This document shows positions 1 through 32,000 of a stretch of 32,000 bases of DNA, one piece after another. The notes under the pieces were generated by a model. The model searched no databases. It saw nothing but the letters and a program-made list of their open reading frames with translations, and was not told the origin of the DNA. Numbering within the stretch: position 1 is the first letter of the stretch; every line of letters begins with the position of its first letter. The stretch is taken from positions 3,690,001 to 3,722,000 of the forward strand of contig NC_017448.1 of assembly GCF_000146505.1 (NCBI RefSeq), given 5' to 3'. Source of the DNA: Fibrobacter succinogenes subsp. succinogenes S85 (GTDB lineage Bacteria; Fibrobacterota; Fibrobacteria; Fibrobacterales; Fibrobacteraceae). Both the position numbers and the translations under genes were made by a program.

Positions 1-1690
1 TACCTGCGATGAACACGAGGATAATATTGATATGTTCCCATGCAATCGGGAGGATCGTATCCCAGCGCCAGGCGGTACCCATCTGGTGGACCATGTTCTT
101 TGCCGTGTTCCAGGCGACTTCGTTTGCTTCTGCCGGGTCAAGGTTCGAACCTGCGCGGAAGAAGAGACGCGTGAACGTGATGAACACAAACGTGAGCGTC
201 ACATTCCATGCGGTCGTGAGCCACGGAAGCTCCTTCTTGCAGAACAAATGATAGATGATAGTGGAGTAGATGCCTACGAAAAGTACGCCGAACCACACGG
301 CGGTAATCGCGCATATAGGAATCGTGTAGTGCTTATAGAGAATCGCGCTCAGTGCAAAGAATCCAAGTGCAATCGAGGCGCGGACGGTTGCGCTGCGCTT
401 GACCCAGAGCTTGTTGAACACCTGGCCAAAGCCGTTCAAACCGCCCCAGATGATGAAGTTCCAGCTAGCGCCATGCCACCAACCGCCGACAATCTGCGTT
501 GCCATAGCGTTCATGTTCGTGGTAATCGTCTTGCGGGATTCCGGCTTGAAGTAGGCGAAAATCGCAATGTAGAGGAAGAACACGCCAAGAGCGATGCCGA
601 CCCACATGCTGCCAGAAAGGAGAATGGCCACAAGGCTCAAGAATCCCATCCAGAAGAACGTGCCGACGGTTGCGTTTCTGTTACCGCCAAGAGGAATGTA
701 CAAGTAATCGCGCCACCAGCTAGAAAGCGAAATGTGCCAACGGCGCCAGAATTCGGTCGGGCTCTTTGCCTTGTACGGGCTGTTGAAGTTCTGCGGCAGG
801 CGGAAGCCCATCAAAAGTGCAACGCCAATAGCGATGTCCGTGTAACCCGAGAAGTCGGCGTAAACCTGTAACGAATAAGCGAAAAGGGCAATCAAGTTTT
901 CGAGGCCGGTAAAGAGGAGCGGCGTATCGAAAACGCGGTCCACAAAGTTCGTGGCGAGGTAGTCACTCAAGATGATTTTCTTGGCGAGACCGTTCAAAAT
1001 CCAGAACACAGCCATGCCAAATGCGCGACGGGGGAGGAAATACGGCTTGTAAAGTTGCGGTACGAACTTGTCTGCACGCACAATCGGGCCTGCCACAAGC
1101 TGCGGGAAGAACGAAAGGTAAAAGCCGAAGTTCAGGATGTTGTCTACGGCCTTGATCTTACCGCGGTAAATGTCAATGCAGTAGCTCATCGCCTGGAACG
1201 TGAAGAACGAAATGCCGACCGGGAGGATAATCGTATCCACAAGCGAGTGCGTGTTGAACATTGCGTTGCTTGCGGCTGCAAAGAAGTTGTAAACGTGGAG
1301 CTCGATGCCGGTAAAGTCGTAAAGTGCGTCCAGGAAGAAGTAAGAGTATTTATAATAGCAGAGCACCAGCAAGTCGATAATCACGACTATAATCATCAAA
1401 AGTTTCTTTTTCCACTTTTCTTCTGCTTTCTCAATCCACTTGCCGATGAAGAAGTTTGCTATCACGCAGAAAATGAGGATGCACACGTAGCTGCCGCTCG
1501 TCTTGTAGTAGAAGAACAAGCTTGTCGCAAACAGGAATGCGTTGCGGAGCAAAAGCTTGCTGTGGACTAGCGAGAAGATGGCGAAGACGACCGCGAAGAA
1601 ACCCCAGAAATAGAACTGGGTGAAGAGTAACGGAGAGTTCGGGTCAAACGCGAATGTGCGGGTCAGGTAGGGGATGATATAGTCAAGCAT
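1..1690 (-). CDS. MBOAT-family membrane O-acyltransferase (AlgI/DltB/PatA-like); N-terminus complete, C-terminus lies beyond window start
   Basis: Not in the ORF track because it runs off the edge. Reverse-complement translation from ATG 1690-1688 reads MLDYIIPYLTRTFAFDPNSPLLFTQFYFWGFF... It contains FPQLVAGPIVRADKF and SPTEFWRRWHISLSSWWRDYLYIPLGGNR, the hallmark MBOAT His motif. It is hydrophobic throughout. The plus-strand ORFs 32..871 and 1055..1570 are its codon-register shadows. Confidence 0.9.
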   Translation of the reverse strand, partial: MLDYIIPYLTRTFAFDPNSPLLFTQFYFWGFFAVVFAIFSLVHSKLLLRNAFLFATSLFFYYKTSGSYVCILIFCVIANFFIGKWIEKAEEKWKKKLLMIIVVIIDLLVLCYYKYSYFFLDALYDFTGIELHVYNFFAAASNAMFNTHSLVDTIILPVGISFFTFQAMSYCIDIYRGKIKAVDNILNFGFYLSFFPQLVAGPIVRADKFVPQLYKPYFLPRRAFGMAVFWILNGLAKKIILSDYLATNFVDRVFDTPLLFTGLENLIALFAYSLQVYADFSGYTDIAIGVALLMGFRLPQNFNSPYKAKSPTEFWRRWHISLSSWWRDYLYIPLGGNRNATVGTFFWMGFLSLVAILLSGSMWVGIALGVFFLYIAIFAYFKPESRKTITTNMNAMATQIVGGWWHGASWNFIIWGGLNGFGQVFNKLWVKRSATVRASIALGFFALSAILYKHYTIPICAITAVWFGVLFVGIYSTIIYHLFCKKELPWLTTAWNVTLTFVFITFTRLFFRAGSNLDPAEANEVAWNTAKNMVHQMGTAWRWDTILPIAWEHINIILVFIAG

Positions 1691-1716
1691 GATTTTTGGG
1701 CTTGTAAATTAGAAAA

Positions 1717-3723
1717 TTATTTGGAGTCCGTCGTGCTAGGTGCTGGTGCTTTCGGCGTTTCCGCTGCTTGAGTGATTGGCTTTAGCGGAACTTGAATCTT
1801 GGGCTGCGCAGGTTGAGCGGTTTGCTTCACGACTTCAGGCATTGGAACGTCTTTATGGGCTGCGGCGGCAAGCTTTGGCATTTGCGGAGGAGCAACCGTT
1901 TTTTCGGCAGGCTGCTTGGCTGGAGTTTCCGCCTTGGCCGTTGTTTCCGTTTTTGTCGAAGTAGACGTCTTTGCTGGTGTGGCCGTTGGTGCGGGGGCGG
2001 CAACCTTAGACTGGATCGTTGCGGCTGCCTTTGCATTTGCTGGGGCGTTTGCTGCCGGAGCCGTGCTAGATGCTGCAGGGATTGTCTTTGGTGCCGGTGC
2101 GGGAGCAGGGGCTGCTGCGGTCTTGGCCTGGGCGGGTTTTGCCTGTGCAACGACCGGAGCTTCGGCGGGGAGGTTTGCGATGTGGTCAAAGTAGGCCTGC
2201 ATCAAAGCCTTGTAGAACATGTCGCCGAGCAGCTGGTAGCCGGCGGTCTTGAAGTGGACCTTGTCTTTCTTGGCGAGGTCAGCCTTTTCCCACTTGGCCA
2301 TGGAACCTAGGCCTCCCATGATGGAAAACTTGTCCCAGACACCTGCCTTGTGCTTGTCGGCAAGCATAAAGAATGCCTTGCGTGCGACTTCACCGTTCGG
2401 GTGCTGCACGTATTTTTTCTTGCGGACCTTGCGGTAAGAGTCGTTGTTCGTCTCGAAAATGAACGCCGTCTTGGGGCTCACCTTGCGGATGCGCTTGATG
2501 AGCATGTCGTAATCTTCGCGGAATGCCTTGTCGTTAAAGACATCCACATTGGCGTCGTTAATGCCGATGGCGAAAATCACGAGGTCCGGCTTGTAGTAGG
2601 ACATTTCTTTTTCAAAGAGCGGGCATGTTTCCTCAAAGTAGTTTGAAACCTTGGCTCCGTTGATGCCGACGTTCGTGTACGTGATGCCGGGTGCGTTGTT
2701 CTCTGCCAAAATGCCCGTGAGCGTAAAGTGTGGGCGAGGCGGAACCGTATCAGCGGCAACGGAATCCTGTGCTGCTTGCAAGTCTTCGTCGCGGTTCAGG
2801 CAGTTCGTGTCAAGAACGTCTTCGCAGTCGCCCTGGAACATCGAGTCTGCGGCGACTGCCTGTGCCATTTGCTGTGCGGAACTTGCCGGAGGCGTAATGC
2901 CGAGCGAATCCATGCGCAAGGAGTCGGCGACGCGGGCGAGCGAGTCTGCGCGGGCCACAGAATCCTTGTAGAGCGAGTCTGTGATGAAGGCGGCAACTTC
3001 GGCTTGCTTGGTCGTATCTGCCCAGCGGAATGCTATCTGGATCGTGTCGATCGGACGCGGGCTCGTGAAAACGTAGCTCTGGCTAGAGGCATCGAACGTT
3101 CCAAAGACGTCCATGGAATCGATGCGGAGCACCGGTTCAACGTCGTTGCTGTCGCTATAGCCGAAAACTCTAAAGCTCGTTTCGCCCCAAATCGGTTCGG
3201 TATTGTACTTGTCCAAAAGGAGCGTGATCTCGGCACGCGGGTCGCGAGTGCTGATGGCAATGCCAAGGAGACCAAGCGGTTTAGTGATTTCGTGCTGGAC
3301 GTTCTTGTTCTTGTCCCAGATGCCTTTATAATAGCTAGCGTAACTTGCGGGGGTGTTTGTCCTAGCTGCTGAATACGGGAATACGAAACCGCGACCTGCC
3401 GAAGCGCCCGGATATTCCTTTACCAGGTGTTCGCGGATGCGGCCCGAGATGACGTCTGCCTGCAAGTGCGAACCGCCAATGTGGAGGATGCGCACCTTGC
3501 CCCTGTTCTCGAAAACGAGCGTGTCGAGCTTCTTGAAGAATGGCTCGAAACTAGCGCTACCTTGCGGGAACTGGATGGTATTCAAGGACGTATCGATAAA
3601 ATCGTATTTCGTAAAGTCAACGTCATAATAGCCTGGGGTGATTTCCATGTCCTTTGCAGAAACCATGGAACCCATGCTAACGATGCCAAGAATGGCAGCA
3701 ATGACGGCAAGCTTTTTCTTCAC
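1717..3723 (-). CDS. secreted SGNH/GDSL-like hydrolase/acyltransferase paralog with Asp/Ser-rich insert and long Ala/Pro/Thr/Lys-rich C-terminal tail
   Basis: 668-aa ORF with a GTG start, and GGAGGGGG a few nt upstream. Signal-like N-terminus MKKKLAVIAAILGIVSMGSMVSA. SGNH-type blocks are ILHIGGSHLQAD (block I Ser), FAIGINDAN (block III) and DKVHFKTAGY (block V DxxH). It is colinear with the 538-aa ORF upstream. The last ~150 aa are low-complexity A/P/T/K. Confidence 0.7.
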   Translation of the reverse strand: MKKKLAVIAAILGIVSMGSMVSAKDMEITPGYYDVDFTKYDFIDTSLNTIQFPQGSASFEPFFKKLDTLVFENRGKVRILHIGGSHLQADVISGRIREHLVKEYPGASAGRGFVFPYSAARTNTPASYASYYKGIWDKNKNVQHEITKPLGLLGIAISTRDPRAEITLLLDKYNTEPIWGETSFRVFGYSDSNDVEPVLRIDSMDVFGTFDASSQSYVFTSPRPIDTIQIAFRWADTTKQAEVAAFITDSLYKDSVARADSLARVADSLRMDSLGITPPASSAQQMAQAVAADSMFQGDCEDVLDTNCLNRDEDLQAAQDSVAADTVPPRPHFTLTGILAENNAPGITYTNVGINGAKVSNYFEETCPLFEKEMSYYKPDLVIFAIGINDANVDVFNDKAFREDYDMLIKRIRKVSPKTAFIFETNNDSYRKVRKKKYVQHPNGEVARKAFFMLADKHKAGVWDKFSIMGGLGSMAKWEKADLAKKDKVHFKTAGYQLLGDMFYKALMQAYFDHIANLPAEAPVVAQAKPAQAKTAAAPAPAPAPKTIPAASSTAPAANAPANAKAAATIQSKVAAPAPTATPAKTSTSTKTETTAKAETPAKQPAEKTVAPPQMPKLAAAAHKDVPMPEVVKQTAQPAQPKIQVPLKPITQAAETPKAPAPSTTDSK

Positions 3724-3742
3724 TTAACACCCCCTCCGGTAT

Positions 3743-5359
3743 TTAAGGATTTAGCTTTTCTTTGTTCAAGTCGATTACTTTGGTCGTGTCGGCGTTGGCC
3801 TGCTTTTGGTCCGAGAACTTGCGGATATCCTTAAGCTTCGAATCGTTCAGGTGGTGCCTTTCGCGGAACTGGAAGTAATCGTAGTACATGTGGAGTGAAG
3901 AGCAGAAGAGGTCGCCCATGTAAGAGGCGCCTTTGCGCGTAAAGTGTACGTGGTCCGTAAAGCCGAGCGGCGGGGATTTTTTGACCCACTTGATCATGGA
4001 TCCTTCGCCACCCATCACGCGGTGCATATCCCAGTAGGCAAGGCCGTTTTCAAGAGCCACTTCACGCAACATCTTGATGGTAATGCCAAGACCCGGATAA
4101 GTTTGCCATCTTCCGTTAATTTGTTTTGCCATGTCGGCCGGACCGATGAACAAAATGTCTGCATCCGGATTCGCTTTCTTGACGGATTGAATTTGTCTGG
4201 TAATGAGTTTCTTGCTCCAGTCAAGAGTCTTCGGCGTCATGCTCGGGACCATGTTTCCGCCGTATTCCATGATGATGAGCTTTGCGTTCATGGCCTTGTA
4301 AGATTCGGCGAGGAGCTGGCTATCGATCTTGTGGAATACAGTACCCGAGCTACCGCGCATGGCTACGTTGTCCACAGCGACACCGTAAGAACCGTCCACA
4401 GAAATAGCATAGATTTCCGTGCGACCGCTCAGGTAGAGCTTGATGTTCGATGTCGTATCCGGGAGCTTCCACGTATAAACGGTAAGCTTCGTGAACTTTT
4501 CAACAGCCGGAGCGGCTGCGGTTTCTTTCTTGCTCTTGATTTTGAGCTTCGGGGAACCGTCAGCGTTTGTTCCAACCTGTTCCGTCACGTCATGTTCGTA
4601 GGTGAGGCGGAGCTTGAGGCTGCCCTTGTTGCTGGCGAGAACCTTGATGGTAGAGTAGCTACCGACGTGCGGGAACATGTCCTTGCGGCCTTCGCGCTTC
4701 TTGACGCCGATAACGGCAGAACCGTTGAGTTCACCCACCTGGGCCAAAGGTCCATAGCGGTTGTGCGTGGCGTGTTCTTCCTTGGGTCCAAAGATGATGT
4801 AGCGCTGCAAGTCGCCGTTGTTCCACTGCGAGGTTGACTGCGACGGGATGTGCATCACGGCGGGGAGCATGCCCGGGCCGTTACCGCCAAATTCAGTCTG
4901 CAAGTCTTCGCGGATTGTAGACGAAATACGGTCTTCTTCGAGCTGCGAGTCACCGTAATGGATCACGTGGACAACACTAGAATCCTTCTGTGCGTTCTGG
5001 AGATTCGTGAAGAAACGGTCAAACCACGTGAGGTCGTTGTTCGGCAAGTCAAAACGCGTACGGCCTTCCCTAAAGAAGTCCTCGTAGTACTTGAGCGAGT
5101 CCGAATACGCCGCAAATTGCTTTGCCTTGGTTTCTTCCATCATCTGGCGGATGGCGTCTTCCGGGTCGACCTGTTCAACTTTCACCTTGTTTCCGGCGGA
5201 GTCCGTCGTTGTTTCGGCCTTCTCGAAAACCTGGGAAAGTTTCGGGTAGCGCAGCGTCGTATCGCCAATATGGATTCCGTCTTCAGGGTAGGCAAGCGCC
5301 ATCACCCCGAGGACGAGGAACAGAGAAATGATGCTGAGTAATACTTTTACTGGAGTCAT
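3743..5359 (-). CDS. secreted/anchored SGNH/GDSL-like hydrolase/acyltransferase paralog
   Basis: 538-aa ORF with hydrophobic N-terminus MTPVKVLLSIISLFLVLGVMALA. Blocks are HVIHYGDSQLEEDRIS (GDS block I), IIMEYGGNMV (block II Gly) and DHVHFTRKGASY (block V DxxH). Its start lies 2 nt after the hisS stop. Confidence 0.7.
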   Translation of the reverse strand: MTPVKVLLSIISLFLVLGVMALAYPEDGIHIGDTTLRYPKLSQVFEKAETTTDSAGNKVKVEQVDPEDAIRQMMEETKAKQFAAYSDSLKYYEDFFREGRTRFDLPNNDLTWFDRFFTNLQNAQKDSSVVHVIHYGDSQLEEDRISSTIREDLQTEFGGNGPGMLPAVMHIPSQSTSQWNNGDLQRYIIFGPKEEHATHNRYGPLAQVGELNGSAVIGVKKREGRKDMFPHVGSYSTIKVLASNKGSLKLRLTYEHDVTEQVGTNADGSPKLKIKSKKETAAAPAVEKFTKLTVYTWKLPDTTSNIKLYLSGRTEIYAISVDGSYGVAVDNVAMRGSSGTVFHKIDSQLLAESYKAMNAKLIIMEYGGNMVPSMTPKTLDWSKKLITRQIQSVKKANPDADILFIGPADMAKQINGRWQTYPGLGITIKMLREVALENGLAYWDMHRVMGGEGSMIKWVKKSPPLGFTDHVHFTRKGASYMGDLFCSSLHMYYDYFQFRERHHLNDSKLKDIRKFSDQKQANADTTKVIDLNKEKLNP

Positions 5360-5361
5360 AG

Positions 5362-6645
5362 TTAAGCTTTCAGCTGTTCAACAATCGCGGCGACATCGCC
5401 CACGTGCATGGTGCCGTCACGGAGGTCCTTGTATTCGAACTGACCGGCAGCCGCCTTGTCACCATCGACATAAACGACGATGCTTGCGCCCTGGTAGTTG
5501 GCCTGTTCCAGCTGCTTGCCCATCTTCATGGTGGCGAGCGGGTGAGAAACAGAGTTGCCGTTTGCGCGGAACACCTGGGCCGTTTCGAAAATCTTCTTCA
5601 TGTCGTTCGTGAAGCTTGCGATGTAGAAGTCCACATGCTGCTTCGGGCTCGGCAGAAGTCCACGTTCGCGGAGGAGGTCGGCGAGCACGACGTCGCCCAT
5701 GCCAAAGCCAACGCCCGGGATGCGGTCGCCACCGAGCTTTTCGGTGAGGCTGTCATAACGTCCACCGCCTGCGATAGCGCGCATGGATTTACCCTTGTCA
5801 AAGACTTCGAACACGATGCCGGTGTAGTAGGCGAGGCCACGCACAATGGAAAGGTCGAGGTTCACGCATTCGCTAAAGCCTGCGGCAGCAAGCGTAGCAA
5901 AGAGGTCTTCAATTTCCTTAAGGGCGGCGGTTGCGTTTTCGCTCTTCACGGCGGCGCGCACTTCTTCGATAGACTTGCAGCTCATGAAATCGTCGAGCTG
6001 CTTGATCTGTGCTTCGGAAAGTCCAGCTTCGGTAAGTGCCTTGGCAAATGCTTCCGGGCCGATTTTCAGGCGACGGTCAAGAACCGGGTAAACGAGAGCC
6101 GGGTTCGGGGCGCCAATTTCTTCGAGGTAGGTGGCGAGGAGCTTGCGGCTCGAAACGCCAATGGCAAAGTCGGAGTCCTTGAGGCCGAATTTGCGGAGCA
6201 TTGTGGCGATGGAGGCGAGCAAGTCTGCTTCGGCGTAGATGCTTTCAGTGCCGATGATGTCCATGTTCAGCTGGAAAAATTCGCGGAGACGACCCTTCTG
6301 AGCCTTTTCGTAACGGAACAGGCGCGGCATGGAGAACCACTTGAACGGCTTCTTGAGTTCGCGGGCCTTCTGGATCACGAGGCGGGCGAGTGTCGGCGTC
6401 ATTTCGGGGCGGAGTGCAATTTCGCGGTCGCCCTTGTCCTTGAAGTTATAAAGCTGGCTTACGATTTCTTCGCCGGATTTTCCGGTGTAAAGTTCCAGAT
6501 GTTCAAACATCGGGCCTTCGTATTCTTCGTAGGCGAAGCTTTCGGCGACTTTGCGCCATGTGTCAAAAATATAGTTCTGGATGCGCTCGGCTTCCGGGTA
6601 AAAATCACGTGTGCCTTTAGGCAGTTGAGGAATTGCAATACTCAT
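5362..6645 (-). CDS. hisS: histidine--tRNA ligase (class II)
   Basis: 427 aa. N-terminus reads PKGTRDFYPEA, followed by ALRPEMTPTLARLV and FRYEKAQKGRLREFFQLNMDIIG (class II motif 2 region), then GGGRYD. These are typical HisRS signatures. Confidence 0.95.
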   Translation of the reverse strand: MSIAIPQLPKGTRDFYPEAERIQNYIFDTWRKVAESFAYEEYEGPMFEHLELYTGKSGEEIVSQLYNFKDKGDREIALRPEMTPTLARLVIQKARELKKPFKWFSMPRLFRYEKAQKGRLREFFQLNMDIIGTESIYAEADLLASIATMLRKFGLKDSDFAIGVSSRKLLATYLEEIGAPNPALVYPVLDRRLKIGPEAFAKALTEAGLSEAQIKQLDDFMSCKSIEEVRAAVKSENATAALKEIEDLFATLAAAGFSECVNLDLSIVRGLAYYTGIVFEVFDKGKSMRAIAGGGRYDSLTEKLGGDRIPGVGFGMGDVVLADLLRERGLLPSPKQHVDFYIASFTNDMKKIFETAQVFRANGNSVSHPLATMKMGKQLEQANYQGASIVVYVDGDKAAAGQFEYKDLRDGTMHVGDVAAIVEQLKA

Positions 6646-6666
6646 AGTGCGAGCAAAGATAGAAAA

Positions 6667-6694
6667 GTTACTAGTTAGTAGTTACTAGTTACTA
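6667..6694. repeat. four tandem heptamers GTTACTA GTTAGTA GTTACTA GTTACTA in the hisS/mdh divergent intergenic region
   Basis: Read directly from the sequence. On the minus strand it is (TAGTAAC)-type x4, ending about 21 nt upstream of the hisS ATG. Confidence 0.85.
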
Positions 6695-6748
6695 TAAAAA
6701 TGACGGGTTACGATGTGGTTGTCTCCATCTCGTATGACAAAGAAATAA

Positions 6749-7771
<1,023 letters not shown>

Positions 7772-7830
7772 TAAGACCGTTCGCGTCTAGACTCAATAGA
7801 AATATGTGAGCGACGCTCACTCTCGCAATC

Positions 7831-7857
7831 GCGCTCGGTTAATACCGAGCGCTTTTT
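7831..7857 (+). terminator. rho-independent terminator after mdh
   Basis: Stem GCGCTCGG (7831-38), loop TTAATA, stem CCGAGCGC (7845-52), followed by TTTTT. Confidence 0.75.
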
Positions 7858-7899
7858 GCTCACGGGAGAACAGTGCGTGGATGCTCATTAACGAAAACA

Positions 7900-7922
7900 G
7901 CCCACGGGTGAAACCCGTGGGC
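7900..7922. terminator. bidirectional hairpin terminator between mdh and the convergent paralog gene
   Basis: 9-bp stem GCCCACGGG / CCCGTGGGC with loop TGAAA. It is followed by GTTTTCTTTT on the plus strand and by TGTTTTCG on the minus strand. Confidence 0.6.
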
Positions 7923-7971
7923 GTTTTCTTTTACCCCAGACGCTATTATGGGGCTGCTATCATGTATTGTT

Positions 7972-8913
7972 TTACTTCAATATAATCTTCTTTGCGAAAT
8001 TGACGTTTTTCCCGTTGACGTGAATCATGTAGACTCCTGCATCGAGTGAAGCGAGGTTGAGCGAAGCTGTTGTGATATCGATTGTCCCCCTGACGACCGT
8101 TTGGCCTTGGGTGTTGACGATATCGACTGTCGCTGCGGATTTGATTCCTGTAAAGCTGAGAGTGCGGCCGGCAAGAATTGCCTTGGCTAAAGACTCTCCG
8201 CGAATAGCCTTGATGGCATTGCTTCCTTCAGGATTGCAGTCTGTATATGGCCCGATTTTTTTGATGTTGAACTTGTAGTCACCATTAGTTGCTTGAAGCT
8301 TGAATTTTACTGCAACCAGTTGCTTCGCGGCTTCTGTACCGGAAATTTTTGTAGCGCCGGTATACCAACTGGGCTGTGCAAATTTAGCCCAGGGAACGGC
8401 CTTGGTTACAGGGGTTGTGCTAGCTTTAGCTAGCTTGAATACCGGGTTTGCGTATTCAATGGTGGCATCGTAAGCTCCGAGACCAAGCTCGAGATCGGCT
8501 GCAATGTCTGATGTGTATGTGATGCAGAGCCCGCCCCAAGCCGTCGCGTCTCCAGCTTCGGGGTCTCCGTCAAGACCTTCTCCGACAATGTTAAAACCGA
8601 TGCCTACAAAGGGGTTGTATTTTAATGTACCCTTAGATAGCGTGGCGGTACCACAGACGCCTTTGCAAGTATCGATAACTGCGTCTAGCGACACCCCGGT
8701 TTCGGTTTGTATATCTGCAGGCCATTCAACTTTTGATTGTCCTCCGTCTCCATCATCGGCATAACTGAACCAATAACCTGAAGTTTCGGAACCGTTGTCA
8801 AGTCCGGTATTGACCTGTGATATTCCATCTTCGCCGTTCCATGTTTGAAATGTTCCGGCGTATGCTGCGGATACAGCAAAAATGGCTGTTGCCAGCGTGA
8901 TTGCGTGTTTCAT
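7972..8913 (-). CDS. secreted protein: signal peptide + uncharacterised ~230-aa Cys-containing module + T9SS-type C-terminal sorting domain (paralog 1, most divergent)
   Basis: Signal peptide MKHAITLATAIFAVSAAYA. Module motifs are TWNG, GYWFSYADDGDGG, CKGVCGTATL, GIGFNIVGE, GDATAWGGLCITYTSD, LELGLG, FAQPSWY and AAKQLVAVKFKLQA. The C-terminus LDAGVYMIHVNGKNVNFAKKIILK fits the Por/T9SS CTD pattern. RBS GGGAGGA precedes the ATG. Confidence 0.8.
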   Translation of the reverse strand: MKHAITLATAIFAVSAAYAGTFQTWNGEDGISQVNTGLDNGSETSGYWFSYADDGDGGQSKVEWPADIQTETGVSLDAVIDTCKGVCGTATLSKGTLKYNPFVGIGFNIVGEGLDGDPEAGDATAWGGLCITYTSDIAADLELGLGAYDATIEYANPVFKLAKASTTPVTKAVPWAKFAQPSWYTGATKISGTEAAKQLVAVKFKLQATNGDYKFNIKKIGPYTDCNPEGSNAIKAIRGESLAKAILAGRTLSFTGIKSAATVDIVNTQGQTVVRGTIDITTASLNLASLDAGVYMIHVNGKNVNFAKKIILK

Positions 8914-9032
8914 GATGTTTCCTCCCTAGTCCAAAAGTGGAACTATAAATAAGATATACTCGTTTTGTATAAATGTTCTGAGGAAATATCAGATAAAATG
9001 AAAAAATATGAATTTATTACGAATTGTATTCT

Positions 9033-9048
9033 TATGATACGTATCATA
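9033..9048. promoter_or_regulatory. perfect 16-bp palindrome TATGATACGTATCATA, candidate operator upstream of paralog 1
   Basis: The self-complementarity was read directly. Related half-sites TATGATACGTTA (9067-9078) and AATGATACGC (13093-13102) lie in the AT-rich promoter regions of this locus. Confidence 0.4.
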
Positions 9049-9102
9049 TGTATAACAAAGTCTGTTTATGATACGTTATGTGCTATATAGAAAATTGTTG
9101 AA

Positions 9103-10083
9103 TTATTTTAATACAATCTTCTTTGCGAAATTCACGTTTTTCCCGCTCACACGCACCATGTAAATTCCCGCATTGAGCGAGGCAAGGCTAAGCGTTGCGG
9201 CGTTATTTGTTGCGTTGTTAATGGCGCCCTTCATCACGACTTGTCCAAGGGAATTCAAAACCTCGGTAGTTGCTGTGGACTTGATTCCCGTGAATCCGAG
9301 CGTGCGCCCGTTCAAAACAGCGCTGACTGTGGATGTTCTACGAGTGACCTTGATATCGTCCGGTGGTGTGGGGATTCCGCATTTTTCTGGGCATGTTCCA
9401 TCTTTAGGCCCGACGGCGCAAATTCTGAATTCGTAATCACCTGGTTCTGCCTGAATTTTAAAATGAATTCCGACAAGTTGCTTTGCTGCTGTTTCTCCGT
9501 CAAATTTGACAGAGCCATCGTACCATGATGGTTGCTTAAAGTCGGACCAAGATACAACAACCCTCTTGTCCGTTTTGGTGGCGGGGAGGGTTACTGCTGG
9601 GTTTGCGTAATTTATCGTTGAATCGGTGGCATCACCAAGGCCAAGTTCCAGAGATATGTCTGTATCCGATGTGTAGGTCACGCAGAGTCCTTCCCAGGCG
9701 GAGGCGTCTCCTGCGACTATCGTGTTGTCCGTGGGGGATGCTTCCCCGACGATGTTGAATCCCATGCCGGAGAACGGTTTTTGAGTTGATGTGCCGCTAT
9801 AGAGAGTGGCTGTCCCGCATACTCCTTCACAATGCTCAATAACCGCATCCATATAGTGAGGTTCGCATGAATAATATTCGTGACATGGTTGAACTGGATA
9901 AACGATTTTTGATTCACCGCCATTGAAGGAATCATTAAAATCGTACCATATTCCGTAAGTATTGGTTTCGTTGCCTAGTCCGGTTTCTACAGCGGGGACT
10001 CCGTCGGCTCCGTTCCATGTTTCAAATGTGCCTGCGAAAGTTGATGTTACTACGCAAAGTGCTGTTAACGTAAACTTTTTCAT
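9103..10083 (-). CDS. secreted protein: signal peptide + uncharacterised module + T9SS-type CTD (paralog 2)
   Basis: Start taken at ATG 10083 (MKKFTLTAL...), preceded by AGGAGG. The track start 10101 is an upstream GTG. Motifs are TWNGADG, CEGVCGTATL, GDASAWEGLCVTYTSDTD, LELGLG, INYANPA, SWSDFKQPSWYDG, ETAAKQLVGIHFKIQAEPGDYEFRICAVGPKDGTCPEKCG and the CTD GIYMVRVSGKNVNFAKKIVLK. Confidence 0.85.
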   Translation of the reverse strand: MKKFTLTALCVVTSTFAGTFETWNGADGVPAVETGLGNETNTYGIWYDFNDSFNGGESKIVYPVQPCHEYYSCEPHYMDAVIEHCEGVCGTATLYSGTSTQKPFSGMGFNIVGEASPTDNTIVAGDASAWEGLCVTYTSDTDISLELGLGDATDSTINYANPAVTLPATKTDKRVVVSWSDFKQPSWYDGSVKFDGETAAKQLVGIHFKIQAEPGDYEFRICAVGPKDGTCPEKCGIPTPPDDIKVTRRTSTVSAVLNGRTLGFTGIKSTATTEVLNSLGQVVMKGAINNATNNAATLSLASLNAGIYMVRVSGKNVNFAKKIVLK

Positions 10084-10120
10084 CGTAGCCTCCTGAGTCA
10101 CCCCGGACTGTCTAACCTTT

Positions 10121-10240
10121 CATGTCATTCCACTTCGTGGCTTGACTGCTGCGGGTATCAAATGCGAGTTCACAAGTGACCTCTCGCTTGATACCCTTGC
10201 ATGTCATTCCCGGCGCCTGTCCTCGCTTGACGGGAATGAC
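10121..10240. repeat. structured intergenic element with nested inverted and direct repeats (REP/MITE-like)
   Basis: CATGTCATTCC occurs twice (10121-31 and 10200-10). There is a 9-bp inverted repeat GGGTATCAA / TTGATACCC (10153-61 / 10189-97) and a 10-bp inverted repeat GTCATTCCCG / CGGGAATGAC (10203-12 / 10231-40). A small hairpin CCAC-TTC-GTGG is also present. No U-tract follows any stem. Confidence 0.6.
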
Positions 10241-10264
10241 CGGGAATCTCCATCTCGTATAGCT

Positions 10265-11242
10265 TTACCTCAGTACAATCTTCTTTGCAAAATTGACGTT
10301 TTTCCCGCTCACGCGCACCATATAAATTCCCGCTTTAAGCGATGCAAGGCTAATCGTTGTGGCGTTATTCGTGGCGTTGTTAATGGCGCCCTTCATCACG
10401 ACTTGTCCAAGAGAATTCATCACTTCAGCTGTTGCGGAGGACTTGATTCCCGTGAATCCAAGCGTGCGCCCGTTCAAAATTGCGCTGACTGCGGAAGTCC
10501 CGCGAGCAATTTGAATCCCTGCACTTGGCATTCCGCATTTTTCTGGGCATGTGCCGTCTTTGGGGCCGACCGCGCAAATGTTAAAACGGTAATCGCCGTC
10601 TTCTGCTTGTATCTTGAACCTGACCGTAGCGAGTTGCTTTGCTGCGGTTTCACCGTCGAATTTGACGGCTCCGTTGTACGACGAAGGTTGCTTAAAATCG
10701 GACCAGCTGAAAACCATTCTATTGCTAGTCTTGGAGGCGGGGAGATTGACTGCCGGATTTGCGTAATTGATTGTGGAATCGGTAACTTCGCCAAGGCCGA
10801 GTTCTAGAGCTATGTCCGTATCCGATGTGTAGGTCACGCAGAGTCCGCCCCAAGAGGAGGCGTCGCCTGTGACTAGTGTCCAATCTTTTTCTGAAAGTTG
10901 TCCGACGACATTGAAACCTATACCCGTAAATGCTGTATGGGGTGAATTCCATTTGTTGAGAATAGCTGTCCCGCACATCCCTTTGCAATCATCGATGATG
11001 GGTTCAAGCCAGTATATTGAACAATCTCGGCATGGATCGACATCCCAATAGACTTTGGACGCGCCTCCCTCACCGTCATCTTCATAGGTGAACCAGAATC
11101 CGCTCATTTCTGTTTCGTTGAGAAGCCCGGTTTCAACTCGGCAGATATTGTAAGCGTTTTCGTCTGCACCGTTCCATGTGATAAACGGCCCTGCAAAAGT
11201 TGATGTTGCTGCGCAAAGTGCTGTCAATAAAAACTTTTTCAT
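10265..11242 (-). CDS. secreted protein: signal peptide + uncharacterised module + T9SS-type CTD (paralog 3)
   Basis: MKKFLLTALCAATSTFA signal peptide, with RBS AGGAG upstream. The module motifs match paralog 2. The C-terminal ~80 aa are nearly identical to paralogs 2 and 4. Confidence 0.85.
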   Translation of the reverse strand: MKKFLLTALCAATSTFAGPFITWNGADENAYNICRVETGLLNETEMSGFWFTYEDDGEGGASKVYWDVDPCRDCSIYWLEPIIDDCKGMCGTAILNKWNSPHTAFTGIGFNVVGQLSEKDWTLVTGDASSWGGLCVTYTSDTDIALELGLGEVTDSTINYANPAVNLPASKTSNRMVFSWSDFKQPSSYNGAVKFDGETAAKQLATVRFKIQAEDGDYRFNICAVGPKDGTCPEKCGMPSAGIQIARGTSAVSAILNGRTLGFTGIKSSATAEVMNSLGQVVMKGAINNATNNATTISLASLKAGIYMVRVSGKNVNFAKKIVLR

Positions 11243-11298
11243 CGTAAACTCCTAAGTCATCCCGGACACTGTTCCAGGGTCAGTATCTCGTATTTATT

Positions 11299-12972
11299 TT
11301 ACCTCAGTACTATTTTCTTTGCAAAATTCACGTTTTTCCCGTTCACACGCACCATGTAAATGCCTGCGTTAAGCGATGTAAGGTTAAGCGTGGCTGCGTT
11401 GTTTATGGCGCCCTTCATCACGACTTGCCCAAGCGAATTCAAAACCTCGACGGTGGCTGTGGACTTGATTCCCGTGAATCCTAGCGTGCGCCCGTTCAAA
11501 ATAGCTTTGACTGCGGATGTTCCACGAGCAATTTGAATCCCTGCACTTGGCGTCCCGCATTGTTCCGGGCATGTCCCGTCTTTGGGGCCGACCGCGCAAA
11601 TGTTAAAACGGTAATCGCCGTCCTCTGCTTGTATCTTGAATTTGACCGCGGTGAGTTGCTTTGCTGCAGCTTCTCCATCGATTTTAATGGATCCGTCGTA
11701 CGACGAAGGCTGTTTAAAGTCGGACCAGCTGAAAATCATTCTATTGCCAGTCTTGGAGGTGGGCAATTTGACTGCCGGACTTGCATTATCTATTATGGGA
11801 TCGTCGGTATCGTCAATGTCGAGTTCCAGAGATATGTTTGTATCCGATGTATAGGTCACGCAGAGTCCGCCCCAAGAAGAGGCATCGCCTGTGACTAGAG
11901 AGAAATCGTGTTCTGAAATCGTTCCGACAACGCAGAAGGCTACATTTGCGGAAGGAACGTGGGATGAAGTTGCTTTTCTGAGATGGGCTGTTCCGCACAT
12001 TCCTTTGCAATAATCGATGATTGGGTCATATTTATTGGGTATCCATTCTGGGCTTAAATCAATGTCCCAAAGTATTTTGGACTCGGCACCATCGCTATCG
12101 TCTGAATAGGCTACCCAGTATCCGCTTATATCTGTTTCGTTGCGGAGCCCAGTCTCAACTTGGCTGGTTACGTTTTCGTCTGCTCCGTTCCATGTGATAA
12201 ACTGTCCTGCGGATGTTGACTTTCCGCATTTTTCCGGGCATGTTCCGTCTTTCGGGCCGATGGCGCAGATGTTGAAGTTGTATGAGCCGGGATCTGCCTG
12301 AATTTTAAAGTGTATGGCGGCGAGCTGTTTTGCTGCCGTCTCGCCGTTGATTTTAACGGCTCCATCGTACCATGAAGGCTGTTTAAAGTCGGACCAGTTG
12401 ACGACGACTTTGTTTCCGTATTTTCCGTTGGGCGATAGAATGTTTGGAGCTTTTGCGGCGGGAAGTGTTATTGCTGGATTTGCGTAATTGATTGTAGAAT
12501 CGACGGTTTCACCAAGACCGAGTTCCAAGGCAATATCTGTGTCTGACATGTAGGTCACGCAGAGCCCGCCCCAGGCTGATGCATCACCAATATCTGGCGC
12601 TGGGTTTGTTTCTGAGGTTTCGCCGACAACATTGAAACCCACACCGACATACGGATCGTGTTCATAAGATTCTTTGCTTAGAATCGCTGTGCCAGCAAGG
12701 CCTTTGCATTCCATGATGACGGGATCTAAAGATTGGTTGATGTTGTCGTATGCATCTATCTGTGCTGGCCAAGCGATTTTAGATGTTCCCAAGTTGTTGT
12801 TATCGTTGTAAGAATACCAGTAGCCTTCTGTTTCAAGTCCGTTGCCAAGTCCTGTATGGATCTGAAAGTTTGGAAGGAATTCTTCAAAAATTTTGGCTGC
12901 ATCCCAGGTTTTGAATGAACCTGCGTAAACGACAGATGCGGCGCATAGTGCGACCAACAAAGATCTTTTCAT
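11299..12972 (-). CDS. secreted protein with TWO tandem copies of the uncharacterised module + one T9SS-type CTD (paralog 4, fused)
   Basis: 557 aa. Module A spans roughly aa 18-250 and is paralog-2-like. Module B begins at GQFITWNGADENV around aa 255 and is paralog-3-like. Each carries CxGxxGTA, GDASxWGGLCVTY, SDFKQPSxYDG, AAKQL, FKIQA and NICAxGPKDGTCPExCG. There is a single CTD, GIYMVRVNGKNVNFAKKIVLR. Confidence 0.85.
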   Translation of the reverse strand: MKRSLLVALCAASVVYAGSFKTWDAAKIFEEFLPNFQIHTGLGNGLETEGYWYSYNDNNNLGTSKIAWPAQIDAYDNINQSLDPVIMECKGLAGTAILSKESYEHDPYVGVGFNVVGETSETNPAPDIGDASAWGGLCVTYMSDTDIALELGLGETVDSTINYANPAITLPAAKAPNILSPNGKYGNKVVVNWSDFKQPSWYDGAVKINGETAAKQLAAIHFKIQADPGSYNFNICAIGPKDGTCPEKCGKSTSAGQFITWNGADENVTSQVETGLRNETDISGYWVAYSDDSDGAESKILWDIDLSPEWIPNKYDPIIDYCKGMCGTAHLRKATSSHVPSANVAFCVVGTISEHDFSLVTGDASSWGGLCVTYTSDTNISLELDIDDTDDPIIDNASPAVKLPTSKTGNRMIFSWSDFKQPSSYDGSIKIDGEAAAKQLTAVKFKIQAEDGDYRFNICAVGPKDGTCPEQCGTPSAGIQIARGTSAVKAILNGRTLGFTGIKSTATVEVLNSLGQVVMKGAINNAATLNLTSLNAGIYMVRVNGKNVNFAKKIVLR

Positions 12973-13271
12973 AATCCACTCTCCTAATCAAACTTGCCCA
13001 ACATAAAATATAATTAATTTGGGTGCGTTTTATATTAGAAAAATGTTTCAAATAAATGAATGATTTCACGTGAATAAACTGCGTAAAACCTAAATGATAC
13101 GCTTTGTATTATATGGCTGTTGCTGATTGTTTAAACTGTTGACTTTTAATTTGTGAAAATGTGGATTGTTTTCTGTTTTTGCTCTAAAAATACGCAATGT
13201 CATAAATAAATATGTGGACTTTTTATAATTTTTGATATATATTTAAGAAAGTTGTTGGTGTGGACGCGGAG

Positions 13272-14948
13272 ATGTTTATGAGGACTAGGGGTTCTGGATT
13301 TTTTACGACGTTGGAATGGGCCTTTTTTGGCCTCTTTTGCCTATTTGGCGCTTTTGGGGCGCAATCGGCTTTTGCCGCAAATCCGTTGACGACGGACTTT
13401 TATTCTGCGGATGCCGCAGCCCTCGTGCATAACGACTCGCTCTTTATTTTTGCTGGCCACGATGAACAGGGGCCGCAGGGCAATAACAATAAAGCCTTCA
13501 TCATGAACGACTGGCACGTGCTCGTGACCGACGATATGGAGCATTATCACGATTACGGGGCGGTTTTGAGCGTCAAGACGTTCAAATGGGCGAATGCGAG
13601 CGCTTTTGCGGGCCACTGTGAATACCGAAATGGCAAGTTTTACTGGTATGTGGCGGTCCATCACGGAACCATCAAGGAAAATGGGAGTGAAGGTTTTGCG
13701 ATTGGCGTTGCTGTCGCGGATCATCCGTCCGGACCGTGGAAAGATGCGATTGGGCAGGCACTTATCACCGACAATACGCCGAATGACGTGAAATTGAATA
13801 TTGACCCCGCGATTTTTTACGATGGTGACGATATCTGGATGTATTGGGGCTCGTGGAGTGCGGGTCGCCGCGTGAAACTCAAGGAAAATATGATCGAGCT
13901 TGCAAGTACGCCCGAAGATATCAAGATCAAGGACTTTTTCGAGGCTCCGTGGATGCACTATTTCCGAGGCAATTATTACTTCAGCTATGCCTCGGGTTAC
14001 CCTTCGACGACGAACTACTCCATGGCGCCGAGCCTGAACGGACCGTGGACGCAAAAAGGCGTCATCAACGATAAAATGGACAATTCCGAGACGAACCATC
14101 AGGCAATTTTCAAGTATCTCGGACATTGGTATTTCATGTACCACGGCGCAAATTCTCCGGGCGGCTGGACGTACCGCCGTTCCGTGAATATCGATTACCT
14201 CTATTACGACCGCGATGGCTTAATCCAGAAAATCAAGCATACGGATGGCGTGGATCCGGTCAACAATGCGCTTCTCGAAGAGGGCGGTTACCGCTTGACG
14301 GTTTCGCATAGCAATTTGGCTCTCGAAGATAACGATGGTATCGTGGTGCAGCAAACTGCAGACGAAAAGAACGAAGCGCAACTTTGGGTGCTTGCGCATG
14401 GCGATTCGGCACGTTATTACACGCTCAAGAATTTTGCAACGGGCCGCTACTATTGCCCGCCCAAGACGTTGTTGGATACGGTGAAAACTTCTGAAACATC
14501 TTGTGAAATCCGCATTGAAAATGCATCTGCAAAGAAGGGTTACTTCTTGTTCGCGGATTACGATAGCGATTACCTCGGCGATGTGCTGAACATTTCGAAG
14601 GAAGTCGGGATGCCGGTCATCACGTGGGTTCGCACAGGAACGGACAACCAAAAAGTGCAATTTGCAAAAGCTGAATTGCCGAAAGTTGAACCGCCGACGG
14701 ACTCCGGCAATGGTGGAACGACGGGGATTGCGCGCGGTATTTTGAATGCGCCGGCTTTGCAACAGGTTCACTACGATGCGAGTGCTCGCGTGATTCGTTT
14801 GGGCGCTGAAGCGTCTTGGGCTTTGCTTGATGTAAATGGTGTTGTTGTGCGTCGTGGCTATGGTCGTGAAATCCAAGTGCGTTCCGTTCGTTCGGGAATG
14901 TACTTTGTTCGCGCAGCCCGTACTACAGCAAAGGTTTTGGTGAAATAA
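13272..14948 (+). CDS. glycoside hydrolase family 43 (xylosidase/arabinofuranosidase-type) + ricin-B/CBM13-like domain + T9SS-type basic C-terminal domain
   Basis: After the signal peptide (...GAQSAFA) the GH43 signatures are FYSADAAALVHNDSLFIFAGHDE, NIDPAIFYDGDDIWMYWGS and FEAPWMHY. A beta-trefoil-like region follows with AQLWVL. The C-terminus reads SGMYFVRAARTTAKVLVK. The start is uncertain: GTG 13260 in the track, or ATG at 13272 or 13278. Confidence 0.85.
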   Translation: MFMRTRGSGFFTTLEWAFFGLFCLFGAFGAQSAFAANPLTTDFYSADAAALVHNDSLFIFAGHDEQGPQGNNNKAFIMNDWHVLVTDDMEHYHDYGAVLSVKTFKWANASAFAGHCEYRNGKFYWYVAVHHGTIKENGSEGFAIGVAVADHPSGPWKDAIGQALITDNTPNDVKLNIDPAIFYDGDDIWMYWGSWSAGRRVKLKENMIELASTPEDIKIKDFFEAPWMHYFRGNYYFSYASGYPSTTNYSMAPSLNGPWTQKGVINDKMDNSETNHQAIFKYLGHWYFMYHGANSPGGWTYRRSVNIDYLYYDRDGLIQKIKHTDGVDPVNNALLEEGGYRLTVSHSNLALEDNDGIVVQQTADEKNEAQLWVLAHGDSARYYTLKNFATGRYYCPPKTLLDTVKTSETSCEIRIENASAKKGYFLFADYDSDYLGDVLNISKEVGMPVITWVRTGTDNQKVQFAKAELPKVEPPTDSGNGGTTGIARGILNAPALQQVHYDASARVIRLGAEASWALLDVNGVVVRRGYGREIQVRSVRSGMYFVRAARTTAKVLVK

Positions 14949-14959
14949 TTTTAAGGAGT

Positions 14960-17044
14960 ATGGAAATGAAGGTTTTGAATTTTGCGAATCTCGTGAAGAG
15001 CGCGACTCTTGCAACGATTGGCGCTTTTGGCGTCTCTGCTGTATCGGCTGCCGATTGGTACGCCAAGGACAACTTGCAACCGGGTCATGACCCGAGCGTG
15101 GTGCGTTTTGAGGATGGTTACGCCCTCATGAGCACAAACAATAATTTGCAACTGTGGACATCCGAAGATGCTTACACATGGCAAAACCACAAATCGACGG
15201 TGAGCAAAATCCCGCAATGGGCTTACACGTATGCGCCTACAACCGAAGGCATTTGGGCGCCTGACATTTATTACATGAACGGCGAATACCGCGTGTATTA
15301 CTGCGTCTCCGTTTTCGGCAAGCGCACGTCTGCGATTGGCTATCAGTCCACAAAGTCGATTATGCCTGGCACAACGGGCTACGGCTGGACGGACCATGGC
15401 CACGTTTTCCATACGGTGGCATCGGACAAGTACAATGCAATTGACGCCGATGTCGTTCGTGATACCGAAGGCAATTATTGGATGGCTTTTGGTTCGTTCG
15501 GTCTTGGAATTCAGTTGATTAAGTTGGATGCAAAGACGGGCTATCAGGCTAGTGACAACAAGACCATCTATAACATTGCACGCCGCACGAGTAAGGCAAG
15601 CGGTGGTGCCGAAGAAGGACCGAGTCTCATTGAACACGGGGGCAAGTATTTCTTGTTTACTGCATGGGATATCTGCTGCCAGCAGGGCGCAAATATTGAA
15701 CAGACAACGTACAAGACTGCTTACGGTCGTGCTGATAAAGTAACCGGTCCGTACAAGGACCGCGCGGGTTACGATATGGCTAATGGTGGCGGTACAATTC
15801 TTATGGAACGCTACGGACGTTATGTCGGTCCGGGCGGCGGCGAAGCTTTCCAAGACTTGAACCGCGTGCGTTTTGTGCATCACTATTACGATCTTAACGG
15901 CGACAAGTTCAATCATATTCATATTCGCGATGTTGTGTTTACCGAGGATAACTGGGCTGAGATGGGACAGCCCTTCCTCGGGCGTTATTTAAGTGCCGAA
16001 GTCGAACACGGCGCTTTGACGCGTGCAGTCTCGGGTGACCTCGCAATTACGCGCAGCAATACGGCTTCGAACGGCGAATACCTTGCTTACATCAACACGG
16101 CGGGTTCCAAGATTCGTTTGCCGATGAACATCATGCAAGCGGGCGAGTACTTATTGCGTTACCGCTATGCAAATGGCGGCGAAGGCGATGCTACGCACAA
16201 AGTCACTGTCAATGGCAAGTCTCAAACCGTGACGCTCCCGCCGACAGGTTCTTGGGGAACGTTCCCGGAAAAGTCTATTGTGATGATTCCGGCAACGCTC
16301 AAGCGCGGTGGCAACTTCATCGAAATTGAACCGCAGCCGAACGGATTCTTCTCGGAACTCGACCGCATCGACTTCTTGCGCGTGATTCGCGATACGATTC
16401 CGGCAAACGGCTTTGATAATGGTATCCGCGTGCGCCTCACGGACAAGGATGAATTTGCTATCAAGGATGGCGGCTACGCCATTTTTGAAAACGTTGTTGC
16501 CGATTCCATCAAGAGTGACGAAGTTTCTATCCAAGTGAAAAATGCAACCGCAGGCAAGCTCGCCATTCGTGATGGTGCAAAGAACGGAATCGTCCTTGCC
16601 GAATGTGACCTTTCAACGGCTAAGGCTGCAGCCAATGGCTGGTCTGAGGCAAACTGCGGAACGCTCAAAAGCAAAACGGGCATCAAGGATTTTTACCTGA
16701 CCGCGTCTGGTATTTCCGGCGAAGCCATTGTCGGAAATATAATGTTCAAGTTGAACACCCCAGAGTCAAGTTCCAGCAGCGTTTCCGCGGAATCTAGCTC
16801 CAGCGAAATGATTGTGAGCAGTTCGAGCGAATCCTCTGTGGCGCTCCCGGCTGTTCGTCCGACATTGAACTACTCGGTGACTCAAATCCCTAACGGTTAC
16901 CGCGTACACTTCGATAATGCTGGCGTTCATCAGGCTTACCTCTTGAATCCGATGGGGCAAATTGTCTCCCGTAAAAAAACTTACGGTACCGATATCGAAT
17001 TTAATAACCTTCCCAAAGGCCGATACGTTGTAAAAGTGAAGTGA
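14960..17044 (+). CDS. GH43 (arabinanase-like clade) + CBM35/6-like + CBM6-like + Ser-rich linker + T9SS-type CTD
   Basis: Catalytic-domain motifs are GHDPSVV, IWAPDIYY, YNAIDADV and AEEGPSLIEHGGKYFLF. The first CBM reads AEVEHGAL...SNGEYLAYIN...AGEYLLRYRYANG...PPTGSWGTF. The second CBM reads IKDGGYAIFENV...KDFYLTASG. The tail is LPKGRYVVKVK. An alternative start at ATG 14966 has better spacing from AAGGAG. Confidence 0.88.
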   Translation: MEMKVLNFANLVKSATLATIGAFGVSAVSAADWYAKDNLQPGHDPSVVRFEDGYALMSTNNNLQLWTSEDAYTWQNHKSTVSKIPQWAYTYAPTTEGIWAPDIYYMNGEYRVYYCVSVFGKRTSAIGYQSTKSIMPGTTGYGWTDHGHVFHTVASDKYNAIDADVVRDTEGNYWMAFGSFGLGIQLIKLDAKTGYQASDNKTIYNIARRTSKASGGAEEGPSLIEHGGKYFLFTAWDICCQQGANIEQTTYKTAYGRADKVTGPYKDRAGYDMANGGGTILMERYGRYVGPGGGEAFQDLNRVRFVHHYYDLNGDKFNHIHIRDVVFTEDNWAEMGQPFLGRYLSAEVEHGALTRAVSGDLAITRSNTASNGEYLAYINTAGSKIRLPMNIMQAGEYLLRYRYANGGEGDATHKVTVNGKSQTVTLPPTGSWGTFPEKSIVMIPATLKRGGNFIEIEPQPNGFFSELDRIDFLRVIRDTIPANGFDNGIRVRLTDKDEFAIKDGGYAIFENVVADSIKSDEVSIQVKNATAGKLAIRDGAKNGIVLAECDLSTAKAAANGWSEANCGTLKSKTGIKDFYLTASGISGEAIVGNIMFKLNTPESSSSSVSAESSSSEMIVSSSSESSVALPAVRPTLNYSVTQIPNGYRVHFDNAGVHQAYLLNPMGQIVSRKKTYGTDIEFNNLPKGRYVVKVK

Positions 17045-17064
17045 TTTTTTGCAAATAAATTGTA

Positions 17065-17081
17065 CCGAAAAATCCTTTCGG
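17065..17081 (+). terminator. weak hairpin CCGAAA-AATCC-TTTCGG after the GH43 gene
   Basis: 6-bp AT-rich stem about 20 nt after the stop. The trailing T-run is poor. Confidence 0.25.
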
Positions 17082-17127
17082 AATTTAAATTAAATAGTGT
17101 ATGCTGGTGTGTGGTTAAAGGAGTCGT

Positions 17128-19125
17128 ATGATTCGTTGTTCTAGAATTTGCACCGTTGCATTCCTCTTTGCAGGCCTCTCGTTTGAGGCTGCTTTTGCCG
17201 CTGATTGGTATGCCAAGGAAACCCGTTGGGCGGGCCATGATCCCGACATTATCCGCTACGAGGATGGCTATGCGCTTGCGACAACGGATAATCACATGCT
17301 TATGCAGTTTTCCGAGGACGCGCTGAACTGGAAAAATGGCGACCCTGCCATGCCGGAATTCTCGAAGTGGCTTTACAAGTACGCGCCGAACATGATTGAC
17401 ATCTGGGCGCCGGATATTCATTATATCGGCGGGGAATACCGCATGTACTATTGCGGTTCCGAAATGGGCATCCGCTCGTCGGGTATGGGTTTCATGTCGA
17501 GTAAGGAAATCGACCCGACAAAGCCAGGCTACGGCTGGACGGACCAGGGCGAAGTGATTCACACGGTTAAGAGCGATTCGTACAACGCGATTGACGCGGC
17601 GGTGCTCAAAGATCTTGACGGAAAAGTCTGGATGGCGTTTGGTTCGTGGGGGACGGGTATCCACATTCTCGAACTGGACGAAAAAACGGGCAAGGTGAAA
17701 GATGGCGCAAAAATGCAGAATATCGCAAACCGCGGTGGCGCTGGCGTCGAAGGCGCAAGCCTCATTGAACACAACGGAAAGTACTTCCTCTTTACCGCTT
17801 GGGACAATTGCTGCAAAAAAGGCGCTGATCTCGAAAACAACTCTTACAAGACAACGGTCGGGCGTTCTAACCGCATTGATGGCGGCTATGTAGACCGCAG
17901 CGGCAAGGCTCTCTTGAATGGCGGTGGTACGATTCTCCTCAGCCGTTACGGACGCTACTACGGGCCCGCGGGCGGTGAAGCTTTCGAAGATGTGAACCGC
18001 CAACGCTTTGTGAACCACTATTACGACAAGAACGATGGCGGTAATTCTTACATACAAGTGCGCGATATCGTTTGGACCGAAGACAACTGGCCAGAACTGG
18101 GTCAACCGTTTATGGGGCGTTACCTGAGCGCCGAGGCTGAACACGGCATCCTCACGCATGTCGATATCTCGAGCAGTTCCAAGGCTTCGAACGGGGAATT
18201 CTGCGCTTACATCAATTATGACGATAGCAAGATTCGCTTGCCGATGATTATCCCGCAGGCGGGTGATTACCTTATTCGTTACCGTTACGACAACAACTGG
18301 ACCGAAGATGGCGCAAACGGCAGCTCGCATTTTGTGGACATCAACGGCAAAACGCAAGAAGTGCAGTTGCCGCTGACGGGCGCTTGGAGAGAGTTTCCCG
18401 AAAAGTCTGTCGTGTACATTCCGACAAAGCTTAAACGCGGATCAAACTTCATTGAAATCACGAAGGGTAAGCATTACGCAGAACTGGACCGTCTTGATTT
18501 CTTGCGCATCATCCGCGATACGATTCCGGCAAATGGCTTTGATAACGGCATCCGCGTGCGCCTCACTGATAAGGATGAATTTGCCATCAAGGACGGTGGC
18601 TATGCGATTTTCGAAAATGTGATTACCGACTCCATTGTTGGCGTAGGCGTAACCGTTCAGGTGAAAAACAGCGCTGGCGGCACTCTTTCTCTCCGCACCG
18701 AAAGTAAAAAAGGCGATGTGATTTCTAAATGCGAATTGCCCACTGCAGGCGATTCTAAGTGGACTGACGTGCAATGTTCGAACTTGCCGAAGCTCAAGGG
18801 CGTACAGGACTTTTACCTCACGGCGGAAGGCCTTGGTGGCGAAACTCTCGTCGGGAACATCAAGTTCGGGAAGGCGGCGGACTCAAGTTCAGTCGGACTT
18901 TACGACAATCCTCGCGTAGCTTCTGCGGCGCATTCTGGACTCAACATCACTTTTGATCGCGGTTCCCAAACGATTTATCTCTCGATGGATGCCCCTTGGT
19001 CGCTGTTTGACATGAACGGCGTTGTAATCAAGTCTGGTTTTGGTCGCGAAATTCATGCAAATGCTATGCCTCGTGGTTTGTATTTTATTCGTTCCGGCAA
19101 CCAAGGTCTGCGCTTTAGGCTGTAA
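17128..19125 (+). CDS. GH43 (arabinanase-like clade) + CBM35/6-like + CBM6-like + T9SS-type CTD; paralog of 14960..17044
   Basis: Same architecture and motifs as its paralog: GHDPDII, IWAPDIHY, YNAIDAAV and GVEGASLIEHNGKYFLF. RBS AAAGGAG lies upstream. The tail reads MPRGLYFIRSGNQGLRFRL. Confidence 0.88.
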   Translation: MIRCSRICTVAFLFAGLSFEAAFAADWYAKETRWAGHDPDIIRYEDGYALATTDNHMLMQFSEDALNWKNGDPAMPEFSKWLYKYAPNMIDIWAPDIHYIGGEYRMYYCGSEMGIRSSGMGFMSSKEIDPTKPGYGWTDQGEVIHTVKSDSYNAIDAAVLKDLDGKVWMAFGSWGTGIHILELDEKTGKVKDGAKMQNIANRGGAGVEGASLIEHNGKYFLFTAWDNCCKKGADLENNSYKTTVGRSNRIDGGYVDRSGKALLNGGGTILLSRYGRYYGPAGGEAFEDVNRQRFVNHYYDKNDGGNSYIQVRDIVWTEDNWPELGQPFMGRYLSAEAEHGILTHVDISSSSKASNGEFCAYINYDDSKIRLPMIIPQAGDYLIRYRYDNNWTEDGANGSSHFVDINGKTQEVQLPLTGAWREFPEKSVVYIPTKLKRGSNFIEITKGKHYAELDRLDFLRIIRDTIPANGFDNGIRVRLTDKDEFAIKDGGYAIFENVITDSIVGVGVTVQVKNSAGGTLSLRTESKKGDVISKCELPTAGDSKWTDVQCSNLPKLKGVQDFYLTAEGLGGETLVGNIKFGKAADSSSVGLYDNPRVASAAHSGLNITFDRGSQTIYLSMDAPWSLFDMNGVVIKSGFGREIHANAMPRGLYFIRSGNQGLRFRL

Positions 19126-19223
19126 TTTTCATAGAAAACTCTAGCTAGAATACGCTTTTTCCCAATTTTTAGTTTTGGTTGGGCTTAATTATACTTTTTG
19201 TATTCTTTTTGACGCAAAAATGA

Positions 19224-19231
19224 TATATTTG
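19224..19231 (+). promoter_or_regulatory. TATATTTG (TAnnTTTG-type -7 box) upstream of the FN3-repeat lipoprotein gene
   Basis: Exact copy of the octamer seen upstream of mdh, about 35 nt before ATG 19266. A TTTG at 19197-19200 could serve as a -33 element. Confidence 0.3.
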
Positions 19232-19265
19232 ATTGTAAAAGAAAATTTTCTAGTGGAGTTTTATC

Positions 19266-21665
19266 ATGAACATAAAATGGAAATTAAGTCTGGCGACCGC
19301 GTTCCTTTTTGCGTTGGGAGCTTGCTCAAGTTCGTCTTCGTCTGCCGCTGAAGATGATGATACTGAATATTCGTCGTCTGCAAAAGGGGAGTCTAATGGT
19401 GGCAAGTCTTCTTCTTCTACCTCTAGTGCTGCTTGTAAGTCCCTTACTGAAAAAAATTTAGCAACCCCTTCAAATTTGCAGGTAATCAAGAACGGTGAGA
19501 ACAAGTGGGTTCTTATTTGGGATTACTCCGCTAATGACGATCGTCCTGAAACAGGTTTTGTTGTTGAATCTCTTGACATGTCGGATTCGCTTCCCAAATG
19601 GAAGTCTGTAGGCTCAACCAACGCTGCTGTTGTAATGTACAACCTGGAGGGTGAATCCAAGTCCGGCAAGTACTATCGTGTGTCAGCCAAGGACGATTGT
19701 GGTGTTTCCAAAGCAACGGACATGGTTGAGATTGCGGCAACTGGTGCTAATGCCATTACAAATGCGGACCTTGCTACGCCCTCAAATCTCAAGCTCGAAA
19801 ATGTTGGTGACAACATGTGGCAACTTTCCTGGAGCTACACGAATAACGAAAATCGCCCCGAACAGGGATTTAAGCTTCAGAGTTTGAACCTCGATGACAA
19901 GAGCCCGAAGTGGTCTGACGATGGCACCACAAACAAGGGCGTTCATGTTGTAAAAATCGATGGAAACAAGAAAGGCGGTTTGCTTTTCCATGTTGCCGCT
20001 AAGGATGACAAGGGAATTTCCGAATATTCTGAAGAAATTACCATCCCTCGTGTAACTGATACCACGAGTTCTTCGAACAGTATGGATTTGGCTGTTCCGA
20101 CGAGTTTGAAGATTGATTCCATCGGCGTGAACAAGTATCAGCTTTCCTGGAGCTATACGGATAACAAGAATCGTCCAGAAAATGGCTTTAAATTGCAAAT
20201 ACTTGACGTGAACGCCAAGAGTCCAGCTTGGGCTGTTTTGGATTCTACGAATAAGAGCGTTCGTTTCTTCAATGTAGATGCAATCAAGCATGGCGGTAAG
20301 TACATTCGTGTCGCGGCCAAGGATTCTAAGGGATTATCGACATACTCTGATGAAATTCAAGTTCCTGATGCTGATACGACAAAGGTTGCAGGTGAGGAAC
20401 TTGACCTCGCGGTTCCGAAGAATCTTGTTCTTGATCCTTTGGGCAACGATGAATATAGGCTTTCTTGGGAGTACACCAATACTCCTAAGCGTCCGGCAAC
20501 GGGGTTTGTTCTCCAGAAACTCTACATTGCAAATGGAAAGAATTGGGAAGACGTTAAGGCCTCTGTGGGTAAAGACGTGCAGTTCTACAATCTTTCGGCC
20601 GAAGATTGCAATTATTACATTCGTATTGCCGCTAAGGATAGTAAGGGCTTAAGTGATTATTCTAATGTGATTGAAATCCCTAAGATCGGTGCAGAAGAAG
20701 GTGAAGAAGAAGTTGCTACTCCGCCGTCTGAACTTACGATTTCTCGTATTGCGCCGAGCGTTTGGGAACTCAGCTGGAACTATTCCGATGCTTCTGATGA
20801 CCCGAACAGAAAGTTCATCATCCAGACATCCAAGCTGAAGGACTTCAAGTGGACAGGTCTCAAGTCTCCTATTGATGGTAGCGTGCGCCGCTATTACATT
20901 CAGGGTCGCGATAAGATTGAAACCTACTACCGCATGGCCGTGGTCAATGGTAGTGATACGTCTGCCTTTACCGATGCAATCCAGCTGACTCCGGATATTT
21001 CTTACCGTGATTACATGGCTCTTGAAGTGCCTGTGCCGTCTGAAAAGTTTATTTTGGGCTATACGACTGCGTACGAAGCAGACCAGGATACTTCAACGAA
21101 GGACGATAAAACTTATATTAGCGCTTCGGCTACATATACAATCACGGAAAACTTTATCAGCAAGTATATTGTTGAATCGGAATACACGGATACCGTTTAT
21201 TACGAAGCCCGTTGGTTTACTTCTCTAGAAAATTTCAACTACTATAAGGGCTCTTGCGAAGGGAAGAAAACTTCTGATAAGTGCGATAGTTGCTATTGGA
21301 GCGAAACGTTCCCGTATCAGGAACCGTCCATTACGAAGCGTTTTGATGAATCAGATTTTGCTGACGAGGATAAAAAGACGACCATACTTGCTTCTTGCAA
21401 GAACCGTTCTGGTTATGACGCTGACGAACATTCCCTATTGTATAGTGCATCCACGTCGGCTGATAAATGGGAAGAAATCATGGCTCATGAAACTGGTATG
21501 TCAATGTGCATTCCTGACTATGTCCGTGGTATTTGCGGATACTATGTACAAATCCGTATTGTCTGGAAGGACATCAATGGAGAAACCGACTGGAGTGAAT
21601 GGACGCAGCCGTTTAATATTGCGGACATCTCTGGCGCGGATGATCTCTGCAGCCCGAGCAAATAA
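19266..21665 (+). CDS. lipoprotein with five FN3-like repeats and an uncharacterised Cys-containing C-terminal domain
   Basis: Lipobox FALGAC followed by poly-Ser. The five ~105-aa repeats each begin LA(T/V)P.NL and contain W.LSW.Y....RP..GF and YY/YIRVAAKD..G.S.YS. The C-terminal ~220 aa has no repeat and no family I recognise. Confidence 0.8.
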   Translation: MNIKWKLSLATAFLFALGACSSSSSSAAEDDDTEYSSSAKGESNGGKSSSSTSSAACKSLTEKNLATPSNLQVIKNGENKWVLIWDYSANDDRPETGFVVESLDMSDSLPKWKSVGSTNAAVVMYNLEGESKSGKYYRVSAKDDCGVSKATDMVEIAATGANAITNADLATPSNLKLENVGDNMWQLSWSYTNNENRPEQGFKLQSLNLDDKSPKWSDDGTTNKGVHVVKIDGNKKGGLLFHVAAKDDKGISEYSEEITIPRVTDTTSSSNSMDLAVPTSLKIDSIGVNKYQLSWSYTDNKNRPENGFKLQILDVNAKSPAWAVLDSTNKSVRFFNVDAIKHGGKYIRVAAKDSKGLSTYSDEIQVPDADTTKVAGEELDLAVPKNLVLDPLGNDEYRLSWEYTNTPKRPATGFVLQKLYIANGKNWEDVKASVGKDVQFYNLSAEDCNYYIRIAAKDSKGLSDYSNVIEIPKIGAEEGEEEVATPPSELTISRIAPSVWELSWNYSDASDDPNRKFIIQTSKLKDFKWTGLKSPIDGSVRRYYIQGRDKIETYYRMAVVNGSDTSAFTDAIQLTPDISYRDYMALEVPVPSEKFILGYTTAYEADQDTSTKDDKTYISASATYTITENFISKYIVESEYTDTVYYEARWFTSLENFNYYKGSCEGKKTSDKCDSCYWSETFPYQEPSITKRFDESDFADEDKKTTILASCKNRSGYDADEHSLLYSASTSADKWEEIMAHETGMSMCIPDYVRGICGYYVQIRIVWKDINGETDWSEWTQPFNIADISGADDLCSPSK
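19458..20990 (+). repeat. five tandem FN3-like coding repeats (period about 312-318 nt)
   Basis: Repeat starts fall at aa 65, 169, 275, 381 and 483 of the 799-aa product, counted by hand. Confidence 0.75.
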
Positions 21666-21690
21666 ATCATAACGGATAAAAATGTAAAAG

Positions 21691-21716
21691 GCACCGATGA
21701 AAAATCGGTGCTTTTG
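21691..21716. terminator. bidirectional rho-independent terminator between convergent genes
   Basis: Stem GCACCGAT, loop GAAAA, stem ATCGGTGC, then TTTTGTTG. An A-rich run upstream (GTAAAAG) serves the minus strand. Confidence 0.8.
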
Positions 21717-21754
21717 TTGTTTAGTTTTTTTTGAAAAATGCGTCGCTATAAACG

Positions 21755-22126
21755 TTATTTCAAAAATGCAAAGAACACAGCGGCGATAATGAACAAGAAC
21801 GCGACAATGTGATTCCACTGGAGCGTTTCCGTGTGGAACACCGTGACGGCAATCGTCGTGAACACCGTGAGAGAAATAGCTTCTTGGATGATTTTCAGCT
21901 GCATCAGGCTGAATGGCCCGCCGTTGATACGGCTCCCGATGTTGTTTGCGGGAATCATGAAACTGTACTCCAGGAGCGCGATGCCCCACGAAGCGAGAAT
22001 CACGAGAATCAGCGGCCAGTCGGTGCTGATGTGCATTTCTTTGAGTTTAAGGTTGCCGTACCAAGCGAACGTCATAAAGATGTTGGAACAGCAGAGAAGA
22101 AGAATTGTAAAAATACCAGCTTTCAT
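21755..22126 (-). CDS. DMT-superfamily small membrane protein (DUF486 family)
   Basis: 123 aa. NIFMTFAWYGNLKLKE, SWGIALLEYSFMIPANNIG and FSLMQLKIIQEAISLTVF match the pattern I recall for DUF486. Confidence 0.8.
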   Translation of the reverse strand: MKAGIFTILLLCCSNIFMTFAWYGNLKLKEMHISTDWPLILVILASWGIALLEYSFMIPANNIGSRINGGPFSLMQLKIIQEAISLTVFTTIAVTVFHTETLQWNHIVAFLFIIAAVFFAFLK

Positions 22127-22129
22127 AAT

Positions 22130-22696
22130 TTATTTCTTGTTTCTTTGACTATACGGTTTTCCTGTTGTCATTTGGTACGCTAAGCGTTTGCGCACTTCTT
22201 CGAGATACTTGATGTAATTTTCGCTTTGGTAGTCGCGATACGTCCAGTCAAAAGCGTGGAAATGCCCATCTTGGAAGTATAACGTCGGCTCAACGAAAAT
22301 CCCGCGCTGCATGTAAACGCGCTGGCGCTGGTCCTTGGTCGTTGCCAAAAAGAACTGCCCAAGCGTCATGTAGCCCGGATCAAGATTCACAGGGCGCAGT
22401 CCCGGAGTCCCGTTTTCCTTGGCGATTTCGAGTTCAATATCATTTGTCCAAAGCTTGATGTCCACAATCGTCTCGCGGTCAACGAGATTCTCGTAGCTGA
22501 AAAACGCGCGTACCGGCGCCTCGCCAATTTCTTCTTTGTAGTAGTTAGTGAACGTGAACGGAAACGGTTCCAAGTTCAGGTCTTCTTCGCCGAAACGCGA
22601 CTTGAGCACTCCGCGGACCGCTTCTACGGACTCGGCATCTTTCGCGAGAATGCCCACGATGATTTTCACTTTGGCAGGAGTTCTTATTTCACCCAT
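22130..22696 (-). CDS. DUF4416 family protein
   Basis: 188 aa. The pattern KVKIIVGIL...RFGEEDL...FTNYYKEEIG...IKLWTNDIE...VNLDPGYMTLGQFFLATTKD...WTYRDYQSENY fits recalled DUF4416 members. It lies 3 nt upstream of the DMT gene, so the two are probably an operon. Confidence 0.65.
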   Translation of the reverse strand: MGEIRTPAKVKIIVGILAKDAESVEAVRGVLKSRFGEEDLNLEPFPFTFTNYYKEEIGEAPVRAFFSYENLVDRETIVDIKLWTNDIELEIAKENGTPGLRPVNLDPGYMTLGQFFLATTKDQRQRVYMQRGIFVEPTLYFQDGHFHAFDWTYRDYQSENYIKYLEEVRKRLAYQMTTGKPYSQRNKK

Positions 22697-22732
22697 GCCG
22701 CAAATTTAGAAATATTTGTATTTTTTTGAAAT

Positions 22733-23575
22733 ATGAATTTCTCTCGTCTTTGGACTTTCGCTTCGCTCAAGTCCCAACCATTCGGCTCGGTCATGCCCAA
22801 CTTCGTTGGTCGCGACTCTCGCCTTAAATGGTTGTCGTCTCTCGTTTTTATTCTCTCGTCTCTCGTCTTTACTCTCTCGTCTGCTTACGCCGAGGCTCCC
22901 CGTGTTGTGCCGACAATCCTTGATTCTATTCCGCACGAACAGTCTCATTTTACGCAAGGCCTCTCGTTTGACGGCAAAGAAATGATTGAAACCACAGGGC
23001 TGTATGGAAAATCTGGACTGTACCGCCGTACGCTTGACGGAAAAATTCTGGATTCCGCCCGCATTGAGGAACGCTATTTTGGCGAAGGCTCCGTAGCGCT
23101 TGGCGACGAAATCTATTATCTCACCTGGAAATCGCATAAGGCCTTTATCTACTCGCGCAAACCGTTCAAAAAGAAGGGTGAATTCCGCATCCCGACCGAA
23201 GGCTGGGGCCTTACGCTCTGGCGTGACCAGCTTTTGATGAGCAACGGTTCCGATGAACTTTTGCAAATTGCACCGGGCGGCTTTGATGTGTCCGGAATTA
23301 TCAAGGTTCACGATGGCCGCTATTCCATAAAACTCTTGAACGAACTTGAAGTTGTCGGAAATATTTTGTACGCAAACATCTGGCAGACCGACCTGATTGC
23401 CGAAATTGAACTCCCGAGCGGCAAGGTGCTCCGCTACATTGACTTTTCGAAAAAAGCGGGGGAGATCCGCGAAAAATTCCCCGGTGTCGACGTCCTAAAC
23501 GGCATCGCCTACGACGGCAAAAACTTCTGGATTACCGGCAAGCTTTGGCCGCAAATCTACAAAGTCAAGTTTTAA
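22733..23575 (+). CDS. glutaminyl-peptide cyclotransferase (bacterial/plant beta-propeller type), secreted
   Basis: HFTQGLSFDGKEMIETTGLYGKSGLYRRTL, YFGEGSVALGDEIYYLTWKS, EGWGLT and LNELEVVGNILYANIW fit the glutamine cyclotransferase family. An alternative start at ATG 22793 gives a conventional signal peptide MPNFVGRDSRLKWLSSLVFILSSLVFTLSSAYA. Confidence 0.8.
   Translation: MNFSRLWTFASLKSQPFGSVMPNFVGRDSRLKWLSSLVFILSSLVFTLSSAYAEAPRVVPTILDSIPHEQSHFTQGLSFDGKEMIETTGLYGKSGLYRRTLDGKILDSARIEERYFGEGSVALGDEIYYLTWKSHKAFIYSRKPFKKKGEFRIPTEGWGLTLWRDQLLMSNGSDELLQIAPGGFDVSGIIKVHDGRYSIKLLNELEVVGNILYANIWQTDLIAEIELPSGKVLRYIDFSKKAGEIREKFPGVDVLNGIAYDGKNFWITGKLWPQIYKVKF
22742..22881 (+). repeat. dispersed TCTCGTC heptamers plus a CGCTTCGC hairpin motif inside the 5' end of the cyclase ORF
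   Basis: TCTCGTC occurs at 22742-48, 22854-60, 22861-67 and 22875-81, with a TCGTCTCTCGT variant at 22835-45. CGCTTCGC (22759-66) sits inside the hairpin GGACT...AGTCC. Confidence 0.8.
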
Positions 23576-23624
23576 AAGCCGCGCATTCGTAAAAAGAGCA
23601 ATTCTTCCATCTGCTATGGTTGAT

Positions 23625-24035
23625 TCAAGGCGACCGACTTTTATTTTCACGGAAAAACATCAAATAAGATGTCCCGAGCGCATCGGCTAACTTCTTTGAC
23701 ATGAGCATAGAAATGGGCCAGGCTCCTCGTTCAAGCGAATTATAATTCTGTTTTGCGAGACCAACTTTTTGTGCCAACTGCGCTTGCGTAAGTCCTGCGT
23801 TTATGCGCATTATTTTCAGCGTCTTGGCTGGATTTATATTTTTTTTCGCCTTCTTGTACCAATCCATTTCTTCCACAGGCTCGAGAACGTCATCGTCGTC
23901 TTCGATACGGACGGAATCGGGGAACAGCGCGTCCAAAAAGGCAATGACAGGTTTCGGAATATTCTTGCCCGAAACCTTGAACGACACCGGTTCATCAGTG
24001 TTCTGCATAGGGGGCGCTTCCACGACTGCCTGCAT
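23625..24035 (-). CDS. XRE-family helix-turn-helix antitoxin (HigA-like position)
   Basis: The C-terminal HTH reads MRINAGLTQAQLAQKVGLAKQNYNSLERG. It lies immediately downstream of, and overlaps, a RelE/ParE-like toxin ORF. Confidence 0.75.
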   Translation of the reverse strand: MQAVVEAPPMQNTDEPVSFKVSGKNIPKPVIAFLDALFPDSVRIEDDDDVLEPVEEMDWYKKAKKNINPAKTLKIMRINAGLTQAQLAQKVGLAKQNYNSLERGAWPISMLMSKKLADALGTSYLMFFRENKSRSP

Positions 24036-24270
24036 AAGTAACCTCCACAGTTATTCCTTTTTCCGTTTCTATCCAGCACGCCACCCATTTGTGGGAAAGG
24101 TGACAATGATGAGTAGACGTTCCTGCCAATATTCCGTAATTTGGCCAATTTGTTCTGACGGGGCCATTCATCCGTATGTCGTCAACAAGCAACGCTAGTT
24201 TTTCTTGCTGCTTTTGAGGCATTGCTGAGACAGCCCGAGAGACTCTTCTCGACATTAAAATAGTGTACAT
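23995..24270 (-). CDS. RelE/ParE-superfamily type II toxin (ParE-like/HigB-like arrangement, toxin first)
   Basis: 91 aa. The pattern NGPVRTNWPNYGILAGTSTHHCHLSHKWVACWIETEKGITVEVTYAGSRGSAPY matches the recalled ParE-like toxin family consensus (WPN...HCHL..WVACW....EV.Y.GSRE.APY). The true start may be the second ATG, at 24255. Confidence 0.7.
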   Translation of the reverse strand: MYTILMSRRVSRAVSAMPQKQQEKLALLVDDIRMNGPVRTNWPNYGILAGTSTHHCHLSHKWVACWIETEKGITVEVTYAGSRGSAPYAEH

Positions 24271-24274
24271 AATA

Positions 24275-24303
24275 AATATATATTACTTTTTATTACTTGT
24301 CAA
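24275..24303 (-). promoter_or_regulatory. sigma70-like promoter TTGACA-N17-TATATT upstream of the toxin-antitoxin pair
   Basis: The minus strand reads TTGACA (24303-24298), a 17-nt spacer, then TATATT (24280-24275). The -10 box ends only 4 nt before ATG 24270, which implies a near-leaderless mRNA or use of ATG 24255. Confidence 0.4.
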
Positions 24304-24823
24304 CCTCCGTATTAAAAAGGAACCAGTCGCAATTTGCAACCAGGTTCCATCAGCAAGTTTATGGGCTCCTCTTCACTTCCTTCATCATTAACTCCTTTGC
24401 GTTACAAGCGAAAAAACGCAAGATTACTACACCATTAAATATACATTCCCATTTTGTCACAAAGTGTCAAAATGAATTTTTCTTAAATTTGTTAAAATCT
24501 ACGGGAGTTTCCTGCTTGCAACGCAGAGGCGCTCCTTCCGGTATTGTGGGGTATGATTCCTAATGTAGGATTATCTTGAAATTTTCGCTGCAGAATACGT
24601 CGGCGATTGTATGATGGATGAGGATCGCAATCTTGTGTGCTTCTTCCCGAATGAGTCCCGCCTGAACCTTGCGCTCAATAACTACGAACGCTTGAGCTTC
24701 GTTGAAACCTCTCAGGGGTAACGGTTAATTTTATCCGCATTTTTGCAGAGAATTTTATAACGGCAACTTTTAGCGGAGTTGTCGTTTTTGTATATTGAGT
24801 TTGAATACGAATGAGAATTGTGA

Positions 24824-25012
24824 ATGAACAAGCAATCGATTGTAGAATGGATAAAAAAGAATGAAAGGCAGGCGAAAGTCTTTATTATAGGCTTTTATGG
24901 ATTTGTTATGCTTCTTTTGTATGCTTGTCATCCACCAGATTTTACTCCCGTGGACAATGAACGAGTGCTTGCTTATACGAAGGCTAATCAAAAAAAGGGA
25001 TTGGGTGCCTAA
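24824..25012 (+). CDS. small putative lipoprotein/membrane ORF, ends 12 nt after an A_AAA_AAG slippery site
   Basis: 62 aa with a charged n-region, hydrophobic core VFIIGFYGFVMLLLYA and a following Cys. It lies in an AT-rich region. I recognise no homology. Confidence 0.35.
   Translation: MNKQSIVEWIKKNERQAKVFIIGFYGFVMLLLYACHPPDFTPVDNERVLAYTKANQKKGLGA
24991..24997 (+). other. A_AAA_AAG heptamer in the zero-frame register of ORF 24824..25012; a -1 shift enters the frame of ORF 25048..25365
   Basis: Zero-frame codons are CAA AAA AAG GGA. The -1 frame is open from 24988 through 25365 and reads ...GIGCLIEGYELSKLEEPLVVPFLQVF... Confidence 0.5.
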
Positions 25013-25047
25013 TTGAAGGCTATGAACTTTCTAAATTAGAAGAACCT

Positions 25048-25365
25048 TTGGTTGTTCCTTTTTTGCAAGTATTTATCAATGGTTATTACGGATTGTATCG
25101 CGTATATGATGTTATGTATGTAAATGAATCTGGTGAAAAACGCAAGTTTTTAACTTATAAGTGTCCTTTAACTTATGGACTTGATGTTATTCCAGAAGAT
25201 ATTGATTTCGTGATTGAAGAAACTTCAGATGTAATAACTGTTTATTATGAAAAAGAACCGGTAGATGGCTTTAAGGTTGAAAATAATCCTTTCTCAAAAG
25301 AGATCCAATTTAAATTTTTGAGTGATTTGAAAAATGTACGTGCTGTAGAGGGGGCCTGTTTTTGA
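25048..25365 (+). CDS. hypothetical soluble protein; lacks its own ATG/RBS, possibly the downstream part of a frameshifted or recoded gene
   Basis: The only start near the 5' end is a TTG, and the first ATG is 22 codons in. The frame is open upstream to 24988. The stop overlaps the next ATG as TGATG. Confidence 0.35.
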   Translation: MVVPFLQVFINGYYGLYRVYDVMYVNESGEKRKFLTYKCPLTYGLDVIPEDIDFVIEETSDVITVYYEKEPVDGFKVENNPFSKEIQFKFLSDLKNVRAVEGACF

Positions 25366-25691
25366 TGAAAAAATGGATGTCCATGAATATTGGTGAACTT
25401 CCTTGGGTCAATCGTCTGCTTTCCCTGATTTCATCGATTTTGCTTTTTTTATATGGTTTGTCAAATGTAATGACATTGATTCATTATGGCTTTGAAAAAG
25501 ATTTTGGAACAATTTGGGCTTTGTCTGGTATTTTAATTTTACCTGCATCAATACTTTTATTCCTTGATTTTTTGAATGTTCAAATTTTATGGGTGAAAAA
25601 TCGCATATGGTTTGTATGTTTTTGGGTTGCTTTTGTGCTTAGAATTTTTACATATTTTTTAGGCCGTTTTCTTCATACTTATTATCATTGA
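25365..25691 (+). CDS. small hypothetical membrane protein (about 3 TM segments)
   Basis: ATG 25365 overlaps the previous stop as TGATG. Hydrophobic segments are LLSLISSILLFLYGL, IWALSGILILPASILLFL and IWFVCFWVAFVLRIF. Confidence 0.45.
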   Translation: MKKWMSMNIGELPWVNRLLSLISSILLFLYGLSNVMTLIHYGFEKDFGTIWALSGILILPASILLFLDFLNVQILWVKNRIWFVCFWVAFVLRIFTYFLGRFLHTYYH

Positions 25692-25709
25692 TTATGAAAA
25701 AGAATCAAT

Positions 25710-26033
25710 ATGAAGTGTTTTTTAACTTTGTTAATTTGTTTTTTAGTTTTTATTATAACTAGCTTTATTTGGAATGTAAGGCAGGGTTTGGAATCGTCTT
25801 TTTTAGTTGCTTTTGCTTCTTTGTTACTTTATATGTCTAAAAAGCCGACTGCGTATTTTATCGAGTGGCTTGCTTTTACGATTGTTTTTACCATAGGCTT
25901 ACTTTTATCGCTGCATTTGGGGGTGAAAATTCCGACGCGTCCTGTGCCATTGAACGAACTTTGGCTTAGTGTCCCGCATACTTTGAGTATATCGGGTTTG
26001 ATTGCGTGGTATTTTATGAAGAAGCATAAATAG
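25710..26033 (+). CDS. small hypothetical membrane protein (about 4 TM segments)
   Basis: 107 aa with hydrophobic segments CFLTLLICFLVFIITSFIW, FLVAFASLLLY, WLAFTIVFTIGLLLSL and ISGLIAWYF. AT-rich codon usage. Confidence 0.45.
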   Translation: MKCFLTLLICFLVFIITSFIWNVRQGLESSFLVAFASLLLYMSKKPTAYFIEWLAFTIVFTIGLLLSLHLGVKIPTRPVPLNELWLSVPHTLSISGLIAWYFMKKHK

Positions 26034-26102
26034 CAGCCATCTATTTTTCTAAATTTACCCCGTTCAAATTTAAGACGTGATATATTCACGAGGTAAAACA
26101 AT

Positions 26103-27608
26103 ATGGCAATGCAAGATATGAATGACCAGGTGATGGCTCGCTTGGCTAAGCTCGACAAGTTCAAGGAAATGGGTGTGGATGCTTATCCGCACAAGTTTAA
26201 CAGGACCCATGATTCCAAGGTTTTGAAGGAAAACAAGGATGCCTTGATGGTGACCAAGGAACCGGTTGCATTTGCCGGCCGCGTGGTGCGTTTCAATCGC
26301 AAGGGTAAAATGTGCTTTATGCACCTCAAGGACCGCTATGGCCGCTTGCAGGTTGTGGTTGCCCGTGACGAAGTGGGCGAAGAAAACTACGAAATCGTGA
26401 AGATGACCGACCTCGGTGACTTCATCGGTGTGAACGGTACGATGTTCGAAACGCAGAGCGGTGAATACTCTGTGCGTGCCGAAAAGGTCACGATGCTTTC
26501 GAAGGCTGTGCGCCCGCTCCCGGTCGCCAAGGAAAAGGTCGACGAAAACGGCAACAAGGTCGTGTTCAACGAATTTGCCGACGTGGATACCCGCTACCGC
26601 CAGCGCTATATCGACATGGCTTTGAACGACGACGTGAAGGAAGTCTTCATCAAGCGTTCCAAGATCATGCAGGCTATCCGCGAATACCTCATCGAAAAGG
26701 GATTCATCGAAGTCGAAACCCCGACGCTCCAGCCGATTTACGGTGGTGCTAACGCTCGTCCGTTTACGACGCACCACAATGCTTGCGACATGACGCTCTA
26801 CTTGCGCGTGGCTCCGGAACTTTACCTCAAACGCTGCATCATTGGCGGTATGGAAAAGGTGTTCGAGTTCTGCAAGAACTTCCGCAACGAAGGTATGGAC
26901 CGTACGCATAGCCCGGAATTCACTGGCCTCGAATTCTACGAAGCCTACGCCGACTACAACGACATGATGGTACACTTCGAAAACATTTACGAACGCGCCT
27001 GCATTGCCGCTAACGGTACGACCAAGGTCAACTACCAGGGCAAGGAAATCGACTTCAAGGCTCCGTGGCCGCGCTACAGCATGATCGAAGCCATTGAAAA
27101 GTTCGGTGGCATCAAGGTCAACGATATGAGCGACGACGAAATCAAGGCCAAGATGGAAGAACTCGGCGGTCACCTTGATGGTGAATTTACTCGTGGTCGT
27201 GGCATCTTGGAACTCTTCGATCTCACGGTGGAAGGCAAGCTCATCCAGCCGACGATCATCAAGGACATGCCTACCGAAAGCACCCCGCTCTGCAAGAAGC
27301 ACCGCACGACTGCAGGCCTCATCGAACAGTTCGAACCGTATGCTAACGGCTGGGAACTCGGTAACGCTTACACCGAACTTAACGATCCGATCCGCCAGCG
27401 CGAACTCCTTGAAGACCAGGTGCGTCGTGGCCGTGGTGGTGAAGGTGAAACCCATCCGATGGACGAAAACTTCATGCACGCTGTGGAAAGCGGTCTTCCG
27501 CCGACGGGCGGCGTGGGCTTTGGCATCGACCGCATGGTCATGCTCCTCACCAACCAGCAGACCATCCGCGACGTCCAGCTCTTCCCATTGATGAAGCCTG
27601 AGGTTTAG
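26103..27608 (+). CDS. lysS: lysine--tRNA ligase (class II)
   Basis: 501 aa. An OB-fold N-domain is followed by the class II core: RYRQRYIDMALN, FIEVETPTLQPIYGGANARPF, LYLRVAPELYLKR, FRNEGMDRTHSPEFTGLEFY and GGVGFGIDRMVMLLT. Confidence 0.95.
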   Translation: MAMQDMNDQVMARLAKLDKFKEMGVDAYPHKFNRTHDSKVLKENKDALMVTKEPVAFAGRVVRFNRKGKMCFMHLKDRYGRLQVVVARDEVGEENYEIVKMTDLGDFIGVNGTMFETQSGEYSVRAEKVTMLSKAVRPLPVAKEKVDENGNKVVFNEFADVDTRYRQRYIDMALNDDVKEVFIKRSKIMQAIREYLIEKGFIEVETPTLQPIYGGANARPFTTHHNACDMTLYLRVAPELYLKRCIIGGMEKVFEFCKNFRNEGMDRTHSPEFTGLEFYEAYADYNDMMVHFENIYERACIAANGTTKVNYQGKEIDFKAPWPRYSMIEAIEKFGGIKVNDMSDDEIKAKMEELGGHLDGEFTRGRGILELFDLTVEGKLIQPTIIKDMPTESTPLCKKHRTTAGLIEQFEPYANGWELGNAYTELNDPIRQRELLEDQVRRGRGGEGETHPMDENFMHAVESGLPPTGGVGFGIDRMVMLLTNQQTIRDVQLFPLMKPEV

Positions 27609-27675
27609 ACGAGAGAACGTCGCTTCGCGGCTACAGACGAGAGACGAAAGAACGTAAAAGGAAAAGATCTAGAGA

Positions 27676-28029
27676 ATGTTTGCGTATAGAAAACTATTGG
27701 TTTATCAGAAAGCTCTGCAATGGTTGCTAGACGTTTATCGTTTGTGTAGAACTTTTCCTGATTACGAAAGATTTGCTCTAACAAGTCAAATTAGGCGAGC
27801 TGCTGTTTCTGTGACTTCAAACATCGCAGAGGGTATGAGTCGTTCTTCGGACCGTGAAGTTGTACATTTTCTTGAAATAAGCTATGGATCATTGATGGAG
27901 GTTCAAAGTCAATTAGAAGTAGCTCAGTTGTTAAACTACATTTCAAAGGATTCTTTGGATGACGTCGATCCGAAGACTGAGGAAATCGCAAAAATGCTTT
28001 CTGGTTTGAAAAAGTCTAAAATGCGATAA
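27676..28029 (+). CDS. four-helix-bundle protein (23S rRNA intervening-sequence protein / Avd-like family)
   Basis: 117 aa. YQKALQWLLDVYRLCRTFPDYERFALTSQIRRAAVSVTSNIAEGMSR...FLEISYGSLMEVQSQLEVA is the characteristic pattern of TIGR02436/PF05635-type proteins, as I recall it. Confidence 0.85.
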   Translation: MFAYRKLLVYQKALQWLLDVYRLCRTFPDYERFALTSQIRRAAVSVTSNIAEGMSRSSDREVVHFLEISYGSLMEVQSQLEVAQLLNYISKDSLDDVDPKTEEIAKMLSGLKKSKMR

Positions 28030-28031
28030 TC

Positions 28032-28059
28032 TCTCGTCTCTCGTCTCTCGTCTCTCGTC
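28032..28059 (+). repeat. (TCTCGTC)x4 perfect tandem heptamer array, ending 1 nt before the lolE-like ATG
   Basis: Read directly, with units at 28032-38, 28039-45, 28046-52 and 28053-59. Confidence 0.95.
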
Positions 28060-28060
28060 T

Positions 28061-29311
28061 ATGATTAGTAAGCTCGAACTTCTCATCGCTTGGCGTTACT
28101 TGGGGGCTCAACGTAAGAGTCTCTTTGTTTCGCTTATTGGTATTTTCAGTATGCTCGGCGTTTCCATTGGCGTGTTTGCGCTGGTGGTGGCGCTTGCGGC
28201 GGTCAACGGTTTCGAAGAAGAGGTCACGGCCCAGATGATTGGGAAGGACGCTCACTTTGAACTGATGGCGTACAATGGCAATCCGATTGGTCCGTACGAT
28301 AGCCTCACGCAGGAGGTGCAAAAGCGTGTGCCTGACGTAGTCGCTTCGTCGCCGTTTATCGTTTACAAGGTGGGCATCAGCTCCAAGAAGGTGAACGATG
28401 GCATTGTCATTTACGGCATTGACCCGGCGACAGCCAAGGGCGTGACGGATATCCATAAATACATCAAGTGGGGAGAATACTCGGTCGACAGTCTTGAAGA
28501 CATGGGTGGCAAACGCCGTCCGGGAATTATTCTCGGGACTGGGCTTGCGGCGCGCTTGCGCGTTGTCGTTGGTGACAAACTCGTGTTGCAGACATTCCAG
28601 AGTCCGGACGAGGCGATGAGTTCGGGTGGCCCGAAGATGATGATGTGCGTGGTGAGCGGCATCTTCGAGACGGGTACTTACGAATACGATGGAAACCTTG
28701 CGTATGTCGGCATTTCGGATTTGCAGAAGTTGCTCGGCATGGGGAACACCGTGACCGGCATCCAGTTCCGCATCAAGGATCACTGGAAAGCGGGCGAGGC
28801 GGTCGATAGCATGGCGACTTGGCTATCTTATCCGTATTACGGGATGGATTGGAAGTCCAAGAACATCACGCTCCTCAAGTGGATGAACTACGAAAAGTTC
28901 ATTGTGGCGGCGGTGATTTGTTTGATTATCTTGGTCGCTGCGTTCAACATCATCAGCTCGCTCATCATGGTTGTGATTGACAAGACAAAGGAAATTGGCA
29001 TCTTGCGTAGCATGGGCTTTAGCAAGGCGGGCGTGATGCGTGTGTTCATGCTGATGGGAAGTTTCATTGGCGTGGGCGGTACCGTTGTGGGTGGAACTGT
29101 TGGACTTGTGCTCTGCAAGTTGCAAGAGGCTTACCACTTCATTAAGCTGCCTGGCGATGTGTACGTGATTCCGTATTTCCCGATTTCGGTGCATGCGATT
29201 GACGTTATTTTGATTTTTGTGATTGGTATTGTTTTGTGCGTGTCCGCGACGCTTTTGCCGGCGTGGAAAGCAAGCCGCTTGGATCCTGTGGGGGCGATTA
29301 GACATGAATGA
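28061..29311 (+). CDS. LolC/LolE-family lipoprotein-releasing ABC transporter permease (FtsX/MacB-type)
   Basis: 416 aa. N-terminus reads LLIAWRYLGAQRKSLFVSLIGIFSMLGVSIGV, followed by a large periplasmic loop and a C-terminal FtsX-like domain (KTKEIGILRSMGFS...ATLLPAWKASRLDPVGAIR). Confidence 0.85.
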   Translation: MISKLELLIAWRYLGAQRKSLFVSLIGIFSMLGVSIGVFALVVALAAVNGFEEEVTAQMIGKDAHFELMAYNGNPIGPYDSLTQEVQKRVPDVVASSPFIVYKVGISSKKVNDGIVIYGIDPATAKGVTDIHKYIKWGEYSVDSLEDMGGKRRPGIILGTGLAARLRVVVGDKLVLQTFQSPDEAMSSGGPKMMMCVVSGIFETGTYEYDGNLAYVGISDLQKLLGMGNTVTGIQFRIKDHWKAGEAVDSMATWLSYPYYGMDWKSKNITLLKWMNYEKFIVAAVICLIILVAAFNIISSLIMVVIDKTKEIGILRSMGFSKAGVMRVFMLMGSFIGVGGTVVGGTVGLVLCKLQEAYHFIKLPGDVYVIPYFPISVHAIDVILIFVIGIVLCVSATLLPAWKASRLDPVGAIRHE

Positions 29312-29410
29312 TTTAGACGAAAGAACGCTTCGCCTTTGGCTTCGCTATAGACGAAAGAGTAAAGAGTTTGATATAATTCTTTCGTCTTTCGTCTTTCGTC
29401 TTTCGTCTAT
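29312..29410 (+). repeat. gene-less miniature inverted-repeat element of the same family: two GACGAAAG left arms + (TTTCGTC)x4 right arm
   Basis: TAGACGAAAGA (29314-24) and ATAGACGAAAGA (29347-58) are exact reverse complements of TCTTTCGTCTA(T) (29399-29410). The heptamer units lie at 29380-86, 29387-93, 29394-400 and 29401-07. CGCTTCGC lies at 29326-33. Confidence 0.85.
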
Positions 29411-29421
29411 TGGAGTTTTTT

Positions 29422-30093
29422 ATGTCTAGCTTACTACAAACAGAAAATCTTCGTCGTGTCTTCTCCGAGACGGGTGAATCTCTTGAAATCCTCAAGGGCG
29501 TGAATTTTTCGATGGAAGCGGGCGAGCTTGTGGCGCTCACGGGTTCATCGGGTTCTGGCAAATCGACGTTCTTGAATTTGGTCGGAATGCTTGATACACC
29601 AACTTCGGGCGAGATTTTGTTCAAGGGCAAGCCGCTTAGTAAATTCAGTAGCGAAGAACGCGATATGTACCATCGGAAGCATGTTGGGTTCGTTTTCCAG
29701 TTCCATCACTTGCTCACGGAATTTACGGCGCTCGAAAATGTTTGCGTGCCGGGCCGCATTCTCGGGACTCCCGAAAAGGAATGCCGCGAACGTGCTGAAA
29801 TGCTTTTGGAAACGGTGGGCCTCAAGGAACGCCTCAAGCACTTGCCGCGAGAACTTTCGGGCGGTGAACGCCAGCGAATTGCAATCGCGCGTGCGCTCAT
29901 GAACAACCCGTCCCTCGTGTTTGCGGATGAACCGAGCGGTAACCTGGATGAAGCGAATTCGGCGAAATTGAACGAGCTCTTTGGCGAACTCAATGAAAAG
30001 TTCCATCAGGCGTTCTTGATTGTGACGCACGATGAAAAGCTTGCTAGTTTTGCAAAACGCCGAGTCGTGATGCATAATGGAGTGATTCAATAG
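29422..30093 (+). CDS. LolD-like ABC transporter ATP-binding protein
   Basis: Walker A GSSGSGKST, signature LSGGERQRIAIARAL and Walker B LVFADEPSGNLD. The start is taken at ATG 29422, with GGAG 6 nt upstream, rather than the track TTG 29410. Confidence 0.88.
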   Translation: MSSLLQTENLRRVFSETGESLEILKGVNFSMEAGELVALTGSSGSGKSTFLNLVGMLDTPTSGEILFKGKPLSKFSSEERDMYHRKHVGFVFQFHHLLTEFTALENVCVPGRILGTPEKECRERAEMLLETVGLKERLKHLPRELSGGERQRIAIARALMNNPSLVFADEPSGNLDEANSAKLNELFGELNEKFHQAFLIVTHDEKLASFAKRRVVMHNGVIQ

Positions 30094-30104
30094 GGACTTG
30101 AGCA

Positions 30105-30249
30105 ATGAGGTCGCTCATTTCACTCGCTTTGAGGTCGCCTTGCAAGCAAGGCTTTGAGTGAAATAAAGGAGGCTACGCCTTGACAATTAAAACCTCAAAG
30201 GCACGAAGTGCCGTGCTCATAGCCCAGAGCACCGTAGGTGCGACCTCAT
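30105..30249. repeat. about 145-nt structured intergenic element bounded by 10-bp terminal inverted repeats (candidate MITE/REP or sRNA)
   Basis: ATGAGGTCGC (30105-14) pairs with GCGACCTCAT (30240-49). Internal pairings are ATTTCACTC/GAGTGAAAT, CCTTGC-AA-GCAAGG, TTGAGGT/ACCTCAA, GGCAC-GAA-GTGCC and GCACC-GTA-GGTGC. Confidence 0.55.
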
Positions 30250-30334
30250 GCCTATGTTTAGTAACTATCTTTTGAGCGTGATAAGAGAATGAATAGGAGA
30301 TTCCCGCTCAGCGGCGGGAAAGACAAAAGCAAAT

Positions 30335-32000
30335 ATGGCAGATATCAACGGTATTTTTTCAGCTAAGGCAAAAGCAGCGCTGCAGGCGGCACGTATTGCG
30401 GCCCGCAATTTAGGGAGCGACTGCGTAACGGTAGAACACCTTTTGTTTGGTCTTGTTCGCGAGGATTCTGGTGTTGCCTCGGAAACGCTCAAGGCTTTGA
30501 AGGTCAACCTGACGGAACTCAGTGAGACCATCCAGCGTGCGCTGAGTACGAACGGCGGCCTCATGACGGTCGGTGGCGATTCTCACGGCGGTCTTTTGAC
30601 ATTTACGGGACAGTGCAAGGCGGTGCTTTACAATGCCGCGAAGATTGCCAAGGAAGAAGGCGTCCAGTTCATTGGCCCCGAACACTTGATGCTTGCGATT
30701 TTGCAGCAGACCGATTCTCCGGCGGCAGCAACGCTCTCGACGTACAACGTGACGTTTGAAAACTATCAGGAAATGCTGATGCAAATCAAGCGCCAGGCTG
30801 ACGGACAGCCGATGGATGAAGGTCAGCCCGAAGATGAACCGCGTGAACGTTATACGCAAACTCGTCAGGCGAATCCGCAGTCCCGTTCCAAGACGCCGAT
30901 TCTTGAACATTTCGGTCGTGACCTCACGGCGATGGCTCGCGCAGGCAAGCTCGATCCGATTATCGGCCGTGAAGCAGAAATTGAACGCTTGATCCAGATC
31001 CTTTGCCGTCGCAAAAAGAACAATCCGGCGCTCATTGGCGAACCGGGCGTGGGCAAGACTGCGATTATCGAAGGCCTTGCTCTCAAGATTGTGCAGCGCA
31101 AGATTCCGGACCTCTTGGCGAACAAGCGCGTGGTGACGCTTGACGTTGCCGCCATGGTGGCCGGTACAAAGTATCGTGGCCAGTTCGAAGAACGCGTGAA
31201 GGGCCTCATCATGGAACTCCAGCGCGTGGGCAATTCCGTGATTCTCTTTATCGATGAACTCCACACGATTGTGGGCGCAGGCGGCTCCGAAGGCAGCCTT
31301 GATGCATCAAACATCTTTAAGCCCGCTCTTGCACGTGGCGAACTCCAGTGCATTGGCGCTACGACTTTTGATGAATACCGCAAGTACATCGAGAAGGATC
31401 CGGCTCTTGAACGTCGCTTCCAGACGATTATTGTGAATCCGCCGACGGTCGAAGATTCTATCCAGATTCTCGAAGGTCTCCGCCCGAAGTATGAACAACA
31501 TCACAATGTTCATTACACGCCGGATGCCGTGCGTGCCGCTGTTGAACTTGGTGAACGCTACATCAGCGAACGCTTCTTGCCAGATAAGGCGATTGACGTG
31601 CTTGATGAAGCAGGTGCTCGCGTGCGCCTGAATTCCATCAAGATTCCGCAGGACTTGCAGAACATGGAAGACGAGCTTGGTGTCTGCCTCCAGAAAAAGG
31701 AAGAAGCGGTAGCCAACCAGGATTACACTTCGGCGGCCCAGCTCCGCGCCCGCGAAGAAGAATTGCAGAACAGCATTGCCGAACGCAAAAAGCAGCTGCA
31801 GAGCGAAGAATCCGAAACGCCGGTTGTCGATGACAACGTTATCCGTGACGTCATCAGTAAGATGACGGGAATCCCGGTCCGCAGACTCGGTGGCGAAGAA
31901 GCGCAAAAGCTCATCCACCTCGGCGATGAAATCAAGCAGCGCGTGATTGGCCAGGATCAGGCCGTTGATGCGATTGTGAAGTCTATCCGCCGTAGTCGTG
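30335..32000 (+). CDS. clpC: ATP-dependent Clp protease ATP-binding subunit ClpC-type (AAA+), 5' complete, continues beyond window end
   Basis: Not in the track because it runs off the edge. It begins MADINGIFSAKAKAALQAARIAARNLGSDCVTVEHLLFGLVRED (Clp N-domain repeat). It continues with LDPIIGREAEIERLIQILCRRKKNNPALIGEPGVGKTAI (Walker A), ILFIDELHTIVGAG (Walker B), and a UVR-like linker QDYTSAAQLRAREEEL typical of ClpC rather than ClpB. Confidence 0.88.
   Translation, partial: MADINGIFSAKAKAALQAARIAARNLGSDCVTVEHLLFGLVREDSGVASETLKALKVNLTELSETIQRALSTNGGLMTVGGDSHGGLLTFTGQCKAVLYNAAKIAKEEGVQFIGPEHLMLAILQQTDSPAAATLSTYNVTFENYQEMLMQIKRQADGQPMDEGQPEDEPRERYTQTRQANPQSRSKTPILEHFGRDLTAMARAGKLDPIIGREAEIERLIQILCRRKKNNPALIGEPGVGKTAIIEGLALKIVQRKIPDLLANKRVVTLDVAAMVAGTKYRGQFEERVKGLIMELQRVGNSVILFIDELHTIVGAGGSEGSLDASNIFKPALARGELQCIGATTFDEYRKYIEKDPALERRFQTIIVNPPTVEDSIQILEGLRPKYEQHHNVHYTPDAVRAAVELGERYISERFLPDKAIDVLDEAGARVRLNSIKIPQDLQNMEDELGVCLQKKEEAVANQDYTSAAQLRAREEELQNSIAERKKQLQSEESETPVVDDNVIRDVISKMTGIPVRRLGGEEAQKLIHLGDEIKQRVIGQDQAVDAIVKSIRRSR

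Follow-up and report, generated by a model that had tools for sequence, protein, structure and literature searches.

The question raised by this locus of Fibrobacter succinogenes S85, which degrades fibre in the rumen, is what four consecutive minus-strand genes, each encoding a signal peptide followed by one or two units of a shared module and by a C-terminal domain (CTD) of the type IX secretion system (T9SS) type A class, do beside three genes for GH43 enzymes. An earlier note, made from the window (the whole stretch of DNA analysed, 32,000 nucleotides), had proposed surface-anchored glycan-binding proteins or adhesins of a new family.

Results

Alignment of the open reading frames confirmed the four-gene array and its five module copies, one in each of g1 to g3 and two in g4 (Table 1), and the ATG start of g2 leads to the deposited FSU_3187 protein. 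The hairpin beyond g1 is a probable bidirectional terminator, closing both the array on the minus strand and the MDH gene on the plus strand; no comparable terminator-like site was found between the four array genes. The best sigma-70-like match of the divergent intergenic region (13135-13108, minus strand, 10/12) is a consensus match only, which by itself does not indicate function. The GH43 genes do adjoin the array, as had been noticed, and the arrangement is kept in other Fibrobacter genomes: the slot formed by MDH, array and three GH43 genes recurs in 11 other loci (at least 11 genomes), with one to four array genes in each. No SusC/D-type transporter is encoded within the window.

Table 1. 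Features of the array and its surroundings (window coordinates)
Feature	Position (nt)	Strand	Size	Details
Hairpin	7900..7922	.		GC-rich, 10-bp stem, T-runs on both sides
g1	7972..8913	-	313 aa	FSU_3186 (ACX76200, WP_014547219)
g1 signal peptide				aa 1-19
g1 module	8218-8856			aa 20-232
g1 T9SS CTD	7975-8211			~aa 235-313
g2	9103..10083	-	326 aa	FSU_3187 (ACX76201)
g2 signal peptide				aa 1-17
g2 module	9361-10032			aa 18-241
g2 T9SS CTD	9106-9354			~aa 244-326
g3	10265..11242	-	325 aa	ADL25340 / ACX76203, annotated "conserved domain protein"
g3 signal peptide				aa 1-17
g3 module	10517-11191			aa 18-242
g3 T9SS CTD	10268-10516			aa 243-325
g4	11299..12972	-	557 aa	FSU_3189 / Fisuc_2620 (ACX76204)
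g4 signal peptide				aa 1-17
g4 module A	12205-12921			aa 18-256
g4 module B	11539-12204			aa 257-478
g4 T9SS CTD	11302-11538			aa 479-557
Divergent intergenic region	12973..13259	.	287 bp	between g4 and first GH43 gene
Three GH43 genes	13260..19125	+		divergent from array; context
GH43 gene	13260-14948	+		with ricin-type lectin domain
GH43 gene	14960-17044	+		with CBM6
GH43 gene	17128-19125	+		with CBM6

The five modules can be aligned across 213-239 aa, 70 columns being invariant, and this alignment shows every conserved motif block listed in the earlier note. The Cys-containing module of about 230 aa described there is real; its length is not uniform, nor is its Cys pattern, as only three Cys are conserved family-wide (positions 68, 72 and 117 of the g2 module), with g1 having four and module A of g4 lacking one. 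Across 205 modules, conservation falls on W, F, Y, G, P and these three Cys, and variability is concentrated in loops. Pairwise identity is 48-66% between modules and 56-87% between CTDs; the g1 module has diverged furthest (48-52% against the other copies), and module B of g4 shares 66% with the g3 module. At the DNA level the array forms direct repeats of 61-87% identity, of which D1-D5 connect g3 with g4 (up to 87%). Taken with more than 300 database homologues, these repeats exclude chance. The family comprises 693 clusters at 50% identity.

The signal peptides of the four proteins are type I-like (...AYA-G, ...TFA-G, ...VYA-G). Their C-terminal ~80 aa, earlier read as T9SS-type tails, score above both the Pfam and the TIGRFAM cut-offs (31.5-33.2 bits against 27 for PF18962, the T9SS type A sorting domain; 35-42 bits against 23 for TIGR04183) and have the motif G(I/V)YM(V/I)(R/H)V.GKNVNFAKKI(V/I)L(K/R) in common. 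Module-bearing relatives have either a T9SS tail or a lipoprotein signal (L-x-A-C lipobox) with Ser-rich linkers; as judged from sequence, the two are interchangeable envelope tethers for one domain. Proteomic work has led to the proposal that fibre-degrading proteins of F. succinogenes leave the cell through the T9SS (PMC6851124). A search of the supplementary tables of that cell-envelope proteome study, and of those belonging to two further omics papers, turned up none of the four array proteins.

The module has no sequence match in Pfam, NCBIfam or PDB (the PDB profile searches were empty), and the window proteins reach no Pfam CIA30 or CBM_11 score; among about 110 family proteins, Pfam CBM_11 gave 0 matches. 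Two independent AlphaFold (AF2) models, one of the g2 module (pLDDT 87.4, pTM 0.87) and one of a distant Fibrobacteraceae module (33-39% identical, pLDDT 92.6), both placed CBM11 first in Foldseek, at E 6.5e-6 and 5.9e-7, respectively (over both models E 5.9e-7 to 2.6e-5, prob 1.0, TMt 0.48-0.62). It was followed by NDUFAF1/CIA30, the GH50 N-terminal domain, CBM30, CBM29, CBM61 and CBM15. Five of 79 relatives match CIA30 (PF08547; best E-value 3.3e-8). In module copies of two distant relatives the match spans most of the model, scoring 31.7 bits in P0160 (aa 578-731; the cut-off is 24) and 23.7 bits, below the gathering score, in P0262 (aa 524-682). Since two predicted structures match CBM11 first and CIA30 is matched in two distant relatives, we conclude from models and sequence that the module represents a divergent branch, expanded in Fibrobacteraceae, of the CBM11/CIA30 (galactose-binding-domain-like) beta-sandwich superfamily. 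The earlier suspicion that the module folds like a beta-sandwich CBM or CIA30 thus agrees with both models, whose best PDB matches are CBM11, NDUFAF1/CIA30 and CBM30; profile searches leave the window modules unmatched, and a CBM11-type fold is what AlphaFold and Foldseek predict. The term "new family" holds in that the module carries no Pfam, NCBIfam or CAZy flag, but it has to be narrowed to a branch of a described superfamily, with one relative passing the CIA30 threshold. The family is real and uncharacterised, yet of a familiar kind.

No catalytic domain, glycoside hydrolase (GH) or other, is present in the window proteins, as first noted, or in the roughly 110 relatives scanned. The partner domains found in relatives (Fib_succ_major, beta-helix/Cthe_2159, Flg_new, LRR and collagen) are of binding or adhesin type. 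Other T9SS-type branches adjoin GH5, GH8 and GH18 genes (loci L007, L009 and L030-L032), and lipoprotein-type arrays (L023-L026) adjoin DUF4423 genes, not GH genes. As for expression on different substrates, published tables give 68-98 RPKM for transcripts of the array genes on cellulose; for g1 (Fisuc_2616, a locus-tag mapping drawn from consecutive accession numbers) they give 74 RPKM on cellulose versus 9 RPKM on glucose, about 8-fold (PMC4668043 S1 Table).

Discussion

The fold, the CIA30 homology, the lack of a catalytic domain, the tethering, the linkage to GH genes and the transcription lead us to propose, with a probability of roughly 0.6, that the putative function of the array genes is to encode non-catalytic, surface-displayed polysaccharide-binding proteins, which are probably also vesicle-borne. 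The Sec signal peptide would direct export across the inner membrane, with folding in the periplasm, and recognition of the type A CTD would lead to crossing of the outer membrane via the T9SS; by analogy with Porphyromonas, the CTD may then be cleaved and the protein linked to the surface. Each protein would display one or two beta-sandwich modules of 213-239 aa, putatively with disulfides, and a plant cell-wall polysaccharide chain could be bound in the concave cleft usual for the fold. Candidate contributors to this cleft are W6, W29, W45, W113, Y120, W162 and F165 (g2 module numbering; their placement is assumed), together with a probable metal-binding loop, D34..G39.S41, while variable loops at about 44-66, 78-86 and 97-108 may tune specificity. 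Tandem paralogues could provide several related binding specificities, or multivalent fibre attachment, beside the secreted hemicellulases. Arabinoxylan or arabinan is suggested as ligand by the GH43 neighbours only.

Classical CBMs are usually recognised by fusion to a catalytic domain, and that the module is never so fused counts against our proposal, as do TM-scores to CBM11 of only 0.4-0.6 for a module 40-60 aa larger. The missing CIA30 and CBM_11 scores of the window proteins, their absence from the proteome and omics tables and the siting of lipoprotein-type arrays beside DUF4423 rather than GH genes weigh in the same direction. CBM11 itself (CtCBM11 of C. thermocellum Lic26A-Cel5E; PDB 1v0a, 6r31, 6r3m) is a beta-sandwich whose concave sugar-binding cleft is lined with aromatics, and the same fold is predicted for the module. 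There is, however, no sequence-level match (structure-based identity is 10-15%), and the module differs in its three conserved Cys and in being found singly or as tandem copies, anchored by a T9SS tail or as a lipoprotein. CBM30 (C. thermocellum Cel9D-Cel44B; PDB 1wzx, 1wmx, 2c24), of the same beta-sandwich superfamily, is a weaker match (E 1.9e-4 to 2.3e-3, TMt ~0.5), has no sequence similarity to the module and is enzyme-appended. The CBM30 family was founded on F. succinogenes CelF. Cellulases of this species make use of CBM30, and its Cel51A carries both CBM11 and CBM30 (PMC6851124 Table 1).

A protein ligand is conceivable because the CIA30-type cleft, structurally equivalent to that of CBM11, can also bind peptide: NDUFAF1 (PDB 7zkq_A, 7zkp_A), a mitochondrial assembly factor, holds the ND3 loop, not sugar, in the counterpart of the CBM11 sugar cleft, which again counts against our proposal (PMC9668296). 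The proteins might then serve as surface scaffolds or adaptors that assemble T9SS-secreted Fibrobacter enzymes into complexes, or as adhesins to other cells; F. succinogenes is reported to have a multiprotein cellulase complex at its surface, with no known scaffoldins (PMC6851124). CIA30 is the only sequence-level link, its query-normalised TM-scores (0.51-0.54) at least equal those of CBM11, the module is free of any enzyme fusion, and its LRR, collagen and Flg_new partners are typical protein-protein adhesin domains. We nevertheless consider this unlikely. By E-value the CBMs are the top structural matches, and nearly all others are CBM or CBM-like glycosidase domains; the array proteins, unlike NDUFAF1, are exported bacterial proteins whose genomic linkage to glycoside hydrolases is strong and repeated; five Trp are conserved along with Tyr and Phe, typical of sugar-binding sites; and no candidate partner motif is known.

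The rate of change at the locus brings to mind a fast-evolving surface coat, varied under pressure from phage, protozoal predation or host antibodies, with ligand binding secondary. In syntenic loci the flanks are far more conserved than the array: aa identity is 93-100% for MDH, 89-99% for HisRS and 74-93% for the secreted GH43 enzymes, but 52-84% for array genes (to the best window paralogue), although comparisons across paralogue turnover overstate divergence. The variable gene number, the looped location of module variability and, in g2-g4, CTDs homogenised at 84-87% beside modules at 56-66%, which suggests gene conversion with divergence of the exposed part, all fit such a coat. Yet the core, with its many aromatics, varies little over the 205 modules, which points to a conserved binding function; transcript levels are moderate and below those of a dominant coat protein, and the module was not found in any phage, so that we hold this account to be more doubtful still. 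A cryptic beta-jelly-roll enzyme (like GH11, GH12, GH16 or some lyases) acting on hemicellulose alongside GH43 is very improbable: the module size fits jelly-roll glycosidases more than typical CBMs, the array lies among hemicellulase genes, GH11 xylanases are among the weak Foldseek matches (prob 0.5-0.85, TMq ~0.3) and the LELGLG strand has a Glu, but these matches are far weaker than those to CBM11, CIA30 and CBM30, Pfam and NCBIfam yield no enzyme match, there is no conserved catalytic pair because D34 and D109 are the sole acidic residues kept throughout the 205 modules and the LELGLG Glu falls below 80% conservation, and tandem modules in one polypeptide (up to four among relatives) are a habit of binding modules rather than of catalytic domains.

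The surface polysaccharide binding that we favour would follow the same logic as the SusE/F-like surface glycan-binding proteins (SGBPs) and T9SS-secreted CBM-bearing proteins of Bacteroidota, in which a lipid anchor or a T9SS CTD holds a non-enzymatic beta-sandwich binding domain at the outer surface, and the gene lies beside those of GHs for the same substrate. The SGBPs belong to a different sequence family; the array consists of tandem paralogues of variable copy number, and the window has no SusC/D-type transporter; B. thetaiotaomicron SGBP-B (7kwc) is among the weaker fold matches of the module.

The array and its protein architecture

The array comprises four minus-strand genes (g1 to g4, see table) whose products are named in the databases only 'hypothetical protein' or 'T9SS type A sorting domain-containing protein'. 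Each product runs from a signal peptide through the module, present once in g1 to g3 and twice in g4, to a tail of ~80 aa. An alignment of the five module copies over 213-239 aa has 70 invariant columns, and pairwise identity between them is 48-66%; the tails of g2 to g4 share 84-87% mutual identity, and direct repeats in the DNA (61-87% identity) tie the genes together. The tandem array and five-copy module described in the earlier note were thus confirmed, with all the motif blocks that it listed present. Its suggestion of T9SS-type tails was also borne out. Taking as T9SS type A cargo those proteins with a C-terminal domain of ~70-80 aa above a model's curated cut-off, all four array proteins are predicted cargo, with both the TIGRFAM model TIGR04183 (35.0-42.2 bits; cut-off 23) and the Pfam model PF18962 (31.5-33.2 bits; cut-off 27) matching at the extreme C-terminus. 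A Sec signal peptide could be read from the sequence of all four as well (K/R n-region, hydrophobic core, and G18 or G20 preceded by an A-x-A-like site). In S85, the basic C-terminal domains of fibre-degrading enzymes have been proposed to be T9SS signals that are cleaved at surface attachment (PMC6851124).

Coordinates of the array genes, of related loci in other genomes (L handles, coordinates within each locus) and of side features of the window
Feature	Coordinates	Strand	Description
g1, FSU_3186 (ACX76200)	7972-8913	minus	array gene, exact look-up
g2, FSU_3187 (ACX76201)	9103-10083	minus	array gene, exact look-up
g3, ADL25340/ACX76203	10265-11242	minus	array gene, exact look-up
g4, FSU_3189/Fisuc_2620 (ACX76204)	11299-12972	minus	array gene, exact look-up
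L007	3216-9634		paired module-plus-tail genes between GH5 cellulase (with T9SS tail) and GH8
L009	2214-8560		as L007
L030	4037-10915		Fibrobacteraceae MAG; single module-plus-tail gene after GH18-GH8-GH5
L031	652-10444		as L030
L032	2037-8924		as L030
L023 (example of L023-L026)	2542-11434		Fibrobacter MAG contigs; 3-4 tandem lipoprotein genes, 2-3 modules each, without T9SS tail
GDSL-type esterase genes	1717-5359		two adjacent genes (668 and 538 aa)
Hairpin	7900-7922		perfect, 10 bp, GC-rich, T-runs on both strands
Gap between g2 and g3	10084-10264		place of Fisuc_2618/ACX76202 in older annotation
ORF near this gap	10142-10807	plus	
First GH43 gene	13260-14948		
799-aa protein	19266-21665		downstream of the three GH43 genes
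Small ORFs at low-GC patch, first part	23625-24270	minus	
Small ORFs at low-GC patch, second part	25048-26033	plus	

A scan of the array region for promoters and terminators returned consensus-level matches only. The hairpin beside g1 is a probable bidirectional terminator that serves both the array, at its last gene, and the malate dehydrogenase (MDH) gene. An older annotation places a 'hypothetical protein', Fisuc_2618, between g2 and g3. Since no convincing gene fits there, this annotation, for which RPKM values have been published, is probably spurious and overlaps g3 in antisense orientation.

Relationship of the module to known sequence families

The module part of the four proteins matched nothing in Pfam-A or NCBIfam except for a weak, non-significant similarity to Sde0182_C; in g4 this reached E 0.0018 with no single stretch significant, and we discarded it as noise or generic beta-sandwich similarity. 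Profile scans of the four proteins gave no match to the Fibrobacter succinogenes major paralogous domain (PF09603/TIGR02145) or to the fibro-slime domain, neither of which the earlier note had recognised in the module. Searches of PDB chain sequences, whether with a profile of the five modules, one of 79 proteins or one distant module alone, yielded only Ser-rich low-complexity matches and noise. The array genes carry no CAZy flag in the S1 Table of PMC4668043, and no mention of their locus tags was found in the main text of the literature searched.

The module family is large. An exhaustive search with the five-copy profile recovered 693 protein representatives of 50%-identity clusters at E <= 1e-3, of which 292 reached E <= 1e-30; in many of these proteins the module is present 2-4 times. 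Among 79 relatives scanned against Pfam at E <= 0.1, five matched CIA30 (PF08547; galactose-binding-domain-like clan), the best E being 3.3e-8. Two of the five were located. In P0262, CIA30 covers aa 524-682 within module copy 2 (501-698) at 23.7 bits, just below the gathering score of 24, and in P0160 it covers aa 578-731 within module copy 3 (563-773) at 31.7 bits, above that score. Since these matches fall inside module copies, the module belongs to the CIA30/CBM11 beta-sandwich superfamily as a divergent branch. The four window proteins did not show CIA30 even at E <= 1, let alone at the gathering score that one distant relative passes, and on sequence criteria their relationship to it amounts to remote homology and not to membership by the Pfam rule.

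Predicted fold

The earlier note had supposed a beta-sandwich resembling CBMs or CIA30, and structural models agree with this. The AlphaFold2 model of the g2 module (mean pLDDT 87.4, pTM 0.87; alignment of 44 sequences) shows an all-beta sandwich plus two short helices, and the module of P0430, a distant relative 33-39% identical to the window genes, was modelled independently (pLDDT 92.6, pTM 0.89). For both models the top Foldseek match was CBM11, with modest TM-scores of 0.39-0.62. The complex I assembly factor NDUFAF1/CIA30 (7zkq_A, 7zkp_A) came next (E 1.3e-5 to 8.6e-5, prob 1.0, TMq 0.51-0.54), followed for g2 by the N-terminal CBM-like domain of GH50 agarase, a laminarin-binding CBM, CBM29, CBM30, CBM61 and CBM22. 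The ranking was unchanged for the P0430 model, and the scores were better (CBM11 at E 5.9e-7 and TMt <= 0.62, NDUFAF1 at TMq 0.54, then GH50, CBM30, CBM61 and CBM15). The likeness to CBM11 is one of fold and not of sequence, as CBM_11 (PF03425) matched neither the window proteins nor any of ~110 relatives scanned.

Several positions are at least 80% conserved over 205 module copies (g2 module numbering): W6, T17, G27, W29, D34, G39, S41, W45, P46, C68, G70, C72, G73, P86, F92, D109, W113, G115, C117, Y120, P145, L149, W162, F165, F191, F202 and I204. Cysteine co-occurrence suggests disulfides 68-72 and 117-214, with 205-218 in addition in the window's subfamily. Variability is mostly confined to loops at ~44-66, 78-86, 97-108 and 133-143.

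Relatives and their genomic settings

Relatives of the array proteins use two types of anchor. The first, found in the window, combines a type I signal peptide with a T9SS tail; in the second, an L-x-A-C lipoprotein signal leads into short Cys/Trp hairpin repeats and lengthy Ser-rich linkers, and the protein ends in the modules. That the two anchors are interchangeable suggests that the domain works at the cell surface. Partner domains include Fib_succ_major (as a separate domain, in 8 of 79 relatives), beta-helix/Cthe_2159, Flg_new, LRR, collagen and fn3-like domains. The named relatives are nearly all from Fibrobacter or Fibrobacteraceae. One partial member of the cluster of P0149, a four-module relative, is labelled as coming from a Bacteroidales MAG, which could be a binning artefact or else an indication of spread beyond the family. 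No phage origin or phage copies of the module were found in viral contigs.

In the window, the array lies between the MDH gene, beyond which are two GDSL esterase genes and HisRS, and three divergently transcribed GH43 genes with ricin-type and CBM6 modules. The adjacency to GH43 genes noted earlier therefore stands, and it extends to other genomes: the order MDH, array, GH43 recurs, with 1-4 array genes per locus, in 11 of the 29 related loci that species-representative genomes yielded. Each of the 29 is labelled Fibrobacter, an outcome valid for close relatives only, as the scan used narrow peptide patterns. In the 11 syntenic loci the flanking products are well conserved relative to the window proteins (identities of 93-100% for MDH, 89-99% for HisRS and 74-93% for GH43), whereas the array products are only 52-84% identical to the best window paralogue. 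Thus, the slot is stable and its content turns over fast. The module also occurs beside other glycoside hydrolases (L007, L009 and L030-L032), where the genes belong to a different branch from those of the array. In the lipoprotein arrays (L023-L026), DUF4423 genes are interleaved or flanking in place of glycoside hydrolases.

Expression of the array

With cellulose as substrate, the published transcriptome values for Fisuc_2616 to Fisuc_2620 are 68-98 RPKM; with glucose they are 9-65 RPKM (PMC4668043 S1 Table). Fisuc_2616, which corresponds to g1 by consecutive accession numbers, is the case of cellulose induction (74 vs 9 RPKM; PMC4668043 S1 Table). The adjacent GH43 genes gave 3-13 RPKM on cellulose vs 1-5 on glucose (PMC4668043 S1 Table). 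Neither the four proteins nor their locus tags were found in the supplements of PMC6851124, which deals with the cell-envelope proteome, or in those of the omics papers PMC6204037 and PMC8092306.

Possible function of the array proteins

We propose, with a probability of about 0.6, that the array proteins are non-catalytic, T9SS-exported and displayed at the surface, where the CBM11/CIA30-like module binds polysaccharide. An array of paralogues could then provide related specificities or multivalency beside hemicellulases. The earlier assertion that the genes have no catalytic domain holds for the ~110 relatives scanned, in none of which is one fused to the module. This sets the module apart from CBMs in the CAZy sense, which occur as parts of carbohydrate-active enzymes; its link to glycoside hydrolases is one of gene neighbourhood alone. 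The sugar cleft of CBM11 corresponds to the peptide cleft of CIA30, the two folds being structurally equivalent (PMC9668296). Because NDUFAF1 holds a peptide with this fold and no enzyme fusion of the module was seen, two alternatives to polysaccharide binding were retained. A protein-binding or scaffold role for the module is unlikely, and slightly less probable is that the array proteins form a fast-evolving surface coat. That the module is a cryptic enzyme is very unlikely: its conserved positions are aromatic, glycine, proline and cysteine, with only two acidic positions, and the lack of any conserved pair of acids speaks against a glycosidase; GH11 xylanases appear far down both Foldseek lists at low probability.

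Whether surface polysaccharide binders of this kind make a new family, as the earlier note had it, depends on what is meant by new. The module defines a real and large family that is lineage-restricted and lacks annotation. Its members have so far been annotated by the secretion tail only, and the module of the window proteins falls below every Pfam threshold; to this extent the claim stands. It does not stand for the fold and the remote homology, which are familiar, one relative passing CIA30, nor for the logic of a tethered beta-sandwich binding domain beside glycoside hydrolases. A stronger version, which we consider doubtful, is that the module founds a Fibrobacteraceae-specific carbohydrate-binding (or enzyme-organising) family that is a major overlooked part of fibre attachment and processing without cellulosomes. 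If so, each genome would carry dozens of paralogues, in tandem arrays that vary and lie beside different hydrolase sets (GH43; GH5/GH8), and these may be substrate-specific surface receptors or cohesin-like adaptors recruiting T9SS-secreted enzymes.

F. succinogenes is among the most effective rumen cellulose degraders; as it does so without cellulosomes or free cellulases, its means of attaching to fibre and of organising its enzymes are still puzzling. Here, a module family known only by its secretion tail is predicted to be exported, is transcribed, in one case is induced on cellulose, and lies repeatedly beside GH43 or GH5/GH8 genes. Should the module bind polysaccharide, it would represent a new CBM family; should it bind none, it would be one more lineage-specific beta-sandwich surface protein. 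In practical terms, the array proteins are concrete and easily testable candidates for adhesion and substrate capture by Fibrobacter, a step that is poorly understood.

Other features of the window

Several neighbouring features deserve mention. Each of the GDSL-type esterases, whose genes accompany the array in syntenic loci of other Fibrobacter genomes, has an N-terminal region of ~320 aa without a domain match. The end of the first GH43 protein is weakly T9SS-tail-like (E 0.05-0.12), unlike the clear tails of the array proteins; its C-terminal domain may be degenerate or belong to another class. The 799-aa protein has an fn3 domain (aa 384-470) as its sole match, which leaves ~700 aa unassigned. 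Searches for tRNAs and Rfam families in the window found none. Finally, two small ORFs that overlap resemble a toxin-antitoxin pair (a 136-aa Xre-type helix-turn-helix protein and a 91-aa RelE/HigB-like protein) and are followed by three small hydrophobic ORFs, in a patch of 32% GC vs ~50% elsewhere that is possibly an acquired islet.

Follow-up and report, generated by a model that had tools for sequence, protein, structure and literature searches.

A four-helix-bundle gene enclosed by inverted heptamer arrays between lysS and lolE of Fibrobacter succinogenes S85, and similar cassettes in other phyla

We identified a small cassette in Fibrobacter succinogenes S85 in which a gene for a 117-aa four-helix-bundle protein lies between inverted heptamer arms and occupies the interval between the lysS stop codon and the start codon of a lolE-like gene. 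The same cassette design recurs across phyla, and gene and arms travel and diverge as one unit. The first-pass annotation of the locus had missed that the arms are part of the broader phenomenon of bacterial heptamer tandem repeats and that this architecture is the rule for the four-helix-bundle family and not a local curiosity. Our preferred explanation, for and against which we see about equal weight, is that the cassette is a hitch-hiking element of the type found in rRNA intervening sequences (IVSs) but residing in mRNA, i.e., a promoterless PF05635 gene with inverted heptamer arrays, set exactly at the boundary of two co-transcribed host genes, whose arms pair in the transcript. The window, the whole stretch of DNA analyzed, comprised 32,000 nt, and the features of the locus are as follows.

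26103-27608, + strand: lysS, class II lysyl-tRNA synthetase (PF00152, E=2e-85; PF01336; ORF list)
27606-27616, + strand: outer left arm TAGACGAGAGA, a perfect 11-nt complement of 28051-28061
27619-27631, + strand: small hairpin GTCGC-TTC-GCGGC, 13 nt, predicted in folds between the outer and inner left arms
27635-27651, + strand: inner left arm AGACGAGAGACGAAAGA, 94% complementary to three registers of the right array
27676-28029, + strand: four-helix-bundle gene, 117 aa (profile matches to PF05635 and TIGR02436)
28030-28061, + strand: right arm, (TCTCTCG)x4 followed by TCTA (TRF period 7, 4.4 copies, 100% matches)
28061-29311, + strand: lolC/E-type lipoprotein-release permease gene (TIGR02212, E=2e-92, 310.5 bits, under the curated cutoff of 362.45; PF12704, PF02687)
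29312-29409, + strand: ORF-less copy of the element in the lolE-lolD spacer (repeat and arm comparison, fold)
29422-30093, + strand: lolD-type ABC ATPase gene (PF00005; comparison with uninserted alleles), whose probable start, the ATG at 29422, was formed anew on the downstream side of the empty element

The first-pass annotation had placed the junction between lysS, cassette and lolE correctly. The lysS stop codon TAG (27606-27608) forms the first 3 nt of TAGACGAGAGA, and the perfect reverse complement of this arm, TCTCTCGTCTA (28051-28061), ends on the A of the lolC/E-type ATG. Complementarity of an inner left arm to the right array, also proposed there, was found over 27635-27651 against the 4.4 copies of TCTCTCG at 28030-28060. 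On the + strand, the interval between the arms contains no ORF of 60 aa or more other than the four-helix-bundle gene. The arms consist of the heptamer AGACGAG and its complement; TCTCGTCTCTCGTC occurred nine times in the window with at most two mismatches, compared with 0.18 expected, and the GC content of the cassette was about 0.39-0.41 versus 0.52-0.59 in its flanks.

The protein matched PF05635 along the entire profile (positions 1-106 of 106, E=8e-37, 126.1 bits, cutoff 33.8) and also TIGR02436 (E=5e-37, 126.4 bits, cutoff 24), and with a full domain above the curated cutoffs it belongs to the "23S rRNA IVS" protein family. Proteins of the PF05635 type were first found inside 23S rRNA intervening sequences. 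We detected 2233 homologues at E<1e-5. The nearest solved structure was PDB 2gsc (XCC0516, E=7e-19), which, like the relative 2rld, was deposited with five chains. Among Fibrobacter strains dN/dS was 0.04-0.10, indicating that the cassette protein is under strong purifying selection. A distant sequence relative with the same fold is Avd, the accessory protein of diversity-generating retroelements, and two Avd models matched the 117-aa protein below their curated cutoffs (PF22296, E=3e-7, and NF033474, E=6.5e-7; 31 vs 40 bits and 29.6 vs 80 bits). A reverse transcriptase as well as template and variable repeats adjoin the Avd gene in such retroelements, whereas no reverse transcriptase or RVT domain occurred in the Pfam-annotated called genes within 10 kb on either side of the S85 cassette. 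A diversity-generating retroelement was ruled out on these two grounds, as the first-pass annotation had also concluded.

The predicted RNA fold of 27596-28075 was better than those of shuffled controls (z=-4.3), and so was an arms-only construct (z=-4.2). The 13-nt hairpin at 27619-27631 is an addition to the earlier description; with this hairpin placed between the two left arms, outer and inner, a three-way junction is predicted. Among 12 hand-picked hairpin-class copies, 95% of cells pair in this small hairpin, with compensatory changes at 4 of its 5 pairs, and about 10 of roughly 27 composite copies lack it and have direct CTCGC repeats instead. Many Fibrobacter copies have a left GAAAG opposite a right CTCTC, so that on the sense strand every affected unit contains an A.C mismatch and an element may contain as many as three; perfect pairing is therefore not kept at that position. 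Cytosine is scarce on the sense strand of the upstream arm. Mismatches of the G.U type outnumbered those of the A.C type (36 vs 17, p=0.013), a modest excess that strand-biased mutation could produce. Searches with the Rfam 15 covariance models gave no match at gathering thresholds anywhere in the window, including no rRNA, and at E<=10 only a chance snoRNA match was found in 27500-29500. No rRNA was present in 40 sampled homologous loci either.

We compared the lysS-lolE junction among Fibrobacteraceae, in which the spacer has the following lengths.

Fibrobacter sp. UWP2: 6 nt
Hallerella porci: 48 nt
F. intestinalis: 86 nt
Fibrobacter sp. UWEL: 100 nt, with a hairpin of a different heptamer

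The presence/absence difference that the first-pass annotation had proposed to look for at this junction was thus observed, and the comparison indicates that the cassette is an insertion relative to an ancestral 6-nt junction. Homologues with 80-85% identity occupied the same lysS-lolE junction with identical arms, and the outer left arm was identical even in strains whose ORF had dS above 1. The cassette has been kept in place through the divergence of the F. succinogenes clade, with both protein and arms constrained. The label "selfish" given to it earlier needs to be qualified here: rather than a recent mobile insertion, it is old, syntenic and vertically kept, and its protein is strongly constrained.

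Homologous cassettes were also found elsewhere. For example, a homologue with 70% identity was present at a different locus, in the floA operon, where the upstream stop codon is again the TAG of TAGACGAAAGA. Another, 69% identical, was located in the rnf operon of Rikenellaceae with the same arms, and an Acidobacteriota MAG homologue (L085) had the same arms at a protein identity of only about 30% (33% within the segment that could be aligned). We further surveyed 80 metagenome loci with homologues, of which 72 diverse loci were scored for inverted flanks. Flanks scoring at least 14 were detected in 36/72 loci but in 0/212 mismatched-pair controls. Repeats were almost exclusively of period 7, with arrays in 21/78 upstream and 24/74 downstream flanks, compared with 0-3 flanks for any other tested period and with 19/1152 background windows (Fisher p=2e-30, a 25-fold enrichment at the gene flanks). 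The inverted-heptamer result was replicated in 34 viral-contig loci. The upstream neighbor was co-oriented with the four-helix-bundle gene in 59/67 loci, and the left arm started at a median of -1 nt from the stop of the upstream gene. As protein identity rose from <50% to >=70%, the distance between heptamers fell from 3.3 to 0.9 in different genomic contexts. At an orthologous site in rnf, the two arms had changed together, from AGACGAG/CTCGTCT to AGTCGAG/CTCGACT.

These data bear on whether the arrays are a neutral by-product, that is, slippage-prone simple repeats which accumulate in intergenic DNA and whose position around the gene has no function. Unit number does vary between strains (4 vs 6, as in the right array, and 2 vs 4), and these genomes contain many heptamer arrays that differ widely in sequence. 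However, neither the excess of inverted flanks over controls and background, nor arms that stay identical while the ORF diverges, nor the concerted switch of both arms fits such an origin, which was already disfavored and which we consider very improbable.

Shorter forms of the element were found as well. The ORF-less copy 1.25 kb downstream of the loaded cassette, in the lolE-lolD spacer, has an outer arm TAGACGAAAGA (29314-29324), an inner arm AGACGAAAGAGTAAAGA (29349-29365), a 12-nt loop and a right side of (TCTTTCG)x4 followed by TCTA (29378-29409). Relative to the loaded copy it has G-to-A changes on the left with matching C-to-T changes on the right, and its predicted fold has z=-5.1. 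It is present in strains L001 and L004 and absent from L003, L137 and L139, in which lolE and lolD overlap, so that insertion polymorphism was borne out at this second site too. Together with about 25 further copies in Fibrobacter contigs, it shows that the arms are not unique to the lysS-lolE locus. All computational tests by which the first-pass annotation thought its cassette idea could fail, i.e., uniqueness of the arms, the junction in relatives and folding against shuffled controls, were run, and none refuted it. The ORF-less copies are MITE-like in being multicopy, in having terminal inverted repeats and in their presence/absence polymorphism. A good analogue for them is provided by the Correia/NEMIS MITEs of Neisseria, which have short inverted repeats, are co-transcribed with their neighbors, form hairpins cut by RNase III, and are multicopy and insertion-polymorphic. 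Correia ends are not tandem heptamers and have TA target duplications; to our knowledge, Correia elements never carry a gene.

Such properties raise the possibility of a mobile element that acts at the DNA level, in which a recombinase would bind the arrays as terminal or subterminal inverted repeats, or the arrays would form single-stranded DNA hairpins in the manner of IS200/IS605, REP/RAYT or attC, with the protein as accessory or cargo, the ORF-less copies as MITE-like derivatives and the RNA pairing as incidental. Movement of arms and gene as a unit between loci and phyla, and the insertion-polymorphic ORF-less copies, are in its favor, as is the finding that in three lineages the lolE/lolD overlap harbors elements at the identical nucleotide. 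In synonymous divergence, moreover, the cassette was decoupled from its flanks, with 0.09 vs 0.36-0.62 for L136-L137 and 2.4 vs 0.5-0.7 for L001-L130. Nevertheless, we consider this origin unlikely. No transposase, integrase or reverse transcriptase was found within 10 kb of the cassette, and we know of no catalytic activity in the PF05635 family. Integron cassettes have a single attC site, whereas the S85 arms flank the ORF on both sides. We found no clean target-site duplication at lolE-lolD: in S85 the region around ATGAGTAGTTTA occurs on both sides of the element, but the two copies differ at 6/12 positions, and in L002 and L130 no duplication was found. Finally, constraint at the transcript level is indicated by the consistent orientation shared with the upstream gene and by the asymmetry of the arms between strands.

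Only 7/32 Fibrobacter TCTYTCG arrays had a left arm within 250 nt; therefore most arrays are not hairpins and must have another origin or role. Exactly four units were present in 25/32 arrays and a TCTA end in 20/32, and four units plus TCTA give five evenly spaced TCT cores. In 14/32 cases an ORF began no more than 45 nt downstream in the sense direction, compared with 5/32 for the antisense strand. These regularities would fit a model in which the protein, pentameric in two solved relatives, is a regulator that binds heptamers as RNA or DNA, its own flanks being autoregulatory and the ORF-less (TCTCTCG)4 arrays before start codons forming its regulon. The five chains of 2gsc and 2rld and the tracking of protein sequence by heptamer sequence agree with this model, and for the heptamer arrays of Beggiatoaceae and Geobacter the action of unknown regulators had already been proposed (PMC4679880, PMC2700814). 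On the other hand, simple co-inheritance predicts co-divergence equally well, the same heptamer flanks the distant L085 protein, and the inverted arms and the start of the left arm at the upstream stop codon are left unexplained. We therefore rate the regulator model as improbable, slightly more so than a DNA-level mobile element.

For the IVS-type cassette that we prefer, the following scheme can be suggested. The cassette would be transcribed by read-through from lysS, and its arms would pair in the transcript as an 11 + 17 bp stem interrupted by the small hairpin. This stem would close the insertion off and bring the lysS stop and the lolE start side by side again, in the way that an rRNA helix is closed by the stem of an IVS, and the insertion would therefore be tolerable to the host. 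RNase III might plausibly act on this stem, as it does on those of 23S IVSs and on the heptamer hairpin of Haemophilus hmw; cleavage is predicted to yield a separate four-helix-bundle mRNA, and lolE would then be preceded by a short pyrimidine-rich leader. Ribosomes that terminate at the TAG within the outer left arm would open the outer stem and make the lolE start accessible, and therefore translational coupling would be preserved. Uncoupling or regulation of lysS and lolE and sequestration of the lolE start, as suggested by the first-pass annotation, are likewise predictions. In this reading, ORF-less copies, such as that between lolE and lolD, are the gene-free form of the same hairpin element. 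Neither period 7 itself nor the function of the protein is accounted for by this scheme, and the A.C mismatches, the copies that lack the small hairpin and the scarcity of left arms at TCTYTCG arrays weigh against it.

The 23S IVSs (Leptospira, Coxiella type, "S23p") carry the same protein family in the loop of a terminal-inverted-repeat stem, and the S85 cassette likewise has terminal inverted repeats, a long stem and an ORF in the loop (11-nt perfect and 17-nt 94% arms). Both are placed so that the stem closes the host RNA, as predicted for S85. However, IVSs reside in helix 25 or 45 of 23S rRNA, whereas the cassette lies outside the 23S rRNA gene, between the protein-coding genes lysS and lolE. 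In the Coxiella IVS, tandem heptamers (GACAGAT) that vary between strains immediately precede the ORF, and the RNase III cut is at the start of the first repeat (PMC4990558). That ORF was reported to be decaying and probably untranslated, in contrast to the constrained S85 protein. With the arms and the fold, the Coxiella precedent supports the earlier suggestion of an IVS-like stem-plus-ORF architecture in a protein-coding context. The (ATCTTTC)n hairpin in the 5'-UTR of H. influenzae hmw is processed by RNase III and influences both expression downstream and the number of repeats (PMC12721329). Its array resembles the TCTTTCG of the empty element, is transcribed in the 5' leader and pairs with a G-rich arm; unlike the cassette, it has no gene inside and only one repetitive arm, and hmw is a phase-variation locus with at least 10 units, compared with the fixed 4-unit array of the cassette. 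Other period-7 repeats are the cyanobacterial STRR, TAACTGA (Beggiatoaceae, Cyanobacteria and Bacteroidetes) and the Geobacter four-heptamer elements (PMC4679880, PMC2700814). As described in the passages searched, they resemble the Fibrobacter arrays in having few units, an intergenic location often a few nt before a start codon and a fixed orientation. TAACTGA repeats are nearly always arranged directly (169 direct sets, one indirect), whereas the cassette arms are inverted, and those passages contained no link of these heptamers to four-helix-bundle genes.

In the literature searched we found no published account of a stem-plus-four-helix-bundle-ORF architecture outside rRNA, and the occurrence of the gene-plus-hairpin package in several phyla suggests an overlooked class of hitch-hiking gene cassette. 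A broader view, which we advance as a whole only tentatively, is that PF05635 genes in inverted tandem-heptamer arrays may form a widespread, undescribed class of small hitch-hiking or mobile cassette in Fibrobacterota, Bacteroidota, Acidobacteriota, and (pro)viral and many unassigned environmental contigs; that the 23S IVS may be its rRNA-resident special case; that the protein may recognize its own arms, perhaps as a pentamer on 4-5 units; and that STRR, TAACTGA and similar repeats may be ORF-less relatives or footprints. Two puzzles date from about 1990, namely the nature of rRNA intervening sequences and their conserved ORF together with the reason for their existence, and the question why seven-base tandem repeats occur in bacterial intergenic DNA, often right before start codons. 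The S85 locus and its relatives connect the two, with the same protein family, period-7 arms and the logic of a stem that closes an insertion now found in operon mRNAs across phyla, regularly placed at the stop codon of a co-oriented gene and with gene and arms co-evolving. For genome annotation it matters that such arms provide stop codons, that reading frames can run through them as coding sequence, and that start codons can be displaced by them. Both puzzles become testable in F. succinogenes S85.

The window derives from Fibrobacter succinogenes S85 (CP001792.1). The ORF list and profile searches placed the following genes around the lysS-lolE cassette:

26103-27608, + strand: lysS
27676-28029, + strand: 117-aa four-helix-bundle ORF
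28061-29311, + strand: lolC/E-type permease gene (lolE)
about 29422-30093, + strand: lolD-type ATPase gene (lolD)

The 117-aa protein matched PF05635/TIGR02436 over its full length (E about 1e-37), with XCC0516 (2gsc) as the closest solved structure, and judged by its sequence it is a bona fide member of this family. Models of Avd, the accessory protein of diversity-generating retroelements (DGRs), gave weak matches under their cutoffs. Together with the absence of a nearby reverse transcriptase, these scores led us to reject a DGR identity, as the first-pass annotation had done.

Re-examination of the cassette bore out every sequence statement made in that annotation. The lysS stop codon forms the first bases of the outer left arm, TAGACGAGAGA (27606-16), and TCTCTCGTCTA (28051-61) is perfectly complementary to this arm, its last base being the A of the lolE ATG. 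The array at 28030-60, (TCTCTCG)x4.4 without mismatches, is complementary in three registers to the inner left arm (27635-51), also described previously. Because a 13-nt hairpin (27619-31) separates the outer and inner left arms, the cassette RNA is predicted to form a three-way junction with the ORF in a loop. In predicted folds, this RNA was more stable than every shuffled control (z=-4.3 for the whole region and z=-4.2 for the arms alone). The AT content of the cassette exceeds that of its flanks, and neither the arms nor the empty element, an ORF-less copy in the lolE-lolD spacer, matched a known RNA family in Rfam. In a scan of 26000-30200, counts of promoter-like sites and terminators were not above those of shuffled sequence, and no terminator was found from lysS to lolE.

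Presence of the cassette at this junction differs among relatives, in agreement with the insertion polymorphism anticipated at first pass. In other Fibrobacteraceae the lysS-lolE spacer was 6-100 nt: 6 nt (TTATCG) in Fibrobacter sp. UWP2, 48 nt with a terminator-like hairpin in Hallerella porci, 86 nt in F. intestinalis, and 100 nt in Fibrobacter sp. UWEL (L156:3401-3500), which carries an ORF-less hairpin of a different heptamer, (ATGAATT)x2 ... (AATTCAT)x2. Since the spacer differs across the family, the cassette is an insertion. In the UWEL spacer, ATCTCGT/CTCTCGT-like units follow the hairpin, immediately before the lolE ATG. Heptamer elements seem to have landed at this junction repeatedly. 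On the other side of lysS (about 24800-26100, just 5' of the gene), the window is AT-rich (GC 0.27-0.38) with several small hydrophobic ORFs. Genes upstream of lysS differ wholly by strain: compared with the L001 locus, L002 has a 1557-aa protein and a SocA_Panacea gene and L003 an ATPase_2 gene. This side resembles a variable island.

Within the F. succinogenes clade, locus comparisons indicate that the cassette is fixed and syntenic. The exact 117-aa sequence was indexed in 61 blocks of the collection, with all 9 listed places downstream of lysS, and homologs with 85% and 80% identity occupied the same lysS-lolE junction. Between S85 and the 80%-identity strain the arms are identical; divergence is seen in the loop, the small hairpin and the ORF's synonymous positions (dS 1.2-2.4). 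The dN/dS ratios of the 117-aa gene (0.04-0.10) and of lysS and lolE (0.03-0.08) show purifying selection on the protein comparable to that on its neighbors. Cassette dS was higher than that of the flanks in one strain pair (2.4 vs 0.5-0.7) and much lower in another (0.09 vs 0.36-0.62); because synonymous divergence of the cassette is thus decoupled from that of its flanks, there is a hint that cassette alleles are exchanged between strains. The right array contains 4 to 6 units depending on the strain.

Four locus comparisons show that the gene and its arms move as one. A second Fibrobacter locus has a 70% homolog after floA with the same arms, and the stop codon of the upstream gene is the TAG of TAGACGAAAGA, as at lysS. 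In another phylum, a 69% homolog in a Rikenellaceae rnf operon lies between (AGACGAG)x4 and CTCGTCT units. A Pyrinomonadaceae MAG encodes a homolog with about 30% identity (33% across the aligned segment), whose left arm, (AGACGAG)x4-5, faces a degenerate complementary right arm. In a related lineage, the cassette at the corresponding rnf position has both arms switched to AGTCGAG and CTCGACT (RnfB 89% identical, four-helix-bundle protein 76%), which by sequence comparison represents compensatory change through all units of both arms. Neutral slippage is a disfavored explanation. Among cassettes in different genomic contexts, mean heptamer distance fell from 3.3 at protein identity <50% to 0.9 at >=70%. 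A heptamer-binding regulator together with its operators is either a rival or a complementary reading of the gene-and-arm unit, as is a DNA-level mobile element.

Two variations on cassette layout were also observed. In Rikenellaceae rnf loci (L144:3920-3958 and L276:2440-2488), an RseC-like upstream ORF extends through the left heptamer array, so the arm codes for its C-terminus (...FTLQTRDERRETRD* or ...SLVESRKSRVESRESRGYQ*). A 58% homolog from a Bacteroidales ior/phenylacetate-CoA ligase operon (L279:2390-3000 and L280) is enclosed by two nested arm pairs with different heptamers, AAGATTA/TAATCTT outside and GAGTAAA/TTAACTC inside.

The arms-plus-gene architecture is the rule for the four-helix-bundle family. 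Scanning metagenomes with an alignment of 12 sequences yielded 80 diverse homologous loci (40-55% identity). Period-7 arrays were present in 21 of 78 upstream 150-nt flanks (0-3 for periods 5, 6 and 8-11) and in 24 of 74 downstream 150-nt flanks (0-2 for the same periods), compared with 19 of 1152 background windows from the same loci (0-5 for periods 5, 6, 8 and 9; flanks vs background, Fisher p=2e-30). Inverted-repeat flanks (score >=14) were detected in 36/72 loci vs 0/212 mismatched-pair controls, and 48/72 loci had an array or an inverted repeat. Heptamers vary by cassette (GTGGAAT, AGTGGTT, GGTTATT, AGGAATC, GTTTAGA, GGGGTCA and others), and the arms match within each cassette. In 59 of 67 loci the upstream neighbor had the same orientation as the cassette gene, and the median gap was 58 nt. 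Relative to the upstream stop codon, the median start of the left arm was -1 nt; the right arm ended at a median of about 10 nt 5' of the next ORF start. C is scarce on the sense strand of the upstream arm (G 464, T 365, A 342, C 134), and G.U-type arm mismatches (36) outnumber A.C-type ones (17; p=0.013). None of 40 sampled homologous loci fell within an rRNA gene. A set of 34 viral-contig loci reproduced the pattern: 10 upstream flanks and 6 downstream flanks had period-7 arrays, and other periods reached at most 1. We regard it as established that the gene and arms form one unit, that this unit is inserted at gene boundaries on the 3' side of a co-oriented gene, that the arms must stay mutually complementary, and that the protein is functional.

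A heptamer motif search found that the cassette design recurs 1.25 kb downstream, in the lolE-lolD spacer:

29312-29409, + strand: empty element, TTTAGACGAAAGAACG - variable segment - TATAGACGAAAGAGTAAAGA - 12-nt loop - (TCTTTCG)x4 TCTA

Compared with the loaded copy, its left arms show G-to-A changes and its right array the matching C-to-T changes, and its fold gave z=-5.1. This element is variably present within the species. In the uninserted allele (L003, L137 and L139), the lolE stop and lolD start overlap on CATGAGTAG, which is the ancestral state; in S85, L004, L002 and L130 the element sits exactly at the overlap point. In S85 the sequence around the insertion site recurs on both sides of the element, its two copies differing at 6 of 12 positions, and L002 and L130 show no target-site duplication. 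In L002 (L002:11629-11820) and L130 (L130:5629-5820), examined against L003:6017-6100 and window 29300-29440, the element is in frame, stop-free and inside lolD, adding 36-37 codons after codon 2-3 (MNN-LDERTLVNSLQTRDERGENSASRKEGNISRLSSLVSP-LLQT...); by gene calling, LolD has 258-263 aa rather than 223, and L002 lolD has no alternative ATG 3' of the element. In S85 the element breaks the lolD frame, and a new ATG (29422) and a re-created MSSLLQT lie downstream of it. The promoter scan, whose counts were not above shuffled sequence, marked an extended -10-like TGATATAAT in the element loop; this site (29348-29377; TAGACG, 18-nt spacer, TG-preceded TATAAT) would initiate transcription within the TCTTTCG array just 5' of lolD, although promoter rules in Fibrobacter may differ.

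The arms are not unique to the lysS-lolE junction, as the proposed pattern search revealed about 25 further composite copies in Fibrobacter contigs, with the order TAGACGARAGAACG - variable segment - CTACAGACGARAGACGAAAGA - loop of 11-95 nt - (TCTCTCG)4 TCTA. In 12 copies, which had been selected for hairpin-like appearance, the variable segment is a hairpin whose sequence differs and whose pairing is kept: 95% of cells pair, compensatory changes occur at 4/5 pairs, and 0/500 shuffles matched the score. The small hairpin was rejected as a universal feature, since about 10 copies have direct CTCGC repeats there. General G/A-C/T compensation between arms was also rejected: it holds between the two window copies only, and many Fibrobacter copies tolerate A.C mismatches (GAAAG faces CTCTC).

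Scanning one genome per species for at least 3 TCTYTCG units returned at least 120 loci; the S85 chromosome was not among the matches listed, which included many Fibrobacter, Alistipes and other Rikenellaceae, further Bacteroidota, Planctomycetota, Gemmatimonadota, Acidobacteriota, Nitrospirota, Sorangium and Kouleothrix. Of 32 analysable Fibrobacter arrays, 25 had exactly 4 units, 20 ended in TCTA, and only 7 had a left arm <=250 nt upstream; an ORF started <=45 nt after the array on the same strand in 14/32 and on the other strand in 5/32. Most TCTYTCG arrays are ORF-less. The four-helix-bundle gene was rejected as their usual cargo, being found at 2 of 120 loci among the matches listed, in both of which it directly abuts the array.

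Other heptamer arrays were noted in the window and elsewhere. A different array, (AGTTACT)x4.1, occupies a divergent intergenic region (6666-6694), and therefore S85 has more than one heptamer family; in MAG L033, also F. succinogenes, the same unit adjoins a TCTTTCG array. A second repeat family, ...GGATCCTTCGACTTCGC-[variable hairpin]-GCTCAGGATGACA..., often lies directly 5' of TCTYTCG arrays (Fibrobacter L038, L042, L046, L051, L052, L095, L101 and L113). At 22835-22882, TCTCTCGTC-type heptamers (period 7, 6.9 copies, 65% matches) lie within ORF 22733-23575 (PF05096, glutaminyl cyclase-like) and their translation forms the hydrophobic core of what looks like a signal peptide (WLSSLVFILSSLVFTLSSAYA). 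As the pyrimidine array is devoid of A, none of its frames contains a stop codon; this array may have been co-opted as coding sequence.

We infer that the cassette is carried on the host transcript, where its arms pair. Pairing would restore the adjacency of upstream stop and downstream start and make the insertion structurally neutral; in S85, T27606 would pair with A28061. For the empty element, folding predicts a longer stem, in which bases around the lolE stop pair with those around the lolD start. The outer left arm would be occupied and melted by a ribosome terminating on lysS, which would free the lolE initiation region, so that the translational coupling of the ancestral 6-nt junction could persist. 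The roughly 28 bp stacked stem would be a plausible RNase III substrate, and experimental precedents for heptamer repeats are the Coxiella intervening sequence (IVS; PMC4990558) and the H. influenzae hmw leader (PMC12721329).

By analogy, the cassette would work like a 23S rRNA IVS, but it lies outside the location that defines the IVS family; it is thus described as an IVS-type cassette in mRNA. The stem of the rRNA IVS closes helix 45, and the cassette stem is predicted to follow the same logic. The ORF-less copies are similar to MITEs processed by RNase III, for example Correia elements, and belong to the described heptamer-repeat phenomenon. Two papers report this phenomenon in cyanobacteria, Beggiatoaceae, Bacteroidetes and Geobacter (PMC4679880, PMC2700814). 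In a full-text literature search that covered a minority of subscription-journal papers, no link was found between non-rRNA four-helix-bundle genes and inverted heptamer arrays. The local finding is real and generalizes strongly, and the cassette links two old open questions in a testable manner.

Follow-up and report, generated by a model that had tools for sequence, protein, structure and literature searches.

A heptamer-armed hairpin between lolE and lolD of Fibrobacter succinogenes S85 and its likeness to intervening-sequence cassettes

The intervening sequence (IVS) in the 23S rRNA gene of Coxiella burnetii is a stem-loop with an S23p (PF05635) open reading frame (ORF) and tandem GACAGAT heptamers, and RNase III cuts its 28-bp terminal stem at the first repeat (PMC4990558). 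Decay of the ORF inside a retained IVS stem has been described among Coxiella strains (PMC4990558). Among the long simple repeats of bacteria, heptamers are also the most abundant, according to a paper citing Mrazek (2007). In Xanthomonas, the heptamer GGGAATC, of unknown function, occurs in 70-75 convergent pairs that could fold as stem-loops, and no link to an intervening-sequence (S23p/PF05635) gene was found in the text of that paper (PMC4692102). TAACTGA heptamers occur in Beggiatoaceae, Cyanobacteria and Bacteroidetes, and a leader role has been proposed for those of Beggiatoaceae (PMC4679880). IVSs have so far passed for curiosities of rRNA genes, and heptamer repeats for simple repeats that lack an explanation. 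The cyanobacterial STRR are reportedly heptamer repeats as well.

Here we describe an element of 99 nt, called element 2 below, between lolE and lolD of Fibrobacter succinogenes subsp. succinogenes S85. It lies at 29312-29410 of a window of 32,000 nt (NC_017448.1, positions 3,690,001 to 3,722,000 of the forward strand), to which all coordinates refer. In the S85 record CP001792, the window maps near 3.27 Mb. On balance we favour the reading that element 2 is an ORF-less miniature of a family of foldback cassettes of IVS design, and that it forms an operon hairpin presumably cut by RNase III. The practical consequence at the lolE-lolD locus is modest; the value of the locus is that it exposes the family.

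The hairpin and its ORF-bearing neighbour

The features of element 2 and its borders are as follows.

29309-29311, + strand: stop codon TGA of lolE (lolC/E-type permease), 2 nt ahead of the element's TAGACGA
29314-29324, + strand: outer left arm TAGACGAAAGA, 11/11 complementary to its partner at 29399-29409 and seen in the folds
29325-29346, + strand: middle segment within the left arm, with the direct repeat GCTTCGC at 29327-29333 and 29339-29345
29347-29365, + strand: inner left arm ATAGACGAAAGAGTAAAGA, second unit degenerate, pairing with the first array units
29366-29377, + strand: loop GTTTGATATAAT, 12 nt, where element 1 (below) has its PF05635 ORF
29378-29409, + strand: right arm TC(TTTCGTC)x4TA, a four-unit heptamer array
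29412-29424, + strand: GGAG Shine-Dalgarno-like motif and lolD ATG (29422), just outside the hairpin

An earlier note on this DNA had read the junction as a lolE stop followed by arms and an array, and the sequence is as claimed: TTTAGACGAAAGAACG begins at 29312 directly behind the stop, ATAGACGAAAGAG occupies 29347-29359, and (TTTCGTC)x4 at 29380-29407 is followed by TA, TTGGAG and the lolD start codon. The complete complementarity of the outer arms given there was likewise found. The element thus consists of two GACGAAAGA arms and four TTTCGTC units with a Y-shaped predicted fold; it ends in TAGACGAAAGA and TCTTTCGTCTA and has no ORF. The inner arms (29347-29365 and 29392-29410, 19 nt) are 89% complementary. 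The middle segment forms a weak 3-bp hairpin at most, in a slot that holds a 5-6 bp GC hairpin in other family copies. Tandem Repeats Finder reported period 7, 4.4 copies and 100% match for 29378-29408. The predicted RNA fold of 29312-29410 has an energy of -39 kcal/mol (z = -6.5), equalled by 0/200 shuffles. Across the window, the two-unit pattern has 9 matches where shuffles predict 0.47, and GACGARAG has 18 where they predict 2.3.

Searches for known classes returned little. Rfam 15 had nothing in the window at gathering score and nothing relevant in 27500-29500 at E <= 10, a tRNA scan found none, and no rRNA lies in the window. The terminator scan found no terminator-like site at 29312-29410, where a T6 run begins 7 nt past the stem. 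An integron attC site (no integrase or R/L boxes), a CRISPR (no spacers) and a REP (no REP palindrome shape) were considered and dropped. The loop contains TGaTATAAT, which resembles an extended -10 box but is not kept in the element 2 of a contig whose LolE is 96% identical (L122). A sigma-70-like promoter candidate in the loop, TAGACG-18-TATAAT, was rejected, being within shuffle expectation and missing from the L122 ortholog. We also rejected the idea that the loop is a remnant of a cassette leader and trailer, as the likeness of GATATAATTC to GCGATAATC is too weak.

Element 1 (27604-28060) lies 1.3 kb upstream, between lysS and lolE, and consists of the following parts.

27604-27654, + strand: left module, made of TTTAGACGAGAGAACG, a small hairpin GTCGC-TTC-GCGGC, then CTACAGACGAGAGACGAAAGA
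27676-28029, + strand: ORF of 117 aa, PF05635 23S_rRNA_IVP / TIGR02436 four-helix-bundle protein (E 5e-37 and 8e-37)
28030-28061, + strand: right arm TC(TCTCGTC)x4TA, whose terminal TA runs into the lolE ATG (28061)

The TAG inside TTTAGACGAGAGAACG is the stop codon of lysS. The 117-aa product is related to Avd of diversity-generating retroelements and to the solved structures PDB 2GSC and 2RLD; no transposase domain was found in the ORF, and PADLOC gave no defence-system match for the protein. Both elements follow the order outer arm, middle segment, inner arm, loop or ORF, four-unit array and TA, so element 2 does have the lysS-side architecture without its ORF, as had been proposed. The GACGAGA/TCTCGTC arms ascribed to element 1 hold for the architecture but not for full G/C matching, since the inner helix (GACGAGAGACGAAAGA against TCTCTCGTCTCTCGTC, 94% complementary) contains one A·C mismatch. 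Similarly, of the proposed "autonomous-like" and empty forms, the gene-less one stands, but "autonomous-like" does not fit an ORF that encodes a PF05635/Avd relative and not a known transposase. Because its ORF is PF05635 and its arms are heptamers (four = 28 nt) as in the Coxiella IVS, element 1 can be described as an IVS-type cassette. Judged by sequence, element 2 is the ORF-less form of this cassette, outside rRNA. The operon of S85, a cultured and genetically characterised rumen bacterium, thus shows ORF-bearing and gene-less forms side by side.

Insertion history and copies across Fibrobacter

Orthologous loci were gathered via LolE homologs. In Fibrobacter sp. UWP2, UWEL and the metagenome-assembled genome JAZQQS01, the end of lolE and the start of lolD share 8 nt (cATGAGTAG or cATGAGTAA), and the same overlap is found in several metagenome strains of the F. 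succinogenes clade and in the outgroup Hallerella. F. intestinalis has a gap of 35 nt with no heptamer element. The S85 junction reads cATGAaTGA, element 2, then TTGGAGTTTTTTATGtcTAGc, with both reading frames intact, and relatives in which lolD begins within lolE have nothing that corresponds to the GGAG before lolD. The overlap in the relatives and the intact frames in S85 together make element 2 a derived insertion, in line with the earlier note. As judged from the orthologous loci, element 2 is shown to be a lineage-specific insertion at a junction where lolE and lolD ancestrally overlapped by 8 nt. As a single locus, it is a recent and probably near-neutral insertion. The L122 element has lost 12 nt of the middle segment and has one heptamer unit; compared with the four units of S85, this indicates that array length changes quickly.

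The lysS-lolE junction is also variable. UWP2, Hallerella and F. intestinalis have no element there, and many strains of the F. succinogenes clade carry an orthologous PF05635 cassette with 4 or 6 units. UWEL has a gene-less hairpin of a different heptamer at this junction (ATGAATT/AATTCAT), and L122 a different IVP-like C-terminus followed by (TACTTCC)x4.

Such variation bears on the alternative that element 2 is a DNA-level MITE. Here TAGACGARAGA...TCTYTCGTCTA would act as terminal inverted repeats. Their binding partner would be either the PF05635 protein or a transposase or recombinase from another locus, and any RNA hairpin would be a by-product with no role. We regard this as unlikely, but as the most serious competitor of the IVS-type reading. 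A MITE would explain why the elements are short non-coding sequences in many copies, why their ends are inverted, with TA at each end in most cases, why close relatives differ in their presence or absence, and why both junctions hold different elements in different strains. However, no transposase is known to accompany them, and PF05635 has no known catalytic activity. A clear target-site duplication was not found either, as comparison of filled and empty lolE-lolD sites gave neither a clean duplication nor a clean empty-site boundary. An ancestral ATGAGTAG may survive as two diverged copies, ATGAATGA to the left and ATGTCTAG to the right, with boundaries that are not clean, and the TA at both element ends is inseparable from the arms in this comparison. 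Beyond simple insertion, the overlap region would have to be duplicated to restore an intact lolD start, and its two candidate copies differ by divergence. Neither PF05635, which is not a known transposase or mobility protein, nor an accompanying transposase or a clear target duplication accounts for movement of the cassettes.

Copies of the family were sampled via the right array, by scanning species-representative genomes for at least three TYTCGTC units, which gave at least 120 loci. Among the matches listed, about half are from Fibrobacter and many from Alistipes/Rikenellaceae, with scattered others. The family arms are inverted heptamer arrays of nominally four units or 28 nt, with GACGARA as the left and TYTCGTC as the right unit. 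At least 15 Fibrobacter loci hold a complete element, composed of TAGACGARAGAACG, a middle segment, CTACAGACGARAGACGAAAGA, a spacer of 6-90 nt, the array and usually TA. These copies in other genomes bear out the proposal of a multi-copy family. All complete copies are predicted to fold into one Y shape with a three-way junction, though the fold is weak (z about -2.5) where a copy has three A·C mismatches. Among the 59 Fibrobacter arrays listed, 47 have exactly four units and 12 have three, and TA follows in 31/59. The arrays are free of stop codons in all frames, and the genes around them were read frame by frame.

Many of the Fibrobacter arrays listed are solo, as no inverted partner lies within 110 nt of them, and a few left modules lack an array among the loci listed. 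When PF05635 was searched for beside TYTCGTC arrays (tblastn/phmmer), only the window, its orthologs and one further locus (L078) scored among the matches listed. Most TYTCGTC arrays are therefore ORF-less. The many solo arrays, which lack a left arm, are a point against the IVS-type reading, as the array could serve some function by itself. As a separate observation, a degenerate TCTCGTC-type array, related in sequence but outside element 2, lies at 22835-22882 (+ strand), where a glutaminyl cyclase gene encodes its signal peptide.

The architecture argues against another explanation of the array, an ordinary heptanucleotide microsatellite that arose by polymerase slippage and neighbours partly complementary sequence by chance. 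In its favour, heptamers outnumber other long simple repeats in bacteria (Mrazek 2007, via a citing paper), copy number does vary between strains, and a true variable array of a TYTCGTC-type unit, with 4-10 units, exists in prophage contigs. Even so, a multi-module architecture conserved in at least 15 copies, a mode of four units in place of a decaying length distribution and a fold z-score of -6.5 contradict slippage by chance, as do inverted partners in 43/68 PF05635 loci against 0/68 shuffled ones (see below). We consider this explanation very improbable. The earlier note had named heptamer arrays without inverted partners as evidence against its view; such arrays are indeed many, but the complete copies and the 43/68 PF05635 loci do have partners.

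A further alternative takes element 2 for a host cis-regulatory leader. The array would be its functional unit, bound by a protein or the ribosome so as to set transcription or translation downstream, and the left arm would modulate access. This would account for arrays that end 1-25 nt ahead of start codons in the window and at many loci, for the common solo arrays, with a TAnnTTTG-like motif and an ATG often coming next, and for the preference for four units among the Fibrobacter arrays listed (47/59); the TAACTGA repeats of Beggiatoaceae offer a precedent (PMC4679880). It does not account for close relatives that express lolD without an array from overlapping genes, for the single unit in L122, or for unit numbers that differ between strains at one site (4 vs 6, and 1.5 vs 3.5). 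The downstream genes share no common function, and a leader does not predict that arrays bracket PF05635 genes as inverted pairs. We therefore rate a leader as improbable, more so than a MITE.

The position of the copies relative to genes was examined for 20 left modules. A module was scored when a co-oriented ORF of at least 80 codons had its stop within -25 to +12 nt of it, which applied to 13/20 modules vs 5% of random positions. The stops lie mostly at -7 to 0, and the element's own TAG is sometimes used. Abutment to stop codons, as noted earlier, is thus well supported, but the site-specific targeting suggested to underlie it is indistinguishable from survivorship. The strong bias to co-oriented sites directly behind stop codons also speaks against a DNA-level MITE.

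Pairing between the arms

The difference between GACGAGA/TCTCGTC in element 1 and GACGAAA/TTTCGTC in element 2 had been taken as compensatory G-to-A covariation, with arm-to-arm covariation across copies as the proposed check. Our data from 15 complete elements did not confirm this. At the variable position, 41 informative pairs comprised 20 A·C, 11 G-C, 8 A-U and 2 G·U, and the states of left and right arms were independent (Fisher p = 0.46). Whole elements with all-A left arms and all-C arrays occur in L014 (twice), L084 and L096. A is the commoner left-arm state (68%). Four-unit arrays, among the loci listed, tend to be uniform, with CCCC in 22 (9.2 expected), TTTT in 8 (0.6 expected) and mixed states in 17 (37 expected). 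The arrays are thus internally homogenised, which can explain the mirrored substitution: with A commoner on the left arm and arrays homogenised, a copy that is all-A on one side and all-T on the other needs no selection for pairing. The G/A difference between elements 1 and 2 would then reflect homogenisation of the array and drift at a tolerated position.

An A·C mismatch on the sense strand is G·U on the antisense strand. Sense-strand mismatches here are mostly A·C (20) and rarely G·U (2), the reverse of what such a helix under selection would be expected to show, which argues against strong selection for a sense-strand RNA helix at this position. Should pairing matter, the bias would point to the bottom strand. 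Pairing has been maintained elsewhere in the left arm. In one subtype, the nested GC hairpin is 100% paired in nine sequences of a hand-picked set, in which three of the four pairs have changed on both sides and 0/500 shuffles are as good. The nested GC hairpin shows genuine compensatory change. Element 2 belongs to the other subtype, with the direct GCTTCGC repeat in place of this hairpin.

At the level of whole heptamers, comparison of the loci indicates that arm complementarity is kept, by selection or by mechanism: entire heptamers differ, and the arms stay reverse complements. Both this complementarity and the pairing of the nested hairpin are equally compatible with RNA, ssDNA or recognition of two ends by a protein. 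The claim that the hairpin is the selected feature is therefore upheld as far as complementarity is kept, but it loses its G-to-A evidence, and RNA or ssDNA is not distinguished from protein recognition. A MITE would be served equally well, as one protein recognising both ends fits complementarity across differing heptamers, and the A·C mismatches are tolerated.

Under the IVS-type reading, which we continue to prefer, the cassette would be a promoterless passenger of operons, selfish or near-neutral. Each element would fold into a long stem in the lysS-lolE-lolD transcript, and that of element 2 would combine an 11-bp outer helix with an inner helix of roughly 16 bp around a three-way junction. 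This predicted duplex (11 + 16 bp) is compatible with RNase III cleavage. By analogy with rRNA IVSs, RNase III might cut the stem, and cleavage at element 2 would separate the lolE and lolD messages. Freed of translational coupling, lolD would then initiate at the GGAG-ATG behind the hairpin. Such elements would represent a previously unrecognised kind of operon-embedded element that can uncouple translationally coupled essential genes (lolE/lolD), and from which stop codons, start contexts and even coding sequence for a signal peptide can arise.

PF05635 genes with heptamer arms and known systems

The nearest PF05635 homologs outside Fibrobacter are from Rikenellaceae, with 69% identity. One such gene (P0176) lies in an rnf operon between (GACGAGA)x4 and 1.5-3.5 TCTCGTC units. 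As these arms match those of S85, the gene and its cognate arms co-occur in two phyla that share a habitat. Viral contigs were considered as a vector of this spread across phyla and rejected, since the 10 matches represent one unrelated variable microsatellite locus without PF05635. The prophage-contig microsatellite is built of a TYTCGTC-type unit and has 4-10 units.

A profile-based scan of metagenome contigs yielded 80 diverse PF05635 loci with 40-55% identity, 68 of them with enough flank. A period-7 array was found upstream (within 200 nt) in 36/68, downstream (within 120 nt) in 31/68 and on both sides in 20/68. The paired arrays are reverse complements built of locus-specific heptamers, such as TGTGGAA/TTCCACA, GAGAGTC/GACTCTC, TAGTAGC/GCTACTA, GTGGTTA/TAACCAC and CAGGGGT/ACCCCTG. 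The density of period-7 arrays is 3.84/kb beside PF05635 genes vs 0.23/kb elsewhere on the same contigs, a 17-fold difference. Periods 5, 6 and 9 show little or no enrichment there; period 8 is enriched too (0.42/kb vs 0.03/kb), at about one-ninth of the period-7 density. An inverted-repeat score of at least 14 was reached by 43/68 loci and by 0/68 shuffled ones. Collectively, these results show that the design of a gene with heptamer arms is general among PF05635 loci.

Arm mismatches at these loci, on the sense strand, are of G·U type in 35 cases vs A·C type in 20. The neighbouring genes are co-oriented in 47/58 cases upstream and 41/54 downstream, which is modestly above what is usual for bacterial neighbours. 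Co-orientation of ORF-bearing cassettes is easier to explain at the transcript level than by a DNA-level MITE, and rRNA IVSs of like design are demonstrably processed as RNA (PMC4990558).

Our literature searches found no description of this Fibrobacter repeat. For PF05635/TIGR02436 we found mentions in connection with diversity-generating retroelements and annotation, and no link to heptamers beyond Coxiella. The link between PF05635 and heptamers thus appears to be new within the literature searched; an earlier description elsewhere is possible.

A wider and more tentative proposal, which we put forward as possible and hold with less confidence than the reading of element 2 itself, is that IVS proteins and heptamer arms form one mobile foldback superfamily across phyla, with 23S IVSs as its best-known sites and scattered heptamer arrays as ORF-less footprints. 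Such footprints would include the cyanobacterial STRR, Xanthomonas GGGAATC, Beggiatoaceae TAACTGA and the TYTCGTC of Fibrobacter and Alistipes, and the long-noted excess of 7-nt repeats in bacteria would be explained. The Avd-like four-helix-bundle protein would then have a role tied to its own arms, be it binding, protection or mobilisation. If the link holds, two puzzles, the excess of 7-nt repeats and the role of PF05635 outside diversity-generating retroelements, would become one testable system.

Compared with described systems, the REP/BIME/REPIN repeats of proteobacteria are likewise short extragenic palindromic repeats between operon genes, and they can affect mRNA stability. However, REPs are imperfect palindromes of ~35 nt and not heptamer arrays, and they are mobilised by RAYT (IS200/IS605-like) transposases, whereas the ORF-bearing Fibrobacter partner encodes a PF05635 protein. 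The small dispersed repeats (SDR) of Nostoc are reportedly very small hairpin elements nested within other repeats. By this description, the GC hairpin in the left arm of the Fibrobacter elements behaves like these, with variable sequence, conserved pairing and constant flanks.

MITEs share with the Fibrobacter elements the short non-coding copies beside a longer ORF-bearing relative, the inverted ends, the dispersal and the presence/absence polymorphism. Unlike in MITEs, the ORF-bearing partner has no recognisable transposase, and co-oriented sites exactly between genes are preferred. Eukaryotic foldback elements have arms of tandem subrepeats, as do the Fibrobacter elements.

The STRR, GGGAATC and TAACTGA heptamers have in common with our arrays the period of 7, the 2-6 units and the intergenic location, often directly upstream of start codons, and their scattered phylogenetic distribution suggests horizontal spread. 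The GGGAATC and TAACTGA papers treat the repeats as isolated and of unknown function, whereas the Fibrobacter arrays are arms of a defined cassette. Unit numbers vary between strains (1 vs 4, 4 vs 6), as slippage might produce, yet four units dominate (47/59 of those listed), and complete Fibrobacter copies carry a conserved left module.

The 23S rRNA IVSs of Coxiella burnetii and Leptospira come closest. They sit in helix 9, 25 or 45 of 23S rRNA, and the window elements lie between the protein genes lysS/lolE and lolE/lolD. The left arm of the Fibrobacter elements is interrupted by a nested segment, unlike that of the IVSs, and excision by RNase III, demonstrated for the IVSs, is inferred by analogy for the Fibrobacter elements. 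The PF05635 ORF between heptamer inverted repeats of the IVSs is exactly the anatomy of element 1, and element 2 keeps the long heptamer-built stem with a 12-nt loop in place of the ORF.

Arm mismatches and a promoter-like match

The arms of the 15 Fibrobacter elements do not mismatch evenly between the two strands. On the gene-sense strand we found 20 A·C mismatches vs 2 G·U, so nearly all mismatches would be G·U when the opposite strand is read. The diverse PF05635 cassettes show the reverse lean, with 35 G·U and 20 A·C.

The inner arm and loop of the ORF-less hairpin between lolE and lolD also contain a sigma-70-like match directed at lolD (TAGACG-18-TGaTATAAT, window 29348-29377). This match was rejected as a candidate, as it is no better than shuffle expectation and is not conserved in L122, a relative with a 96%-identical LolE.

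Gene junctions on either side of lolE

In some close relatives lolD does not follow lolE, and another gene is found after lolE instead:

L210, 3120-3300: PF04754 transposase gene
L213, 2776-2960: PF04754 transposase gene
L122, 1363-1600: Fib_succ_major gene

The lolE-lolD junction appears to be a hot spot of rearrangement; alternatively, the repeat may have caused chimeric joins in these contigs, which come from metagenomes. At the other junction, the lysS-lolE gap of Fibrobacter sp. UWEL (L124 2385-2500) holds a gene-less hairpin, (ATGAATT)x2 ... (AATTCAT)x2, which is built from a heptamer unlike that of S85 and is followed by degenerate TCTCGT-like units. This hairpin is a second ORF-less foldback, at a site where S85 has the PF05635 cassette.

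Sequence downstream of the arrays and within coding regions

Fibrobacter TYTCGTC arrays that have no inverted partner within 110 nt (solo arrays) typically continue 3' with TA and, after a gap of about 4-7 nt, with a TAnnTTTG-like motif (for example TATATTTG, TATCTTTA and TAAATTTG); an ATG lies 5-40 nt further on. The array ends are seen, among the matches listed, at L005, L013, L024, L042, L046, L048, L055, L059, L063, L066, L089, L091 and L101. Given this order, the solo array lies immediately 5' of a putative Bacteroidota-type -7 promoter element.

Degenerate TCTCGTC units with a period of 21 also occur in the N-terminal coding region of the glutaminyl cyclase gene (PF05096, window 22733-22900):

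22741-22748: single TCTCGTC unit
22835-22882: degenerate TCTCGTC array within the coding region

In any frame, the unit translates to a permutation of S-R-L-S-S-L-V, and translating the units of this gene from the second ATG (22793) gives a classic signal peptide, MPNFVGRDSRLKWLSSLVFILSSLVFTLSSAYA/EA. Signal-peptide-like sequence directly continues several arrays elsewhere too (L014, L025 and L107, among the matches listed). Two glutaminyl cyclase orthologs (L080, L110) have an upstream 3-unit array where S85 has one unit.

Related repeats in Fibrobacter and beyond

The window has a second heptamer family, (AGTTACT)x4 at 6666-6694, whose unit is found again in L055, L025 and L080. In the window this array precedes a minus-strand gene (5362-6645), with about 20 nt between it and the gene start. 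Further Fibrobacter families are GTGGTTA/TAACCAC and GGAAGTA/TACTTCC. Directly upstream of Fibrobacter heptamer arrays lies another dispersed hairpin repeat, resembling GGATCCTTCG...GCTCAGGATGAC (L033, L037, L041, L088, L095, L104 and L106, among the matches listed), which is present in Gemmatimonadota and Chryseobacterium contigs as well.

In the Rikenellaceae PF05635 cassette (L214 1340-1500 and 1860-1960; same region in L216), the left arm, (GACGAGA)x4, forms the final codons of an upstream rseC-like gene (...QTRDERRETRD*), and the right arm differs between the two strains by exactly two units. In viral contigs (L220-L229), the TYTCGTC unit is a classic variable-length microsatellite at one homologous prophage locus, where neither the PF05635 gene nor the inverted partner is present. 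With 4-10 units, these prophage arrays are unlike the four-unit arrays of Fibrobacter.
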